A stretch of DNA of 64,000 bases, taken from contig CAWJNT010000004.1 of NCBI GenBank assembly GCA_963844305.1, positions 2,956 to 66,955 on the forward strand, in the 5' to 3' direction. Both the position numbers and the translations under genes were made by a program. The notes below the pieces were generated by a model. It ran no database searches and was not told the DNA's origin. It worked only from the letters and a program-made list of their open reading frames with translations. Positions within the stretch are counted from its first letter, which is position 1, and each line of letters opens with the position of its first letter. Shown in pieces: positions 1 to 64,000 of the stretch. The DNA comes from an uncultured Actinomycetota bacterium (GTDB taxonomy: Bacteria; Actinomycetota; Actinomycetes; Propionibacteriales; Nocardioidaceae).

Positions 1-362
1 TGCTCCTGCGGGATGGGAAGCCTGAGATCGTGTTCGGGACGATGGGTGCCGACGCGCAGGCGCAAGTCCAACTGCAGCTGCTACTGGGATTCGTTGATTT
101 CGAGCTGGAGCCGCAGATGGCAATCGAAACGCCACGTTGGGTTTCGGGTGCCGAGCCGGATGGCTCGCCCTGGCTGCGGGTCGAGCCCAGAATGGGCGAG
201 GCGACGATTGAGGACCTGCGGCGGCGAGGTCACAATGTCGTCGTTGGCGAGGAGTGGGACTCGGCGATGGGTCACGCGCACTGCATTCGGATCAGTCGCG
301 AGCTGGGAGCGTACGGCGGAGGTACCGACCCGCGCAGCGATGGTTTGGCAGCAGGCTGGTGA
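1..362 (+). CDS. ggt: Gamma-glutamyltransferase family protein, C-terminal part (5' truncated by window edge)
   Basis: FGTMGADAQAQVQLQLL (GxxGG/QPQ-type motif), EPQMAIETPRW and C-terminal GGTDPRSDGLAAGW are typical of the GGT small subunit. Confidence 0.85.
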   Translation, partial: LLRDGKPEIVFGTMGADAQAQVQLQLLLGFVDFELEPQMAIETPRWVSGAEPDGSPWLRVEPRMGEATIEDLRRRGHNVVVGEEWDSAMGHAHCIRISRELGAYGGGTDPRSDGLAAGW

Positions 363-1400
363 ACCAGCGAGCGGACGTCGAGCGGGTCCTGACCTCGGTC
401 ATTGGTGAGTCGGGGCAACGACTGGTCGAGCCGGATCGGATCGTGGCGTTCGCATCCGAGGATGGTTGGCTCGGCGTTGGGGTGTCGATCGAGCCGTCGA
501 TCGACGAGCTGCGCCGGATGCACGGAGCGCTGGCCGGGTAGTTCGGCGGCGCGGTCGAGCTACGAACTCCGACGAGGGTCTATCGAGGAGGTCGTGGGTT
601 TGGCGAGGGCAAACACGTCATCGTCGTGCTTGGTGGCAAGGGCGGGGTCGGAAAATCGACGGTCGCCGCGAACCTGGGCATCACGCTCTCGGCGATGGGG
701 ATGTCGGTTGGGCTTCTGGACGGCGACATCAACGCACCTGACATGCCGCAGATGCTCGGTATCGGCCCGCCGAGCGCCCGACGAGGGCAATGCGAACGCT
801 GTTCGGACAATCGATTCCGCCGCCGTCTCGGAGACAGCGTCCTGTCGTTCGACACGGGCTCGAATCGTGGTCGATCGGGTTCGTGACACCGGAGGGAGTT
901 CCTCCAGCCTGGACAGGGCACCTGATGATCGCCGGACTCCTGCGCCACCTCGTCTTCGACGTTGGCTGGGATGCAGATGTCCTGCTGATCGACGCACCGC
1001 CAGGCACGGGAGATGAGATTCAGGCGATGACCCGCGACCTGCCGCTGTCGGGCGCGGTCTTCCTCACGACGCCTCAGGATCTGGCCCAGATGGACGCGGA
1101 GCGAACACTGACGCTGTTGAACGAGCGCGGCGTGCCGGTAATCGGGATGGTCCAGAACATGGCGGCGTTGACCTGCCCACACTGTGGTGAGCCAATCGAC
1201 CTGTTCGCGTCATCAGCACGGCTGGCCGATGCTGGGGTGGCGATTCTGGGGAGGTGCCGTTCGATGTCCAACTATCAGTGTCTGCCGATCAGGGGGTGCC
1301 GCTTGTGCTCGGAAATCCACGCGGTCCGGTCGCGGTCGAGTTTGCGCGGATCGGAGTAGCGGTCAGGAAGTGGATCCGAGGGTTGGACGACGGGGGATGA
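359..1400 (+). CDS. Mrp/NBP35 (ApbC-like) P-loop ATPase, broken by several apparent frameshifts
   Basis: Pieces in different frames: GGKGGVGKSTVAANLG (deviant Walker A), LLDGDINAP, LIDAPPGTGD, TTPQDLA, GMVQNM..CPHCGE; last piece VPFDVQLSVSADQGVP ends at TGA 1398-1400. Confidence 0.8.
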
Positions 1401-1446
1401 GGTCGGGCGGATTCTCTCTGCCCATCCCTCATCCCCTGTGCCTGCG

Positions 1447-1989
1447 CTAGATACCCAGGTCCAGTGCCGTGATGCAGGTGTCGATGCTGTCTTCGTTGCA
1501 GGTGAAGGTCGCAGCGACAATCAGGATGTCATCATCCTCGATTTCGTCGAGGTCGATCGACAGGTCGCCGAGATCGGCATCGCCCTGTTCACGCGCCGCC
1601 GAACCGGTCATCGCAGTTGTGATGGCAAGCTCGTCACCGTTGTGCATGACTGAGAGCATCAGTTCACCGAGGGCAACGTGCTCGTCGACCGTCCAGCCAT
1701 CGTCTTCGACGTCGCTCTCGTAGAAGCTGGCGACATCGTCCATGCTTGAGTCGCTGACTCGATAGGCTACCGCTTTCGCATCCGAAATATCGGCATCTCC
1801 CGCGTCGACATCTTCCGCGCTGATGTCTTCTTCACCAAGCCGGTCGGCCCCACTCGGGGCAGGGAAGTCGCCGCCGCCGCCGTTGCCACCGTCATCGTCG
1901 TCGCCGCCACCGCAGGCGGCCAGCATCGAGAACGCCATCACGAGCGCAACGAGGACCAGCGATACGCGGGACAGGTAGCTCCTGGACAT
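1447..1989 (-). CDS. Hypothetical acidic lipoprotein
   Basis: Hydrophobic signal followed by lipobox LAAC, a Gly/Asp linker and an Asp/Glu-rich mature domain. Confidence 0.7.
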   Translation of the reverse strand: MSRSYLSRVSLVLVALVMAFSMLAACGGGDDDDGGNGGGGDFPAPSGADRLGEEDISAEDVDAGDADISDAKAVAYRVSDSSMDDVASFYESDVEDDGWTVDEHVALGELMLSVMHNGDELAITTAMTGSAAREQGDADLGDLSIDLDEIEDDDILIVAATFTCNEDSIDTCITALDLGI

Positions 1990-2107
1990 TCAACCCCCTC
2001 GAATTACATGTGGCAGACGCCACCAGTGCCGGAACCGGTCGTACGTCGCCCGGCGTCTCGAATTCGCCGATTGTGGCACAGCGCATCCGGTCCGCGCGCA
2101 TAACGGA

Positions 2108-3430
2108 CTAGGCAACCCAGTACCATGTGGAGAACTGGACTGTCAGGAGCGCCAGCAGCACGATCGACGGAATAAGCGCCAGCCTAAAGGAGACTCGTCG
2201 TTGCGTCAACAGTGCCAGCGCGATGAACAGTGGAAACATGACGATGAGAAAACGCGACATCGACATCAGCGGGTGGATCGTCGACGGGCTGAACAGCGGC
2301 AACAGGTAGAGCATGACGGGAAAGATCGCGTACTCAATCGGGAGCTTGATGAGGCAGTAGATCAGGAGAGGAATCGCCAGCAGCGCGAACGCGATATCCA
2401 GTGATTCGTACTCGGCGAAGCCGAAGCGGACGGTATGGGATGTCAGGGTCGTCCAGGTTGGCGATTCGATGAGTGCGCGCAGCCAGCCAAGGTCGAGTTG
2501 GTCGAAGGCCATCCTGAAGGTCGTCCAGGGCATCGCCTGCTCGCGTGCCCAGCCTTTCTGGGCATCGAGCGTAAGGAGCGGATCGCGGTAGGTGCGCCAG
2601 AGTGCGAACATATAGAGGAGCGGTCCAAGCCCTGGCAGGCCGACCGCTAGCCATGTCCGGGGCCAGCGGCGCGGGTCAACGCCGTGCCGCTTGAGGAAGA
2701 TGATCCCGAGCGGCACGACGAGCAGGACGCCGACGTTGCGGGTCAGCGCGGCCAGCAGTCCGGCCAGCCCGGCCCGCCACCACGTGCCGCCGGTCGCCCA
2801 ATAGTAGGCGAGCAGGCTGAAGAGCAGGAAGAACGATTCGCTGTAGACGGCCGACAAATAGAAGGCGGTCGGGAAGAATGCCAGCAGCCAGAGCGCCCGG
2901 TTCGCGACGGCATCACCCCACCCACGGCTGACGAGACGCCGGAAGACCACGAGAGCGAGGAAGAATGCGACGTTAGCGAGGATCAGTCCTGCCGTTTCGA
3001 CGCGGATGGCGAAGATATCGGCCAGGACCCGCATTGACCACGGATAGAGCGGCCAGAAGGCGGTCGATGCAGGATGGTAGTCGTAGCCTTCGGTGGCGAT
3101 CAGCGAGTACCAGAAGCCGTCCCAGTTGCGTAGCGGCTGGATGAAGAGTTCGCCGATGCCGTTGAGGTCGGGCAGGTACCAGCCGACGGCCGGAACGGTG
3201 TCCATCCGGCGGGCGTAGCGCGTGGCGAGTGCGGCAGAGCCGGCGACGACGATCCAGTGCAGGACGAAGACGAGCGCCGGTAGCGCAAGCTCCTGCTCGC
3301 GGGCGAACGTGCGCAGGGCAGCGAACGGCGTCCGAACGCCGGATCGGGATCGTGAGGCGTCGATTGTTGACGGTCGTGACGTCACATCGCGGTCCTTCCC
3401 ACCGGCGGTCTGTCGCGTGGAGCGTGCCAC
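2108..3430 (-). CDS. Polytopic GT-C mannosyltransferase, PIG-V/GPI-mannosyltransferase-2-like (start uncertain, possibly 3382)
   Basis: [45 protein letters not shown] motifs and many TM helices. Confidence 0.8.
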
Positions 3431-3525
3431 GCGATGCGCGTGCAGGCCAGCGATGCCCGCACCGGTGCTACAATGCCGATTCGGGAGGTGGGGTTACCCG
3501 CTGGCGACTGCGGAAGGTACGGCCA

Positions 3526-4331
3526 ATGGATCTTGGGCTGTCGGGAAAGGTTGCGATTGTCGCCGCCTCCAGCAAGGGACTTGGACGCGCCTGCGCGACC
3601 CAGCTCGCGCGCGAGGGCGCAACGGTCGTGATGTGTTCGCGCAACCAGGCGGCAATCGAAGCGGCGGCCAGCGATGCGCAGCGGGCGGCGATGAAGCCGA
3701 GAACGGCGGCAGTGCGCACGCCGTTGTTGCTGATGTGACATTGCCCGGCGACATTACGCGGCTGGTCGAGACGACGATCGAGCGCTTTGGGCGAGTGGAT
3801 GTCCTGATTGCCAACGCCGGTGGCCCACCTTCCGGGTCATTCGAGTCGTTCGACGAAGCGGCCTATCTCGATGCAATCAACCTCAATCTGATGAGCACGT
3901 TGCGCCTCTCGCGGGCAGTCGTTCCGCACATGAAAGAGCAGGGCGGCGGCTCGATCGTCAACATCACGTCGATTGCGGTCAAGCAGCCGCTGGATGGGCT
4001 GATCCTCTCCAACACGGCCCGGAGCGGCGTGATTGGTCTGGCCAAGAGCATGGCCAACGAGCTTGGCAAGTACAACATTCGGGTCAACAGCGTCGGACCG
4101 GGGCCGACGAAGACTGACCGAGTCCTGGATCTTGCGAAGCAACGTTCGGCTGCGCTCGGTGTGACGGTCCAGGAGGCGCTGGACCGCGATTGGACCGGCA
4201 TCCCGCTGGGGCGGCTCGGCGAACCAGAAGAGTTCGCCAACGTCGTCACCTTCCTGGCGTCACCGGCCGCGAGCTACGTGACCGGTGTGTTCATTCAGGT
4301 AGATGGTGGCATGTATCGAGGGCTTTTGTAG
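3526..4331 (+). CDS. SDR family oxidoreductase (one frameshift near 3680-3700)
   Basis: [50 protein letters not shown]. Confidence 0.85.
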
Positions 4332-4334
4332 CGG

Positions 4335-4458
4335 GTCAGTGTGTCAGCCAGTCAGTCGGTCAGCCTGAGAGGCCGAGTGTCAATCGCGATTGTCGCGACC
4401 AATTGACAGCCTGACTAACTGACACACTGACCGTCTGACTAACTGACAGGCTGATAGC
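4335..4458. repeat. Intergenic array of short GTCAG / CTGAC repeats in inverted arrangement
   Basis: gtcagtgtgtcag (4335-4347) is the exact reverse complement of ctgacacactgac (4419-4431); further gtcag copies on the left and ctgac/ctgat copies on the right. Confidence 0.75.
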
Positions 4459-4463
4459 TACCC

Positions 4464-5633
4464 GTGAAAATCCTGCTGGTTTCGCCGTTTGATTTTGGGC
4501 ACCAGGGTGGTGTCAATGAGCATATCGCACAGCTCGATCGCCAGTTTGTGGCGATGGGACATCAGACGCGGATTCTTGCGGCGACATCGTTGGAGACCGG
4601 CGAGGTGGACGACGGGCATCTGTACCAGCTTGGGATGGCTGTCCCGCTGCCCTCGAACGGGTCGACGGCGAGGATTACGTTCTCTCCGTTCGTGCTGGGG
4701 AAGGTCAAGGCGTTTCTGGACTCAGAAGAGTTCGACGTCATCCATCTCCATGAGCCGCTGACGCCGATGCTCTCGCTGGCGGCGCTGCTGCATTCGCGGA
4801 CGGTCAATGTCGGGACATTTCATGCGGCCCGCCCGTTCAACCTGCTCTACCACTACACCAAAGCCATTCTCGATATGTTCTTCAACAAGCTGGACGCGAA
4901 GATCGCCGTGTCTGAAGCGGCGCGCTCATTTGTGGACTCCTATTTTCCGGCCGAGTTCGACATCATCCCGAATGGCATCTCGCTGGATGACTACGGTCAG
5001 CGGGTCGAGCCGTTGCCGGAATTGATGGACGGGCGGCGCAACATCCTTTTCGTCGGTCGCTACAACGAACCCCGCAAGGGCTTCCGCTACCTCGTCCGGG
5101 CAATGCCGATGATCCGCGGCCAGTTTCCGGACGCGCGGCTGGTCGTGGTCGGCAACGGCGACCCGTCGCGCTACGAGCGCTTTCTGGAGCAGAACGGCGT
5201 CACCGACGTCATCTTCACCGGCTTCGTGCCATACGAGATGCTGCCGCGCTACTACGCGTCGGCCGATGTCTTCTGCGCGCCATCGACTGGACGCGAGTCA
5301 TTCGGGCTGATCCTGCTGGAGGGGATGGCGAGCGGTATTCCGGTCGTCGCGGCGTCGAACGCCGGCTATAGCGCGGTCCTGGAGAACGGGGTGACAGGCG
5401 TCCTGACTCCTCCGAAAGACGAGCATGCGCTGGCGATGGGCGTCGTCCGTGTCCTGGCCGACATTGAATTTCGCGAGCGGATCGTGACCAACGCATTAGA
5501 GCACGTCAAGCAGTTCGACTGGCCGGTCATCGCCGGACGGGTGATCGAGGTCTACGAGCGGGCGATCGCGACGAGCCAGGCAGGGCCGGCACAACGTCTC
5601 TGGCCGGTCGAGATCGCAGGGCGACGTGGTTAG
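4464..5633 (+). CDS. GT4 glycosyltransferase, PimA-like phosphatidylinositol mannosyltransferase
   Basis: SPFDFGHQGGV, HLHEP, GTFH, GRYNEPRKG and ESFGLILLEGMA resemble PimA motifs; adjacent to a CDP-alcohol phosphotransferase. Confidence 0.75.
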   Translation: MKILLVSPFDFGHQGGVNEHIAQLDRQFVAMGHQTRILAATSLETGEVDDGHLYQLGMAVPLPSNGSTARITFSPFVLGKVKAFLDSEEFDVIHLHEPLTPMLSLAALLHSRTVNVGTFHAARPFNLLYHYTKAILDMFFNKLDAKIAVSEAARSFVDSYFPAEFDIIPNGISLDDYGQRVEPLPELMDGRRNILFVGRYNEPRKGFRYLVRAMPMIRGQFPDARLVVVGNGDPSRYERFLEQNGVTDVIFTGFVPYEMLPRYYASADVFCAPSTGRESFGLILLEGMASGIPVVAASNAGYSAVLENGVTGVLTPPKDEHALAMGVVRVLADIEFRERIVTNALEHVKQFDWPVIAGRVIEVYERAIATSQAGPAQRLWPVEIAGRRG

Positions 5634-6221
5634 CACGCGTTTCGCCAACCGGGTCCGCGGCCGGCTGGACCGCTTGGGACGATCGTCGCGCGGACGCACC
5701 TGTCGCCGAACATGCTGACGGTGATCGGGCTGCTCCTGAACATTGGTGTTGCGGCCGTTATCGCGTCGGGCAATCTCGTGCTCGGTGGTGTGCTGGTACT
5801 GGTGGCGGGCGGGTTCGACGCCCTGGATGGCGCGGTGGCACGGGCGACCGGCCAGACCAGCACGTTCGGCGCGTTCCTCGACAGCACGATGGACCGCTAC
5901 TCGGAGGCGATCGTCTTCGCCGGATTGCTGATCTATCTGACAGAGACTGATGCCGGTACGGTTCCGATCCTGCTGACATATGCGACGATTGTCGGGTCGC
6001 TGATGATCTCGTACAGCCGCGCCAAGGCCGAGCAGATCGGGATCAAGGGCGATGTCGGGTTTGCTCAGCGGCTGGAGCGGGTCCTGATCCTCGCGTTCTT
6101 TCTCGTCATCTCCCAACCGGTCTGGGGACTCTGGATTCTGGCGGTCGCGACCCAGGTCACGGCCATCCACCGTGTCCTGCATGTCTGGAACGTGACCCGG
6201 CAGGGCGATATAAGCTCGTAG
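5626..6221 (+). CDS. pgsA: CDP-alcohol phosphatidyltransferase (PI/PIP synthase type); frameshift near 5670-5680
   Basis: LSPNMLT and DALDGAVARATGQTSTFGAFLDSTMDRYSE (DGxxAR..G...D...D signature); GTG start overlaps the GT4 stop. Confidence 0.8.
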
Positions 6222-6242
6222 CTCAAACGTACAGGGAGTACT

Positions 6243-7222
6243 GTGCAGAGTCAGGATAATGCCTCGGCGGCGCGAACATGCCTGATCCTGGCGCTCGTCC
6301 TCGCCGGATTCGTGCTGATCGCGTGTGTGATCGTGGCGCTCGGCTTCGTCGTCGACCTTGGTGGCGAAGATCCGAGGCCGGAGGACCAGCGCGGGACAGT
6401 CGTCGCCGATTCAGATGAGACACCGTTCCTGTTCACCGTTATCGATGTTGGGCAGGGTGCGTGTGTCGTGGTCGTCACGCCGGACGGGCGGACGCTGGTG
6501 GCGGATGCCGGGCGCTCGCAGGAACGCGTGCGGGAGATCGTGATCCCATACCTGCGCGAACAGGGCGTCGAGCGGATCGATTATCTGGTCGCGACCAACC
6601 CGGACCAGGACCATATCGGCGGGATGCCGGCCATCCTTGAAGAGATGGAGGTCGGCGCCTGGGTCGATCCGGTTGTCGAGACGACGAACCTGACCTACGC
6701 GGAGTCGCTTGAGATGGTCGATTCGCTGGGGATCGAGGCGATCCGAGCGCGGCGAGGCGGGACGCTCGATATGGGGCCGGAGGTGACGGCCGAGATCCTC
6801 TGGCCGGTCGATCCGCTGATGATGGATGGATCGCAGGAGAGCCGCAACAACAACAGCATCGTGATCCGGATAACGCATGAGGATGTGTCGTTTCTGATCA
6901 CCGGCGACATCGAAGAGCCGGCAGAGGAGGCGCTGGTCGAGGCGGATGAGGACGAACTGTTGCAGGCAGACGTGCTGGTCGTCCCGCATCATGGAAGCAA
7001 CACATCCAGCACCGCCCAGTTCCTGGATGCGGTCTCGCCGACGGTGGCGATCATTCCGGTCGGGCTGGACAACCAGTACGACCACCCGCGTGACGAGGTG
7101 ATCCAGCGGCTGCGCTTCCGCTCAATCCGGATCTATCGGACCGATCTGGACGGACGGTTGAGGTCCGGAGCAATGGCGACGAGTACCAGGTCCAGGTGCT
7201 TGGAACGGAGGACGCTCCTTGA
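6243..7222 (+). CDS. ComEC/Rec2-like metallo-beta-lactamase-fold hydrolase with N-terminal TM anchor; frameshift near 7155
   Basis: IDVGQG, TNPDQDHIGG, NNNSIV, TGDIE, VPHHGS, NQYDHP, YRTDLDG; shifted tail TVEVRSNG..EDAP ends at TGA 7220-7222. Confidence 0.8.
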
Positions 7223-7457
7223 GCCACGAACACCAGCGGATGACCGTCGACGAGATCGAACTGAACGCGAACAATGAGCGAGTCGCAGTCCTGATCGGCG
7301 ATGACGGCAGCCAGATCGTGATGCCGCTGACACTGCTGCCGGCCGGGACCAAGGCAGGAGACGTCCTGAACCTCTCACTCGCGCATGACAGCGATGAAAC
7401 GGAGCGGCGCCGGGAGCGGGTCGCGGGACTGCAAAGAAGCTCTTCGGAGACCGGTAG
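7219..7457 (+). CDS. DUF3006-family small protein (frameshift near 7435)
   Basis: TVDEIE..AVL..LPAGTKAGDVL..ETERRRERV..LQ(K)KLFGDR*; usual partner of ComEC-like MBL genes. Confidence 0.65.
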
Positions 7458-7603
7458 CACGGTTCGCGGTGTGCGATGGTGTCTGAACTTGATCGCCATT
7501 CGATACGATCATGCTCAACGCAGCAAATCGTGACAACTGCTCGCCGCAGCGCTAAGAATATCGTGAGGTGGGCTGTCGGGTGCTTGGGAAGAAAGGTGTC
7601 GAT

Positions 7604-8450
7604 ATGGATGCTCAGGCTCAGATCCGTGAACTGTTAGACGGCTTCGACGGGGAGGCGGCGTACCTGGCGCGGAATCTGGTGACCGGGGAGGAGTTCGGGT
7701 ATCGGCCCGAGCGGGTGATGCCGACGGCTTCGACGATCAAAATTGTTGTGCTGGCGGAGCTGTTCCGGCAGGTTGACGCTGGTGCGGTTGATCTGGATGC
7801 GACGGTCAAGATCCAGGCTGAAGACCGGCGCGGTGGGTCGGGCATCCTGAAGGATCTGTCGGCGGGAGTGGTTGCGACGGTGCGCGATCACGCGACGCTG
7901 ATGACAGCGCTGTCGGACAACACCTCGACGGCACTGCTGGTGCGGCTGCTCGGTAGGGGAGCGGATCCTGGAGTCGGCGCGTGAAAGGGGGATGACCGAT
8001 ACAAGCGCGGGGTTCGACAGGGTCGCGGGCGGCCGCGCCCGGGACTATGCAGCTAGCACACCGCGCGACCTGGCGCATCTGCTCGGGTTGATCGCGACCG
8101 ATGCGATCGTTTCACCTGCGGCGTGCCGGGAGATGCGCGACATTCTGGGGACCAGCAGTACCACGAGCAGATCGCGCGGATGCTGCCGTTCCATCAGTTC
8201 GCACGCGAGGGGTACGTCCATAGTGGACCGGTGGTGGTTCGCTCGAAGAGCGGGTTCATGGCCGACGACAGCGGGGCTGTGCGGGTCGACGCCGGGATCG
8301 TCGAGATCGCGGATGGGCCGCGTTGGGTGATCGCGCTGATGACCGAAGGTCACCCTGATCACCGCTTCCACCCGGACCATCCGGGGATGGTCCCTGAACG
8401 GCCGCATATCGAGAATTGTCTACGACGCGTGGGCGGGCGACGCAGCCTGA
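7604..8450 (+). CDS. Serine hydrolase, class A beta-lactamase-like fold, several frameshifts
   Basis: MPTASTIK (SxxK), LSDNT (SDN), SKSG (KTG-like) spread over three frames; no signal peptide. Confidence 0.75.
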
Positions 8451-8482
8451 GGTATTGGGGAATGAGGGAGGGTCACGAGAGA

Positions 8483-9000
8483 GTGATTGTCGAACGGACA
8501 GGTGAGGCGCACGAACTGGGTTAGCAGTTGACGGTCGTCGGGGCACGTGCTCGAAGCGGGTGATGTCGCTCCGGAATATACACTGGAGTGGATGAACCCG
8601 GCTGACGGATCGATGCAGCAGGTCAGTCTCGCGGATTCGACCGGCAGCGTTCGGCTGTTGAACGTGATCAACTCGATCGACACGCCGGTCTGCCATGTCG
8701 AGACGCGGAGCTGGGAGCGGCGCCGGGGCGAACCGCCGGAGGATGTGCACGTGTTCACGATCAGCATGGACCTGCCGTTCGCACAGGCACGTTGGCACAG
8801 CGCGGAAAAGGTCGGGCATGCGTCATTGTCGGCTCACAAGAACGAGCAGTTCGGTATCGATTACGGCGTGTTGCTGAAAGAGTGGCGATTGCTGCAACGT
8901 GCGGTGTTCGTCATTGACCGCCACGGGCGGATTGCCCACAGTGAGTACGTTGGCGATCAGATGTTGGAGCCGAATTACGACGTCGCGTTGGCGGCGGCTC
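8483..9000 (+). CDS. tpx: Thiol peroxidase (Tpx-type peroxiredoxin); TAG plus frameshift near 8522-8545; 3' end fused at the junction
   Basis: SIDTPVC (peroxidatic Cys), SMDLPFAQARW, LLQRAVFV, EPNYD. Confidence 0.8.
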
Positions 9001-9010
9001 GCCGACGGCG
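8990..9010. other. Junction between two different genomes (probable chimeric assembly join)
   Basis: The tpx frame loses its stop and runs into the antisense of the kinase; the kinase is cut off after its catalytic domain; base composition and indel density change abruptly. Confidence 0.75.
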
Positions 9011-10017
9011 ACGGCCTCGGCGCCGGTGTCGCCGAACGGATCGGCCGCAGTGTCCTCGCCCGGCTCGGGCTCGACCACCACGGGCACGCGCGGCATCAGG
9101 TCGGCCTCCAGCTCCTCGTCCTCGCGTACGCCGGCCGCGAGCGCCTGGCTGACCCGGTGCAGCTGGTGGAGCATCACCGCCGCGTCGGCCGGCCGCTGCT
9201 CGCGGTCGCGCGCGGTGGCTCGCGCGACGAGCGCGTCGACGTACCGGGGGATGCCGGGCGCCTTCGCCGACGGTGGGGGCACGTCTTCGTGCACGTGCTT
9301 GTACGCCACGTGGATCGGCGAGTCGCCCTCGTGCGGCTTCGCGCCGGTCAGGAGCTCGTAGAGCACCACCCCCATGGCGTAGACGTCGGCCCGGGCGTCG
9401 GCGCGCCCGTCGACGACCAGCTCGGGGGCGAGGTAGGAGACGGTGCCGATCAGGACGCCGCCGGTGGCGGTGTGCTGGGTGTCGGCGCTGACCGCCTTGG
9501 CGAGCCCGAAGTCGGCGACCTTGACCCGGCCGTCGTCGGCGATCAGGACGTTCTCGGGCTTCACGTCGCGGTGGATCAGGCCCGCGCGGTGCGCCGCCGC
9601 CAGCGCCGAGAGCACCGGCTCGAGGAAGGCGACCGCCTTCGGCGGGCTCATCGGGCTCTCCTTGCGGATCACGTCGCGCAGGGTGTGCCCCGGGACCATC
9701 TCCATGGCGAGGTAGACGGTGCCGTCCTCGTCGCCCTGGTCGTAGACGGCCACCACGTTGGGGTGGGAGAGCCGGGCGGCGGCGCGGGCCTCGCGCACGA
9801 ATCGCGCGGCGAACTCGTCGTCGTCGCCGAGGCCGGGGTGCATCACCTTGACCGCGACCGCCCGGTCGAGCCGGATGTCGGTGGCCTCGTAGACGCTGGC
9901 CATCCCGCCGCGCGCGATCCGCGACCCGATCCGGTAGCGACCGTCCAGCAGACGGCCGTTCAAGGGGTCGCTCGTGCCGGCAGCGTCACCCGTCTGGGCG
10001 TGCTTGTCCTGCTGCAC
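9000..10017 (-). CDS. pknL: Hanks-type Ser/Thr protein kinase, PknL-like, 3' truncated at the junction
   Basis: GRYRIGSRIARGGMASVY, VAVK, HRDVKPEN, DFG, YLAPE; divergent Rv2175c-like neighbour; no TM or PASTA part before the junction. Confidence 0.75.
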
Positions 10018-10183
10018 GTCGACCTCTTTCGCACCGGTGGGGGAAGACCCCGGTCTGGTTCATGGTACGTATCCGGTGCCGCGACGCCGTCCCCGACCGA
10101 ATTGCGGCGTGGCGTGGCGCACTCTCAACGAGGTCACCCCACACCTGTTTTCGAGACGCCCTGGTTGGTGCAAGAGTGGGGCA

Positions 10184-10555
10184 ATGAGCACTCCATCCCT
10201 CGCCGACGCCGATCTGGCAGCGCTCGTCACCGAGTGGCTCGACTGGGCGGAGGCGGGGGAGCAGCTGGGGGTGACGCCCGCCAAGGTGCGCACCATGATC
10301 CGCGACCACGAGCTGGCCGCCGCCGTCTCCGCCCCCGGGGCGGGACCGCGAGTACCGGCCGCGTTCATCCAGGACGGGTTCGTGGTCAAGGGCCTGCCCG
10401 GCCTGCTGACCGTGCTGCACGACGGGGGCTTCGACGACCGGGAGTGCATCGCCTGGTTGTTCACCGACGACGACCTGCCCGGCCGACCGATCGACGCGCT
10501 GCGGGAGAACCGTGGCGCCGAGGTCAAGCGGCGGGCGCAGGCGATGGCGTTTTGA
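10184..10555 (+). CDS. Rv2175c-family DNA-binding protein
   Basis: WLDWAEAGEQLGV HTH, KGLPGLLTVLHDGG, WLFT..LPGRPIDAL...EVKRRAQAMAF. Confidence 0.85.
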   Translation: MSTPSLADADLAALVTEWLDWAEAGEQLGVTPAKVRTMIRDHELAAAVSAPGAGPRVPAAFIQDGFVVKGLPGLLTVLHDGGFDDRECIAWLFTDDDLPGRPIDALRENRGAEVKRRAQAMAF

Positions 10556-10586
10556 TCCGTAGTAACCGACGAGAGGAAATCGCTCG

Positions 10587-11018
10587 ATGAGTGGACTGGC
10601 CGCACTGCTGGCAGGGCGCAAGGAGCCCGGCATCTTCAGATGGCACGGCGCCTTCGACGTCGATACCGTCCGCCACACGGTGGAGCACGCCGGATGGCAC
10701 TTCGGCTGGGTCGACGGCTGGCACGAGGAGACGTCCGATGAGTTCCTGGCCGGGTGCGCCGAGGCGCTGAACCTGCCCGAGGGCTCCGAGAAGAGCTTCG
10801 ACGCGCTGTCCGACGGCCTGCAGGAGGTCGGCAGCGACGGCTCCGGCACCGTCCTGCTCTGGGACGGCCACAGTCCGTTCTGCCGCCACGACGACCAGGC
10901 GTTCTCGGTCGCGCTGAGCGTGCTCGGCGGCCGGGTCAACGCCGACCGCGGCGGCCCGTTCGTGGTGCTGCTGCGCGGCGAGGGCCCCGACGTGCCGGGC
11001 GTCGCCAGCATCGACTGA
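10587..11018 (+). CDS. Barstar-family protein
   Basis: FLAGCAEALNLPE..KSFDALSDGL resembles barstar FP.YFG.NLDAL.D; GTVLLW. Confidence 0.7.
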   Translation: MSGLAALLAGRKEPGIFRWHGAFDVDTVRHTVEHAGWHFGWVDGWHEETSDEFLAGCAEALNLPEGSEKSFDALSDGLQEVGSDGSGTVLLWDGHSPFCRHDDQAFSVALSVLGGRVNADRGGPFVVLLRGEGPDVPGVASID

Positions 11019-11030
11019 TCCGGGCGGCCG

Positions 11031-11201
11031 CTAGCCGAGAAGGGCCAGCACTCCCCAGGCGAGCAGGCAGAAGAGTCCGACGACCACGGACGCGACGAAT
11101 CGAGCCCATAGCAGCCAGATCAGCGTCTTGCCTGCTGCCACTGGTGTGCCGAACCACTCCCGCCACTTGTCTCCGGTGCGGATGTCGTCCAGCAGGCGCA
11201 C
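11031..11201 (-). CDS. 56-aa small membrane protein (below ORF-track cutoff)
   Basis: GTG 11201 to TAG 11031 gives MRLLDDIRTGDKWREWFGTPVAAGKTLIWLLWARFVASVVVGLFCLLAWGVLALLG; starts 4 nt after the polyprenyl synthase stop. Confidence 0.5.
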   Translation of the reverse strand: MRLLDDIRTGDKWREWFGTPVAAGKTLIWLLWARFVASVVVGLFCLLAWGVLALLG

Positions 11202-11205
11202 CCGG

Positions 11206-12270
11206 TCAGACCACCCGGTCGGTCGCGGCGGAGGCCAGGTCGCGCAGCACGCCGCGTGCCCCCTCGTCGACGTCCGCCTTGTCCAGCGCGGCCAGGGCCA
11301 GGTCGACCAGCTCGCGGATCACCGACTCCACCTGCGCGTGCGCGCCCGACTCGTCGATGATCCGGCGCATCCGCTCGACCTGGTCGACGTCGAGCGGCGT
11401 ACCGAGCGAGCGGTCGAGCAGCGCCGCATCCTCCGTCGCGGCCGCATCGAGTGCGAGCGCGACGAGCACGGTGCGCTTCCCCTCCACCAGGTCGTCGCCG
11501 GCAGGCTTGCCGGTGGCGGCCGTGTCGCCGAACACCCCGAGCAGGTCGTCGCGCAGCTGGAACGCCTCGCCCACCGGCAGCCCGTACGCCGTGAGCTCGG
11601 CGAGCGTGTCGGGCCCGGCGCCGGCGAGGGCGGCGCCGACGTGAAGCGGCCGCTCGATGGAGTACTTGGCCGACTTGTAGCGCAGCACCGTCATCGCGGT
11701 GTCGACGTCGGCCCGGCCGCGTGCCTGCGCCGACACGTCGAGGAACTGCCCGGCGATCACCTCCGAGCGGCACAGGTCGAACACGTCCTGCGCGGCGGTC
11801 ACCCGCTCGGCCGGGAGCCCGCACCGGCGGAGCAGCTCGTCGGCCCAGCTGAGCAGCAGGTCGCCGAGCAGGATCGCCGCCGACGCGCCGTACTGGTGGG
11901 GGTCGCCGCGCCAGCCCGCGCCGCGGTGGGCGGCCTCGAACGCGCGGTGGGTTGCGGGCCGCCCGCGCCGGGTGTCGGAGGCGTCCATGTAGTCGTCGTG
12001 GACCAGGGCCGAGGCGTGCAGCAGCTCGAGGGCGGCGCAGGCCCGGAGCAGGGCGCGCTCGTCCTCGACGTCGGGCTGCACGGCGCGGTATCCCCAGTAG
12101 CAGAAGGCGGCGCGGAACCGTTTCCCGCCGGAGACCATGCCGCGTGCCTCCTCGAGCAGGCGGAACGCGTCCGAGCCGAGTGGGGTGAGCCGGGACTCCA
12201 TCTCGCCGAGGAACTCGTCGAGGGCCCGCTGGATGTTCGCCCGGAAGGCGTCCCCGTCCCAGATGGTCAC
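11206..12270 (-). CDS. Polyprenyl diphosphate (GGPP) synthase
   Basis: GGKRFRA, LVHDDYMDASDTRRG (FARM), GQFLD, YKSAKYS, FQLRDDLLG (SARM), GDDLVEGKRT. Confidence 0.9.
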   Translation of the reverse strand: MTIWDGDAFRANIQRALDEFLGEMESRLTPLGSDAFRLLEEARGMVSGGKRFRAAFCYWGYRAVQPDVEDERALLRACAALELLHASALVHDDYMDASDTRRGRPATHRAFEAAHRGAGWRGDPHQYGASAAILLGDLLLSWADELLRRCGLPAERVTAAQDVFDLCRSEVIAGQFLDVSAQARGRADVDTAMTVLRYKSAKYSIERPLHVGAALAGAGPDTLAELTAYGLPVGEAFQLRDDLLGVFGDTAATGKPAGDDLVEGKRTVLVALALDAAATEDAALLDRSLGTPLDVDQVERMRRIIDESGAHAQVESVIRELVDLALAALDKADVDEGARGVLRDLASAATDRVV

Positions 12271-12344
12271 CCGGACGAGGCTATGCCATGACTCACGTTG
12301 GACGGATGCAGGGGAACCGGCCTCGTTTACCTAGACTCTGCCGC

Positions 12345-13234
12345 ATGGTCCAGGGACGGAACCGCACGCATCGGCGAGGTCATCCGCGAGGGAGAGCGCT
12401 CGATCTCCTTCGAGTTCATGCCACCCCGCGACGAGGCCGGCGCTGCCCAGCTGTGGCAGGCGATCTCCGACCTCGAGCCCTACGAGCCGACGTTCGTCTC
12501 GGTGACGTACGGCGCCGGCGGCACCACCCGCGACACGACCGTCCAGATCACCGGCCGGATCGCGCGCGAGACGTCGCTGCGCGCGATGGGACACCTCACC
12601 TGCGTCGGTCACACCCGAGCCGAGCTGGCGACGATCCTCGAGTCCTACCGCGCCGCCGGGGTCCGCAACATCCTGGCGCTGCGGGGCGACCCCAAGGACG
12701 GGCCGAGCGCCCCCTGGACGCCCACCGAGGGCGGTCTCACCTACGCCGTCGAGCTGGTCGAGCTGGTGCGTGAGATGGGCGGCTTCACCATCGGCGTCGC
12801 CGCGTTCCCCGAGGGCCACCCGTCGGCCGAGTCGCTCGAGCACGACGCGCAGGTGCTGGTCGCGAAGGCCCGCGCCGGCGCGGAGTTCGCGGTCTCCCAG
12901 CTGTTCTTCCGGCCGCAGGACTACTTCGAGCTGGTCGAGCGGGTGCGCGCCCACGGCGTCGACATCCCCGTGCTTCCCGGCATCATGCCGATCCTCAACC
13001 TGAAGTCCGTGGCGCCGCATGGCCGAGCTGTCGGGGGCCGACATCCCGGCCGAGGTGATGGCCCGTTTCGACGGCGTGAGCGAGCCCGCCGACGTACGCA
13101 GGGTGGGCGTCGAGATCGCGACCGAGTTCTGCCAGGCACTGCTGGCGGGAGGCGCTCCGGGGCTGCACTTCTACACGCTGAACCGGTCCCGCGCCACGCT
13201 CGAGATCTTCGAGGCACTCAAGATCACCGTTTAA
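12345..13234 (+). CDS. metF: Methylenetetrahydrofolate reductase (frameshifts near the start and at ~13013)
   Basis: SFEFMPP, FVSVTYGAGG, HLTCV, LALRGDP, AFPEGHP, SQLFF, PGIMP, GLHFYTLN; TAGACT -10 lies 7 nt before ATG 12345. Confidence 0.88.
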
Positions 13235-13262
13235 CGGGTCCGCAGGGCGTACCGTGCATGCC

Positions 13263-13877
13263 ATGCGCACGATCACCGTCGTGGGGCGCGGGTCTGTTCG
13301 CGTCGTCCCCGACAACGCCGTGGTCCGGGTCGCGGCCGCGTACGGCGCCGATGGGGTCAAGGAAGCGCTCGCCGGCGTCGCCTCGGCCGTCGAGGCCCTC
13401 GGCAAGGTCGCCCGCACCTACACCGACGAGAACCGGATCGCTTCCCAGGAGCTCACCGTCTGGCCCTCGCTGGACTTCGAGGGGCTGCCGTCCGGCTTTC
13501 AAGCCCGGCACTCCCTCGCCATCGGCTGCGGCGACCTCAGCCGGGCCGGTGAGCTGGTCGCGGCCCTGGCCACCGAGGTCGGCGATCGCCTGCAGATCGA
13601 AGGGGTCGCGCTCGAGGTCTCCGACCAGGATGGCGCCCGCGCCGAGGCCCGGGAGGCGGCGTACGTCGACGCGGTCGCGCGGGCCCAGCAGCTCGCCGAC
13701 CTCGCGGGCGCCAAGGTGGGTGAGCTGCAGATGGTCAGCGAGGGCGTCGCGCACGTGCCGTCGCTGGTCGCCGACACCGCCTCCAGCGCGGCGTACGCGA
13801 CGAAGATGGAGGCCGGCTTCGAGCCCGGCGAGACCAGCGTGACGGCCTCGCTGACGGTGACCTTCCAGCTGGTCTGA
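13263..13877 (+). CDS. SIMPL (DUF541) domain protein
   Basis: ITVVGRGSVRVVPD, REAAYVDAVARAQQLADLAG, PGETSVTASLTVTF. Confidence 0.85.
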   Translation: MRTITVVGRGSVRVVPDNAVVRVAAAYGADGVKEALAGVASAVEALGKVARTYTDENRIASQELTVWPSLDFEGLPSGFQARHSLAIGCGDLSRAGELVAALATEVGDRLQIEGVALEVSDQDGARAEAREAAYVDAVARAQQLADLAGAKVGELQMVSEGVAHVPSLVADTASSAAYATKMEAGFEPGETSVTASLTVTFQLV

Positions 13878-13880
13878 CGC

Positions 13881-13945
13881 CGATAGTCCACGACGTTTTC
13901 GTCGTCGATCCGGCCATTTCTCGACCAGATCGTCGTGGACTATCG
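13881..13945. terminator. 15-bp perfect inverted repeat between convergent genes (bidirectional terminator or REP-like)
   Basis: cgatagtccacgacg (13881-13895) and cgtcgtggactatcg (13931-13945); internal alternative hairpin cgacg-tttt-cgtcg. Confidence 0.6.
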
Positions 13946-15248
13946 CTCCGCGGGCCCGACGACCTGGGCGACGAGGGCCGCCGAGAGCCCCACGAACGGC
14001 AGCCCGCCGCCGGGGGTGGCGTGCGCGCCCGCGGCGTACACACCCGGGATGGGGGTGGTCGGGCCGAGGCGCCGGCGGACGGTGGCACGGCCCTGCCACA
14101 GGACGCCGACGGGCGAACCGTTCCAGAGCTCGACCAGGTCGCGCGGGCTGCGGTCGATACGCGCCACGACCTGCTCCCGTACGTCGATCTTGCGGCGGGC
14201 GAGGGCGCGCAGGATGTCCTCGGCGAGCTTGCCGCGGCCGTGGACGGTCCACGCCGCGCAGCCGTCGGGCGCTTGCCCGCCGGTGCGCACGACCAGCATC
14301 GGGTCGCCGTGCAGCACCACCTCGTGCCCGAGGTCGGGCAGCTCGCCCTCGAGCCCGAGATGGGTGACGACCGGCGGGATCGCGGGCATCGTCCGCTCGA
14401 CGTACGGCGCCAGGGCCGGCAGGCGACGCGGGTCGATCGCGACCACGACGACCGTCGCGTCGAGCTCGCCCGCCGTGGTCGACACCGCCGCGACCCGGCC
14501 GTCGCGAACCACGACGTCGACAGCGGTCGTGTCGGTGAGGACGCTGACCTTCCGCGTCTCCATCCGGGCCCGCAGCACCTCGCCCAGGCGGGCGAGCCCG
14601 CCCGGCACCGTCCACGCGCCGAACCGCTGCTCGACGTACGACGTGACGCCGAGCCAGGCGGGCACGTTGCGCAGGTCGTGGCCGTCGGCGACGAACGGGT
14701 GCCCGGCGACCAGGCGCAGGCGTTCGTCCTTGAACGTCCTCTTGAGCCGCTTGAAGAGGACCTCGCGGCTGTCCAGCAGCCGGGCGAGCTCGCGCGAGGG
14801 GTGCTCGGGGTCCCACGGCACCTCGAGGTAGCCGCGTCGCAGCGTCTCCCAGTCGTCGGCGTACGACGCCACGTAGTCGACCCAGCGCTCGCCGAGCCCG
14901 CGGCCGAGCCCGTCGAACGCCGCGATCTGGGCCGCGCGCGAGCCACCGGGAAGCAGGACCGAGGAGCCGTCCTCGAACCGGTGCTCGCGGACATCGGGGA
15001 GCGGCTCGAGGTCGAGCTCGCGCTCCAGCGGACGTCCGGACTTGCGGAACAGGTCACGGATCACGGCCGGCAGCAGCGTCGACGACGGACCGGCGTCCCA
15101 CGCGAAGCCGTCCTCGGACGCGAACGACAGCGCGCCACCCACCGACGGCCGAGCGCTCGACCAGCGTGACCTCGTGGCCGAGCTTGGCGAGCCGTGCCGC
15201 GGAGGCGAGGCCCCCGAAGCCCCCACCCACCACCACGACCTGCGCCAT
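13940..15248 (-). CDS. Phytoene desaturase (CrtI)-like FAD-dependent oxidoreductase; frameshift near 15150
   Basis: MAQVVVVGGGFGGLASAARLA (Rossmann fold), WDAGPS, VPGGLARL, VYAAGAHATPGGGLPFVGLSA. Confidence 0.75.
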
Positions 15249-15258
15249 GGCGTGCACC

Positions 15259-16665
15259 CTATAGACGGAGGTCGGGTGCCGGCTCGACCGGCGGCAGCCC
15301 GGCGGCGTACTCCTCGTTGAGCAGCTCGAACAGCGCGGCGTTGAGCGGCGCCAGCCGGTCACCGGGCGCGAGTGCGACGCAGGGCTCGATCTTGGCGAAC
15401 ATCCCGGTGGGGGTGTCGGCCACCGCGAGCACGTTGCCGCGGTCGTGGTCGACGCGGGTGAGCCGTCGACCGTCATACCTGACGAGCAGCTCGTGCGGCC
15501 GGCCGACCTTGGCGCCCGCGACGACCGCGACCGGCTTGCCGACGCGCTCCGCGTCCATCAGCGGCACCAGCGACTCGAGGTCGGCGACACCCAGGCCGGT
15601 GTCGAGGCCGAGCAGGAGGTGGGTCTGCACCAGCCCGAGCAGCTCGTGCGCGACCTTGGCCTCGGTGGTGAGTCCGGCCGAGATGCGGGTGTTGAGCTCG
15701 GTCGGCCGGAACCCGTCGGCGGTCAGGACGCCGTCGATGCCGAACGCGCCGCGGTACCCGTACGCCGCCTGCAGGTGGGCGCCCACGCGCCGGGCCGCCT
15801 CGCGCATCGCGTCGCGGTCGGGGCGGGGCGGGTCCCAGAACGTCGACAGGCCGCCGTACACGAACTGCCGGCGGGCGACGTCGCGCAGGATCGCGATCTC
15901 GACCGGTCGGAAGACCGCCGTCCCGTCGGGCAGCACCAGGCCGTGGATGGAGCAGGGCACGCCGTCGAGGAACGGCATCACCCGCACGCGGTCGCAGCGT
16001 TCGCCGAAGAACGCGACGGCCGCCTCCTGGTCGGCCGCGCCGTCGACCCAGCGCACGAAGTTGCCGCCACCGTTGAAGCCGCCGCGGGTGTCGCCGGACC
16101 AGACGGCGCCGAGTGGCGACGCGAGCCGCGCCGTCGCCGCGGCCAGGGCCTCTGCGTCGACCGGCAGCACCTCGTACGGCGCGGCCGGGACTCCCGCCGC
16201 CGCCCAGATCTCCTCGGCGAGCAGCTTGTCCTCCATCGCCATGAACGCGGCCGGCCGGCCGTTGACGACCGGGCGGCCCAGGATCGGCTCGTCGTCGGTG
16301 ACGAACTGGCTGGCGTGCCACACCGCGCGGCGGTCGGGGTCGAAGGCCTCGATGGCCTCGATCGCGTGGTCGGGGAGGTGGTGGGCGAGGTGGTCGAGGG
16401 CGCGCAGCTCCTCGGTGACCGACTCGGCGTCGGGCATGGTGATCCGCACGACCGTGCAGGCCTCGATGCCGGGCACGGGACCGGCACCCTGCTCGGTGGC
16501 GATGACCAGGACCTCGCAGCCCAGGCGGTGCAGGAGCGTGACGATGCCCGTGTAGCCGGCCAGGATCCCCGGCCCGACGATCACCGGGCGGCCGGCGTAC
16601 AGGCGGCCGAGGCGCTCGACCACGGCGTCGCGCGCCGCCCGGTCGGCCAGGCCGGACCTAGCCAC
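15259..16665 (-). CDS. Uncharacterised ATP-grasp-fold protein
   Basis: EDKLLAEEIW, GFNGGG loop, VMPFLDG, GAFGIDGVL..GFRPTELNTR (D..ExNxR) match the ATP-grasp pattern. Confidence 0.6.
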   Translation of the reverse strand: MARSGLADRAARDAVVERLGRLYAGRPVIVGPGILAGYTGIVTLLHRLGCEVLVIATEQGAGPVPGIEACTVVRITMPDAESVTEELRALDHLAHHLPDHAIEAIEAFDPDRRAVWHASQFVTDDEPILGRPVVNGRPAAFMAMEDKLLAEEIWAAAGVPAAPYEVLPVDAEALAAATARLASPLGAVWSGDTRGGFNGGGNFVRWVDGAADQEAAVAFFGERCDRVRVMPFLDGVPCSIHGLVLPDGTAVFRPVEIAILRDVARRQFVYGGLSTFWDPPRPDRDAMREAARRVGAHLQAAYGYRGAFGIDGVLTADGFRPTELNTRISAGLTTEAKVAHELLGLVQTHLLLGLDTGLGVADLESLVPLMDAERVGKPVAVVAGAKVGRPHELLVRYDGRRLTRVDHDRGNVLAVADTPTGMFAKIEPCVALAPGDRLAPLNAALFELLNEEYAAGLPPVEPAPDLRL

Positions 16666-17020
16666 CGCTCTCGGCGCCGATCACGCGGCCGAGCGAGTCG
16701 GCGTCACGTCCGACGACGGTGGTGCCGTCGGCCGCGGTCATGATCGGCCGCTGGATCGCGCGCGGGTGGGCGGCGAGCGCCTCGAGCCACGCGTCACGTT
16801 GCGAAGGCTCGCGGGCGAGGTCGATGCCCTCCTCCCTGGCCTCCTTCGGCCGGGCGATGTCCCAGGGTTCGAGGCCGAGCCGCGAGAGCACGTCGGCGAG
16901 CTCGGCAGGCGTCGGCGGGTCGTCGAGGTAGCGCCGGACGGTGTACTCGACGCCGGCCGCGTCCAGCTCCGAGACGGCCGTGCGGCACTTGCTGCAAGCC
17001 GGGTTGAGCCAGATCTCCAT
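16658..17020 (-). CDS. ArsC/Spx-family thioredoxin-fold protein
   Basis: IWLNPACSKCR, RRYLDDPPT, HPRAIQRPI, VVGR. Confidence 0.85.
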   Translation of the reverse strand: MEIWLNPACSKCRTAVSELDAAGVEYTVRRYLDDPPTPAELADVLSRLGLEPWDIARPKEAREEGIDLAREPSQRDAWLEALAAHPRAIQRPIMTAADGTTVVGRDADSLGRVIGAESGG

Positions 17021-17493
17021 CACTCGACCTCGATGCCGGTGGCACCGGTCATCGCCACCAGCTCGTCGTACGTCGTGGAGTAGACGGCCGCCGGGTGGCC
17101 GGCGGCGGCCCAGACGACGTCGTACTTCTTCAGCCAGCTGTCGATGTACGTCGGCACGGGTCCGGGATGGCCGATGGGGGAGACACCGCCGATGACCTGG
17201 CCGGTGTGCTCGCGGACGAACTCGGGCTTGGCGCGCGCCAGGCGCCCGGCGCCGATGGTGGCCGCGGTCCGTTCGGTGTCGACGCGGTGCGCCCCGGAGG
17301 TCAGGATCAGGACGGGTGTGCCATGGTCGTCGAAGACGAGGCTGTTGGCGATCGCACCGACTTCACACCCCAGGGCCTGCGCGGCGAGCGCGGCGGTGTG
17401 GACGGACTCCGGCAGGATGACGATCTCACCGCTGCCGCCGCGGCGGGCGTGCTCGTCGCGAAATCGGATGATTGACGGGTGCTCGGTCGGCAT
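17020..17493 (-). CDS. YbaK/EbsC (ProX-like) aminoacyl-tRNA editing family protein
   Basis: TAALAAQALGCEVGAIANSLVF, SGAHRVD, TGQVIGGVSPIGH, WAAAG; TAGGGT -10 lies 7 nt before the ATG. Confidence 0.85.
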   Translation of the reverse strand: MPTEHPSIIRFRDEHARRGGSGEIVILPESVHTAALAAQALGCEVGAIANSLVFDDHGTPVLILTSGAHRVDTERTAATIGAGRLARAKPEFVREHTGQVIGGVSPIGHPGPVPTYIDSWLKKYDVVWAAAGHPAAVYSTTYDELVAMTGATGIEVE

Positions 17494-17530
17494 ACTGCGG
17501 ACCCTAGCGAGGCTTCGAGGAGGACGACGG

Positions 17531-17977
17531 ATGGGTCGGCAGCTGCCGCGGTCGGTGACCAGGGCGGTCCAGACGCAGGCGGCGCTCGTCGTCGTCAGTG
17601 GCCTGATCACGGTGCTGACCGCGATCCAGCGCGAGGAGCTCGAGGCGGCGTTCGTGGCCCGGGAGTCGCCCGACATCGACGTGCCCGCGTTCGTGCCCGT
17701 GGCGGTCGTGCTGTGGGTGACCTTCGCGCTGCTCGCCGCCGTGCTCGTCGTGTTCTTCCGCAGCGGCCACCCCTCGGCCCGGCTCAGCCTCACCGGGCTC
17801 GCGGCGTTCTTCCTGTTCACGATGCTCGTGATGTACCGGCAGGACCCGCCCGGCCTGTTCGACGTCCTCGCCGCGGTCGCGGCCGTGCTCGACGTCGTCC
17901 TCATCTACTTCCTGTGGCATCGCGAGACCAACGAGTTCATGCGTGGCGCCCAGCTCGCCGACGACCTGGAGCCCTGA
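17531..17977 (+). CDS. Hypothetical 4-TM membrane protein
   Basis: Four hydrophobic segments, AGGAGG RBS, GC-rich codon bias. Confidence 0.7.
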   Translation: MGRQLPRSVTRAVQTQAALVVVSGLITVLTAIQREELEAAFVARESPDIDVPAFVPVAVVLWVTFALLAAVLVVFFRSGHPSARLSLTGLAAFFLFTMLVMYRQDPPGLFDVLAAVAAVLDVVLIYFLWHRETNEFMRGAQLADDLEP

Positions 17978-18259
17978 CTACTCCTCGGTCGTCGTCCACG
18001 GTTTCCAGTCGGGATCGCGGGCCTCATGGGGTCGCGGCGGGCGCGTCCTGGTCCGGTCCTCGGGGTGCACGAAGCCGCGCGACAGGTAACGCTGCTGGCC
18101 CTCGATCAGGCTGATCCCGTTCGGCCCGCTGATCGCCGCGGGCTCTGAGTCGTCGTCCTCCCAGAAGCAGACCGCGCACACCTCGTAGGCCCCGGGGCCC
18201 TCACGCAGGGTGCGGTACCCGCAGCAGGGACAGGCGACGCGTTCGGGCATGGCGCCCAT
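17978..18259 (-). CDS. CPCC-type cysteine-rich protein
   Basis: ACPCCGYRTL..YEVCAVCFWEDD..GPNGISLIEGQQRY. Confidence 0.8.
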   Translation of the reverse strand: MGAMPERVACPCCGYRTLREGPGAYEVCAVCFWEDDDSEPAAISGPNGISLIEGQQRYLSRGFVHPEDRTRTRPPRPHEARDPDWKPWTTTEE

Positions 18260-18314
18260 GATGGGCCACGAATCGTGTCCGCGGCCCGATGTCCACACCA
18301 CTCCGGCGCAGGTC

Positions 18315-18370
18315 TTGACGTCCTGTCGGCGGCGCGGTGTAGCGTTCTCGTTGTTCGAACAGATGTTCGA
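18315..18370 (+). promoter_or_regulatory. Sigma70-type promoter with a LexA (SOS) box
   Basis: TTGACG 18315-18320, TAGCGT 18340-18345, perfect actinobacterial SOS box TCGAAC-AGAT-GTTCGA 18355-18370. Confidence 0.8.
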
Positions 18371-18495
18371 TCCGGTCCGGCGGAGACGACCTCGACCCCC
18401 GTCTCCGCCGGGCGGCCGGTCCGGTCGCGAGCGCCGAGGCAGAGCCATCCGCAGGGGTCATCGGCAGGGGTCGAGCGATGCTGGGAGAGGAACAC

Positions 18496-18867
18496 GTGAG
18501 GCGGTACGACGACCCCGTCGAGGTGCGCAGGGGGCTGGTGACCGGGATCGAGGGTCCCGAGCAGTTCCTCTGGCGCGGGCGCTTGTGGAAGGTGCGCGCG
18601 GTGCTCGCGCACTGGGTGGAGACCGGGCCCTGGTGGCAGTCGTCCGGGGTGCGGGCGGTGATCGGGTCCGACGACGCCGCGCACGCCGGTCCCGCCGCCA
18701 CGCCCCCGTCGACGCCGTCGACGCCGTCGACGCCGTCGCCCGACCTGCTCGGCGAGCGGGAGCTGTGGCGGGTCGAGGCCGGCCGGGGCGGCGACACCGA
18801 CGGAGTCTTCGACCTGTCCTTCGACTGGAACGACGGCCACTGGCAGCTCATCGGCTGCGAGGACTGA
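18496..18867 (+). CDS. DUF6504-like protein resembling the ImuB C-terminal domain
   Basis: MRRYDDPVEV, PEQFLWRGRLWKV..HWVETGPWW, RELWRVEA, GVFDLSFD..WQLIGCED; GGAGAGG RBS; first gene after the SOS box. Confidence 0.75.
   Translation: MRRYDDPVEVRRGLVTGIEGPEQFLWRGRLWKVRAVLAHWVETGPWWQSSGVRAVIGSDDAAHAGPAATPPSTPSTPSTPSPDLLGERELWRVEAGRGGDTDGVFDLSFDWNDGHWQLIGCED
18706..18738 (+). repeat. In-frame 9-bp tandem repeat (ccgtcgacg x3 plus partial; PST-PST-PST-PS)
   Basis: Read directly from the sequence. Confidence 0.85.
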
Positions 18868-18879
18868 GGAGGTGCCCCG

Positions 18880-19335
18880 ATGAACCCCCACGCCCTGCCC
18901 GCCACCACCCACTCCTACCTCGCGCGCGCCGCAGAGTCGCTCAGCGAGGCGATCAACGCCACCGACGTGCCGAGCCGCTACGCCTGCGCCCACGTCGCCG
19001 CGCTCCGGTCCGCCGCCGCCCTGCTGGCCGCCCGTGCCCATCCGGCGCCGGCGCGGCGCCGGCGACAGAAGAACGCCTGGGTGCTGCTCGCCGAGGTCGC
19101 GCCCGAGCTGGCGGAGTGGGCGCGCTTCTTCGCCGCGGGGGCCAACAAGCGGGCCGCGGCCGAGGCCGGCTCGACCCGCGCGGTCACCGACCGCGAGGCC
19201 GACGACCTGGTCCGCGACGCCGACAGGTTCCTCGGAGTCGTCGAGCAGGCGCTCGGCCTGGTGCCACACCTGCCGTTCACGGGGCGCGTGGCGGCCGCCC
19301 GCCCGGCCACGGGGGGCCGGGCGGGCGTGGCGTGA
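18880..19335 (+). CDS. SAV_6107-family HEPN-like domain protein
   Basis: RYACAHVAALRSAAALLAARA, NAWVLLAEVAPELAEWARFFAAGANKRAAAEAG, READDLVRDA.RFL. Confidence 0.8.
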   Translation: MNPHALPATTHSYLARAAESLSEAINATDVPSRYACAHVAALRSAAALLAARAHPAPARRRRQKNAWVLLAEVAPELAEWARFFAAGANKRAAAEAGSTRAVTDREADDLVRDADRFLGVVEQALGLVPHLPFTGRVAAARPATGGRAGVA

Positions 19336-19444
19336 CCCGCCAGCGACGTACACCGCGACGAAGACAAGGGATTTCCACGATGCCGCGTGAGCCGGGTGTC
19401 GCTAGGTTGCGGGAGTCGTTCCCGCCTCCAGATCGGACTCCTCG

Positions 19445-20620
19445 ATGTCACGCCGTCTCGGGCTGCGTCGCCGTCACGCGACGCAGGTGCTGTCCCTGCT
19501 CCTGCTCGTCCCGTTGGCGGTGCTCGCGCCGGCCACCGCGCTTCCGCCCACCACCACCCTCGCCGCGCACGCCGCCGCCACCCCCATCTCCGTCGCGTCG
19601 GCGCGCGCCACCCAGGACGGCTCGTCGGCCACCGTGCGCGGGTACGTCGTCGGCCAGCCGACCTCGTCGACCACGGTCGTCACCAGCGGCTTCCCCAACG
19701 ACTTCGCGCTGGCGCTCGCCGACACGGCCGGCACCACCGACACCAGCCGGATGCTCTACGTCCAGATCCCCAGCGCGTTCCGGTCGTCGTGGGGACTGCA
19801 GTCCAACCCCGGCCTCATGGGCCGCCAGATCGATGTCACCGGCACGCTGTCGGCGTACTTCTCCCGACCCGGGCTGACCTCCAGCAGCGCCTTCGCGTTC
19901 GCCGGCGGTGGGGGAGACCCGGGTGGCGGTGACCCCGACGGCTACTACGACGACGCCATCGGCAAGACCGGGTCGCAGCTCGAGGCCGCGCTCCACGACA
20001 TCATCTCCACCGGCGACACCCCGATCTCCTACGACGCCGTGTGGAACGCGCTCAAGGTGACCGACCAGGATCCCGCCAACAGCGGCAACGTGATCGCGCT
20101 CTACAGCGGGTTCTCGATGGCGAAAGCCAACTTCGGCGGCGGCGTCGACCAGTGGAACCGCGAGCACGTGTGGGCGCAGTCCCACGGCGACTTCGGCACC
20201 TCCACGGGTCCCGGCACCGACCTCCACCACCTGCGGCCCGAGGACGTCACCGTCAACTCCGCGCGCGGCAACCTCGACTTCGACAACGGCGGCACCCAGA
20301 ACTCAGAGGCCCCCGGCAACTACGCCGACTCCAACTCCTGGGAGCCACGAGACGCCGTCAAGGGCGACGTGGCGCGGATGGTGTTCTACATGTCGGTCCG
20401 CTACGAGGGCGACGACGGCTTCCCCGACCTCGAGGCCAACGACGTGGCCGGCAACGGCTCGGTGCCGCGTCTCGGCCGGCTCTCGGTGCTGCTGCAGTGG
20501 AACGCCGAGGACCCGCCCGACGCGTTCGAGATGCGCCGCAACGACGTCATCTACGAGACCTACCAGCACAACCGGAACCCGTTCATCGACCACCCGGAGT
20601 GGGCCGACGCGATCTGGTGA
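19445..20620 (+). CDS. Secreted endonuclease I / Bsn-like nuclease with N-terminal OB-fold-like domain
   Basis: Arg-rich signal peptide; TVRGYVVG..NDFALALAD; WNREHVWAQSHG, DLHHLRPED..NSARGN, KGDVARMVFYMSVRY, HNRNPFIDHP. Confidence 0.85.
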   Translation: MSRRLGLRRRHATQVLSLLLLVPLAVLAPATALPPTTTLAAHAAATPISVASARATQDGSSATVRGYVVGQPTSSTTVVTSGFPNDFALALADTAGTTDTSRMLYVQIPSAFRSSWGLQSNPGLMGRQIDVTGTLSAYFSRPGLTSSSAFAFAGGGGDPGGGDPDGYYDDAIGKTGSQLEAALHDIISTGDTPISYDAVWNALKVTDQDPANSGNVIALYSGFSMAKANFGGGVDQWNREHVWAQSHGDFGTSTGPGTDLHHLRPEDVTVNSARGNLDFDNGGTQNSEAPGNYADSNSWEPRDAVKGDVARMVFYMSVRYEGDDGFPDLEANDVAGNGSVPRLGRLSVLLQWNAEDPPDAFEMRRNDVIYETYQHNRNPFIDHPEWADAIW

Positions 20621-20628
20621 GACCGCGG

Positions 20629-20696
20629 TGGCCGAATCCGTCGGGCGGGGGTAACGTGGAATCTGTTCGAACACATGTTCGAACAGATTCCACGTT
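20629..20696 (+). promoter_or_regulatory. dnaE2 promoter; LexA box embedded in a perfect 44-bp palindrome
   Basis: TGGCCG-17 nt-TAACGT (20629-20657); 21-bp arms 20653-20673 and 20676-20696; TCGAAC-ACAT-GTTCGA at 20667-20682. Confidence 0.75.
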
Positions 20697-20716
20697 CGTC
20701 CACCTCAGGGGGTGTC

Positions 20717-23700
20717 GTGCCGGACCCGTTCGTCCATCTCCACGTGGCCTCCGGCTACTCCCTGCAGTACGGCGCCTCCCACCCCCACACGCTGGTCGAG
20801 CGGGCCGCCGAGCAGGAGATGGACACCCTCGCGCTGACCGACCGCGACGGCACCTACGGCGCGGTGAAGTTCGCCAAGGCATGCCTGATGGCCGGGATCC
20901 GCCCGGTGCTCGGCGTCGACCTCGCCTACCGCCAGCCGGGCGGTGAGGGTCTGTCGAGACCCATCACCTCCACCCGCACCCCCGTCCGCGGTGGCGCCTT
21001 CCGCGACCCGCGGCTGCCGCGCGCCACCTTCCTGGCGTCGGGCCGGGCGGGCTGGGCGGCGGTGTGCCGGCTGGTCTCGGCCACCCACCTCGACGGCGAG
21101 CGGGGGAGCCCGGTCGCCGACCTCGACGTGCTCGCACCCCACCTCGCGTCCGGTGACGTGCTGGTGCTGCTCGGCCCCGGCTCCGCGGTGGGCGAGGCGG
21201 CCACCCGGCGCCGCGACGACCTCGCGCTCGAGGCGCTGGCTCCCTGGCGCGAGCTGGTGCCCGCCGAGAACCTCTTCGTCGAGCTGGTCTCCCACCGGCT
21301 CCCGGGAGCCGGCGGCGACTGGGGTCCCGGCACCTCCCCCCACGCCGCCCGGATGGCCGGCGTCGCCCGCCGGGCCGGACTCGGCACGGTCCTCACCAAC
21401 GCGGTCCGCTACGCCGACCGGCTCGACGCCCCGACCGTCGACGTCCTCGACGCCGCCCGCCGGCTGGTCGCCCTCGACCGCCGCCATGTCGACCGGGGCA
21501 ACGCCGAGGGCTTCCTCAAGTCCGGCAAGCAGATGCAGGAGATCGCCGAGGAGATCTGCCGGCTGGCCGGGCTGGCCGGCGACACCGAGCGCGAGGCTCG
21601 CCACCTCCTGGCCCGCACCCGCGCCGTCGCCGACCGGTGCGCCCTCGACCCGCGCGCCGACCTCGGGCTGGGCGAGGTGCACTTCCCCGAGTTCGAGCTG
21701 CTGGTCTCGACAAGCTCGACCGACGTCGGTCGAGCTGTCGAGACCCCGACCGCCGACGTCCTGCTCCGCGCCCGCTGCGAAGGCGCGATCGGCGACCGCT
21801 ACGGCTCGGCGCCGCGCCAGCGGATCTGGAAGCGCCTCGACGACGAGCTCCAGATGATCGGCCACCTCGGGTACGCGTCGTACTTCCTCACCGTCGCCGA
21901 CGTCACCGACCTGGTCCGCGACATGGGCGTGCGCTGCGCGGCCCGCGGCTCCGGCGCCGGCAGCCTGGTCAACTACCTCCTCGGCGTCTCGGGGGTCGAG
22001 CCGCTGCGCCACAACCTGCTCATGGAGCGGTTCCTCTCGCCGCTGCGGCAGGCGCTGCCCGACATCGACGTCGACGTCGAGTCGGCCCGGCGGCTCGAGG
22101 TCTACGAGGCGATCCTCGACAAGTACGGCGGCGAGCGATGCGTCTGCGTCTCGATGATGGACAGCTACCGCGTCCGGCACGCCGTGCGCGACGTCGGCGC
22201 CGCCCTCGGCATGCCGCCGGGCGAGACCGACGCCATCGCCAAGGCGTTCCCCCACATCCGTGCCCGCGACGCCCGGGTCGCGCTGCGCGAGCTGCCCGAG
22301 CTGCGGGCCAGCGGGCTGGCGGAGGAGCGGCTCGACCTGATGTTCCGGCTGGTGGAGCGGCTCGACGGGCTGCCCCGCCACATCGCCGTCCACCCGTGCG
22401 GGGTGCTGCTCTCCGATGCCACCCTGCTCGACCGCACGCCGGTGGAGGCGAGCTACGCCGGGTTCCCGATGAGCCAGTTCGACAAGGACGACGTCGAGGA
22501 CCTCGGGCTGCTCAAGCTCGACGTGCTCGGCATCCGCATGCAGTCCTCGATGGCCCACGCGGTCGCCGAGATCCAGCGGGTCGACGGGGTGGAGATCGAC
22601 CTCGACGACGAGGACCAGGTGCCGTTCGACGACCCGGCCACCTACGACCTGATCTCCTCGGCCCGCACCCTCGGCATGTTCCAGATCGAGTCGCCCGGCC
22701 AGCGCGAGCTGGTCGGCAAGTCCGGCATCGAGAGCTTCGAGGACATCATCACCGACATCTCGCTGTTCCGGCCCGGGCCGGTCAAGAGCGACATGGTCAC
22801 GCCGTACCTCGACGCCAAGCAGGGCTGGAAGATCCCGAGCTACCTCCACGACGACCTGCGTCCGATCCTCGAGGGCACCCACGGCGTGGTCGTCTTCCAC
22901 GAGCAGGTGATCGAGATCGTCGCGTTCTTCGCCGGCATCTCCTACGCCGAGGCCGACGAGTGCCGCCGCTCGCTCGGCGACGTCGACGGCATGGCGCAGA
23001 CCAAGCTGTGGTTCTATCCCCGGCTCCTCGGGCGCGGCTACCCGCTGCCGGTCGTCGAGCGCCTCTGGAAGGTGCTCGAGGCGTTCGCGTCGTTCGGGTT
23101 CTGCAAGGCCCACGCCGCGGCGTTCGCGCTGCCGACCTTCCAGTCCGCCTGGCTCAAGACGCACTGGCCGGCGCACTTCCTGGCCGGGGTGCTCACCCAC
23201 GACCCCGGCATGTACCCCAAGCGGCTGATCCTCGACGACGCCCGCCAGTTCGGCATCGCCGTGCTCGGGCTCGACGTCAACGCCTCCGGCAAGGAGTACG
23301 CCGTGGAGAAGGTCGGCGAGGAAGGCGAGTACGGCATCCGGCTCGCGCTGGCCGAGGTGAAGGGGATCAGCGAGGCCGAGGTGGACCGGATCGTCGCCGC
23401 CCGCCCGTTCCACTCGCTCACCGACCTCTGGCACCGCGCCCAGGTCTCCCGGCCCGTGCTCGAGCGGCTGGTCCTGGCCGGGGCGTTCGACTCGGTCTAC
23501 GGCATCGGCTCCTCGGTCGGCGTCCGCCCGCGCCACCAGGTGACCCGGCGCGACCTGCTGCTCCAGGTGGCCGAGCTCGACCGGCACGCCCGGGCGGTGG
23601 AGCGGGCCGGCCGGGGTCGCGGGCTGGCCGGCCGCAAGGCCTGGCAGGTCGCGGGACAGCGGGCCACCACCCCGGCCCAGACCCGCGCCGCCGACGCCGC

Positions 23701-24664
23701 CGCCCGCAACAGCACCGACCCCCGCGACCGCGCCGACGCACCCGAGCTCGAACGCCACCCGCTCGCCGACCAGGGCGTGTGGGCGAAGGCCGCCGCCCAG
23801 TCGAAGGCCACCAGGACACCCCGGCCGGTGACCTCGGTCCAGCTCACCCTCGACCTCGGCGACGAACCCGGCGAGGGCCCCGGCGAGCTGGCCAGCGGCC
23901 TGCCCGAGATGAGCGACGAGGAGCGGATGAAGGCCGAGCTGGAGATCCTCGGCCTCGACGCCAGCCGCCACGTCGTCGACACCTACGCCCCGTTCTTCGA
24001 CGCGATCGGCGTCACCCGCAGCAAGGACCTCCTGTCCCGGCGCAGCAAGGCCGAGCTGCTGGTGGCGGGCGTCAAGGTCGCCACCCAGACCCCGCCGATC
24101 CGGTCCGGCCGCCGGGTCATCTTCCTCACCCTCGACGACGCCACCGGACCGGTCGACGCGACGTTCTTCGAGGACGTCCAGGGTCCCTACGCCGCCACGG
24201 TCTTCCACTCCTGGCTGCTGGTGGTGCGCGGCGAGCTGCGGCGTACCGGCCGGCGCGGGGTCTCCCTCCGCGCGACCGGCTGCTGGGCGCTGCCCGACCT
24301 GTACGCCGTCTGGAAGGCCGCACCCACCTCGGCCGACGGCGTCCGCATGGTGCGCGAGCTGATGGCCGTGGTCCCCGAGGGCTTTGCCGACATGGGGGCG
24401 GGCGTGGGGGAGGAGGCCGTCGCCGGCGCCGCGGAGTCGCGGTCCACCCGGCCGGTGATGAGCAAGCCCGCCCCGGATCGGCAGAGCCCGACGCAGCAGG
24501 ACCCGGCCGAGAAGGGCGCCGCGGGCGGCATGGGCCGGCGGCGGGTGCTGGTGCACTCCAGCGGGTTCAAGATGTCCCCCTACTCCGACATCAAGCCGGC
24601 CGGCGAGGACACCAAGGACGTCGCCCGCAAGCTGTGGCACCGCAGCCCGGGGAGCGCGGGATGA
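20717..24664 (+). CDS. dnaE2: Second Pol III alpha, error-prone DnaE2 type
   Basis: RGSGAGS, LPDIDVD, KLDVLG, SLFRPGP, FGFCKAHA, OB fold VIFLTLDDATG, C-terminal KLWHRSPGSAG; PHP ligands degenerate; AGGGGG RBS before GTG 20717. Confidence 0.88.
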   Translation: MPDPFVHLHVASGYSLQYGASHPHTLVERAAEQEMDTLALTDRDGTYGAVKFAKACLMAGIRPVLGVDLAYRQPGGEGLSRPITSTRTPVRGGAFRDPRLPRATFLASGRAGWAAVCRLVSATHLDGERGSPVADLDVLAPHLASGDVLVLLGPGSAVGEAATRRRDDLALEALAPWRELVPAENLFVELVSHRLPGAGGDWGPGTSPHAARMAGVARRAGLGTVLTNAVRYADRLDAPTVDVLDAARRLVALDRRHVDRGNAEGFLKSGKQMQEIAEEICRLAGLAGDTEREARHLLARTRAVADRCALDPRADLGLGEVHFPEFELLVSTSSTDVGRAVETPTADVLLRARCEGAIGDRYGSAPRQRIWKRLDDELQMIGHLGYASYFLTVADVTDLVRDMGVRCAARGSGAGSLVNYLLGVSGVEPLRHNLLMERFLSPLRQALPDIDVDVESARRLEVYEAILDKYGGERCVCVSMMDSYRVRHAVRDVGAALGMPPGETDAIAKAFPHIRARDARVALRELPELRASGLAEERLDLMFRLVERLDGLPRHIAVHPCGVLLSDATLLDRTPVEASYAGFPMSQFDKDDVEDLGLLKLDVLGIRMQSSMAHAVAEIQRVDGVEIDLDDEDQVPFDDPATYDLISSARTLGMFQIESPGQRELVGKSGIESFEDIITDISLFRPGPVKSDMVTPYLDAKQGWKIPSYLHDDLRPILEGTHGVVVFHEQVIEIVAFFAGISYAEADECRRSLGDVDGMAQTKLWFYPRLLGRGYPLPVVERLWKVLEAFASFGFCKAHAAAFALPTFQSAWLKTHWPAHFLAGVLTHDPGMYPKRLILDDARQFGIAVLGLDVNASGKEYAVEKVGEEGEYGIRLALAEVKGISEAEVDRIVAARPFHSLTDLWHRAQVSRPVLERLVLAGAFDSVYGIGSSVGVRPRHQVTRRDLLLQVAELDRHARAVERAGRGRGLAGRKAWQVAGQRATTPAQTRAADAAARNSTDPRDRADAPELERHPLADQGVWAKAAAQSKATRTPRPVTSVQLTLDLGDEPGEGPGELASGLPEMSDEERMKAELEILGLDASRHVVDTYAPFFDAIGVTRSKDLLSRRSKAELLVAGVKVATQTPPIRSGRRVIFLTLDDATGPVDATFFEDVQGPYAATVFHSWLLVVRGELRRTGRRGVSLRATGCWALPDLYAVWKAAPTSADGVRMVRELMAVVPEGFADMGAGVGEEAVAGAAESRSTRPVMSKPAPDRQSPTQQDPAEKGAAGGMGRRRVLVHSSGFKMSPYSDIKPAGEDTKDVARKLWHRSPGSAG
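21703..21745. repeat. REP-like hairpin inserted in frame within dnaE2
   Basis: ggtctcgacaagctcgaccgac / gtcggtcgagctgtcgagacc: inverted repeat with a single 1-nt bulge; encodes VSTSSTDVGRAVET. Confidence 0.7.
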
Positions 24665-24683
24665 TCTCGCTAGGGTTGCCTCC

Positions 24684-25445
24684 ATGCCGCCCTCAGGCTC
24701 CAGCAGCGTTCCCGCCACCGAGCGCCGCAGCGCCGCCCGCACCGCCGTGGTCTGGGAGGCCCTGCGCCCGGTCCTCGACGGCCTGGTCGACGAGCAGGGC
24801 GGCGACGTCCTCGACATCGGCGGCGGCACCGGCGGCTTCGCGGTCCGGGTCGCCGAGCTCGGTCACCGGGTCCGGGTGGTCGACCCCAGCCCGGACGCCC
24901 TCGCCGCCCTCGACCGGCGTGCCCGCGAGAGCGGTGTCGCCGGCGTCGCCGAGCGGGTCACCGGCCAGCAGGGCGACCTGTCCACCCTGCTCGACGTCGC
25001 CGACCCGGCCAGCACCGACCTGGTGCTGTGCCACGGCGTGCTCGAGGTCGTCGACGACCCCGCCGCCGCGCTCGCCACGATCGCCGAGGTGCTGCGTCCC
25101 GGCGGCGTGCTCAGCCTGCTCGTCGCCCAGCGGCACTCCGCGGTGGTGGCCCGGGCCATGGCCGGCCACTTCCAGCAGGCGAAGGCGCTGCTCGACTCCA
25201 CCGACCCCCACGGCCGGGCCGGGCGCCGGTTCACCCGCGAGGAGCTCGAGGCGCTGCTCCCGGCCGCCGGCCTCACCCCCACCGCGGTGCACGCCATCCG
25301 GGTCTTCGCCGACCTCGTGCCCGGCTCCCTGCTCGACCTCGAGCCCGGCGCCACCGCCGCCCTGGTCGAGCTCGAGCAGGCCGTCGCCGAGCGCCCCGAG
25401 TACCTCCCGCTCGCCGCGCAGATGCACGTCATCGCCAAGCGCTGA
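24684..25445 (+). CDS. Class I SAM-dependent methyltransferase
   Basis: VLDIGGGTGG, VVDPSPDAL, DLVLCHGVLEVVDDP, LRPGGVLSL; TAGGGT -10 lies 7 nt before the ATG. Confidence 0.88.
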   Translation: MPPSGSSSVPATERRSAARTAVVWEALRPVLDGLVDEQGGDVLDIGGGTGGFAVRVAELGHRVRVVDPSPDALAALDRRARESGVAGVAERVTGQQGDLSTLLDVADPASTDLVLCHGVLEVVDDPAAALATIAEVLRPGGVLSLLVAQRHSAVVARAMAGHFQQAKALLDSTDPHGRAGRRFTREELEALLPAAGLTPTAVHAIRVFADLVPGSLLDLEPGATAALVELEQAVAERPEYLPLAAQMHVIAKR

Positions 25446-25465
25446 CCCACCCTCCGGCGGCCGCC

Positions 25466-26665
25466 ATGGCTGACCGGTCCCGGCACTGCCCGATCCTGCA
25501 CGTCGACATGGACGCGTTCTATGCAGCCGTGGCCGTACGCGAGCGCCCCGACCTGCTCGACGTGCCCCTCGTGATCGGCGGCGGGTACCGCGGCGTGGTG
25601 CTGTGCGCCAACTACCACGCCCGCGCGTACGGCGTCCGGTCCGGGATCCCGATGACCCGCGCCCGGCGGATGTGCCCGCAGCTGGTGGTGGTCCCGCCCG
25701 ACTACGACACCTTCGAGCAGGTGTCGACCTCGGTGCGCGAGACCTTCCGCCGGGTGACGCCGCAGGTCGAGGTGCTCTCGCTCGACGAGGCGTTCCTCGA
25801 CGTGCGCGGGTCGGTCCGGCGGCTGGGCACACCCCTCGAGATCGCCGAGCGGCTGCGCGCCGTCATCCACGACGAGCAGGGCATCACCTGCTCGGTCGGG
25901 GTGGCGGCCTCGGTGTCGGTGGCCAAGCTCGCCAGCAGGCGGGCCAAGCCCGACGGCGTCATCGTCGTACCCCCCGAGACCATCACCTCGTTCCTCCACC
26001 CGCTGGACGTCGGCGAGCTGTGGGGAGTGGGGGAGAAGACCCAGACGATGCTGAACCGGCTCGGCCTGGTCACCGTCGGCGACGTCGCCCACACCCCGCT
26101 GCGCACCCTCCAGCGCGCGGTCGGCGACCACCTCGGCGGCCATCTCCACGAGCTGGCCTGGGGCACCGACCGGCGCGAGGTCGCCGCGGGGCGCGGTTTC
26201 TTCGGCCGGGGCGAGGGCGAGCCCGACAAGTCGATGGGTGCCGACGAGACCTTCGGCCGCGACACCGACGACCGCACCGTCATCCTGCGCGAGCTGCTGA
26301 AGCTCACCGCCAAGGTCACCGGCCGGATGCGGGTGGCCGGGGTGGCCGGCCGCACCATCACGATCAAGGTCCGCTTCGCCGACTTCACCACCATCACCCG
26401 CTCCCGGACCATCCCCGAGGCGACCGACGTCACCCAGGAGATCTACCGCACCGCCACCGCCCTGTACGACGCCCTCGGGCTGCAGCGCGCCCGGATCCGG
26501 CTGGTCGGGGTCCGGGTCGAGGGGCTCGTGCCCCGCACGACGGTGCACCGCCAGCTGGTGCTGGGGGAGCCCGAACACGGCTGGTCCGACGCCGACCGCG
26601 CGGTCGACCGGGCCACGCTGCGGTTCGGGTCTGCCGCCGTACGCCCGGCCAGCCTGCTCACCTGA
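25466..26665 (+). CDS. dinB: DNA polymerase IV (Y-family)
   Basis: HVDMDAFYA, CANYHARAYGVRSG, SLDEAFLD, AKLAS..AKPDG, LWGVG, RLVGV; clamp-motif-like QLVL; tail RFGSAAVRPASLL. Confidence 0.92.
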   Translation: MADRSRHCPILHVDMDAFYAAVAVRERPDLLDVPLVIGGGYRGVVLCANYHARAYGVRSGIPMTRARRMCPQLVVVPPDYDTFEQVSTSVRETFRRVTPQVEVLSLDEAFLDVRGSVRRLGTPLEIAERLRAVIHDEQGITCSVGVAASVSVAKLASRRAKPDGVIVVPPETITSFLHPLDVGELWGVGEKTQTMLNRLGLVTVGDVAHTPLRTLQRAVGDHLGGHLHELAWGTDRREVAAGRGFFGRGEGEPDKSMGADETFGRDTDDRTVILRELLKLTAKVTGRMRVAGVAGRTITIKVRFADFTTITRSRTIPEATDVTQEIYRTATALYDALGLQRARIRLVGVRVEGLVPRTTVHRQLVLGEPEHGWSDADRAVDRATLRFGSAAVRPASLLT

Positions 26666-26814
26666 CCCGCCCCGACCGGGCACCCGAGACCGACTCGTGA
26701 CGCTTCCCGCACGAATTTCTGCCAACCCGGCTACCGCCGTGCCCGCCTGCTGCCTAGACTTGTGGCACCCACACCTGTGGGATCGTTGTCTCGACCCGAC
26801 CTGCTGGAGGCACA

Positions 26815-27255
26815 GTGCCACTCTCCGAGGAGGAGTTGCGACTGCTCGAGCAGATGGAACGCGCCCTCGTGGAGGAGGACCCCAAGCTCGCCTCCACGCT
26901 CCGCGGCACCACCTTGCGCAGCGCCGCACGCCGCCGCGCCATCGCCGCGGGAGCCTGCTTCATCATCGGCGTCGTGGTCTTGATGACCGGCGTCATCAGT
27001 GAGCTCCCCGTCGTCGGCATCGCCGGCTTCGTCATCATGCTGGCCTCCGCCACCTTCGGCCTGGCGCAGCTGCGCGGCCAACGCGGCTCCTCCAGCCAGC
27101 CGGCCGCCGGCGCCCCGCAGGGCAACGGGTCGACCGGATTCACGCTGATCCACGGCACCGGCGGCGGCCGCACCCGCAAGCCGCGCCGCACCTCCGCCTC
27201 GTTCATGGACCGCATGGAGGAGCGCTGGCGGCGCCGCCGCGAGCAAGGCTTCTGA
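26815..27255 (+). CDS. DUF3040-family small membrane protein
   Basis: MPLSEEELRLLEQMERALVEEDPKLA, two TM helices, FMDRMEERWRRRRE. Confidence 0.88.
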   Translation: MPLSEEELRLLEQMERALVEEDPKLASTLRGTTLRSAARRRAIAAGACFIIGVVVLMTGVISELPVVGIAGFVIMLASATFGLAQLRGQRGSSSQPAAGAPQGNGSTGFTLIHGTGGGRTRKPRRTSASFMDRMEERWRRRREQGF

Positions 27256-27263
27256 GCCAGCAC

Positions 27264-27344
27264 GTGGTTTCGAGACGGTCATTCGCGACGGTCGCTGCGC
27301 GACCTCGCTCAGCACAAGCGCAGAGCGACCTCCTCGACCACCGA
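27264..27344. repeat. Nested or compound actinobacterial REP-like element
   Basis: gtggtttcgagacggtc ... ggtcgctgcgcgacc ... gcgacctcctcgaccacc; same GGT(T/C)TCGA...CTCGACC ends as the element in dnaE2. Confidence 0.6.
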
Positions 27345-27377
27345 TCACTCACGGTCGGCTAGTACCCGACAGGTCCT

Positions 27378-27404
27378 TGACCCGCCCGAACTTCGGGCGG
27401 GTCA
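27378..27404. terminator. Perfect 13-bp hairpin between convergent genes
   Basis: tgacccgcccgaa-c-ttcgggcgggtca. Confidence 0.65.
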
Positions 27405-27411
27405 GTGCATC

Positions 27412-29802
27412 TCAGCCCACGTGGTCGACGACGCCACCGTGCGGCACGGTGATCGGCGCGGCCACCGTCGTGGTCCGGCGGGTCGTGCGCTGGCGGCCGA
27501 CCACCGACCGCGGCCACCACTCCGCCCGGCGCCGGGCGCGACGCGTGGCGCCGCCGTGCAGCGAGGCCACGACGGCCTGCAGGTCGGCGCGCAGCTGGTC
27601 GTCGTCACTCGCCGCGCCGTCGCGTGCGTAGCGCAGCCTCTCGAGTGACAGCACGATCCGGTCCAGTGCGAGCACCGCCTCGGGGGCGACGTCCGCACCG
27701 TGCCGGGGGCGTTCGGGAGTCTCCCGGTCGACCGGAGCGCCGAGGTAGTCGACCAGGCGGTCGCGGGTCTCGCGGGGCGAGCGGCCCTCCGGCCACGGCA
27801 CCCGCAGGTCGATCGCGGTGTCCCGCAGCTCGGCCCAGGCGGCCTCCGGTCCCGCGTCGACCCGGGCGTGGGAACGCCGTCGGCGCAGGGTCCGCGGGAC
27901 CAGCAGCCCGGCGATGGCGGCCAGGCCGGCCGCGGTGCCTCCGCCCACCGGCCACCACGGGAAGCCCGCATCGTTCTGCTGGTCGTCCGCCGCGGCCGCG
28001 GGGTCCTGCGGCTGGGCGGTCGCGGTCGGCCCGCGGCTGGGCAGCAGGTCGTCGGTGGCGCTGTTGCTCGGCCCGCTCGGCCCGCCGGGATTGGCGATCT
28101 CCTCGGTCGTGTAGTCGGGTACGCCGCTGGCCCGGCGCGACGGCGTGGGCTCGAACCGGACCCATCCCGAGCCCGGGAAGAACAGCTCGGGCCAGGCGTG
28201 CAGGTCCCACGCGGTGTACTCCCACGTCTGGTTGCCGATCTGGTCGGGCTCGAGGAACCCGACGGCGACCCGTGCCGGGATGCCGGCCGCCCGCGCCATC
28301 ACGGCCATCGCGGAGGCGAACTGCTCGCAGTAGCCGGTGCGCCCGCCGTCGCCCTCGCGGAGGAAGCGGACCAGGTCGTCGGTGCCGTTGCCGGCCTCGG
28401 CATCCAGGTCGTAGGTGAAGCCGCCGGTCTCCCGGAACCACTCCTGCAGGGCCTGGGCCTTCTCCAGTCGGCTCGGCGAGTCCTCGGTGACCTCCAGCGT
28501 CAGCGCCCGCACCACCTCCGGCAGCTCGTCGGGGAGCTCGGTGAAGTCCTCGGAGACCTGGCCCCCCGTGGCGGGGGCACGCGCCATCGACTCGGCGGAG
28601 AGGTCGAGGTCGACACCGGTCATCGAGTAGCTGATGTCCTCGGTCGTCAGGTCCTGGTCCCCGGAGAGGAAGTCCATGGTCGCGAGGTCGTAGCGCCAGT
28701 CACCGGGCGCCGTGATCTGGCTGACCGGCGACTGGGTGGGCAGCCAGATCGACTCGAAGTCGTCGCCGATCGTGACGTCGTAGCGGTACTCGGTCCGCGG
28801 CACGCTGTCGGCCACCCCGACCAGCGGCGGCATCGCGCCGTTCGCGAGCTGGTCGGTCGGTACGTCGCGGTCGCCCGAGCTCCACTCGTTCTCCGAGAAC
28901 CTGTTGAGCACCGAGATCCGCAGGTAGCCCGGGTCCGGGTCGGAGGTGCGAATCCGCATGAGCGGGATGTCGTCGCCGCGCTGCAGGTCGCGGCGCAGGT
29001 CGGTCATCGGGTTCTCGATGCGGATGTCGTCGCCGCCGGGTCCGCTGCCACCCGGCAGCAGCGCCAGGCCGAGGGTCGGGATGAAGATCGGGAGGATCAC
29101 CGCGAGCGCGGTGGTGACCCCGCCGATGGTGCCGGCCGTCGCCCGGACGGCACCGGTGCGCACCGAGAACCCGGCGGGATCGGAGGCCTCGTCACTGCCC
29201 AGCGGTCGGCCCCAGCGGACCAGCTGGTCGTTGACCTGGAGGAAGAGCATCAACATGAACCCGCCGGCGGTGAGCGCGAACACCCACCAGGACACACCGT
29301 CCTCGAGCATGCTCACCGGGACGCTGTAGATCGCCAGCAGCGGCAGCCCCGCCAGTGGCACCCGGCGCAGCGTGCAGGCCAGGACGTCCACGAGGAGCAG
29401 GCACGCGAGACCGCCGGCGATGAAGAACGCGTAGACGCCACCGTCGGCGTGCTCCGGGACCGGCGGGGCGTACCGCTGGGCCACGTTCGAGGCGTCGGTG
29501 AAGGTCTGCTGGAGCTCCGTCCAGGCTCCGCCGACCGGGATCGGGGAGCCGCTGAGCATCAGGCTGGCGAGCATGCCTGCCAGCGCGACCTGGAGGAGCA
29601 CGACGAGGGGGGCGGCGACCCGCGCCCAGCGGGCGACCGCGCCGGTGACGGCGACGACGACGGCGAGCACGAGCAGCGGACCGAGGTAGAGCGACGACCC
29701 GTCGGTGAAGCCGCGCCACGAGAACGTCGCGACCCAGGTGGTGCCGGCGGCCGCGGCGGCCGAGGCCAGCGCGGCCGGCAGTCCGCCACGCAGCCGGCTC
29801 AC
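27412..29802 (-). CDS. Membrane transglutaminase-like protein (DUF3488 + transglutaminase, TgpA-like)
   Basis: N-terminal TM bundle, GYCEQFASAM (Cys), RVAVGF, HAWPEL (His), GWVRFEPTP; GTG overlaps the DUF58 stop. Confidence 0.88.
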   Translation of the reverse strand: MSRLRGGLPAALASAAAAAGTTWVATFSWRGFTDGSSLYLGPLLVLAVVVAVTGAVARWARVAAPLVVLLQVALAGMLASLMLSGSPIPVGGAWTELQQTFTDASNVAQRYAPPVPEHADGGVYAFFIAGGLACLLLVDVLACTLRRVPLAGLPLLAIYSVPVSMLEDGVSWWVFALTAGGFMLMLFLQVNDQLVRWGRPLGSDEASDPAGFSVRTGAVRATAGTIGGVTTALAVILPIFIPTLGLALLPGGSGPGGDDIRIENPMTDLRRDLQRGDDIPLMRIRTSDPDPGYLRISVLNRFSENEWSSGDRDVPTDQLANGAMPPLVGVADSVPRTEYRYDVTIGDDFESIWLPTQSPVSQITAPGDWRYDLATMDFLSGDQDLTTEDISYSMTGVDLDLSAESMARAPATGGQVSEDFTELPDELPEVVRALTLEVTEDSPSRLEKAQALQEWFRETGGFTYDLDAEAGNGTDDLVRFLREGDGGRTGYCEQFASAMAVMARAAGIPARVAVGFLEPDQIGNQTWEYTAWDLHAWPELFFPGSGWVRFEPTPSRRASGVPDYTTEEIANPGGPSGPSNSATDDLLPSRGPTATAQPQDPAAAADDQQNDAGFPWWPVGGGTAAGLAAIAGLLVPRTLRRRRSHARVDAGPEAAWAELRDTAIDLRVPWPEGRSPRETRDRLVDYLGAPVDRETPERPRHGADVAPEAVLALDRIVLSLERLRYARDGAASDDDQLRADLQAVVASLHGGATRRARRRAEWWPRSVVGRQRTTRRTTTVAAPITVPHGGVVDHVG

Positions 29803-31079
29803 CGGACGACCTCCTCGGGGTGCGGTGCGGCCCGCCCGGTGCGCGAGACGTGGGGGGCGCTGCGCGCGAGGTCCGTCCACACGTTGTCGAGCCGGTCGCG
29901 CGGACCCAGGGGCACCGCCCGCCATCCCTGGCGGGTCAGCACCGACGCGGCGGCGTCGGTCTCGGGCGCGCCGATCCACTGGTCGACGTCGAGGGCGAGC
30001 GCGAGGGAGGCGCCGGCGTGGTGCTGCATCCGCCGCAGCACGGGTACGTCGTGGGGCTCCACGTGGCCGACCACGGCGACCAGCAGTCCGCCGTGGGCGG
30101 GCTCGGCCAGCCAGTCGGTCTCGATCCGCGGCTGGGAGATCGACTGGACGACGGCCAGGGCCTCGAGCAGCGGACCGGTGTTGAGCTCGGCGTCGCGGGA
30201 GTGCCAGGCACTGTTGGGGTCCTCGCCGGACGCCGTGACCAGCCGCACCGTGAAGCCCCGGTGGCTCAGGTGCACCGCGATCGAGGCCACGGCGGAGACC
30301 GCCGCCTCGAGCGAGGAGGCGATGCCCTGGCCGCGGTGGGCACGGTGCCGGTTGTCGAGGAAGAGCGTGGCCCGCGACTGCCAGGGCTGCTCCTCGCGGC
30401 GCACCATCAGCTCGCCGAGCCGGGCCGAGGAACGCCAGTGCACGCGCCGCAGCTCGTCGCCGCGGCGGTACTCGCGCACCGTGACGTCCTCGGCGCTGCC
30501 CATCGCGAACGCGCGCGGCCGGTTGTCACCCGAGCCGGTCCAGGCGCCGCCGAGCGGCACGTTCGGCAGCGGGACGGTGCGGGGGGTGACGGTGAGCGGG
30601 ACGGTGGTGCGGAAGGCCCGGCCGAGCTCGACCATGCCGAACGGGTCGCTGACCCGGACCGTCATCGGCCCGATCTCGAACTTGCCGCGTACGTCGGAGC
30701 GCACCTGGTAGGTGACGTGGCGACGCCATCCGTGGCCGATGCCCTCCAGCACGAACCGCGGGCGGGTGCCGAGGACGTAGGGCACGTGGTCCTCGAGCAG
30801 CAGCACGCCGCTCGGTGTGCGGCCCTCGTTGGTGAGGGAGAGGTTGACCCGCGCCGGCTGGCCGGCGGTGACCAGCTGCGGGTTGACCGTGCGTACGAGC
30901 GCCAGCCGGTAGCGGCTGCGGCCGAGCACGAACGCGGTGACGATCGGCAGCGCGGTGACCAGCACGCCGACCCGGGTCATCGCCGGCTGGCCGAGGATGA
31001 TCGCGCAGACCATGGCGGTGACGCCCGCGGCCACGAAGGCCCGGCCCCGGACGGTCAGACCGGCGAGTGCCTCACGCAC
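29799..31079 (-). CDS. DUF58 domain protein
   Basis: VREYRRGDELRRVHWRSSARLGELMVRREE, LFLDNR. Confidence 0.9.
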   Translation of the reverse strand: MREALAGLTVRGRAFVAAGVTAMVCAIILGQPAMTRVGVLVTALPIVTAFVLGRSRYRLALVRTVNPQLVTAGQPARVNLSLTNEGRTPSGVLLLEDHVPYVLGTRPRFVLEGIGHGWRRHVTYQVRSDVRGKFEIGPMTVRVSDPFGMVELGRAFRTTVPLTVTPRTVPLPNVPLGGAWTGSGDNRPRAFAMGSAEDVTVREYRRGDELRRVHWRSSARLGELMVRREEQPWQSRATLFLDNRHRAHRGQGIASSLEAAVSAVASIAVHLSHRGFTVRLVTASGEDPNSAWHSRDAELNTGPLLEALAVVQSISQPRIETDWLAEPAHGGLLVAVVGHVEPHDVPVLRRMQHHAGASLALALDVDQWIGAPETDAAASVLTRQGWRAVPLGPRDRLDNVWTDLARSAPHVSRTGRAAPHPEEVVR

Positions 31080-31126
31080 CTGGTCTCCTCAGTTCTGGCG
31101 CCGGCGACGGCGTCGGTCGTGGACGG

Positions 31127-32104
31127 TCAGGGCCGTCCGCCCTCCGGCACCGGCACCTGCTCGAGCACGGCTTCGAGGATGGTGGTGGTGCTGCGCCCGC
31201 TCATCGCCGCCTCGACGCTCGGCAGCAACCGGTGCGCGAGCACCGGCTGCGCGAGCTGGCGTACGTCGTCGGGCAGGACGTAGTCGCGCCCCGCGATCGC
31301 CGCCTTGGCCTTGGCGGCGCGCACGAGGTGCAGCGTGGAGCGCGGCGAGGCGCCCAGCGTGAGCTCGCCCGAGCGGCGCGTGGCGGAGGTGAGCGCGACG
31401 GTGTAGCGCTGCACCGCCTCGGACACGTAGACCTGACCGACGATCCCGATCAGCTTGCGGATCTCCGCGGCGTCGGCGACCGGCTCGAGGTCGTCGAGCG
31501 GGACGCCGGCGGTGTGCGAGTTGAGCATCGCGATCTCGGCCGCCTCGACCGGGTAGCCGACCGAGACCCGCGCCATGAACCGGTCGCGCTGCGCCTCGGG
31601 GAGTGCGTAGGTGCCCTCCATCTCGATCGGGTTCTGGGTCGCGATCACCATGAACGGCGTCTCGAGGTAGTACGTCGAGTTGTCGACGGTGACCTGGCGC
31701 TCCTCCATGCACTCGAGCAGGGCCGACTGCGTCTTGGGCGACGCGCGGTTGATCTCGTCACCGACCACGATGTTGGCGAAGATGCCGCCGGGCCGGAACT
31801 CGAACTCCCGGGTGTTCTGGTTGAACACCGAGACGCCGGTGACGTCGGAGGGCAGCAGGTCGGGTGTGAACTGGATCCGCCGGACCGAGCAGTCGATGCT
31901 GCGGGCGAGCGCCTTGCTGAGCATCGTCTTGCCGACGCCCGGCACGTCCTCGATGAGGAGGTGGCCCTCCGCGAGGAGCACGACCAGGCTGGAGTTGACC
32001 ACGTCGGGCTTGCCCTCGATCACCCGCTCGACGTTCGCGCGCACGCGGCCGACGACACGCGCCAGCGTCTCCAGGTCAGCCCCACCAGCACTGTGAGTTC
32101 CCAC
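31127..32104 (-). CDS. moxR: MoxR-family AAA+ ATPase
   Basis: EDVPGVGKT, RIQFTPDLLPSDVTG, DEINRASPKTQSALLE, TQNPIEMEGTYALPEAQRDRF, GASPR. Confidence 0.92.
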   Translation of the reverse strand: MGTHSAGGADLETLARVVGRVRANVERVIEGKPDVVNSSLVVLLAEGHLLIEDVPGVGKTMLSKALARSIDCSVRRIQFTPDLLPSDVTGVSVFNQNTREFEFRPGGIFANIVVGDEINRASPKTQSALLECMEERQVTVDNSTYYLETPFMVIATQNPIEMEGTYALPEAQRDRFMARVSVGYPVEAAEIAMLNSHTAGVPLDDLEPVADAAEIRKLIGIVGQVYVSEAVQRYTVALTSATRRSGELTLGASPRSTLHLVRAAKAKAAIAGRDYVLPDDVRQLAQPVLAHRLLPSVEAAMSGRSTTTILEAVLEQVPVPEGGRP

Positions 32105-32259
32105 GCCCCGCCCTTCCCTCTTCTCCCTGGCACACCCTGGGTCGCGTCACGCGGACCGACACCCGCGCCACGACTGCCTCAACCGTAGGCGGTTCGGAAA
32201 ACCTACGCGTCCCTTCCGCGCCACGTTCGACTCCCCGGGTCACGGTTTGGTTTCGGTCC

Positions 32260-32318
32260 CCACCGGACGCCCCACTTTCCTCCACCGCCGGTGCCGATTC
32301 TCCCCACTGACGCTCCAC
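32260..32318 (-). promoter_or_regulatory. Second array of MraZ-box-like GTGG repeats on the minus strand
   Basis: CCAC at 32260, 32272, 32282, 32304, 32315 (spacing 10-12 or about twice that); shares gtggaggaa and gtggggcg with the plus-strand array. Confidence 0.5.
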
Positions 32319-32443
32319 CGCGCACCCCCCAGTCCGATGACACGGCGCTGACCTGCGGAAACCCGCGAAGCCAAGCGCCGGTGCCGAGGTCGGCGTACCG
32401 GCGGGAGCGGGCCAAATCCGCCGTCGAAACACGGCAAAGATGG

Positions 32444-32490
32444 TTGACGGTGGTGCAAAGTGGGTTAGAGTGGGGCGCAGTGGAGGAAGG
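32444..32490 (+). promoter_or_regulatory. dcw (mraZ) promoter with MraZ binding repeats
   Basis: TTGACG 32444-32449, TAGAGT 32466-32471; GTGG at 32450, 32460, 32470, 32480 (exact 10-bp period). Confidence 0.8.
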
Positions 32491-32528
32491 GTCCGAAATC
32501 GACGGGCCAGGGGAGCGGGAGGTGCCCG

Positions 32529-32960
32529 ATGTTCTTCATGGGCACCTACACCCCGAAGCTCGACGAGAAGGGACGCCTCTTCCTCCCGGCGAAGTTCAGG
32601 GACCAGCTCGCGGAGGGGCTCGTGGTGACCAGGGGACAGGAGTTCTGCCTGACCGTCTGGCCCACGGCTGCGTTCGAGGAGCTGGCCCGGCGGGCTCAGG
32701 AAGCACCGGTCACCGTCAAGGCGGCCCGCGACTACACCCGCTTCCTCTTCGCCGGCGCGACGGACGAGAAGCCGGACAAGCAGGGCCGGATCACGATCCC
32801 GCCGATGCTGCGCGAGTACGCCGCGCTCAGCAAGGACGTGGTCGTGATCGGCGTGATGAACCGGGTCGAGATCTGGGATGTCGCGAGGTGGCAGGAGTAC
32901 TCGGCGGCCGGCGAGTCGGCCTTCTCGGAGCTGAGCGAAGAAGTCTTCCCCGGGGTCTAG
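32529..32960 (+). CDS. mraZ: Division/cell wall cluster transcriptional repressor MraZ
   Basis: [39 protein letters not shown]. Confidence 0.97.
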
Positions 32961-32995
32961 CCCCACGACGCGAACAGCACGACACAACTGAACAG

Positions 32996-33144
32996 CGGAT
33001 TCGCCGGACGAGGTCTCGCGCCCGCTCCCTTGATCGACATCTGGGGCACCTTCCCCGGTTCCAGAGGTCGACTTCCCAAACGGCGCCCCATTTGACGGGG
33101 GCTCCCCATGAGGGAGCGGGCAGGGACCTGGCCCGGCGAATCCG
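32996..33144 (+). ncRNA. mraW RNA motif (long actinobacterial hairpin upstream of rsmH)
   Basis: cggattcgccgg/ccggcgaatccg, aggtc/gacct, gcccgctccct/agggagcgggc and tcgac..tctgg/ccaga..gtcga stems closing a loop with CTTCCCC (33050-33056). Confidence 0.75.
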
Positions 33145-33187
33145 TTGCACACCTGCAACCAACGCTCTTCTAGTGGGGTCGAGACCG

Positions 33188-33358
33188 ATGAGCATCACGC
33201 CAGCCACACCCGGCGTACCCGGCGTACCGGGCGTCCCAGCGGCCGTACGCCGGGTCCGCCACCAGGCCCGCGACGCGGCCGCCGTGATGGCGTTCTCGGC
33301 GGCGACCTCGGTCGGTGTGGCGGCGGTCCTCCTCGTCCTCGCGTCCCTGGCTCGCTAG
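33188..33358 (+). CDS. 56-aa small membrane protein between the mraW RNA and rsmH
   Basis: MSITPATPGVPGVPGVPAAVRRVRHQARDAAAVMAFSAATSVGVAAVLLVLASLAR; single C-terminal TM. Confidence 0.55.
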   Translation: MSITPATPGVPGVPGVPAAVRRVRHQARDAAAVMAFSAATSVGVAAVLLVLASLAR

Positions 33359-33367
33359 GTCGAGTCG

Positions 33368-34330
33368 ATGGCCAGCCCCCACCACGTCCCGGTCCTCCTC
33401 GACCGGGTCGTCGCTCTTCTGACGCCCGCCCTCGAGCACGAGGGCGCGGTGATGGTCGACTGCACGCTCGGCCTCGGCGGGCACACCGAGGCCGTGCTGA
33501 CGAGCTGCGGCCTGGCCCGGGTGATCGGCATCGACCGCGACCCCGCGGCCCTGGAGGTCGCCGGCGAGCGGCTCCGCGACTTCGGCGACCGGTTCACCGG
33601 CGTCCACGCCGTGTACGACGAGCTCGGCGACGTGCTGGAGGACCTCGGCCTCGACGCGGTGGACGCGGTGCTGTTCGACCTCGGCGTCTCCTCGATGCAG
33701 CTCGACCTCCGCGAGCGCGGTTTCGCGTACGCCGAGGACGCGCCCCTCGACATGCGGATGGACGGCAGCACCGGCCAGACCGCAGCCGACGTGCTCAACA
33801 CCTACTCGGCGCCCGAGCTGACCCGGGTCCTCAGGGAGTACGGCGAGGAGCGGTTCGCGCGCAAGATCGCCGCGGCCATCGTGCGGGAGCGCGAGCGGGA
33901 GCCGTTCACCACCTCGGCCCGCCTCGTCGACCTGCTGTACGCCGAGATCCCGGCCCCCGCGCGGCGTACCGGCGGCCACCCCGCGAAGCGCACCTTCCAG
34001 GCGCTGCGGATGGAGGTCAACGACGAGCTGGCCGTGCTCCGCCGCGCCATCCCCGCCGCCATCGACGCCATCGCCGTCGGCGGTCGGGTGGTCGTGGAGG
34101 CCTACCACTCGCTGGAGGACCGGCTCGTCAAGCAGGCGTTCACCCGGGCCACCGCGAGCACCGTCCCCGACGACCTGCCGTTCGTGCCCGCCGGCAGCGA
34201 GCCCGCCCTGCGCCTGGTGACCAGGGGCGCCGAGAAGGCCGGCCAGGCCGAGATCGACCAGAACCCGCGCGCCGCCTCGGTGCGGCTGCGCGCCATCGAA
34301 CGTGTCCGCGACGACCGAGGAGCAGCCTGA
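33368..34330 (+). CDS. rsmH: 16S rRNA m4C1402 methyltransferase
   Basis: [67 protein letters not shown]. Confidence 0.97.
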
Positions 34331-34331
34331 C

Positions 34332-34907
34332 ATGAGCACCCCCGCCCTCCAGCTGCGTTCGCGCGTGCCCCGGATCGCGGAGGCCGCCGTCGAACGCGCC
34401 CGCCTGACGGTGGTGCCCCGGCGCCGGACCTCGGCCGCCCGGATGCCGTTCGTGATGCTGGTCAGCCTGGTGCTCCTGCTCGGTGTGATCGGCCTGCTCC
34501 TCTTCAACACCTCGATGCAGCAGGCGGCGTTCGCCACCACGGCCCTCGAGCAGCAGGCCACCACGCTGTCCGCCCGCGAGCAGGCCCTGCAGATGGAGCT
34601 CGACGTCCTGCGCGACCCCCAGCACGTGGCCGAGCGCGCCCAGCAGATGGGCCTGGTCCAGCCGTGCGGATCCGCGACCCTGCGGCTCTCGGACGGCAAG
34701 GTGCTCGGCGAGCAGTGCGTTGCGTCTGCCGTGGGCGCGCTCCGCCTGCACGCCAGGCCGCCGGGCAAGCCGGCCATCTTGAACCCGCCCGTCCAGAAGG
34801 TCACCGTCGTCGGCGACACGGCCGCCGCCAGGGGCGCAACCTCGGACGGCCGCGGCCGAACTGAGGGTAGAAACGACCGCAACGGCAACCGCGGCAACCA
34901 GCGCTGA
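34332..34907 (+). CDS. ftsL: Cell division protein FtsL-like
   Basis: Position between rsmH and ftsI; single TM followed by a coiled coil ending LRDPQHVAERAQQMGLV. Confidence 0.7.
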   Translation: MSTPALQLRSRVPRIAEAAVERARLTVVPRRRTSAARMPFVMLVSLVLLLGVIGLLLFNTSMQQAAFATTALEQQATTLSAREQALQMELDVLRDPQHVAERAQQMGLVQPCGSATLRLSDGKVLGEQCVASAVGALRLHARPPGKPAILNPPVQKVTVVGDTAAARGATSDGRGRTEGRNDRNGNRGNQR

Positions 34908-34921
34908 GACCGGAGATCCCT

Positions 34922-36718
34922 GTGCGCCCCACCCGCCCGCTCGTGCGAGCAGGACGATCGCGTCGTCCTCCCCGACCGCGCGGCAGCCTGCGCGGATCAC
35001 CGCTGTTCCGGCTCAAGTTCGGCTTCCTGGTGATCGCCGTGGTGCTGTCGGTCTTCGGCGCCCGCCTGGTCCAGCTCCAGGGCGTCGACCCGAAGTCGTA
35101 CGCCGCGATGGCCGCGGCCGAGGGCATGGTCGAGGTCGACCTGCCCGCCGTCCGCGGCGACATCCTGGACCGCAACGGCGAGCCGATGGCCGCCTCGGTC
35201 GACGGGATGATGGTCGTCGCCGACCCGCTCATGACCACCGACCAGGCGCCGGAGCTCGCGAAGTTCCTGGCCAACCGGCTCGACGTCGACTACTTCAAGA
35301 TCCTCCCGCGGCTGCGCGAGGAGGGGAGCCGGTTCGAGTACATCGCCCGCCGGGTGCCCGCGACGCTGGCCACCAAGGTCGTCGACGAGGCGGAGAAGGC
35401 CGGCTTCAAGGGCCTCGACACCCGGCGCGACCCGGTCCGCGACTACCCGGCCGGCGACGTCGCCGCCAACATGATCGGCTTCATCGGCACCGACGAGGCG
35501 CTCGGCGGCTTCGAGCGCACCTTCGACAAGCAGCTCGCCGGCACCGACGGGTCGGCGAGGTACGCCGTCGGCGGCGGCAACCGGATCCCGCTCGGCGAGA
35601 GCACCGTCGTCGACCCCGTCGACGGCAACGACCTGCAGACCACGATCGACCTCGACCTGCAGTGGTACGCCCAGCGCGTCCTGCGCCAGACCGTCGAGGA
35701 CGCCCGCGCCGACTCCGGCTTCGCCGTCGTCGTGCACACCGAGACCGGCGAGATCATGGCCCTGGCCGACCACCCCACCTTCGACGCCAGCGACCCGCTG
35801 ACCTCGCGCAAGGCCGACCTCGGGTCGCGCGCGATGAGCGACGTCTTCGAGCCGGGCTCGGTCGAGAAGGCGCTGACCTTCAGCGCCCTCCTCGACGCCG
35901 GCAAGGTCACCCCCCGGACGCGAGTCCTGGTCCCGCCCGAGCTGCGCCGCGACGGGCACGTCATCGGCGACTGGTTCGACCACGGCCAGCTCCGGCTCAC
36001 GGTGGCCGGCGTCCTGGCGAAGTCCTCGAACATCGGCACGGTCCGGGCCGCCGACAAGTTCGGTCGCGGTGAGCTGCGGCGCTACCTCGACGGCTTCGGG
36101 CTCGGCCAGCGCACGGACATCGGCGTACGCGGCGAGAGCCAGGGCATCCTGCCCGACGACAGCGTGTGGAACAGCCTGCTGCAGGACCGGATCGCCTTCG
36201 GCCAGTCGCTCTCGGTCAACGCGGTGCAGATGGCCGCGGCCATCAACACCGTCGCCAACGGCGGGGTGCGCGTCTCGCCCAGCCTGATCCGCGGCTCCGC
36301 CACGACCGACGACGGCACCGTGGTCGGCACCGACTCGGCGACGACGCGACGGGTGGTCAGCGAGCAGGCAGCCCGTCAGACGATGCTGATGATGGAGCGC
36401 GTCGTCGACCCCGACGTCGGCATCGCGCCGGGTGCTGCCGTCCCGGGCTACCGCGTGGCCGGCAAGACCGGAACCGCCCAGCGCGTCGGCGACAAGTGCC
36501 AGTGCTACGACGGGACGTTCACGGTCTCCTTCGCGGGCTTCGCGCCGGCCGACGACCCGGAGTTCACGACGTACGTCGTGGTCCAGAACCCGCGCAACGG
36601 AGGGGGCGGCGGCAGCGTCGCCGGCCCGGCGTTCTCGAAGATCATGAGCTTCGCGCTGCGCCGCTACCAGGTGCCTCCGACCGGCACCAAGCCGTCCTCG
36701 CTCCCGGTCGAGTGGTGA
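34922..36718 (+). CDS. ftsI: Class B penicillin-binding protein FtsI (PBP3)
   Basis: RGDILDRNG, FEPGSVEK (SxxK), KSSN (SxN), GKTGTAQ (KTG). Confidence 0.95.
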   Translation: MRPTRPLVRAGRSRRPPRPRGSLRGSPLFRLKFGFLVIAVVLSVFGARLVQLQGVDPKSYAAMAAAEGMVEVDLPAVRGDILDRNGEPMAASVDGMMVVADPLMTTDQAPELAKFLANRLDVDYFKILPRLREEGSRFEYIARRVPATLATKVVDEAEKAGFKGLDTRRDPVRDYPAGDVAANMIGFIGTDEALGGFERTFDKQLAGTDGSARYAVGGGNRIPLGESTVVDPVDGNDLQTTIDLDLQWYAQRVLRQTVEDARADSGFAVVVHTETGEIMALADHPTFDASDPLTSRKADLGSRAMSDVFEPGSVEKALTFSALLDAGKVTPRTRVLVPPELRRDGHVIGDWFDHGQLRLTVAGVLAKSSNIGTVRAADKFGRGELRRYLDGFGLGQRTDIGVRGESQGILPDDSVWNSLLQDRIAFGQSLSVNAVQMAAAINTVANGGVRVSPSLIRGSATTDDGTVVGTDSATTRRVVSEQAARQTMLMMERVVDPDVGIAPGAAVPGYRVAGKTGTAQRVGDKCQCYDGTFTVSFAGFAPADDPEFTTYVVVQNPRNGGGGGSVAGPAFSKIMSFALRRYQVPPTGTKPSSLPVEW

Positions 36719-36767
36719 CCGTGCGGGTGGCCGCTGGCACCCGCAGGGCCAGCGGTAACCTCGCGGC

Positions 36768-38309
36768 GTGGTGAGCGACGGCGTGAACGGCGGGGCCATC
36801 GCGGCGACCCGGCCGGAGCACCCGGAGGCCACCCCGCTGACCGACCTCGCCTCCTGGCTGGCCGAGGCGGCGCCCGGTTCGTCCACGCGCGGCGAGCTGT
36901 CCGGCGTCGCGGCGACCGGGGTGTCGCTCAGCTCCCAGCGCATCCAGCCCGGCGACGTGTACGCCGCGCTCCCCGGCGCGCGCGCCCACGGCATCGACTT
37001 CGCCGACAGCGCCCTGGCCTCGGGTGCGGTGGCCGTGCTGACCGACCCCGCCGGGGCGGAACGGGCGCCCGACATCCCCCTGCTGGTCGTCGACCAGCCG
37101 CGCCGCGTGCTGGGCCGCTTCGCGGCCCGCGTGTACGGCGACCCGGCGACGTCGCTGCGGATGATCGGCGTCACCGGCACCCAGGGCAAGACCACCAGCA
37201 CCCGGCTCGCCGAGAGCGGGCTCCAGCAGGCCGGCGTACCGGCGGCCGTGATCGGCACCGTCGGCACCCGCGTCGCCGGCACCGACGTCAAGACCGCGCT
37301 GACGACACCCGAGGCGCCCGACCTGCACGGGCTGTTCGCGATGATGCGCGAGCGCGGGGTCGAGGCGTGCGCGATGGAGGTCTCCAGCCACGCGCTGGTG
37401 ATGGGTCGCGTCGACGGCGTGGTCTTCGACGTGGCCGTCTTCACCAACCTCGGCCGCGACCACCTCGACTTCCACAAGGACGTCGAGGACTACTTCGCCG
37501 CGAAGGCGTCGCTGTTCACGCCCGAGCGTGCTCGCCGCGGGCTGGTGAACGCCGACGACGCCTACGGGCGACGGCTGGCCGAGGAGGCGGGCATCCCGGT
37601 GCGGACGTTCTCCGCGACGGGCGGCGACGCCGACTGGCGGGCCGTGGACGTCGAGCTCGCCGCGAGTGGCTCGACGTTCGGGCTGGTCGGCCCCGACGGC
37701 ACCCAGGTCGAGGCCGGCGTACCCCTGCCCGGTGACTTCAACGTCGCCAACGCCGTGGCCGCCATCGCCGCCTGCGCCGAGGCCGGGTTCGACACCGCAC
37801 AGGTTGCGGCCGGGATCGCCGTCGGCGGCGGAGTGCCCGGCCGGCTGGAACCGATCGACGAGGGACAGGACTTCCTCGTCGTCGTCGACTACGCGCACAA
37901 GCCCGACGCCGTCGAGGCCACCGTGCGCACGCTGCGCCCGCTCACGGACGGCAAGGTGATCGTCGTGATCGGAGCCGGCGGCGACCGCGACCCCGGCAAG
38001 CGCCCGATCATGGGCGAGATCGCCGCCCGGCTGGCCGACGTACTCGTCATCACCGACGACAACCCGCGCGGCGAGGATCCCGCCGCCATCCGCCGGGCCA
38101 TGCTCGACGGCGCCGCCGACGGCGGCCGCGCGCTGGTCCTCGAGATCGGCGACCGGCGTACGGCGATCCGCGAGGCCGTCCGTCGCGCCGGCCCGGGCGA
38201 CATCGTGCTCGTCGCCGGCAAGGGACACGAGGCCGGCCAGGAGATCGCCGGTGTCGTGCACCCGTTCGACGACCGCGACGTCGTCCGCGAGGAGCTGGCC
38301 GCTCGATGA
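36768..38309 (+). CDS. murE: UDP-MurNAc-dipeptide:DAP ligase
   Basis: GTQGKTT, MEVSSH, FTNLGRDHLDFH, DYAHKPDA, DDNPR, AGKGHE. Confidence 0.97.
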   Translation: MVSDGVNGGAIAATRPEHPEATPLTDLASWLAEAAPGSSTRGELSGVAATGVSLSSQRIQPGDVYAALPGARAHGIDFADSALASGAVAVLTDPAGAERAPDIPLLVVDQPRRVLGRFAARVYGDPATSLRMIGVTGTQGKTTSTRLAESGLQQAGVPAAVIGTVGTRVAGTDVKTALTTPEAPDLHGLFAMMRERGVEACAMEVSSHALVMGRVDGVVFDVAVFTNLGRDHLDFHKDVEDYFAAKASLFTPERARRGLVNADDAYGRRLAEEAGIPVRTFSATGGDADWRAVDVELAASGSTFGLVGPDGTQVEAGVPLPGDFNVANAVAAIAACAEAGFDTAQVAAGIAVGGGVPGRLEPIDEGQDFLVVVDYAHKPDAVEATVRTLRPLTDGKVIVVIGAGGDRDPGKRPIMGEIAARLADVLVITDDNPRGEDPAAIRRAMLDGAADGGRALVLEIGDRRTAIREAVRRAGPGDIVLVAGKGHEAGQEIAGVVHPFDDRDVVREELAAR

Positions 38310-39727
38310 TCCCCATGACGCTGGCCGAGATCGCCGCCGTCGTGGACGGAGTGGTCGACGGCGACCCGTCGACCGCCGTGACGGGTCCGGCGTTCGTCGA
38401 CAGTCGCGAGGTGGTGCCGGGCGGGCTGTTCGTCGCCGTCGTCGGCGAGCGGGTCGACGGCCACGAGTACGCCGCTGCGGCAGTCCAGGCAGGGGCCGCA
38501 GCCGTCCTCGGCAGTCGTCCGACCGGCGTTCCCACCGTCGTGGTGGACGACCCGGTGACGGCGCTGGGGACGCTGGCCCGCCACGTGGTGGACACGATCC
38601 GGCCCCTGGTCGTGGCGCTGACCGGGTCGCAGGGCAAGACCGGCACCAAGGACTACCTCGCCCACGTGCTGGCGGGATTCGGGCCGACGGTCGCCACCGC
38701 CGGCAACCACAACAACGAGATCGGCGTCCCACTCACTGTGCTGAAGGCGACGCCGGACACGTCCTACCTCGTCGTCGAGATGGGCGCGCGCGGCGTCGGC
38801 CACATCGCCTACCTGTGCCGCGTCGCGCCGCCTGCGGTGGCCGCCGTGCTCAACGTCGGCACCGCCCACATCGGCGAGTTCGGTTCACGCGAGGCGATCG
38901 GCGTCGCCAAGGGCGAGATCGTCGAGGCACTGCCCGCTGACGGGGTCGCCGTCCTCAACGCCGACGACGACATCACCTCGGCGATGGCGACGCGCACCGA
39001 CGCCCGGGTGCTCACGTTCGGCGAGAAGGGCGACGTGAGCTGGCGCGACCTGGACCTCGACGACCTCGGGCGGCCGGACTTCGAGCTCGAGTACGCCGGC
39101 GCCCGGCACCGCGTCCGGCTCACCCAGTCCGGCACCCACCAGGTGCTCAACGCGGCCGCGGCCGCCGCGATGGCCTTCGCGCTGGACCTCGAGCCCGGCA
39201 CGGTGGCCGAGCGGCTGGGGTCGGCCCAGTCGGCCTCCCGCTGGCGGATGGAGGTGCACGAGCGCGGCGACGGGCTGATCGTGGTCAACGACGCCTACAA
39301 CGCCAACCCCGCGTCCATGGCCGCCGCGATCGACGCGCTCACCGAGATCGGGCGGCGGCGTTCCCGGCGTACCGTCGCCGTGCTCGGCGAGATGAAGGAG
39401 CTCGGCGACGAGGCCGAGGCCGCACACATCGACGTCGGACGCGTCGCGGCCGAGGCCGGCGTGGACGTCGTCGTCGCGGTCGGGCGCCCGGCGTACGGCA
39501 TCGCCGACGGCGCCGCCGCGGTGCCCGGATGGCGCGGCGAGACCGTTCCCACGGCGGGGCGTGACGAGGCGCTCGCCTGGGTGCGCGAGAATGTCGCGGC
39601 CGCCGATGTCGTGCTGGTGAAGGCCTCGCGGGGGGCGGCGCTCGAGCACATCGCCGACGGCCTTCTCGACGACGAGACGGACGACAAGACCGAAGACGAG
39701 GCACAGGAAGGGGGAGCGACGCCGTGA
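38306..39727 (+). CDS. murF: UDP-MurNAc-tripeptide:D-Ala-D-Ala ligase
   Basis: [46 protein letters not shown]. Confidence 0.97.
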
Positions 39728-40794
39728 GAGCCATCCTGTTCGGTGGCGGCCTGGCACTGCTGATCTCGCTCCTCGGCACCCGTGTGGCGATCACCATCCT
39801 GACCGAGCGCGGGTACGGCCAGGAGATCCGCGACGACGGACCGACCACCCACCACACCAAGCGGGGCACGCCCACGATGGGCGGCGTCGTGATCATCCTC
39901 GCGACGGTGCTGGGCTACTTCGCCGCCAAGCTCTACACCCAGGACTGGCCGAGCGCGTCCGCGCTCCTGCTCCTCTTCCTCTTCGCGGGCTGCGGCCTGG
40001 TCGGGTTCCTCGACGACTTCATCAAGATCGCCAAGCAGCGCAGCCTCGGCCTGCGCAGCAAGGCGAAGATGATCGGGCTCACCGTCGTCGCCGTCGTGTT
40101 CGGCATCCTGGCGCTGAGCCCGGCACTCGAGGACGACCGCGGCCAGACCCCGGCGTCGCACAGCATCTCCTTCATCCGTGACTTCGACAGCTGGGAGCTG
40201 CCGACGTTCATCGTGATCTTCCTGATCTGGCTGTTCGTCACCGGCTTCTCCAACGCCGTCAACCTCACCGACGGCCTCGACGGGCTGGCCACCGGCGCGT
40301 CCGTGATGGTCTTCGGCGCCTACGCGCTGGTGAACATCTGGCAGAACAACCAGTCCTGCGAGATCTCGCCCGGCCGCACCTGCTACGAGGTGCGCGACCC
40401 ACTCGACCTGGCGGTGATCGCGGCCGCGATCACCGGGGCCTGCTTCGGGTTCCTGTGGTGGAACGCCTCACCGGCCGCGATCTTCATGGGCGACACCGGC
40501 TCGCTGTCGCTCGGCGGCGCCCTCGCCGGGTTCGCGATCCTGACCCGCACCGAGCTGCTGCTGGTGATCCTCGGCGGCATCTTCGTCGTCGAGACCCTGT
40601 CGGTGATGGCACAGGTCGGCTTCTTCAAGCTCACCAAGGGCCGACGCATCCTGCGGATGGCGCCGCTGCACCATCACTTCGAGATGCTCGGCTGGGAGCA
40701 GGTGACGGTGGTCATCCGGTTCTGGATCATCACCGGCCTGACCGTCGCCGCCGGCCTCGGCATCTTCTACGCCGAGTGGGTCGCGGGCTCGTGA
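39724..40794 (+). CDS. mraY: Phospho-MurNAc-pentapeptide transferase
   Basis: [43 protein letters not shown]. Confidence 0.97.
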
Positions 40795-42257
40795 ACCCGG
40801 CGTCCCTCGGGCGGCACGACTCCTGGGAAGGCGTGCGCGCGGTCGTGGCCGGGTTCGGCGTCTCGGGGTTCGCCGCCGCCGACAACCTCACCCACCTCGG
40901 CGCCAGCGTGCTCGCCCTCGACGAGACCACCGACGAGGTGAAGGCCGAGAAGGCCCAGCTGCTCGAGATCCTCGGGGCGAAGGTCCGCCTGGAGGAGGGC
41001 GCCACCGCCACCCTGCCCGAGGACGTCGACCTGGTCGTCACCTCGCCCGGGTGGCGGCCCACCGCGCCGCTGCTCGCCCAGGCGGCCGCACGCGGCGTAC
41101 CCGTGTGGGGCGAGGTGGAGCTGGCCTGGCGCCTGCGCGACCCGAACCACCCCACCCCGTGGCTCGCCGTCACCGGCACCAACGGCAAGACGACGACGGT
41201 GCAGATGCTCGACGCGATCCTGCGCGCCGCCGGGCTGCGCAGCGAGGCGGTCGGCAACGTCGGCCTCCCGATCGTCGAGGCCGTGATGGACCCCGAGCCG
41301 TACGACGTGTTCGCGGTCGAGCTGTCCAGCTTCCAGCTGCACTACACCGAGTCGGTCAGCGCCGAGTCGGCTGCGGTGCTCAACGTCGCCGAGGACCACC
41401 TGGACTGGTACGACGGTCCGTCGGGGATGGCCGAGTACGCCGCCGACAAGGGCCGCATCTACGAACGGGTGCAGCGCGCCTGCGTCTACAACGCCGCCGA
41501 CCCGGAGACCGAGCGCCTGGTCCGCGAGGCCGACGTCGTCGAGGGCGCCCGCGCGATCGGCTTCACCCTCGGTGTGCCCGCGGTCGGGATGGTCGGCGTG
41601 GTCGAGGAGATCCTCGCCGACCGGGCCTTCGTCGAGCAGCGCGAGACCAGCGCCGCCGAGCTGTGCACGATCGACGACCTGGCGTCGCCGGCCCCGCACT
41701 TCGTCGAGGACGCGCTCGCCGCGGCCGCGCTGGCCCGCGCCCACGGCGTCTCGCAGGCGGCGGTGCGCGACGGGCTGCGCTCCTTCCGTCCCGACGGGCA
41801 CCGGATCGCGGTCGTCGCCGAGGCCGACGGGGTGACCTGGATCGACGACTCCAAGGCCACCAACCCGCACGCCGCGCGTTCGTCGCTGCTCGGGTACGAA
41901 CCGGTGGTCTGGGTCGCCGGTGGTCTGGCCAAGGGTGCCCGGTTCGACGACCTGGTCCGCGACGTGCGCGGCCGGCTGCGCGGCGCCGTACTGCTCGGGC
42001 GGGACCGTGCGGTCGTCGCCGACGCCCTTTCGCGACACGCCCCGGATGTACCCGTGGTCGAGGTTGCCGACGACGAGACTGACCACGGACATGACCCCAT
42101 GGAGCGCGTGGTCGAGGCCGCGGCCCGGCTCGCCCGGCCCGGCGACACGGTGCTGCTCGCTCCCGGCTGCGCCTCCATGGACATGTTCGCGAACTACGGC
42201 GCACGCGGCGATGCCTTCGCCGCAGCCGTCCGGCGGCGGACGGGCCACACGAGCTAG
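40791..42257 (+). CDS. murD: UDP-MurNAc-Ala:D-Glu ligase
   Basis: [36 protein letters not shown]. Confidence 0.97.
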
Positions 42258-42272
42258 GGGAGGCGCGGTGCG

Positions 42273-43577
42273 ATGACGACCACCGCCGACCCCCGATCGA
42301 CAGGTGGCCAGACCGGTCCGCAGCAGCCCGGCCGATCACCGCGTTCGTCCCGCCCGTCCCGCGGCGGCTTCCTCAGCTGGTACGCCGCCCTCCGGTCCGC
42401 GCTGGACCGCCCGCTGACGTCGTACTACCTGCTGCTGGGCGCCTCCGCCCTGCTGCTGACCATCGGCCTGATCATGGTGCTCAGCGCCTCGAGCGTGTAC
42501 TCCTTCGAGCACCACGACGGCGACTCGTACGCCGTGGTGAAGCGGCAGCTGATGTGGGTGATGCTCGGCATCCCCGCCGCGTGGCTGGCCTCCCGCCTGC
42601 CCTACGGGTTGATCCGCCAGGTCTCGTGGCTCGGCATCATGGTCGCCGTCGTGCTGCTGGCGCTGACCCAGACCGGCCTCGGCACCACCGTCAACGGCAA
42701 CACCAACTGGCTGGCGCTCGGGCCGCTGCAGATCCAGCCGTCGGAGATCGCCAAGCTCGCGATCGTGCTGTGGGCCGCGCACGTCTACGCCCAGAAGGAC
42801 CGGCGCCTGGCCCGGCTGCACCAGATCATGATGCCGGTCGTGCCGGTGATCCTGGCGATCACGATGCTGGTCATCGTCGGTCGCGACCTCGGCACCGCCC
42901 TGGTCCTGTTCGCGATCCTGCTGGCCATGCTGTGGGTGGTCGGCGCACCCGCCCGGCTGTTCACGTTCTCGATGAGCATCATCGGCGTCGTCGCGCTGTA
43001 CCTCGCCTCGACCGACCCCGAGCGCCGCGAGCGGCTGACCAACTTCGTGGATCCGTTCAAGGACTACCACGACGCGGGCTGGCAGCCGGCCCACGGCCTG
43101 TACGCCCTGTCGTCGGGTGGGTGGTTCGGCCAGGGGATCGGTGCCAGCCAGCAGAAGTGGGGCGACCTGCCCGAGGCCCACACCGACTTCATCTTCGCCG
43201 TGCTCGGGGAGGAGCTCGGCCTGGTCGGGACCCTGCTCGTGGTCGGCCTGTTCCTCACCATCGCGTTCGCCGCGACCCGGGTGGCGATGAACACGGCGGA
43301 CCCGTTCGTCCGCTACCTCACCTTCGGCATCGTGGTCTGGCTGCTCGGGCAGATGATCATCAACGTCGGCATGGTGCTCGCCCTGCTCCCGGTGATCGGC
43401 ATCCCGCTGCCGCTCGTCTCGTACGGCGGTTCGGCGCTGCTGCCGTCGATGGTCGCGCTGGGGCTGCTCGTCGGCGCCGCGCGTCGCGAGCCGGAGGCCG
43501 CTCGTGCCCTGGCGCAGCGGAAGAAGGCGCGCTCCTCGGGCCTGTCCGCCGGCCGCGTTCCCAAGCGCGGGCTCTGA
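42273..43577 (+). CDS. ftsW: SEDS peptidoglycan polymerase FtsW
   Basis: QPSEIAK, RDLGT, PEAHTDFIFAVLGEELG, PLVSYGGS. Confidence 0.95.
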   Translation: MTTTADPRSTGGQTGPQQPGRSPRSSRPSRGGFLSWYAALRSALDRPLTSYYLLLGASALLLTIGLIMVLSASSVYSFEHHDGDSYAVVKRQLMWVMLGIPAAWLASRLPYGLIRQVSWLGIMVAVVLLALTQTGLGTTVNGNTNWLALGPLQIQPSEIAKLAIVLWAAHVYAQKDRRLARLHQIMMPVVPVILAITMLVIVGRDLGTALVLFAILLAMLWVVGAPARLFTFSMSIIGVVALYLASTDPERRERLTNFVDPFKDYHDAGWQPAHGLYALSSGGWFGQGIGASQQKWGDLPEAHTDFIFAVLGEELGLVGTLLVVGLFLTIAFAATRVAMNTADPFVRYLTFGIVVWLLGQMIINVGMVLALLPVIGIPLPLVSYGGSALLPSMVALGLLVGAARREPEAARALAQRKKARSSGLSAGRVPKRGL

Positions 43578-43602
43578 TCGCGACCCGCCTAGGCTGACCC
43601 CG

Positions 43603-44694
43603 ATGCGCGTCCTCCTCGCCGGCGGCGGTACCGCCGGACACACCTCGCCCCTCATCGCCACCGCCGACGCCCTGCGCCGGCTCGATCCCGATGCGGAGAT
43701 CACCTGCCTCGGCACGCCCCGCGGGCTGGAGAACCGGGTCGTCCCCGAGGCCGGCTACCCGCTCGAGCTGATCCCGCCGGTGCCGCTGCCGCGGCGGCCC
43801 AACGCCGACTTCTTCAAGGTGCCCGCCCGGCTGCGCGGCGCCGTACGCGAGACGCTGGCGGTCTTCGACAGGGTCCGCCCGGACGTCGTCGTCGGGTACG
43901 GCGGCTACGTCTCGATGCCGGCGTACCTCGCCGCGCGCCGCCGCAAGCTGCCCCTCGTCGTGCACGAGCAGAACACCGTGCCCGGACTGGCGAACAAGGC
44001 CGGCGCCCGGGTCGCGTCGCGGGTCGCGGTGAGCTTCCCGGACACGCCGCTGCCCAGGGCGGAGTACGTCGGGCTGCCGATCCGGCGGATGATCTCGACG
44101 CTCGACCGCGCCGCGAAGCGGGCCGAGGCCCGCGAGTTCTTCGGGATCGACCCCGACCGGCCGACCCTGGTGGTGACCGGCGGTTCCCAGGGCGCGCGGC
44201 GGCTCAACCAGGCGGTGTCCGGCGCCGCCCGCGCTCTCGGCGACGCCGGCGTGCAGGTGCTGCACGTCGTCGGGCCGATCGGGAAGGCGACTCCCGAGGC
44301 CACCGGGGTTCCCTACGTCGTGCTCGACTTCGTCGACCGGATGGACCTGCTGCTGGCCGCCGCCGACCTGATGATCTGCCGGGCCGGCGCGTCCAGCGTC
44401 ACCGAGGCCGCGGCGGTCGGCGTTCCGGCAGTCTTCGTCCCGCTGCCGATCGGCAACGGCGAGCAGGAGCAGAACGCCCGCCCGGTGGTCGATGCCGGCG
44501 GCGGGCTGCTGGTCGCCGACGCCGCCCTGACCTCGGACTGGGTCGCGGCGACGGTGCCGGGCCTCGCGACCGACGCCGACCGGCTGGCGACGATGGGCGC
44601 CGCCGCCGCGGCGCTGATCCCGCGCGACGCCGACGAGAAGCTGGCCCGGATCGTGCTCGAGTGCGGGGCTGCGACAGGGGAGCGCGCCCGATGA
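43603..44694 (+). CDS. murG: Undecaprenyl-PP-MurNAc-pentapeptide GlcNAc transferase
   Basis: GGGTAGH, GGYV, HEQN..PGLAN, GGSQGA, RAGASS; TAGGCT -10 lies 7 nt before the ATG. Confidence 0.97.
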   Translation: MRVLLAGGGTAGHTSPLIATADALRRLDPDAEITCLGTPRGLENRVVPEAGYPLELIPPVPLPRRPNADFFKVPARLRGAVRETLAVFDRVRPDVVVGYGGYVSMPAYLAARRRKLPLVVHEQNTVPGLANKAGARVASRVAVSFPDTPLPRAEYVGLPIRRMISTLDRAAKRAEAREFFGIDPDRPTLVVTGGSQGARRLNQAVSGAARALGDAGVQVLHVVGPIGKATPEATGVPYVVLDFVDRMDLLLAAADLMICRAGASSVTEAAAVGVPAVFVPLPIGNGEQEQNARPVVDAGGGLLVADAALTSDWVAATVPGLATDADRLATMGAAAAALIPRDADEKLARIVLECGAATGERAR

Positions 44695-46118
44695 AGGTGC
44701 CCGTCCCCGAGGAGATCCTGCCCGCCGACCGGCTCGGCAGGGTCCACTTCGTCGGCATCGGCGGGGCCGGCCTGTCCGGCATCGCCCGGATCATGCTGGC
44801 GCGGGGCATCGCGGTCAGCGGCAGCGACGCCAACGACAGTCCCACCCTGGCCGCGCTGCGCGAGCTCGGCGCCCGGGTCTGGGTCGGCCACGACGCGTCG
44901 CACGTCGCCGACGTCGACACCCTGGTCGTGTCGACCGCGGTGCGCGAGGACAACCCCGAGTACGCCGCAGCCGTGCTGCAGGGGTCGCGGGTGCTGCCCC
45001 GGTCGGCCGCCCTGGCTGCGGTGATGGCGGGCCGCCGGGTCGTGGCGGTCGCCGGCACGCACGGCAAGACCACGACCACGTCCCTGCTGACCGTTGCCCT
45101 CCAGGCAGCCGCCGCCGACCCGACGTACGCCGTCGGCGGAGACCTCGCGCAGACCGGCGCCAACGCCCGCGAGGGGACCGGCGACCTGTTCGTGGCCGAG
45201 GCCGACGAGAGCGACGGTGCGTTCCTGGTCTACCGCCCGCACGCCGCGATCGTCACCAATGTCGAGGCCGACCACCTCGACAACTGGGGGACCGAGGAGG
45301 CCTACCGCGCGGCGTTCGACGAGTTCCTCACGACGATCGACCCGCAGGGGTTCCTGGTCTGCTGTGTCGACGACGCGGGCGCCGCGGCGTTGGCGCAGAC
45401 CGCCCTTCGGCAGGGTCTCGAGGTGATCGGCGTGGGGGAGAGCGCCGACGCCGGGCTCCGGTGCGTGGACCTGGTGTTCGAGGGGACCACGTCGGCGTTC
45501 GACGTGCTGCGGGGCGACGAACGTCTCGGCAGGGTCACCCTGGCGATTCCGGGCCGGCACTACGTCCTCGACGCACTCGCGGCGCTGGCCGTCGGGCTGC
45601 GGCTGGGCTACTCGTTCGACGACCTGCGCCGCGGGCTCGAAGGCTTCACCGGCACCCGTCGGCGGATGGAGCGCAAGGGCGAGTCCGGGGGAGTGCGGGT
45701 CTACGACAGCTACGCCCACCACCCCGTCGAGATCGCCGGCGACCTCCAGGCCGGGCGCTCCGTCGCGGGCCAGGGCCGGCTCGTCGTTGCGTTCCAGCCG
45801 CACCTCGTCTCGCGCACCCGCATCTTCGGCCCGGCGATGGGCGAGGCCCTCGGTGCCGCCGACGACGTGGTCGTGCTCGACGTCTACCTCGCTCGCGAGG
45901 ACGCCGACCCCGACGTGACCGGCCGCCTGGTCGCCGACGCCGTACCCCTGCCGTCGGACCGGGTGACCTTCGTGCCCGAGCTCGCCGACGCGGCAGGAGT
46001 GCTGGCCGACCGGGCGCGCCCCGGCGACCTGGTCCTGACCCTCGGCGCCGGCAGTGTCACCGAGGTCGGGCCGGCCCTGCTCGAGCTGCTCGCCGAGCGC
46101 GAGGCGGCCGATGCGTAG
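44691..46118 (+). CDS. murC: UDP-MurNAc:L-Ala ligase
   Basis: HFVGIGGAGLSGIA, GTHGKTTTT, EADESDG, DSYAHHPVEI, FQPHL. Confidence 0.97.
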   Translation: MKVPVPEEILPADRLGRVHFVGIGGAGLSGIARIMLARGIAVSGSDANDSPTLAALRELGARVWVGHDASHVADVDTLVVSTAVREDNPEYAAAVLQGSRVLPRSAALAAVMAGRRVVAVAGTHGKTTTTSLLTVALQAAAADPTYAVGGDLAQTGANAREGTGDLFVAEADESDGAFLVYRPHAAIVTNVEADHLDNWGTEEAYRAAFDEFLTTIDPQGFLVCCVDDAGAAALAQTALRQGLEVIGVGESADAGLRCVDLVFEGTTSAFDVLRGDERLGRVTLAIPGRHYVLDALAALAVGLRLGYSFDDLRRGLEGFTGTRRRMERKGESGGVRVYDSYAHHPVEIAGDLQAGRSVAGQGRLVVAFQPHLVSRTRIFGPAMGEALGAADDVVVLDVYLAREDADPDVTGRLVADAVPLPSDRVTFVPELADAAGVLADRARPGDLVLTLGAGSVTEVGPALLELLAEREAADA

Positions 46119-46983
46119 CGGCACCCGCACCGACGACACCGGCCCTCCGTCGCCGGTCGACGAGGCGACCGCGCGCTCCCGCAAGAGGTTCGCGCGCCGG
46201 CAGTGGTCCCGCCGCTGGCTGGCCTGGCGGTACGTCGTCCTCCTGGTGCTGGCGATCGCGCTGGTCGCCGGAAGCGTGTGGCTGGTGTTCTTCTCGTCGG
46301 TGCTCGAGGTGAAGGGCGTCCAGGTGCGCGGGACCAGCACCCTTTCGGCAGAGGAGGTCCGGGCGGCCGCCCGGGTGCCCGAGGGCGAGGCGCTGGCACG
46401 GGTCGACCTGGACGCCGTCCGGGCGCGGGTCCAGGCGCTGGCGGTGGTGAAGTCGGCGGACGTCACCCGGCAGTGGCCCGACCAGGTGCTGATCGAGGTC
46501 GAGGAGCGCGAGGCGATCGCCGTCGTGGACATCGGCGGCCGGACGCGGGGGATGGACGAGGACGGCGTCGTGTTCGAGGAGTACCGCCGTGCCCCGGAGG
46601 GCCTGCCGCGCGTCCAGACCTCATCGGGCACCGGCACCGACGCGCTGCGTGAGGCAGCGGCGGTCGTCTCGGCGCTGCCCGAGGACCTGGCGTCCCGCGT
46701 CGACCACGTCGAGGTCGAGACCATCGACCGGATCACGCTGGTGATGCGCGACGACCGGACCGTCATGTGGGGGAGCGCCGACGAGTCCGAGCAGAAGGCG
46801 GCGGTGCTCGCCGAGCTGCTCCGGCAGGACGCCCGCGCGTACGACGTCTCCGTGCCCGGCCGGCCGACGACGTCGCGACTGAACTCGCCGAAATTGCCTG
46901 TCAATCTCCCGGGCGCGTGGCGTGTCGCCACCATTCGCGGCCGCTCGCTGCCTACTGTCTCTGACATCGCGAGGTTGACATAA
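46111..46983 (+). CDS. ftsQ: Cell division protein FtsQ (true end probably ~46882; the ORF reads through into the ftsZ promoter)
   Basis: TM followed by POTRA (RQWPDQVLIEVEER), WGSADESEQK..L, YDVSVPGRPT; an out-of-frame TGA lies just after this motif. Confidence 0.88.
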   Translation: MRSGTRTDDTGPPSPVDEATARSRKRFARRQWSRRWLAWRYVVLLVLAIALVAGSVWLVFFSSVLEVKGVQVRGTSTLSAEEVRAAARVPEGEALARVDLDAVRARVQALAVVKSADVTRQWPDQVLIEVEEREAIAVVDIGGRTRGMDEDGVVFEEYRRAPEGLPRVQTSSGTGTDALREAAAVVSALPEDLASRVDHVEVETIDRITLVMRDDRTVMWGSADESEQKAAVLAELLRQDARAYDVSVPGRPTTSRLNSPKLPVNLPGAWRVATIRGRSLPTVSDIARLT

Positions 46984-47007
46984 CTATAACCCTCAGGTTC
47001 AGGGTTA
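46975..47007 (+). promoter_or_regulatory. ftsZ promoter with palindromic operator (FtsR/MerR-like type)
   Basis: TTGACA 46975-46980 followed by TAACCCT-CAGGTTC-AGGGTTA (46987-47007). Confidence 0.55.
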
Positions 47008-47095
47008 AGGTTTTCGGCTCTCGCGGGTCTTCCCCACCGACGTACCGTCCGCACGTACCGGCACCGCCGGACACGATCAGGAGAGGCAAGCCGAC

Positions 47096-48337
47096 ATGGC
47101 AGCAGCTCAGAACTACCTGGCCATCATCAAGGTCGTGGGCATCGGTGGTGGTGGGGTCAACGCCGTCAACCGGATGATCGAGGTGGGACTCAAGGGCGTT
47201 GAGTTCATCGCGATCAACACCGACGCCCAGGCCCTGCTCATGAGCGACGCCGACGTCAAGCTCGACATCGGTCGCGAGCTGACCCGCGGTCTCGGCGCCG
47301 GCGCCAACCCCGAGGTCGGCACCCAGGCGGCCGAGGACCACTCCGACGAGATCGAAGAGGTCATCAAGGGCGCCGACATGGTCTTCGTGACCGCCGGCGA
47401 GGGCGGCGGCACCGGCACCGGTGGCGCGCCCGTCGTGGCCCGGATCGCCCGCTCGCTCGGTGCGCTGACCATCGGCGTCGTCACCCGGCCGTTCGCCTTC
47501 GAGGGTCGCCGTCGTGCCAACTCCGCCGAGGAGGGCATCGCGCAGCTGCGCGAGGAGGTCGACACCCTCATCGTCATCCCGAACGACCGGCTGCTGTCGA
47601 TCAGCGACCGCAACGTGTCGGTGCTCGACGCGTTCAAGCAGGCCGACCAGGTGCTGCTCCAGGGCGTCTCGGGCATCACCGACCTGATCACCACGCCCGG
47701 CCTGATCAACCTCGACTTCGCCGACGTGAAGTCGGTCATGGCCAATGCCGGCTCGGCGTTGATGGGGATCGGCTCGGCGCGGGGCGAGGACCGTTCGGTG
47801 GCCGCCGCCGAGATGGCCGTCTCCAGCCCGCTGCTCGAGGCCTCCATCGAGGGCGCCCAAGGCGTGCTGCTCTCGATCGCGGGCGGATCGGACCTCGGGC
47901 TGTTCGAGATCAACGAGGCCGCCGCACTGGTGGCCGCGTCGGCACACGCCGAGGCGAACATCATCTTCGGCGCCACCATCGACGACGCCCTCGGCGACGA
48001 GGTGCGGGTGACCGTGATCGCCGCAGGCTTCGACGGCGGGATGCCCAAGCGCCGCGACGAGGGGACCGTCCTTCGTCGCGACGCTCGCCTGCAGCAGTCG
48101 CAGGCGGAGACCAAGGCTGCAGCAGACCAGATCGCCCGGTCGGGGTCGGCGGGCTCCGGCGGGGCTCAGTCGTCGACCGCGCCGGCCCGCGAGCCCGTGC
48201 CGGCCACCGCTCCCGCGGGCCAGGGCGCGCCGTCGGGGAACGACGGAGCACAGCCGACCCAGCAGCCACCGCGCCAGCAGCCGCGCCAGGTCCAGTTCGA
48301 CGACGACGACCTGGACGTGCCCGACTTCCTCAAGTAG
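47096..48337 (+). CDS. ftsZ: Cell division protein FtsZ
   Basis: [18 protein letters not shown] signature, NLDFADV, C-terminal DLDVPDFLK. Confidence 0.99.
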
Positions 48338-48343
48338 GGCGGC

Positions 48344-49082
48344 TTGTACGCACACCGTTCGACGCACGGCCCCGTCGACCTGGCCTTCACGGACAGGTAC
48401 GGCGGGGTCAGCGTCGCGCCGTTCGACTCGCTGAACCTCGCCATCACCGGGGAGGACGACGAGGCCGCCCGTCGCGAGAACCTCCAGCTGCGTGCTCGAC
48501 GACTTCGCTCCCGGCGACGAGCTCGCCGACCTTCGGCAGGTTCATGGCGGAGAGATCGACGTCGTCGAGCGGCGGCGTACGTCGCAGCGGCCGGTTGCCG
48601 ACGGAGTGGTGACCGCGCGAGCGGGCGTGGTGCTTGCGGTACGCGCCGCCGACTGCGTGCCCGTGCTGCTCGCCGACCCCGACGCCGGCGTCATCGGCGC
48701 CGCGCACGCCGGTCGCCCCGGCCTGGTCGCCCAGGTCGTCCCGCACACCGTCGCCGCCATGGGCGCTCTCGGAGCCCGGAGGATCACGGCCTGGGTCGGG
48801 CCGCACGTGTGCGGCGCGTGCTACGAGGTGCCGGAAGACATGCAGGCCGAGGTGGTCGCCGTCGAGCCGGCCGCGGAGGCCACCACCTCGTGGGGCACAC
48901 CCTCGCTCGATCTCGGCGCCGGCATCCGTGCCCAGCTCGAGCAGGCGGGTGTCCTGGTCGTCGACGCGTCGCGTTGCACCCGTGAGTCGCCCGACCTGTA
49001 CTCCTATCGCCGCGACGGTCACGCGGCAGGACGGATCGCCGGGTTGATCCGCCAGGCTCCCTCCGGGGTGGTGATCCAGTGA
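48344..49082 (+). CDS. pgeF: Peptidoglycan editing factor PgeF (YfiH/laccase-domain); frameshift ~48490
   Basis: FTDRYGG..PFDSLNL, QVHG, ADCVPVL, AHAGRPG, GPHVCGACYEV, LYSYRR. Confidence 0.88.
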
Positions 49083-49780
49083 GCGAGCGACGCGACGAGA
49101 TCATGGCGGGGCTTTCGGCAGTCCGACGACGGATCGAGTCCGCGTGCCGCGAGGCGGGCCGCGACGTCGACGAGGTGACCCTGACGGTGGTCACCAAGTT
49201 CTTCCCGGTCTCCGACATCCGGCTCCTCGTCGACCTCGGCGTGACAAACCTCGGCGAGAACCGGCACCAGGAGGCCGAGGCGAAGGCCGCTGAATGCTCC
49301 GACCTCGATGTCCGCTGGCACTTCATCGGCGGGCTCCAGAGCAACAAGGCCGCTGCCGTGGCGCGGTACGCCGACGTGGTCGAGTCCGTCGACCGGCTCA
49401 AGCTGGTGCGGCGCCTCGACGACGGCGCGCACGAGCGTTCACACCCGGTCGACTGCCTGCTCCAGGTCAGCCTCGACCCACCTGACGCCGAGGGCCGGTC
49501 CGGTGCCGATCCCGGCGAACTTCCGAAGCTCGCCACGGCAGTCCAGGACGCCGGAATGCTGCGGCTCCGCGGCCTGATGGCGGTCGCGCCGTTCGGCGAG
49601 GACCCGGCGCCGGCCTTCGACAGGTTGGTCGCGATCCGTCGCGACTTCCTCGCCGAGCACCCCGACGCCACGGTGCTGTCAGCGGGGATGAGCGCCGACC
49701 TCGAGCACGCCGTACGAGCCGGCGCGACACACGTACGCATTGGGTCCGCGGTGCTCGGTTCGCGGCCACAGGTCAAGTAG
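49079..49780 (+). CDS. yggS: YggS-family PLP homeostasis protein
   Basis: [45 protein letters not shown]. Confidence 0.95.
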
Positions 49781-49839
49781 GGTCACAACAACGACAAGCA
49801 CCCCTCCTGGGGTGCGGGAGTACCGGAGGACAGCGAGTC

Positions 49840-50334
49840 ATGAGCGGCGCGATGCGCAGGATCGGCGAGTACCTCGGCCTGCTCGAGGACACCGGCCGGT
49901 ACGACGAGTACGACGGCGACTACGACACCACCGACAGCACGCCGGCGGTGGCTCCGGGCCGGCCCGCGAAGGTGAAGGAGTCCCGACCCGCCTCCGTGTC
50001 CGACCTCGCCGAACGTCGCCGGCCAACGGGTGGACCCGCGGGCGTGGTGGCCGAGCTGTCACGCATCACGACCCTGCATCCGCGCACCTACAACGAGGCG
50101 CGGACCGTCGGCGAGAACTTCCGTGAGGGCACCCCGGTGATCATGAACCTGTCCGAGATGGACGACAATGACGCCAAGCGCCTGGTCGACTTCGCGGCTG
50201 GGCTGGTGTTTGCCACGCGTGGCACCATCGAGCGCGTGACCAACAAGGTGTTCCTGCTATCGCCACCCAACGTCACCGTCGCTGCGGAAGACAAGCAGCG
50301 GATCGCCGAGGGTGGCTTCTTCAACCAGAGCTGA
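49840..50334 (+). CDS. sepF: Cell division protein SepF
   Basis: [37 protein letters not shown]. Confidence 0.95.
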
Positions 50335-50340
50335 GTCGAG

Positions 50341-50634
50341 TTGCATCCTGTCGGTCAGGTCATCGAGGGCCTGCTCTGGTTCTTCATTGCGCTGCTCTGG
50401 ATCCGGTTCATCGTGGACTGGGTCCAGGTGTTCGCGCGGTCGTGGAGCCCGCGCGGCGTCCTCCTGGTGCTGTTGGAGGTCGTGTACTCCATCACCGATC
50501 CTCCGATCAAGGCGCTGCGCAAGGTGATTCCGCCGCTGCGGATCGGGAGCATCGCACTCGACCTGAGCTTCCTGATCGTTCTGGTGGCGGCGTACATCCT
50601 GTTGCGCGTCAACCAGATGGTGTTCACGGCGTGA
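50341..50634 (+). CDS. yggT: YggT/YlmG-family membrane protein
   Basis: ITDPPIKALRKVIPPLRIGSIALDLSF; dcw context. Confidence 0.9.
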   Translation: MHPVGQVIEGLLWFFIALLWIRFIVDWVQVFARSWSPRGVLLVLLEVVYSITDPPIKALRKVIPPLRIGSIALDLSFLIVLVAAYILLRVNQMVFTA

Positions 50635-50717
50635 CGGCGATGCCACGTCTCGGGGGCTCAGGCGCTATTGTTCCAACGAACGAACTTCTGTGTTGCCGAG
50701 AATGAATGGGTGAGGTC

Positions 50718-51494
50718 ATGCCGCTGACGCCTGAGGACGTGAGCAACAAGCGCTTTACTCCTGTCCGGCTCCGTGAGGGCTACGACATGGGCGAGGTGGA
50801 CCAGTTCCTCGACGAAGTGGAAGCCGAGCTCGCGCGGCTCACCAAGGAGAACGAAGACCTGCGTGCGAAGCTCTCGGCTGCCCAGGCAGGGCGGCGGCGC
50901 TCCGGCCCCGGTGAAGGCGCCCGAGCCGCCGAAGGAGGAGAAGGCCCCCGAGCCGACTCCCGCCCCGACGCCGGCTCCCACTCCTGACTCCCGCCCCCGC
51001 TGCTCCGGCGGTCGCGGCGGCCGTTGGGTCATCGGTCGAGACGATCCGCGTCGAGACGGTCCCCGAGGCCTCCAACGCGGCTGCGCGACTGCTCGAGATC
51101 GCCACCCGCAACGCGGATGAGCTGGTCGAGGAAGCCAAGAACGAGGCCGACCGCATCGTCGGTGAGGCACGCACCAAGGCTGAGCGGCTCGAGTCCGAGT
51201 CCAAGGGCAAGGCGGACCGGCTCGAGGCCGACGCCCGCTCCCGCGCCCAGATGCTCGACTCCGAGACCGCCGACCGGCGCCAGCAGATGTTCGGTGACCT
51301 CGAGAAGGAGCGCGACAAGCTCAACGCCGAGGTCGAGAACCTCAGGTCGTTCGAGCGGGAGTACCGCTCCCGGCTCAAGAGCTACTTCACGCCAGCAGCT
51401 CGAGGCGCTCGAGGGCCCGTCCGAGTCCGGCGGTGGGCAGGAGCCTGCGGCGCCCAAGCGACTCCGCTCGATCCTCGGCGACGACGAGGGCTGA
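50718..51494 (+). CDS. divIVA: DivIVA/Wag31, about three frameshifts (~50890, ~50995, ~51400)
   Basis: MPLTPEDVSNKRF..EGYDMGEVDQFLDEV; ASNAAARLLEIA..ADEL; LRSFEREYRSRLKSY. Confidence 0.9.
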
Positions 51495-51516
51495 CGGCCT
51501 CTCTTCGGCAGCATCC

Positions 51517-51551
51517 GGCGCGGCTGGTCTCCCTCGGAGATCAGCCGCGCC
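51517..51551 (+). terminator. Hairpin after divIVA
   Basis: ggcgcggctggtctcc-ctc-ggagatcagccgcgcc (16-bp stem with one G-U pair). Confidence 0.6.
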
Positions 51552-51659
51552 GCCCATTTCGGGCGTGCCGAGTTTGAAGCGGTCCCCGGCACGGGCTACC
51601 CTCCCGTCGACACTGTGGCCCCCGCCACAACGCTCCAGGTCTGAGGGAGGCCCCAGTTC

Positions 51660-52709
51660 ATGGCTCGCAGCACCAGGAAGTCGCTCACCAGCAGCGCCGC
51701 CTCCGCGGCGCGCAAGGTGATCCCGCGGAAGACCGCGAAGAAGGCCACGAGCACCGCGAAATCGGCTGCCCCGAAGACCGCCAAGAAGGCCGCGCCAGCG
51801 AAGAAGGCCGCGGCGAAGAAGACCGCGCCGGCCAAGAAGGCCGCGCCGGCCAAGAAGTCCGCGCCGCGAAGAAGGCCGCGGCGAAGAAGACGCGCCGGCG
51901 AAGAAGACGGCGGCGAAGAAGACCGCGCCGGCCAAGAAGGCCGCGGCGAAGAAGACCGCGCCGGCCAAGAAGGCGCGCCCGCGAAGAAGGCCGCGGCGAA
52001 GAAGACCGCGCCCGCGAAGAAGGCCGCGGCGAAGAAGACCGCGCCGGCCAAGAAGGCGCGCCGGCCAAGAAGGCGCCGGCGAAGAAGGCCGCGGCCAAGA
52101 AGGCGCGCCGGCCAAGAAGACGGCGGCGAAGAAGACGCGCCGGCCAAGAAGACGGCGGCCAAGAAGACCGCGCCGCCAAGAAGGCGCCCGCCAAGAAGGC
52201 GGCTGCCAAGAAGACTGTCGCGAAGAAGACCGACACCACCCAGACCGCCACTGCCCCGGTAAAGAAGGCGCCCGGCGAAAAAGGCCCCCGCGACCAAGGC
52301 CCCCGCCAAGAAGGTCGGGGCCTTGAAGGTCAAGGAGGGCGAGGGCGCCTGGACCAAGGCCGAGATCAAGGGCGTGCTGGACGAGCTCCACGAGTTGCGG
52401 GAGAAGGTCGTCCTCACCCTCGCGGAGCAGGAGGAGGAACTCGCGGGCCTGATGCGTGACGCCGGTGACGGTGCTGGTCACGACCAGGCGGACATGGGGG
52501 CGACCAGCTTCGAACGCGATCACGAGCTCACCGTCGTGAACAACGAACGGGAGAAGCTCGCCCAGATCGACCGCGCGCTCGCGAGGATCGCTGACGGCAC
52601 CTACGGGATCTGCGAGTCCTGCGGCAACCCCATCGGCAAGATGCGAGTGATGGCGTTTCCCCGTGCCACACTGTGCATGACATGCAAGCAGCGCGAGGAA
52701 CGTCGCTGA
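51660..52709 (+). CDS. TraR/DksA C4 zinc-finger protein with a long Lys/Ala/Pro-rich N-terminal extension (indels in the repeat)
   Basis: MARSTRK..AKKAAPAKK.. continues via other frames to KKVGALKVKEGE; GHDQADMG coiled-coil tip; CESC..CMTC zinc finger. Confidence 0.8.
51735..52312 (+). repeat. Degenerate coding repeat, about 30 GC(C/G)AAGAAG (Ala-Lys-Lys) units
   Basis: Recurrent gccaagaaggccgcggcgaagaagaccgcgccg unit. Confidence 0.85.
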
Positions 52710-53248
52710 GCGACGCAGTTCCACCCCACCCGATCCCCGCCTCCGGCAGCCGACTGCGGATGCGGCTCGCCTTCGTTGCTGTCGCTGCTGCGGGCCTTGC
52801 GCTGGACCAAGCCAGCAAGACCCTTGCGATGCGCAACCTGGATGACGGTGACATCGAGGTACTTGGATCGTGGCTGGTCCTGCACCTCACTCGAAACCCC
52901 GGTGCCGCGTTCAGCACGGGTACGCAGTACACCCTGCTCTTCAGCCTGCTCGCGATCGCGGCGGTCGTCGTCGTGCTCTACCTCAGCCGCCGAGTCGGCA
53001 GCCTGTTGTGGGCGATCGCGCTGGGCCTGCTGTTCGCGGGAGTCTCGGGCAACCTCGTCGACCGCGTGTTCCGCGATCCAGCACCTCTCCGAGGCCATGT
53101 CGTCGACTTCCTGATGGTGCCGCACTGGCCGGTGTTCAATGTGGCCGACATCTGCATCAACGTGGCCGCCGGGCTGATCCTCGTGCAGGCATTCCGCGGC
53201 ATCCGGATCGACGGCACGCGCGACGGCGCCCGGGAGCACGAAGAGTGA
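52682..53248 (+). CDS. lspA: Lipoprotein signal peptidase II
   Basis: DQASK, NPGAAFS, GNLVDR, HVVDF, FNVAD; start (MQAARG) overlaps the upstream stop. Confidence 0.93.
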
Positions 53249-54183
53249 CGCAGGCCGTCGACCACCGGACCCTTTCGGTGCCCGAAGGGCTGGCAGGTGA
53301 GCGTGTCGACGCCGCCCTGGCCCGCATGTTCGGTCTCTCGCGCACGAGGGCAGCTGAGCTGATCGTCCAGGGACATGTCCTCGTCGATGGTGCAGGCGTC
53401 GGCAAGAGCGACCGGGTCATGCCGGGTGCGATCATCGACGTCTCCATTCCCTCCATGATCGATCCCCTTACCGTCGTGCCGGAGATCGTCGAGGGGATCA
53501 AGATCATCCACGACGACGAGTCCATCGTCGTGATCGACAAGCCGGTGGGGGTTGCGGTTCATCCGTCTCCAGGATGGTCAGGTCCGACCGTGGTCGGGCA
53601 CCTGGCCGGCGCCGGCTTCCGCATCGCCACTGGTGGCGCGTCGGAGCGGCAGGGGATCGTCCAGCGGCTCGACGTCGGCACCTCAGGTGTGATGGTGATC
53701 TGCAAGTCGGAGACCGCGTACTCCAGATTGAAGAACGCCTTCCGACGCCGCGACGTCGACAAGACCTATCACGCGCTCGTGCAAGGTCACCCGGATCCGC
53801 TCGAGGGGACAATCGATGCGCCCATCGGCCGGCATCCCAAGGCCGACTACCGGTTCGCCGTCATGGCGGACGGTCGGCACAGCGTCACCCACTACACGAC
53901 GCTCGAAGCGCACCGCTTCGCCAGCCTGCTCGAGATTCACCTCGAGACCGGGCGCACGCACCAGATCCGCGTACACATGGCCGCGCTGAAGCATCCCTGC
54001 CTCGGCGATCTGACGTACGGCGCCGACCCTGTGCTCTCCCGCAGGGTGGGTCTCGGTCGGCAGTGGCTGCATGCGGTGCGGCTGGGCTTCGAGCACCCGG
54101 ACGGCGGCGACTACGTCGAGTACGCGTCGACGTACCCGGAGGACCTGGCGCAAGCGCTCGAGGTCATCCGCGAGGCCGACTGA
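53245..54183 (+). CDS. rluD: RluA/RluD-family pseudouridine synthase
   Basis: S4 domain (ERVDAALA), [41 protein letters not shown]. Confidence 0.9.
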
Positions 54184-54873
54184 TGGACGAGTGGCGGCTG
54201 CGTCCCGCGGGCCGCACCGATCTGCCGGAGCTCGCCGACATCTACCTGCGTGCCCGCGAAGCAGCCCTGCCGGCGATGCCGCCGGGGGTGCACCCTGCCG
54301 ACGAGGTGCGGACCTGGGTCTCCGGCTGGGACCTCGACGCCTGGGTGGTCTGGCTCGCCGAACTGCCGGACGGTCGGCCCGTCGGGTACGCCGTGGTCGG
54401 CGGGGGACTGGCTCCACTCCCTGTACGTCGACCCGGACGCCGCCGGCGGTGGCATCGGGACGGCGCTCCTGGACGTGGTCAAGCAGCAGCGTCCTGAGGG
54501 CTTCTGCCTCTGGGTCTTCGAGAGCAACGCGCCGGCCCGCGCGTTCTACGCGAACCGCGGGCTGATCGAGCTGGAGCGCACTGACGGGTCGGCCAACGAG
54601 GAGAAGGCCCCCGATGTCCGCATGGCGTGGCTGGGCTCCGATCCGGCCATGTTCCTGCGCGGTCTGCTGAACGACGTCGATGAGCAGGCCAAGGACCTGG
54701 CGGACCGCCGAGAGGCACTTGTTCGTGCCCTGGAGGACGCTCGGGGCGCGCTGAGGGACGGCGTCCGACCCCGCGTGGCGAGCGGTGGATCTGCTCAGGC
54801 CACGCGGGACCAGACACCGGGACGCGTCTGCCGCCACACGGGTTCGACCAGCGGCGGTGCATTCGACAGGTAG
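54183..54873 (+). CDS. GNAT acetyltransferase with a short helical C-terminal extension; frameshift in the G-run ~54405; 3' end uncertain
   Basis: LHSLYVDPDAAGGGIGTALL (motif A), LWVFESNAPARAFY, DGSANEEKAPD. Confidence 0.75.
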
Positions 54874-56125
54874 CCGTGACCGGTCGGCGTCACCGTCTCC
54901 ACGAGGTGGCCGGGGCCGGGCCGGGGACGCGCCTGCCAGCCGACGGCCTGCTTGTGGTGGTTGCAGGCCTCGCACAGACCCTGACCGTTGACCTGGGAAG
55001 TCGGTCCGCCCTCGGCGTACGCCTCGGTGTGGTCGACGTGGCGGATGGGGGCGCCGCACCAGGGCGTTCGGCACGTCTGGTCACGTTGCCGGATCAGGCG
55101 CGCGAGGCCTTTCGGGAACCGGTAGGTCTTCGAGTCCATGGCCACGAGCTCGCCCGTCGTCGGGGAGGCGTAGAGGCGACGCAGCCAGCTGCGGCCACGG
55201 TTGTCAGCACCGACCATCGCGCGAGCGATGCGCGCCGGCACCGGCCCGAAACCATCGAGGTGTGCCGGCTCGTCGTCGGCGGCCAGGAGCGCGGCATCCG
55301 TCATGAGCAGGCCGATCCGGACGGGGACCGACCCGGCCACCGCCTGGCCGGTCAACCGCTCGACCAGGGTGTCCGCCATGACCTGCCCCTTGCCCCGCGC
55401 ATCGCCCCCTGCCCTGGCGCTGTCGGCGGCCCGGGTCAGCGCGGCGTACGCCGCCACGCCCTGCGCCACCGGGAGCAGGGCGGTGAGGTAGCACATCGTG
55501 TCGGGAGCGGGACGGATCGTGACCCGACGTTCGCGCTCGGCGAGGCGGGCGCGGTCGACGACGGACTGGGGTTCGAGCTTGTAGGCCAGCCGCCGCACCT
55601 CCGCCACCAGACGCTTGTCGCCGAGGCCCTGAAGGCGATCGGTGTCGGAGCAGATCTCCTCGTCGATGCGCGTCCGGTGTGCGCGCTCGAGGCAAGCGGT
55701 CTCGCGCGCGATCAGGGTTGCTCGCCACTCGGAGAGCGCGCCCGTCTCCATGGCGCGCAGGGTGTGCGGCAGCTCGCGGCTCAGCGCCTTGGCCAGTCCC
55801 AGGTGGCGGCCACCTCGATGCGGGGACTCGCGTCGCGCCAGGGCGACCTGGGCGTCCACGCCGTCGCCACGCCTCGCCGCGGGCACGCCCGCGGACTCCT
55901 GCTCCGCCCGCTGGACTGGCGTCGAGATCGACCGCCACCCTGCGCCTGACCGGCCGCAGCGGCGTTCTTGAGCTCCTCGAGTGCGCGGAGCTGGTCGATC
56001 CGTTCCGGGTCGGACACGTCGCGGTCGAGCCATCGCAGCGCACGCACCATCGCCAGCAGGTCGGCCGCACGCAGCGGGGAACCGGCCGGCGGGGCAGCAG
56101 CGGTGGCATCGGACACGTCGAACAC
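54795..56125 (-). CDS. DUF222 (13E12-repeat-like) protein with C-terminal HNH nuclease; indel(s) near 55920-55945
   Basis: ERIDQLRALEELK, ARRESPHRG, RPAPDTM..LTALLP, RDQTCRTPWC..IRHVDH...GGPT...NGQGLCEACNHHK. Confidence 0.85.
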
Positions 56126-56138
56126 CCGTTCGACGCTA
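56118..56138 (-). promoter_or_regulatory. LexA box overlapping the leaderless start of the DUF222-HNH gene
   Basis: TCGAAC-ACCC-GTTCGA 56118-56133; minus-strand TAGCGT (56138-56133) lies 7 nt before GTG 56125. Confidence 0.8.
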
Positions 56139-56394
56139 CCGGCGACTCCGGACCGGGCCGCGAGTACGACCGCGAAGGGTCTGTGGACGACGCGGACCGA
56201 CCCGTCGCCTGTGGACGAAACGTGGGCTCCGGGAGGCCGTCTCGCGCCAGTCCTCGGACTGTCGGTGCGCCCTGCCACCATGGCGTCTGTCGGTCGCGTA
56301 GTCTGGCGTTCTTCCCCAGGATCGCCGCCATGCCACCGGCTGTGGTCACTGCTGCATGCCCGCATGAAACGAGATCGAGGAGCGCCCCGCGACG

Positions 56395-59948
<3,554 letters not shown>

Positions 59949-59952
<4 letters not shown>

Positions 59953-60476
59953 CCGAGGAGGACCAGCAGACCTCGCGGCGGACGTTCCGGGTGACTTCCG
60001 CGGCGGGGCAGGCAGTCCTCATCGTGGTCGTGTTCGCCGTGGTCGGCGCGATCGCCGGCGTGGTCTGGGAGTGGCTGTGGACGCCGCCAGTGGCGGTGGT
60101 CGCCCAGCATGCCGTGCAGCCGACCCTCGAGACCGTTCGTGGGGAGTTCTCCGGCACAGCCTGGTACGTCGTCGTGGCATCCGTCGCGGGCCTGCTCACC
60201 TCGTGCGTGCTCGCGCTCGCGTTCGACCGGCGCGAGATCGTGACTCTGGCGGCCGTGGCCGCCGGCTCGGTGCTGGCGGCGTGGCTCATGCTCCGCGTCG
60301 GGACCGCCCTCGGGCCCGCCGACCCGAAGACTGTCGCGGCGGGGGCCGCGAACGGCACCAAGGTTCCGATGGAGCTCGACGTGCGCGGGTTCAGCCCCTA
60401 CCTCGCATTCCCTGGCGGGGCGCTGATCGGCCTCGTGGTGGTCTTCTTCGGGGTCGGCCGACTGCACCGGAATTGA
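59949..60476 (+). CDS. Hypothetical 4-TM membrane protein, translationally coupled to dnaE
   Basis: GTG overlaps the dnaE stop; GAIAGVVWEWLWTPP; four hydrophobic segments. Confidence 0.7.
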
Positions 60477-60586
60477 CGGTCTGGGTAACCCCCACGGGGT
60501 AGGCTCTGCGCGCGCGGAACGCACGGGCCTCGCCGTACGTCAGATCGGCTCAGCGGCATCCGAGCCACAACCAGGGGGTACAGATC

Positions 60587-62359
60587 GTGAGCAGCACCAA
60601 CCCGCCCGCCGGACCGGGCGGGCCCGAGTATCTCGAGCAGGGGAGCGGTTCCCCGGTCGGGCCGTCCAAGCTGTCCGACGCCGGTCGTCGTTCGGCCATC
60701 GTCGCGGGTGGCATCGTCGCCGGACTGGCGCTCGTCGGTGTCGCGGCGTACGGCGCCTGGTCCTGGTTCGCCCAGGGGGCCCAGCCGGCCGAGGCACTGC
60801 CCGACTCCACCCTGGCCTACGCCAGCGTCGACCTCGACCCCAGCGGTGAGCAGAAGATCGAGGCCATCAAGATCCTGAAGAAGTTCCCCGCGTTCAACGA
60901 CGAGATCAACCTCGACACCGACGACGACATCCGCAAGAAGATGTTCGACGAGTTCAACCTCGGCGAGCAGTGCGAGGGCGGGCTCAACTACGCCGACGAC
61001 ATCGAGCCGTGGCTCGGTGATCGCGCAGCGATCGCAGCGGTGGACGCCGGTGGCGAGCAGCCCGACGTGGCCTTCGTGGTCCAGGTCAAGGACGCCGACG
61101 CGGCCGAGGACGGACTGTCGAAGATCGCGCAGTGCGACGGCGAGAGCGGCGAGAACGCCGGCTGGTCGATCGACGGCGAGTGGGCCGTGCTCGCCGAGAC
61201 GGACAAGATCGCCGCGGACATCGCCGAGGACGCCGCCGAGTCGCCGCTCAGCGACGACGAGGACTACCAGAAGTGGACCGACGAGGTCGGTGACCCCGGC
61301 GTGGTGAACCTGTACGCCGCTCCCGAGGCCGGCAAGTTCCTGGCCGACGCCATGGACTCCGCCTTCGGCATGGGGATGATGGCCGAGGACTTCGCATCGT
61401 CGTCCGGTGCGGCGATGGAAGAGGACCCGTTCGCGTCGAGCACCACCGAGTTCGAGTTCAGCGACGAGACCGACACTGACTTCGACGACGAGTTCGGCGA
61501 GAGCCCCGACGACCTCGGCGACCTCGACGACCTGCCGGACGAGCTCAGTGGGCCCGGGGCGCCCGAGGAGCTGCGCAAGCTGTTCGAGGACTTCGAGGGC
61601 GCGGCGATGACGCTCCGGTTCGACGACGGCGCGGTCGAGATGGAGCTCGCCGGCGACGCCGCGATCACCGAGCAGGGCGTCTCGATGAGCGACCAGGGCG
61701 ACGACGTGCTCGCCACCCTGCCGGAAGACACGGCCTTCGCGATGGGTGTCGGACTGTCGGAGGGCTGGTTCGGTGAGTACCTCGACCAGATCGAGCGCTT
61801 CATGGGCACCGAGGGCGACGTCGACGAGTTCCTCGAGCTGGCCGAGTCCGAGACCGGACTGTCCTTCCCCGAGGACATCGAGACCCTGCTCGGCGAGTCG
61901 ACGGCGATCTCGATCGGGCCCGACATCGACCCGGAGGAGTTCGTGAACAGCGACACCCCGGAGGGGCTCCCGATCGGGGTGAAGATCAAGGGCGACCCGG
62001 AGGCCATCGAGGACGTCCTCGACAAGATCCGGGCCCAGATGGGCGACCAGAGCGACATCCTGGTCACCGAGAGCGAGGGTGACGAGATCGCGATCGGCGC
62101 GGACGAGGGGTACGTCTCCGACATCCTCGAGGACGGCAACCTGGGCGACTCCGAGGTCTTCCAGAACGTCGTGCGGGAAGCCGAGAAGGCGACGTCGGTC
62201 GTGTTCGTCAACTTCGACGCGGGCGACGGCTGGCTGGTCGAGCTGGCCGGCGAGGACAAGGAAGCCGCGGACAACCTCGAGCCGCTGCAGGGCATCGGCA
62301 TGAGCGCCTGGATCGAGGACGACGCCTCGCACGTCGTGGTCCGGATGTCCACCAACTAG
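60587..62359 (+). CDS. DUF3352-like single-TM protein with a large acidic extracytoplasmic domain
   Basis: GPEYLE, TM, QPAEALPDSTLAYASVDLDPSGEQK, IEPWLGDRAAIA, VVFVNFD. Confidence 0.7.
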   Translation: MSSTNPPAGPGGPEYLEQGSGSPVGPSKLSDAGRRSAIVAGGIVAGLALVGVAAYGAWSWFAQGAQPAEALPDSTLAYASVDLDPSGEQKIEAIKILKKFPAFNDEINLDTDDDIRKKMFDEFNLGEQCEGGLNYADDIEPWLGDRAAIAAVDAGGEQPDVAFVVQVKDADAAEDGLSKIAQCDGESGENAGWSIDGEWAVLAETDKIAADIAEDAAESPLSDDEDYQKWTDEVGDPGVVNLYAAPEAGKFLADAMDSAFGMGMMAEDFASSSGAAMEEDPFASSTTEFEFSDETDTDFDDEFGESPDDLGDLDDLPDELSGPGAPEELRKLFEDFEGAAMTLRFDDGAVEMELAGDAAITEQGVSMSDQGDDVLATLPEDTAFAMGVGLSEGWFGEYLDQIERFMGTEGDVDEFLELAESETGLSFPEDIETLLGESTAISIGPDIDPEEFVNSDTPEGLPIGVKIKGDPEAIEDVLDKIRAQMGDQSDILVTESEGDEIAIGADEGYVSDILEDGNLGDSEVFQNVVREAEKATSVVFVNFDAGDGWLVELAGEDKEAADNLEPLQGIGMSAWIEDDASHVVVRMSTN

Positions 62360-62384
62360 GCATCCGCGACAGCAGCGCAGTGAG

Positions 62385-62876
62385 CTAGCCGGCCCGGCCG
62401 ACCCGGTCCACGATCGCCTCGGTGATCCGGACCAGGTCGGCCGGGCTGATTTCCAGCTCGAGTCCACGCCGCCCGGCGCTCACGAACACCGTCGCGTGGT
62501 CGAGCGCCGAACCGTCGACCACGGTGCGATGCCGGCGCTTCTGACCGATCGGCGAGATCCCGCCGGCGACGTACCCTGTCGCACGCTCGGCGGCCGCCTG
62601 GTCCGCCATGCTCGCGCGACTGCCGCCGAGCGAGCGCGCCAGCGCCTTCAGGTCCAGCTGCCCCGACACCGGGACCACCGCCACCGTGAGACTGCCGTCC
62701 ACGGAGGCCATCAGCGTCTTGAACACCCGCGCGGCGTCGAGACCCAACGCCTCGGCGGCTTCCAGCCCGTACGACGAACTCCGAGGGTCGTGGGTGTACT
62801 CGTGGAGCACGAACGGCGTCCCGGCACGGGTCAGCGCCACGGTGGCCGGGGTCCCGCCGGCCTTCTTCTTCGCCAT
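62385..62876 (-). CDS. ybaK: Cys-tRNA(Pro) deacylase
   Basis: GTPAT, YGLEAAEAL, VFKTL, TGYVAGGISPIGQK, SAGRRGLELE. Confidence 0.92.
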   Translation of the reverse strand: MAKKKAGGTPATVALTRAGTPFVLHEYTHDPRSSSYGLEAAEALGLDAARVFKTLMASVDGSLTVAVVPVSGQLDLKALARSLGGSRASMADQAAAERATGYVAGGISPIGQKRRHRTVVDGSALDHATVFVSAGRRGLELEISPADLVRITEAIVDRVGRAG

Positions 62877-62900
62877 GCCTCTGTCGTCCGGTCAGGTCGG

Positions 62901-63566
62901 TCAGTTCGGGGACCAGCGGGTGCGCGCCACCTCGGTCGCGGGCAGCGACGGGATCACGTTCATCGCGCGCAGCTCGGTGCGCAGCAGGTCGGTCACCATG
63001 ACCAGCCGCAGCGAGGCGTCCTCGGCCTCGAGCAGGGCCTGCCGCTCGTGCAGCGGCAACGGTGCGACGGCCGCGAGCGTCCAGGACAGGTACGTCGGGT
63101 CCTGCGGCAGGTCGCCCGGATAGGGGTCGGCGCGCACCGTGCCGAGCGCCACGCGGTACGCCGCGAACGTCGCGCGTGCCCGCTCGACGATCTCCTCCGG
63201 GACCGGAGCCGGCTGCTCGGGACTGTCCACCACGTGCCCGACGGGGAACGCGCCGCTGGTGTCCAGCCGCTCGAGCACGATCCGGTCCATCCCGACCGCG
63301 ACGATGTCGAACGTGCCGTCGGGGTGCGACTCCACCTCGGTCAGCTTGACCCGGCAGCCCACCCGGAACAGGGACTGGGCGCCGTGGTCGCCCACCTCGT
63401 ACCCCTCACGGATCCCGACCGAGCCGAACACCCGATCCGTCGGGTCCGGCACCCGCAGCAGGTGGTGCACCAGCGCCCGGTAGCGGTCCTCGAACACCTT
63501 GAGCGGCACGCTGACGCCGGGGAACAGGACCGCGTTCAGCGGGAACATCGGCAGCGAGTCGCTCAC
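62901..63566 (-). CDS. Stand-alone Lon N-terminal (substrate-binding) domain protein
   Basis: LPMFPLNAVLFPG..LKVFEDRYRALV; no AAA or protease domain; TAGAGT -10 lies 7 nt before the GTG. Confidence 0.85.
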   Translation of the reverse strand: MSDSLPMFPLNAVLFPGVSVPLKVFEDRYRALVHHLLRVPDPTDRVFGSVGIREGYEVGDHGAQSLFRVGCRVKLTEVESHPDGTFDIVAVGMDRIVLERLDTSGAFPVGHVVDSPEQPAPVPEEIVERARATFAAYRVALGTVRADPYPGDLPQDPTYLSWTLAAVAPLPLHERQALLEAEDASLRLVMVTDLLRTELRAMNVIPSLPATEVARTRWSPN

Positions 63567-63652
63567 ACCGGCGACTCTAGACCGCCCGCCGGACGTCCCA
63601 CGGCAGACGGCGCCGCCGGAGCGCGACCGGTCGCCAAACTAGAATCGGGCCC

Positions 63653-64000
63653 ATGATCAGGCGGATCGACCTGCGCGGACCGGCCGCGCCCGACGACTAC
63701 CGCGCCGCCCTGCCGCGCGCGGACTTCGACGTCGAGGCAGCCACCCATGTCGTCCGCCCGATCTGCGACGCCGTCCGCGACCGGGGCGTCGAGGCGATCA
63801 CCGAGTTCTCGCGGAAGTTCGACGGGGTCGAGCAGTCCGACATCGTCGTGCCCCAGCAGGCCATCGAGGACGCCCTGACCGCACTCGACCCCGACGTGCG
63901 TTCGGCCCTCGAGGAGTCGATCCGCAGGCTGCGGGCCACCTGCCGGGCCGAGCTCGAGCAGGACGTCGTCACCGACGTCGCGCCGGGCGCCACCGTGACC
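63653..64000 (+). CDS. hisD: Histidinol dehydrogenase, N-terminal part (runs off the window)
   Basis: MIRRIDLRG..LPRADFDVEAA..VRPICDAVRDRGVEAITEFSRKFDGV; TAGAAT -10 at 63640-63645, 7 nt before the ATG. Confidence 0.9.
   Translation, partial: MIRRIDLRGPAAPDDYRAALPRADFDVEAATHVVRPICDAVRDRGVEAITEFSRKFDGVEQSDIVVPQQAIEDALTALDPDVRSALEESIRRLRATCRAELEQDVVTDVAPGATVT

Follow-up and report, generated by a model that had tools for sequence, protein, structure and literature searches.

In mycobacteria, drug resistance is driven by mutagenesis that depends on DnaE2. In the modelled ImuA-ImuB-DnaE2 assembly, the C-terminal domain of ImuB holds the PHP domain of DnaE2. The DnaE2B-PolY-ImuB-C-RecA system has been described (Timinskas and Venclovas, NAR 2019; NAR 2026, PMC12926913), with Nocardioides euryhalodurans, Tessaracoccus lapidicaptus, Janibacter indicus, and Kineococcus radiotolerans as example hosts, and genomes with DnaE2B lack both imuA and imuB (PMC12926913). 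AlphaFold models of this type are available for N. euryhalodurans, Janibacter, Kineococcus, Ornithinimicrobium, and Tessaracoccus, and those of the four-protein complex, which come from one group, were rated good (PMC12926913). In Streptomyces, SOS/LexA induction has been shown for a dnaE2-dinB2 operon lacking imuAB (Tsai 2012; Stratton 2022), and both LexA binding and a 30-fold induction by mitomycin C have been demonstrated for the related dnaE2-dinP operon. In S. coelicolor, neither UV survival nor mutagenesis depended detectably on DnaE2B, and deletion of dinB2 gave a phenotype.

Our analysis of the window (the whole 64-kb stretch of DNA studied here) suggests that the region described below is likely a LexA-repressed SOS operon for translesion synthesis and mutagenesis, belonging to the DnaE2B-PolY-ImuB-C-RecA type of Actinobacteria. 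Since this type and the imuAB-less Streptomyces operon are both on record, the central idea is already published, and the system that the earlier note had called under-described is found in PMC12926913, with its Streptomyces relative in Tsai 2012 and Stratton 2022. The new part of the original observation that remains is the inclusion of a HEPN protein and a CmoM-like methyltransferase as candidate members; in the literature searched, neither is linked to the DnaE2B/ImuB-C/DinB operon type.

Gene content of the locus

The features of the locus are as follows (a plus sign marks the strand; the LexA boxes carry none):

18340..18345, +: -10-like hexamer TAGCGT, 9 nt upstream of LexA box 1, read directly from the sequence
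18355..18370: LexA (SOS) box 1, TCGAACAGATGTTCGA, a perfect palindrome and the predicted operator for imuB-C and HEPN
18478..18867, +: stand-alone ImuB-C domain protein of 129 aa (Pfam DUF6504; PF20114, E = 1.8e-18)
18706..18738, +: 9-bp tandem repeat CCGTCGACG x3.7 (100% matches), encoding PSTPSTPST in the ImuB-C loop
18880..19335, +: HEPN_SAV_6107 family protein, 151 aa (PF18726, E = 1.6e-35)
19445..20620, +: secreted endonuclease I (DUF6359 + Endonuclease_1, Pfam), 391 aa, with an N-terminal signal-like sequence
20652..20657, +: -10-like hexamer TAACGT, 9 nt upstream of LexA box 2, spaced as for box 1
20667..20682: LexA (SOS) box 2, TCGAACACATGTTCGA, a perfect match; predicted operator of the dnaE2-MTase-dinB unit
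20717..24664, +: DnaE2B, ~1315 aa from GTG 20717 (Pfam domains; the ORF opens at 20675)
24684..25445, +: class I SAM methyltransferase (MTase), CmoM/SmtA-like over its full length, 253 aa (Pfam, NCBIfam, and PDB matches)
25466..26665, +: active-type Y-family polymerase (DinB / PolY-core), 399 aa from ATG 25466 (Pfam IMS + IMS_C)

Pfam confirmed the five co-oriented genes of the earlier note (DUF6504, HEPN_SAV_6107, Pol III alpha, SAM methyltransferase, and DinB), a list that had passed over the endonuclease I gene (19445-20620) between HEPN and dnaE2. The remaining intergenic gaps are short (imuB-C/HEPN, 12 nt; dnaE2/MTase, 19 nt; MTase/dinB, 20 nt), and GGAGG precedes the HEPN start. Endonuclease I occupies this position in few loci only (L046, L055, L058, and L084); it is a lineage-specific insertion that splits the operon and is no core member of it.

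When the 64 kb were searched by tblastn with ImuA, ImuB, RecA, and DinB queries, the active DinB was the sole Y-family or RecA-like gene recovered, and genes for RecA, LexA, and the beta clamp are absent from the window. The claim that the window lacks imuA and imuB holds to the letter for the genes, but the C-terminal domain of ImuB is there in the form of DUF6504 (see below). An Rfam search of the whole window gave no match.

LexA boxes and splitting of the operon

A pattern search of the whole window for TCGAAC-N4-GTTCGA identified perfect copies at 18355-18370, 20667-20682, and 56118-56133, the last of which the earlier note had passed over, and 15 matches with two or fewer mismatches (3.5 expected; none of 100 shuffles reached 15). 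As previously claimed, both boxes of the locus lie just 3' of a -10-like element, with TAnnnT hexamers exactly 9 nt upstream; a strict sigma-70 scan returned no full promoter at either box, and the sigma-70 and terminator scan proved uninformative for this DNA of 73% G+C. The location of the operator in the putative promoter region would assign the locus to the actinobacterial LexA regulon.

To compare gene orders we used 80 loci anchored on HEPN through a narrow alignment, a search that returned only Nocardioidaceae and left Streptomycetales, home of SAV_6107, outside the survey. Of these species-level loci, 75 have a perfect upstream box and 4 more a box with one mismatch. In the footprint of the 80 upstream regions conservation is confined to the LexA box; a T-rich -10-like position is also kept. 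The box likewise precedes the Micrococcales loci and recurs in other lineages.

A second LexA box before dnaE2 was found in 7 of 9 loci in which dnaE2 lies more than 150 nt from HEPN; among the 45 contiguous loci, one has it (Fisher p = 1.6e-6). The inserted gene varies among split loci with a second box, being an endonuclease, an AMP-binding enzyme, or an NTP-transferase plus a glycosyltransferase. Separation of HEPN and dnaE2 by insertion goes with a second LexA box before dnaE2, a pattern that is apparently undescribed. The recurrence of this box wherever the operon splits suggests, on natural variation alone, selection for damage-dependent control of dnaE2-MTase-dinB.

DUF6504 is a free-standing ImuB C-terminal domain

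The earlier note had treated DUF6504 as an uncharacterised accessory protein, a description overturned by its 72.5% identity to the published ImuB-C of N. euryhalodurans (QBR94233); identity to three other ImuB-C proteins is 34-41%, and PF20114 is carried by all relatives of the published Janibacter ImuB-C. The same profile (E = 1.1e-3) matches residues 428-498 of a 503-aa Rhizobium ImuB, and hhalign (E = 1.9e-3) gives a weak but correctly placed match to residues 428-458 of that protein. The narrow DUF6504 alignment behind this hhalign match gave none to Micromonospora ImuB, and a PDB sequence search with DUF6504 returned nothing meaningful. Judged by these matches, DUF6504 is a free-standing homologue of the ImuB C-terminal domain, which would make the cassette a split or rearranged Imu system and exclude independence from ImuB.

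The structure model of the protein is all-beta with six strands, and the loop holding the PST repeat is disordered (pLDDT < 50). Among near-identical strains the number of exact copies of the 9-bp unit differs: the window has three and L001 and L005 have two each, whereas L002 has none and its PST stretch is two repeat units shorter.

DnaE2B and an active-type DinB

The Pol III alpha ORF (20675-24664) is complete, with PHP, NTPase, finger, HhH, and OB regions in Pfam. Its ATG at 20675 falls within LexA box 2, and the start is likely GTG 20717, which follows AGGGGG and agrees with the N-termini of orthologues; the N-terminus is near-identical to that of N. euryhalodurans DnaE2B (QBR90836). The protein scores under both the DnaE1 and the error-prone cut-offs of NCBIfam. 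Its identity is 60-79% to the DnaE2 proteins encoded at orthologous loci, 45-49% to those of Streptomyces and Nonomuraea (the nearest annotated relatives within the plasmid collection being of the Streptomyces type), 33% to Micromonospora DnaE2A, and 30% to the window's own dnaE1 product, and these pairwise identities place it in group B, and neither in group A nor with DnaE1.

All four catalytic motifs previously listed are present, PDIDVD (448) and KLDVLG (600) in DnaE2, which also has QLTLDL at 1042, and DMDAF (14) and SLDE (105) in DinB, which also has QLVLG at 363 and RFG at 386. With DMDAF and SLDE intact, DinB is predicted to be a catalytically active PolY; it scores 314-365 bits with Pol IV models, its 364.6 bits for the Pol IV subfamily falling just short of the cut-off of 367. 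The claim of a LexA-boxed cassette pairing a C-family DnaE2 with an active-type Y-family DinB is hence supported.

DinB is the orthologue of the N. euryhalodurans PolY-core QBR90838, with matching N-termini, and this protein was modelled with RecA by the authors of PMC12926913. The clamp motif of DinB is QLVLGE, and its C-terminal tail, DRAVDRATLRFGSAAVRPASLL, a candidate RecA-NT motif, is almost the same as that of the modelled orthologue; a direct local alignment of the tail with the RecA N-terminus scored within the shuffle range and is not significant alone.

HEPN_SAV_6107 and the CmoM-like methyltransferase

The HEPN model (pLDDT 91) has the four-helix fold, and its best PDB matches are HEPN proteins (2hsb, 1wol, 4nqf, and 3o10); the HEPN profile searched against PDB sequences returned nothing meaningful. 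At the start of the last helix the catalytic Rx4-6H motif is absent, a conserved READDLxRD without His being found there, and a near-invariant R33-x4-H38 sits in helix 2. The motif has been listed as unconserved for SAV_6107 (Anantharaman 2013). HEPN had no match in the plasmid and phage collections, and we therefore ceased to regard it as a gene common in phages or plasmids. It occurs outside any polymerase context as well. In two metagenomic contexts its surroundings look mobile. Candidate DUF6504-HEPN fusion proteins were rejected, as ten long HEPN representatives hold the HEPN domain only.

The methyltransferase scores 98.7 bits against NCBIfam CmoM, under the equivalog cut-off of 366, and was not assigned to that family; its residues 16-252 match PDB CmoM 8joz/4htf (E = 9e-22). 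Defence-system models gave only a weak PDC-M05B match and a generic methyltransferase match.

HEPN is present in all 80 anchored loci, as expected of the search anchor, and also in Micrococcales, and the methyltransferase is found in 68 of 69 untruncated Nocardioidaceae loci. These arrays comprise 46 full ones, 8 without dnaE2, 5 of HEPN-MTase-DinB, 9 of HEPN-MTase, and 1 of HEPN alone, and the LexA box is kept where imuB-C, dnaE2, or dinB is missing, also in arrays reduced to HEPN-MTase. In Propionibacteriales and Micrococcales alike, both genes are conserved members of the operon, and HEPN abuts or overlaps dnaE2 (median ~3 nt from HEPN stop to dnaE2 start in 46 loci; overlaps in Micrococcales). 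In Micromonospora they flank a canonical imuA'-imuB-dnaE2 cassette, which encodes MT3502_N (ImuA') and a 573-aa ImuB, the methyltransferase orthologue (55% identical) lying downstream of the canonical dnaE2. This conservation of the two genes, their flanking of a canonical cassette, and their persistence without the polymerase genes all seem to be unreported. The chromosomal site, between idsA/MTHFR and DUF3040/TgpA, is constant across orders.

Taken from gene content, HEPN (itself the search anchor) and the methyltransferase seem more persistent than the polymerases and, of the LexA-controlled genes there, would be the ones that vary least. In many Actinobacteria, the natural unit would be a five-gene LexA operon, versus the published four-protein set. 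Since the Nocardioidaceae genes behave as separable modules that keep the LexA box, a single machine made of all five products is not required.

Proposed mechanism and alternative explanations

The mechanism that we propose draws on homology and on the published AlphaFold models. The ancestral array would have been a single transcription unit, imuB-C - HEPN - dnaE2B - methyltransferase - dinB, behind one LexA box; in the window organism, the endonuclease I gene would have come between HEPN and dnaE2, with dnaE2-MTase-dinB under a second box of its own. Activation of RecA by DNA damage would lead to LexA self-cleavage, after which both promoters would open. DinB may then dock on the beta clamp via QLVLGE and on RecA via its RecA-NT-like tail, and the ImuB-C beta-barrel may form a bridge to the DnaE2B PHP domain, the role played by the ImuB C-terminal domain in modelled ImuA'-ImuB-DnaE2, with low-fidelity copying past lesions by one or both polymerases. 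The putatively co-transcribed HEPN and CmoM-like methyltransferase could be polymerase helpers or serve a separate, probably RNA-directed, SOS function.

That both LexA boxes are chance palindromes before constitutive genes is extremely improbable: the negative sigma-70 scan would fit, but the shuffles never reached the observed count, the upstream box is perfect in nearly all surveyed loci amid unconserved surroundings, a second box appears specifically upon operon splitting, and the sequence is the established actinobacterial LexA consensus, related boxes of which bind LexA in Streptomyces. We also think it quite unlikely that the locus is an Imu-independent mutasome with DUF6504 and HEPN as new accessory factors that stand in for ImuA and ImuB. 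The window indeed lacks an ImuA-like or full-length ImuB-like gene and HEPN has no assigned role in the literature searched, but DUF6504 corresponds to the ImuB C-terminal domain, the published model gives the role of ImuA to RecA through the RecA-NT tail of PolY, and HEPN occurs alongside ImuA' and ImuB in Micromonospora, which argues that it does not replace them.

A stronger contender, although on balance an unlikely one, is a set of independent SOS genes, in which DinB acts alone as Pol IV, DnaE2B and ImuB-C are separate and possibly non-mutagenic, and HEPN and the methyltransferase are an RNA/tRNA-directed SOS module that shares the promoter by happenstance, the site being syntenic and close to the dcw cluster. 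The modular array types, the ImuB-C-DnaE2B pair that stands by itself in Nonomuraea, HEPN outside polymerase contexts, the tRNA enzyme CmoM as the nearest characterised methyltransferase relative, the S. coelicolor deletions (dnaE2 without phenotype, dinB2 with one), and a chromosomal position fixed across orders all fit this explanation. Against it, HEPN and the methyltransferase sit among the polymerase genes in an arrangement shared across orders, with gaps near zero or overlapping, these two genes bracket a different, canonical cassette in Micromonospora, and the published AlphaFold models of the four proteins in complex received a good rating. HEPN and the methyltransferase might also be overlooked partners or regulators of both kinds of DnaE2 mutasome, with HEPN translationally coupled to DnaE2 and perhaps binding its Pol-beta-like palm as HEPN binds a minimal nucleotidyltransferase, and with HEPN-MTase as the ancestral core; we regard this as possible rather than probable. 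Should either protein modulate translesion synthesis, current mutasome models would be incomplete. On the four published components the window adds nothing new; the comparative data sharpen the questions about HEPN and the methyltransferase.

Comparison with known systems

The DnaE2B-PolY-ImuB-C-RecA type is matched by an orthologous DnaE2B, an active-type PolY-core with a candidate RecA-NT tail, and a free-standing ImuB-C. Unlike the published loci of this type, the window operon is split by endonuclease I and has a second LexA box before dnaE2, and the description in PMC12926913 names four proteins without mention of the LexA box architecture or of HEPN and the methyltransferase, whose genes lie among the others in most genomes.

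With the mycobacterial and Caulobacter ImuA(ImuA')-ImuB-DnaE2 systems the locus shares putative SOS control, a DnaE2, a Y-family protein, an ImuB-C module, and a clamp motif on the Y-family partner. It differs from them in that ImuA is missing, the Y-family protein is intact and not dead, ImuB-C is separate, and DnaE2 belongs to group B and not A; the canonical combination of ImuA/ImuA' with a full-length dead ImuB does not occur in the 64-kb window. Like the Streptomyces dnaE2-dinB2 operon (DnaE2B-iPolY-RecA), the locus is LexA-boxed, has dnaE2 followed by a Y-family gene, and lacks imuAB. Its DinB, in contrast, is full-length and active-type, with the methyltransferase gene between dinB and dnaE2, and an inactive scDinB2-like PolY fused to or overlapping dnaE2 is not found. 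In the Streptomyces plasmid locus L008 the partner is truncated or inactive (333 aa, weak IMS match at E = 0.016) and the cluster has no ImuB-C, HEPN, or methyltransferase. ImuB-C adjoins DnaE2B in the DnaE2B-ImuB-C dimer type (Arthrobacter alpinus; Nonomuraea gerenzanensis L097), as in the window, but that type has no PolY, HEPN, or methyltransferase, and the 20 kb covered in N. gerenzanensis L097 contained no perfect LexA box.

The HEPN protein, whose relative SAV_6107 has been classed as HEPN-M (Anantharaman 2013), resembles HEPN-MNT proteins and HEPN RNases in its four-helix fold (TM 0.5-0.75 to 2hsb, 1wol, 4nqf, and 7bxo), and, unlike HEPN-MNT pairs, has no MNT partner and lacks Rx4-6H in its last helix. 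The methyltransferase is alike over its full length to CmoM (SmtA), the tRNA cmo5U34 methyltransferase, at a score below the equivalog cut-off.

Gene content of the LexA-controlled cassette

Our analysis recovered the genes, the LexA boxes and every one of the catalytic motifs cited in the earlier note; its gene-level reading is correct and the finding is real. All the genes that it named are present; its list left out a secreted endonuclease gene at the HEPN/dnaE2 junction. The features considered here are:

18355-18370, LexA box 1
18478-18867, plus strand, DUF6504 (imuB-C)
18880-19335, plus strand, HEPN_SAV_6107
19445-20620, plus strand, secreted Endonuclease_1 with DUF6359
20667-20682, LexA box 2
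20675-24664 (ORF; likely start GTG 20717), plus strand, Pol III alpha (dnaE2), 1315-1329 aa
24684-25445, plus strand, class I SAM methyltransferase (MTase)
25466-26665, plus strand, DinB, 399 aa
56118-56133, third perfect LexA box, between ORFs 54795-56033 (minus) and 56395-59952 (plus)
56395-59952, plus strand, replicative dnaE1

Intergenic gaps measure 12 nt (imuB-C/HEPN), 19 nt (dnaE2/MTase) and 20 nt (MTase/dinB). The endonuclease I gene, which encodes a signal sequence followed by DUF6359 and Endonuclease I domains, starts 110 nt after HEPN with no terminator detected, and transcription from the LexA-controlled promoter may extend into it; this gene occupies the junction in a few Nocardioides genomes only. 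Besides the cassette DinB, no Y-family or RecA-like gene was found in the 64-kb window. A small Cys-rich CPCC-domain gene (17978-18259, minus strand) is divergent from imuB-C, and its start lies 96 nt from LexA box 1, which falls within the common intergenic region; this gene is absent from this position in all 80 related loci surveyed. In addition, the 13-mer CATCCGCAGGGGT is repeated 2.1 times in tandem (18446-18472) in the 5' leader, immediately before the imuB-C start codon.

The window has the G+C content (~72-74%) of actinobacterial DNA; among named organisms, Nocardioides species are closest to it, and soil metagenome assemblies hold near-identical contigs. Against ~0.72-0.75 elsewhere, G+C is lower in positions 1-8000 (0.62-0.64) and near 50-53 and 56-60 kb (0.67-0.68), and these stretches might be acquired DNA.

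DUF6504 corresponds to the ImuB C-terminal domain

The Pfam DUF6504 profile matched the final 70 residues of a genuine ImuB from Rhizobium, encoded in a plasmid imuA-imuB-dnaE2 locus (E = 1.1e-3), and hhalign aligned the same WRGR..KV....WW core on this protein. A recent study assigns proteins of Nocardioides euryhalodurans, Janibacter indicus, Kineococcus radiotolerans and Ornithinimicrobium pratense to a "DnaE2B-PolY-ImuBC-RecA system" (Timinskas and Venclovas, NAR 2026, PMC12926913, supplementary data file 4), under which Tessaracoccus lapidicaptus is also placed. With the N. euryhalodurans ImuB-C the window DUF6504 protein shares 72.5% identity, and with three others 34-41%; the N-termini of the window DnaE2 and DinB equal those of the N. 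euryhalodurans DnaE2B and PolY-core (the DinB orthologue) almost residue for residue. All relatives of the Janibacter ImuB-C carry PF20114. The AlphaFold2 model of the window protein is all-beta with six strands, as ImuB-C is described. Supplementary data file 4, which prints these proteins, settles the identity of DUF6504 as the ImuB C-terminal domain.

The model also contains a disordered loop, in which a perfect 9-bp tandem repeat (CCGTCGACG, 18706-18738) encodes PST repeats. This repeat is polymorphic, its length varying among near-identical metagenome strains to give proteins of 129, 126 and 123 aa.

LexA operators

The actinobacterial LexA consensus TCGAAC-N4-GTTCGA is matched perfectly at 18355, 20667 and 56118 in the window. 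When up to two mismatches were allowed, 15 sites were found against 3.5 expected; none of 100 shuffles gave as many as 15. A -10-like hexamer (TAnnnT) stands 9 nt before each of the cassette boxes (TAGCGT, box 1; TAACGT, box 2). The third box precedes a divergent gene for a 412-aa HNH endonuclease (54795-56033, minus strand) by 85 nt and dnaE1 by 262 nt; because LexA targets in mycobacteria include HNH/REP13E12-type genes, it probably serves the HNH gene and not dnaE1.

A genome scan anchored on HEPN yielded 80 species-level Nocardioidaceae loci, among which the LexA box is the sole conserved element of the upstream region, being perfect before the first gene in 75 and carrying one mismatch in 4 others. 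A second perfect box directly before dnaE2 occurs in 7/9 loci in which dnaE2 is split from HEPN, the window's type, versus 1/45 contiguous loci (Fisher p = 1.6e-6, for loci that are related and not fully independent). In one Nocardioides MAG (L081, 2674-10384) the dnaE2-MTase-dinB block is inverted and divergent from imuB-C-HEPN, and the shared intergenic region holds two perfect boxes (9350 and 9453).

Distribution of the locus

Gene content was tabulated for the 69 loci complete on the downstream side.

Gene content of 69 Nocardioidaceae loci
imuB-C - HEPN - dnaE2 - MTase - dinB: 46 loci (4 also with an endonuclease I gene; L031 stops at a contig edge before dinB)
imuB-C - HEPN - MTase - dinB, without dnaE2: 8 loci
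HEPN - MTase - dinB: 5 loci
HEPN - MTase: 9 loci
HEPN alone: 1 locus

In this survey dnaE2 starts a median of ~3 nt after the HEPN stop. Besides endonuclease I, several unrelated insertions part the two genes:

L011, 10426-11970, AMP-binding enzyme
L028, 10466-12972, NTP-transferase and glycosyltransferase
L096 (metagenomic), 8463-9137, PIN/RHH toxin-antitoxin pair; second LexA box not found

Outside Nocardioidaceae, the five genes of the full array keep their order, behind a LexA box, in Janibacter sp. GS2, Arsenicicoccus dermatophilus and one more MAG, where HEPN and dnaE2 overlap; this arrangement accounts for the one-accession gaps of the published lists. The MTase is missing from the array of a JGI contig and of two MAG loci that resemble Mycobacteriales.

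Possible roles of the cassette proteins

RecA-stimulated LexA cleavage would derepress the cassette. PolY would then bind the clamp through QLVLGE, a motif similar to the QLVLGL clamp motif of E. coli Pol IV, and contact RecA through its C-terminal tail, with ImuB-C as a putative bridge to the PHP domain of DnaE2B, in which QLTLDL is a possible clamp motif.

It is rather doubtful that HEPN and MTase act directly with these polymerases; the main alternative is that they serve an independent, possibly RNA-directed SOS function. The HEPN model is a helical bundle (pLDDT 91) whose best PDB neighbours are HEPN proteins. READDLxRD stands where the canonical Rx4-6H site belongs, and R33-x4-H38, W67, R91 and G97 vary hardly or not at all among 76 diverse members of this family, which comprises 965 clusters at 50% identity. 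The MTase is CmoM-like along its full length, with a score far under the equivalog cut-off. HEPN_SAV_6107 homologues also occur apart from polymerase genes, in contexts that look mobile (L094, 8001-8486; L095, 1258-1722): one lies within a series of ~25 small ORFs that share one orientation and match no Pfam family, and the other adjoins genes for a phage portal, protease and capsid. A reference phage collection gave no HEPN_SAV_6107 match.

Comparison with known systems

ImuB-C was defined by Aravind (2013), who noted solo copies beside DinB or DnaE2. Imu variants without ImuA were the subject of Timinskas and Venclovas (2019), who proposed that RecA binds a RecA-NT motif carried by the Y-family partner. 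Their 2026 study (PMC12926913) distinguishes three DnaE2 groups (A, B and X), with B and X in genomes without imuA and imuB; the DnaE2B-PolY-ImuB-C-RecA type occurs in actinobacteria only, with models graded "good tetramer". In Streptomyces, the dnaE2-dinB2 operon is SOS-inducible and dnaE2 deletion has no phenotype (Tsai, 2012), and LexA binds this operon, which mitomycin C induces 30-fold (Stratton, 2022). The main proposal of the earlier note, a combination of C- and Y-family polymerases in an SOS mutasome that lacks imuA/imuB, is therefore already in print, and the claimed novelty is largely pre-empted. By sequence, the window locus is a further member of the catalogued type; the identity of its parts, this orthology, the LexA operators and the operon structure are supported by sequence and comparison. 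These papers are silent on HEPN, on DUF6504 under that name and on an MTase in this context. What remains new is the core of HEPN and MTase, together with how the second LexA box behaves.

Nonomuraea has ImuB-C-DnaE2B only. Micromonospora maritima (L089, 8001-15735) encodes HEPN - ImuA' - ImuB - DnaE2A - small ORF - MTase, with a one-mismatch LexA box ~350 nt upstream of HEPN and an orthologous MTase (55% identity to that of the window). In this species HEPN and MTase thus flank a canonical imuA'-imuB-dnaE2 cassette, upstream and downstream respectively, whereas the window has ImuB-C and DnaE2B instead.

Follow-up and report, generated by a model that had tools for sequence, protein, structure and literature searches.

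The window, a 64-kb stretch of DNA (64,000 nucleotides), carries a cassette in which a perfect LexA box is followed by imuB-C, a HEPN (SAV_6107) gene, dnaE2B, a SAM-methyltransferase gene and polY, in this order. The features of the locus are as follows.

18355–18370, palindromic, no strand assigned: LexA (SOS) box TCGAACAGATGTTCGA, a perfect TCGAAC-N4-GTTCGA, 126–141 nt 5′ of the imuB-C GTG
18496–18867, forward strand: imuB-C, stand-alone ImuB C-terminal domain protein (Pfam DUF6504, PF20114), 123 aa
18706–18738, forward strand: 9-bp tandem repeat CCGTCGACG, 3.7 copies, encoding (PST)3 (TRF, 100% matches)
18880–19335, forward strand: HEPN_SAV_6107 family protein, 151 aa (Pfam PF18726, E 1.6e-35)
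19445–20620, forward strand: Endonuclease I / DUF6359 gene, 391 aa, possibly secreted (Pfam PF04231, PF19886)
20667–20682, palindromic, no strand assigned: second LexA box TCGAACACATGTTCGA, a perfect match, just 5′ of dnaE2B
20675–24664, forward strand: dnaE2B, accessory C-family polymerase, 1329 aa from ATG 20675 (Pfam PHP, DNA_pol3_alpha, finger, HHH_6, OB)
24684–25445, forward strand: class I SAM-dependent methyltransferase, 253 aa (Pfam Methyltransf_11/23/12/25)
25466–26665, forward strand: polY, DinB-like Y-family polymerase, 399 aa (Pfam IMS, IMS_HHH, IMS_C; NCBIfam DNA polymerase IV, 363 bits)

The first gene of the cassette exists as the first-pass annotation had given it, an ORF at 18496–18867 on the forward strand encoding a 123-aa DUF6504 protein. 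An in-frame ATG at 18478 would extend the product to 129 aa. The GTG at 18496 is the likelier start because the N-terminus of most homologues (M-RRYDDPVEV) coincides with it and GGGAGAGGA lies a few bases upstream. Both motifs quoted in the first-pass annotation are present, PEQFLWRGRLWKVRAVLAHWVETGPWW at amino acids 21–47 (nt 18556–18636) and RELWRVEAGRGGDTDGVFDLSFDWNDGHWQLIGCED at amino acids 88–123, as is the (PST)3 repeat in the variable loop (TPPSTPSTPSTPSP, amino acids 69–82). The loop that bears this repeat is hypervariable in sequence and length across homologues, and the closest relatives (P0001, P0003, P0004) carry one or two PST copies compared to three here. The protein matches the DUF6504 profile (PF20114) with an E-value of 1.8e-18 (67.1 bits against a cut-off of 24.2) over profile positions 3–99 of 103, and has 2975 homologues at E <= 0.001, which form 780 clusters at 50% identity. 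The homologue alignment displays many conserved arginines and tryptophans, and residues W32, W46, W53, W97, R98 and W122 (129-aa numbering) are invariant in the 71 sequences compared.

AlphaFold2 predicts a six-stranded, all-β core for this protein (pLDDT > 90) with no long helices and a disordered loop at residues 55–92, in which pLDDT falls below 50 at residues 63–87. A Foldseek search of the PDB with this model gave no fold match (best E 4.1, TM < 0.25), and a PDB sequence search with the 129-aa protein returned only low-complexity matches to the PST loop. The protein is thus mainly β, carries a C-terminal tryptophan and basic residues, and matched no fold in the PDB. These are traits of the ImuB-C superfamily, for which Aravind (2013, PMC3765255) gave β structure with a conserved C-terminal tryptophan and basic residues, and the NAR paper of 2026 (PMC12926913) the lack of resemblance to any known fold. 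A search for an ImuB chain or structure in the PDB found none, and an ImuB-C fragment modelled with AlphaFold2 came out at low confidence (pLDDT 52), too poor for a structural comparison.

The proposal that this protein resembles the C-terminal domain of ImuB is borne out by profile matches and by its 73% identity (E 3e-56) to the 'ImuB-C' of Nocardioides euryhalodurans (QBR94233), an orthologue classed as ImuB-C by independent PSI-BLAST/HHpred work (PMC12926913). Of 35 sequences from the C-terminus of ImuB, 34 match PF20114, the best of them with E 2.6e-8, and most 'protein ImuB' fragments carry a precomputed match to it. In full-length Agrobacterium ImuB the profile aligns to amino acids 428–498 of 503 (E 0.004); in full-length Burkholderia ImuB and Streptomyces ImuB2 it does not reach E < 1. 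The ImuB C-terminal pattern given in the first-pass annotation is genuine, as Agrobacterium ImuB terminates in ...PPVSITWRGKRRKVKRADGPERIFGEWWQRDAEMEAVRDYFVIEDEAGERLWVFRSGDGIDPDTGSHRWFVHGIFA, which is collinear with the imuB-C protein. The profile comparison proposed there as a check, executed with hhalign, aligned short stand-alone DUF6504 proteins with ImuB-C collinearly over the whole domain (87% probability, P 3.7e-6), and these short proteins align with the Nocardioides type at 99.8% (E 3e-28). A diverse stand-alone set gave P 6e-5 in another run. The link to ImuB-C was weak for a Nocardioides-only alignment (3% probability, P 0.015, Neff 1.7) and improved only with more diverse stand-alone sets.

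Homology to ImuB-C is thus supported, on the level of sequence, by transitive and Pfam-mediated links. An HMM derived from 118 diverse stand-alone DUF6504 proteins scored at most 18.7 bits on ImuB fragments, and BLASTP of imuB-C against the Thermobaculum-type ImuB-C (PMC12926913 list) gave no match. A search of the 50%-identity representatives did not reach ImuB, the best 150 of 780 clusters being nearly all stand-alone proteins. The long proteins among these 150 clusters mostly contain DUF6504 alone, two contain HEPN_SAV_6107 as well, none contains a Y-family domain, and they are perhaps gene-calling artefacts. The low pairwise identity, the poor score of the Nocardioides-only alignment and the blank BLASTP search could be taken to mean that DUF6504 is an unrelated family whose short Trp/Arg-rich β strands resemble ImuB-C through convergence or composition. 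We consider this highly improbable, given (i) the position of the PF20114 matches at the very terminus of 34 of 35 ImuB sequences, (ii) the collinear, full-length hhalign alignment with its P of 3.7e-6, (iii) a genomic association with DnaE2 and PolY that is the same as that of ImuB, and (iv) the independent published classification of the orthologue.

Canonical ImuB comprises a Y-family-like domain that has lost its catalytic residues and is fused to ImuB-C, and the ORF described here is the ImuB-C domain alone. The statement in the first-pass annotation that ImuB has been split presumes a direction of evolution. Timinskas and Venclovas (2019) argue the reverse, namely, that ImuB arose by the fusion of PolY with a stand-alone ImuB-C (PMC6511836), and the present data favour neither direction.

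Downstream of imuB-C, the HEPN gene starts 12 nt past the imuB-C stop codon. The SAV_6107 family is listed among those without the conserved Rx4-6H motif of HEPN domains (PMC3710099). The Endonuclease I gene that follows is an occasional insertion rather than a core member of the cassette: only 6 of the 80 Nocardioidaceae loci have it in this place, as does 1 of the 80 metagenomic loci.

The true start of dnaE2B is likely GTG 20717. Its product scores below the NCBIfam cut-offs for both DnaE1 (631 versus 1002) and error-prone DnaE2 (626 versus 939), and its N-terminus PDPFVHLHVASGYSLQYG matches, by eye, that of the published DnaE2B QBR90836 (MSPDPFVHLHVASGYSLQYG). The metal-ligand positions of the PHP domain are substituted relative to those of DnaE1 (HLHVHTEYSMLDG), and the PHP domain is degenerate. 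A clamp-like QLTLDL is located at amino acid 1056. The NCBIfam scores, the PHP substitutions and the N-terminal match place the protein, as far as its sequence can tell, in the B group of DnaE2, distinct from DnaE1; the true dnaE1 lies elsewhere in the window (56395–59952, 1520 bits versus a cut-off of 1002). The methyltransferase gene is spaced 19 nt from dnaE2B and 20 nt from polY, and its NCBIfam match is weak and CmoM-like (99 bits versus a cut-off of 366).

The last gene of the cassette encodes a Y-family polymerase with the motifs VDMDAFY (amino acids 13–19), SLDEAF (105–110) and QLVLGE (363–368). Its C-terminal tail ADRAVDRATLRFGSAAVRPASLL (amino acids 376–398) is almost invariant across 66 orthologues, can be likened by eye to the RecA N-terminus KALDVALANIEKQFGKGSVMRLG, and matches, also by eye, that of the published PolY QBR90838. 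The protein is therefore an apparently active PolY that bears a β-clamp motif and a RecA-NT-like motif, and these features are conserved in the 66 orthologues. This agrees with the earlier description of an active DinB with a QLVL clamp motif, since the catalytic motifs are intact and QLVLGE is present. The same description called this DinB neighbouring, which is correct in that it belongs to the same conserved cassette and strand, but it starts at 25466, 6.6 kb downstream, with four genes between. A tblastn search of the 64-kb window with three ImuA and two ImuB queries matched only this DinB gene. The first-pass annotation had passed over the LexA boxes, DinB's RecA-NT-like tail and two conserved genes of the cassette, those for HEPN and the methyltransferase.

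We examined the conservation of the locus in two samples. The patterns used in the genome scan were very specific, and all 80 loci that it retrieved belong to Nocardioidaceae. Wider sampling came from a metagenome scan with a Janibacter-headed alignment. Among the Nocardioidaceae loci, HEPN follows in the same order and strand in 79 of 80, dnaE2 in 78, the methyltransferase in 68 and dinB in 67. The more distant metagenomic relatives, which are only 40–60% identical, keep the cassette order: HEPN follows imuB-C in 70 of 80 loci, and the methyltransferase lies between dnaE2 and polY in 15 loci; of the 15 long-flank loci in which dinB is present too, 13 are among these.

The palindrome TCGAAC-N4-GTTCGA, which we take to be the actinobacterial LexA operator, has three perfect matches in the 64-kb window. 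Of the 80 Nocardioidaceae loci, 78 have a perfect box 20–195 nt 5′ of the imuB-C orthologue. In 62 of the 65 more distant loci from metagenomes, a box that is perfect or has one mismatch lies within 300 nt 5′ of it. Across 472 kb of metagenomic loci, this position accounts for 38 of the 42 perfect boxes. Ahead of dnaE2, a second box occurs in 17 of 80 loci, those in which a gap or an inserted gene parts HEPN from dnaE2.

The tight linkage of the first two genes raises the question of whether DUF6504 and HEPN constitute a self-contained regulatory or toxin-antitoxin-like pair that adjoins the polymerases only through inherited chromosome order. Their 12-nt spacing and their co-occurrence in 79 of 80 Nocardioidaceae and 70 of 80 metagenomic loci are compatible with such a pair, as are the frequent presence of HEPN domains in toxin-antitoxin and defence systems (PMC3710099) and the two domains' occurrence in the same metagenomic gene calls (P0333, P0340), which are maybe gene-calling artefacts. 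PADLOC made no convincing defence-system assignment at the locus, its weak candidate being PDC-M05B (E 5e-4). Furthermore, a ybaK-like gene upstream of imuB-C is also conserved in both the Nocardioidaceae and the metagenomic loci, and part of the synteny may thus reflect vertical inheritance and not function. The SAV_6107 family, however, is one without the catalytic Rx4-6H motif, DUF6504 shares homology with a domain already known as a polymerase accessory, and its association with dnaE2 persists without HEPN in Streptosporangiales. In addition, the accession numbers of ImuB-C and DnaE2B are consecutive in the systems published for Tessaracoccus and Arthrobacter (PMC12926913), which indicates that DUF6504 goes with dnaE2 and not with HEPN. 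A self-contained pair is, in our estimate, very unlikely.

In the Streptosporangiales loci, an 88-aa DUF6504 gene without HEPN lies directly 5′ of dnaE2 in otherwise unrelated surroundings, and in Nonomuraea its stop codon overlaps the dnaE2 start. In tblastn searches of plasmids, DUF6504 was found only in Nonomuraea and HEPN in none. DUF6504 could not be detected on a plasmid of Streptomyces anulatus that carries dnaE2 and a truncated PolY, in agreement with the published iPolY-DnaE2B type that lacks ImuB-C. One DUF6504 gene, in Actinocorallia, has no polymerase within 8 kb, and therefore the domain is not strictly tied to DnaE2. This gene, together with the abundance of conserved arginine and tryptophan in the window protein, is consistent with a function proposed for ImuB-C by Aravind et al. 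(2013), in which it would be a damage-sensing DNA-binding module that recruits co-expressed repair enzymes and not a dedicated DnaE2-docking subunit. Their proposal was based on the association of ImuB-C with DinB, UmuC, Ku/ligase and the SplB photolyase, and on its basic residues and C-terminal tryptophan (PMC3765255). In published AlphaFold models, however, ImuB-C sits on DnaE2 and mediates contact with its PHP domain (PMC12926913), and the actinobacterial stand-alone genes examined are almost always directly 5′ of dnaE2. DNA binding and DnaE2 docking are compatible with each other; as a replacement for docking, we regard DNA binding as unlikely.

Combining these findings, we propose that the ORF at 18496–18867 probably encodes a stand-alone ImuB-C that heads a LexA-repressed cassette and acts as an adaptor in a DnaE2B-PolY-ImuB-C-RecA complex. 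DNA damage would lead to LexA cleavage and derepression of the cassette. From homology, gene linkage and the published AlphaFold models, we infer that ImuB-C binds DnaE2. Like the C-terminus of ImuB in the canonical ImuA-ImuB-DnaE2 mutasomes, it would serve as a non-catalytic adaptor, docking on the degenerate PHP domain of DnaE2B and linking this polymerase to the Y-family polymerase. The latter would supply the β-clamp contact via QLVLGE and contact RecA via its RecA-NT-like tail, with RecA in place of ImuA, which was not detected in the window. Together they would form a complex for translesion synthesis and mutagenesis whose Y-family partner, unlike ImuB, is catalytically competent.

In nearly every such cassette, the gene for the HEPN_SAV_6107 protein lies between imuB-C and dnaE2B. 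This protein is a candidate for a further dedicated component of this mutasome variant, perhaps together with the SAM-methyltransferase, although we put this forward tentatively and with more doubt than belief. As a non-catalytic helical protein, it could be an extra subunit or a factor in assembly and regulation, and it may assume some of the function of the ImuA that the window appears to lack.

Descriptions of a stand-alone ImuB-C go back to 2013, and the finding is thus already known; the same system has been published for the genus Nocardioides (NAR 2026, PMC12926913). The term DUF6504 is absent from the literature that we searched, and the main text of PMC12926913 says nothing of the genes for HEPN and the methyltransferase. 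The naming of DUF6504 as ImuB-C and the conserved presence of these two genes in the cassette may therefore be new. With this naming, 'DUF6504 family protein', still uncharacterised in databases, can be read as ImuB-C. DnaE2-dependent mutasomes drive the mutagenesis that follows DNA damage, and in mycobacteria some of the resulting mutations confer drug resistance. The contact between ImuB-C and DnaE2 could become easier to study biochemically, and the HEPN and methyltransferase genes in a LexA-controlled cassette might widen the composition of the complex.

Among known systems, the locus is orthologous to the putative actinobacterial DnaE2B-PolY-[ImuB-C]-RecA mutasome (PMC12926913), with the same set of a stand-alone ImuB-C, a DnaE2 with a degenerate PHP domain and a putatively active PolY with clamp and RecA-NT motifs. 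AlphaFold models of such tetramers were reported for Nocardioides, Janibacter, Kineococcus, Ornithinimicrobium and Tessaracoccus (PMC12926913), and supplementary data file 4 of that paper describes the set of N. euryhalodurans proteins (QBR94233/QBR90836/QBR90838) as 'good tetramer complex modeled'. Nothing essential differs, and the window adds the LexA boxes, HEPN_SAV_6107, the methyltransferase and the Endonuclease I insertion, none of which is in the main text of that paper.

The canonical ImuA(ImuA′)-ImuB-DnaE2 mutasome of Mycobacterium tuberculosis, Pseudomonas and Caulobacter is SOS-controlled, as is predicted for the cassette here, has a DnaE2-type polymerase that depends on an ImuB-C domain, and contains a Y-family module with β-clamp and RecA-NT motifs. 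Here, however, ImuB-C is a 123-aa protein of its own instead of the C-terminal part of the Y-family protein, the Y-family polymerase retains its catalytic residues whereas ImuB is catalytically dead, DnaE2 is of the B group and below the NCBIfam error-prone cut-off, and ImuA is not detectable in the window, so that RecA presumably substitutes for it. In the two-gene DnaE2B-[ImuB-C] systems (Arthrobacter alpinus type; Streptosporangiales), a stand-alone DUF6504/ImuB-C also adjoins or overlaps dnaE2B, but the cassette is without PolY, HEPN and the methyltransferase, ImuB-C is 88–111 aa long, and the Streptosporangiales protein is without the long disordered loop of the window protein. Finally, the Geobacter sulfurreducens operon lexA-imuB-C-polY (PMC6511836, PMC3765255), although it has no DnaE2 and its sequences are only distantly related, similarly combines a stand-alone ImuB-C with an active Y-family polymerase under SOS control.

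The protein encoded at 18496-18867 on the forward strand belongs to the Pfam family DUF6504 (PF20114, E 1.8e-18), with homologues in 2975 clusters at 90% and 780 clusters at 50% identity and its best matches in Nocardioides and Nocardioidaceae. Its open reading frame, which stops at 18867, is present as described in the first-pass annotation and can be read from an ATG at 18478 (129 aa) or an in-frame GTG at 18496 (123 aa). As nearly all homologues begin with M-RRYDDPVEV, which corresponds to the GTG, and GGGAGAGGA lies just 5′ of it, the GTG start at 18496 likely marks the true gene. The motifs quoted earlier are found in the protein (PEQFLWRGRLWKVRAVLAHWVETGPWW, aa 21-47; RELWRVEAGRGGDTDGVFDLSFDWNDGHWQLIGCED, aa 88-123), as is the (PST)3 repeat (TPPSTPSTPSTPSP, aa 69-82) in a loop that differs freely in length and sequence among homologues. 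At the DNA level the (PST)3 stretch is a perfect 9-bp tandem repeat (CCGTCGACG, 3.7 copies, 18706-18738), present in one or two units in the closest relatives compared to three here; this difference points to slipped-strand variation within a disordered loop. An AlphaFold2 model displays a confident all-β core (pLDDT >90; strands 8-21, 24-32, 35-48, 94-103, 107-116 and 121-128), and the loop around the PST stretch (55-92) is predicted to be disordered. A Foldseek search of the PDB with this model gave no related fold (best E 4.1), in agreement with the published description of the C-terminal domain of ImuB (ImuB-C) as a β-barrel with a novel fold (PMC12926913).

Three ImuB proteins from annotated imuA-imuB-dnaE2 plasmid cassettes of Burkholderia, Agrobacterium and Streptomyces served as references. 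By eye, the Agrobacterium C-terminus (...PPVSITWRGKRRKVKRADGPERIFGEWWQRDAEMEAVRDYFVIEDEAGERLWVFRSG...HRWFVHGIFA) runs collinear to the window protein, and in the full-length Agrobacterium protein of 503 aa the Pfam DUF6504 model matches residues 428-498 (E 0.004); it gave no match at E <1 to the full-length Burkholderia and Streptomyces proteins. Proteins found in a database search with the C-terminal 112 aa of Agrobacterium ImuB are named 'protein ImuB' or 'DNA polymerase Y family protein, partial', and most carry a precomputed PF20114 match. On rescan, PF20114 matched 34 of 35 ImuB C-terminal sequences (best E 2.6e-8), and some ImuB fragments bear the NCBI name 'DUF6504 family protein, partial'. 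The strength of the profile-profile result varies with alignment diversity: against ImuB-C, a Nocardioides-only alignment reached 3% probability (P 0.015), 118 diverse representatives 64% (P 6e-5), and the short 88-aa DUF6504 proteins of Streptosporangiales 87% (P 3.7e-6) over the full domain, in the register proposed by the first-pass annotation. These short proteins match the Nocardioides type with 99.8% probability (E 3e-28). An ImuB-C fragment modelled with AlphaFold2 reached a pLDDT of 52, too low for comparison, and no ImuB structure was found in the PDB. That the resemblance is due to chance is contradicted by the profile evidence, which, together with a 73% identical published orthologue discussed below, supports the earlier reading of the window protein as a free-standing ImuB-C, one already in print. 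The equation of DUF6504 with ImuB-C may be new, as it is unstated in the literature searched, where the word 'DUF6504' is absent.

The gene opens a cassette whose elements, from 18355 to 26665, all lie on one strand. LexA boxes are matches to TCGAAC-N4-GTTCGA, the actinobacterial LexA operator.

18355-18370, perfect LexA box, TCGAACAGATGTTCGA
18496-18867, + strand, imuB-C
18880-19335, + strand, HEPN_SAV_6107 gene, 12 nt after imuB-C
19445-20620, + strand, Endonuclease I / DUF6359 gene, product possibly secreted, between HEPN and dnaE2B
20667-20682, second perfect LexA box
20675-24664, + strand, DnaE-type polymerase gene (dnaE2B), probable start GTG 20717
24684-25445, + strand, SAM-methyltransferase gene, 19 nt after dnaE2B
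25466-26665, + strand, DinB-like gene (polY), 20 nt after the methyltransferase gene

Neither imuA nor imuB was detectable within the 64-kb window. Divergent from imuB-C, the minus strand carries genes for a Cys_rich_CPCC protein and a YbaK/aminoacyl-tRNA-editing domain (17978-18448 and 17020-17520). A third perfect LexA box (TCGAACACCCGTTCGA, 56118-56133) is found ~260 nt upstream of dnaE1 (56395) and ~85 nt upstream of a divergent 412-aa ORF (54795-56033, minus strand), which by eye has an HNH-like Cys/His C-terminus and has no Pfam or NCBIfam match.

Across 80 Nocardioidaceae genome loci, HEPN is present in 79, dnaE2 in 78, the methyltransferase in 68, dinB in 67 and Endonuclease I, inserted between HEPN and dnaE2B, in only 6; the LexA box upstream of imuB-C is perfect in 78. 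The order imuB-C, HEPN, dnaE2, methyltransferase, dinB and the single strand are kept, and missing genes are largely explained by contig ends. In the 17 of these loci in which dnaE2 is set apart from HEPN by a gap or an inserted gene, it has a second LexA box in front of it. Among 80 metagenomic loci, whose ImuB-C is 37-68% (mostly 40-50%) identical to that of Janibacter, HEPN occurs in 70, dnaE2 in 60, the methyltransferase and dinB in 15 each and Endonuclease I in 1; of the 16 loci whose downstream sequence extends for 6.5 kb or more, 13 hold the methyltransferase and 15 dinB. The LexA box upstream of imuB-C is perfect or has one mismatch in 62 of the 65 metagenomic loci with enough upstream sequence, and of all 42 perfect boxes that these loci contain (472 kb), 38 lie there. 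The YbaK-like gene is also syntenic (74/80 genomes, 48/80 metagenomic loci), and part of the cassette neighbourhood is therefore plain conserved chromosome order. The 88-aa DUF6504 gene of Streptosporangiales (Nonomuraea, Microbispora and related soil contigs) directly precedes dnaE2, its stop overlapping the dnaE2 start in Nonomuraea; HEPN and PolY are absent from these loci and the surroundings are otherwise unrelated, so the DUF6504-dnaE2 link recurs irrespective of the local chromosome order. A single Actinocorallia DUF6504 gene stands alone. An autonomous DUF6504-HEPN pair fits poorly, because DUF6504 stays beside dnaE2 where HEPN is missing.

The enzyme encoded at 20675-24664 is not the replicative polymerase. 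Neither the DnaE1 nor the error-prone DnaE2 model of NCBIfam scores it above its cut-off, it has substitutions at the PHP ligand positions (HLHVASGYSLQYG compared to HLHVHTEYSMLDG in DnaE1), and the true dnaE1, with a score of 1520 bits (cut-off 1002), lies elsewhere in the window (56395-59952). DnaE2B has a long low-complexity C-terminal extension. As its QLTLDL (aa 1056-1061, 23840-23857) sits at about the position of the internal clamp-binding motif of DnaE1 (QDSLF, aa 948, in the window's DnaE1), DnaE2B may itself contact the β clamp. The neighbouring DinB appears to be active, as proposed earlier, with VDMDAFY, SLDEAF and the clamp motif QLVLGE (aa 363-368) all kept. Its C-terminal end, ADRAVDRATLRFGSAAVRPASLL, is nearly invariant in 66 orthologues and by eye resembles the RecA N-terminus KALDVALANIEKQFGKGSVMRLG.

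The account best supported by the observed homology, operon structure, operator conservation and motif integrity is that of a LexA-controlled ImuB-C adaptor for DnaE2B and PolY. The cassette would be repressed by LexA and induced by damage; the small β protein would dock on DnaE2B, at its inactive PHP domain, and bridge it to PolY, which would bind the β clamp via QLVLGE and RecA via its RecA-NT-like tail. From homology and published models we infer that these contacts form, that the cassette is inducible and that its output is mutagenic. A damage-sensing DNA-binding role of the window protein was also considered and is compatible with the adaptor account.

The HEPN_SAV_6107 gene (imuB-C/dnaE2B junction) and the methyltransferase gene (dnaE2B/polY junction) are kept across deep divergence. 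The 2026 paper (PMC12926913) names neither in its main text, and as conserved cassette genes they may be novel. In the supplement of that paper, accession numbers of ImuB-C, DnaE2B and PolY are spaced by two in Janibacter and Kineococcus, as are those of ImuB-C and DnaE2B in Ornithinimicrobium, which fits one intervening gene per junction; those of Tessaracoccus are consecutive. The SAV_6107 family is listed without the catalytic HEPN motif (PMC3710099), and thus, speculatively, a structural or regulatory role is more plausible than that of an RNase. The remaining interest of the locus lies mainly in these two genes.

The finding itself is already known, as the same system has been published. 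ImuB-C was defined by Aravind et al. in 2013, with stand-alone forms in operons with DinB, DnaE2 and UmuC (PMC3765255), and ImuA-less variants with stand-alone ImuB-C were described by Timinskas and Venclovas in 2019 (PMC6511836). The split of ImuB proposed by the first-pass annotation is only a possible direction of evolution; published opinion favours an origin of ImuB by fusion of PolY and ImuB-C (PMC6511836). On a Streptomyces anulatus linear plasmid (NZ_CP109523.1, 8082-12529), the stop of a dnaE2B-like gene overlaps a truncated Y-family gene (328 aa, annotated hypothetical); DUF6504 is not detectable on this plasmid, and the locus looks like the published iPolY-DnaE2B type, here plasmid-borne. 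The Actinobacteria-specific DnaE2B-PolY-[ImuB-C]-RecA and DnaE2B-[ImuB-C] systems were defined in the 2026 NAR survey (PMC12926913), whose entry for Nocardioides euryhalodurans reads 'good tetramer complex modeled' (supplementary data file 4). The ImuB-C of this species (QBR94233) and the window protein share 73% identity (E 3e-56), and the termini of the listed DnaE2B and PolY match those of the window's genes by eye.
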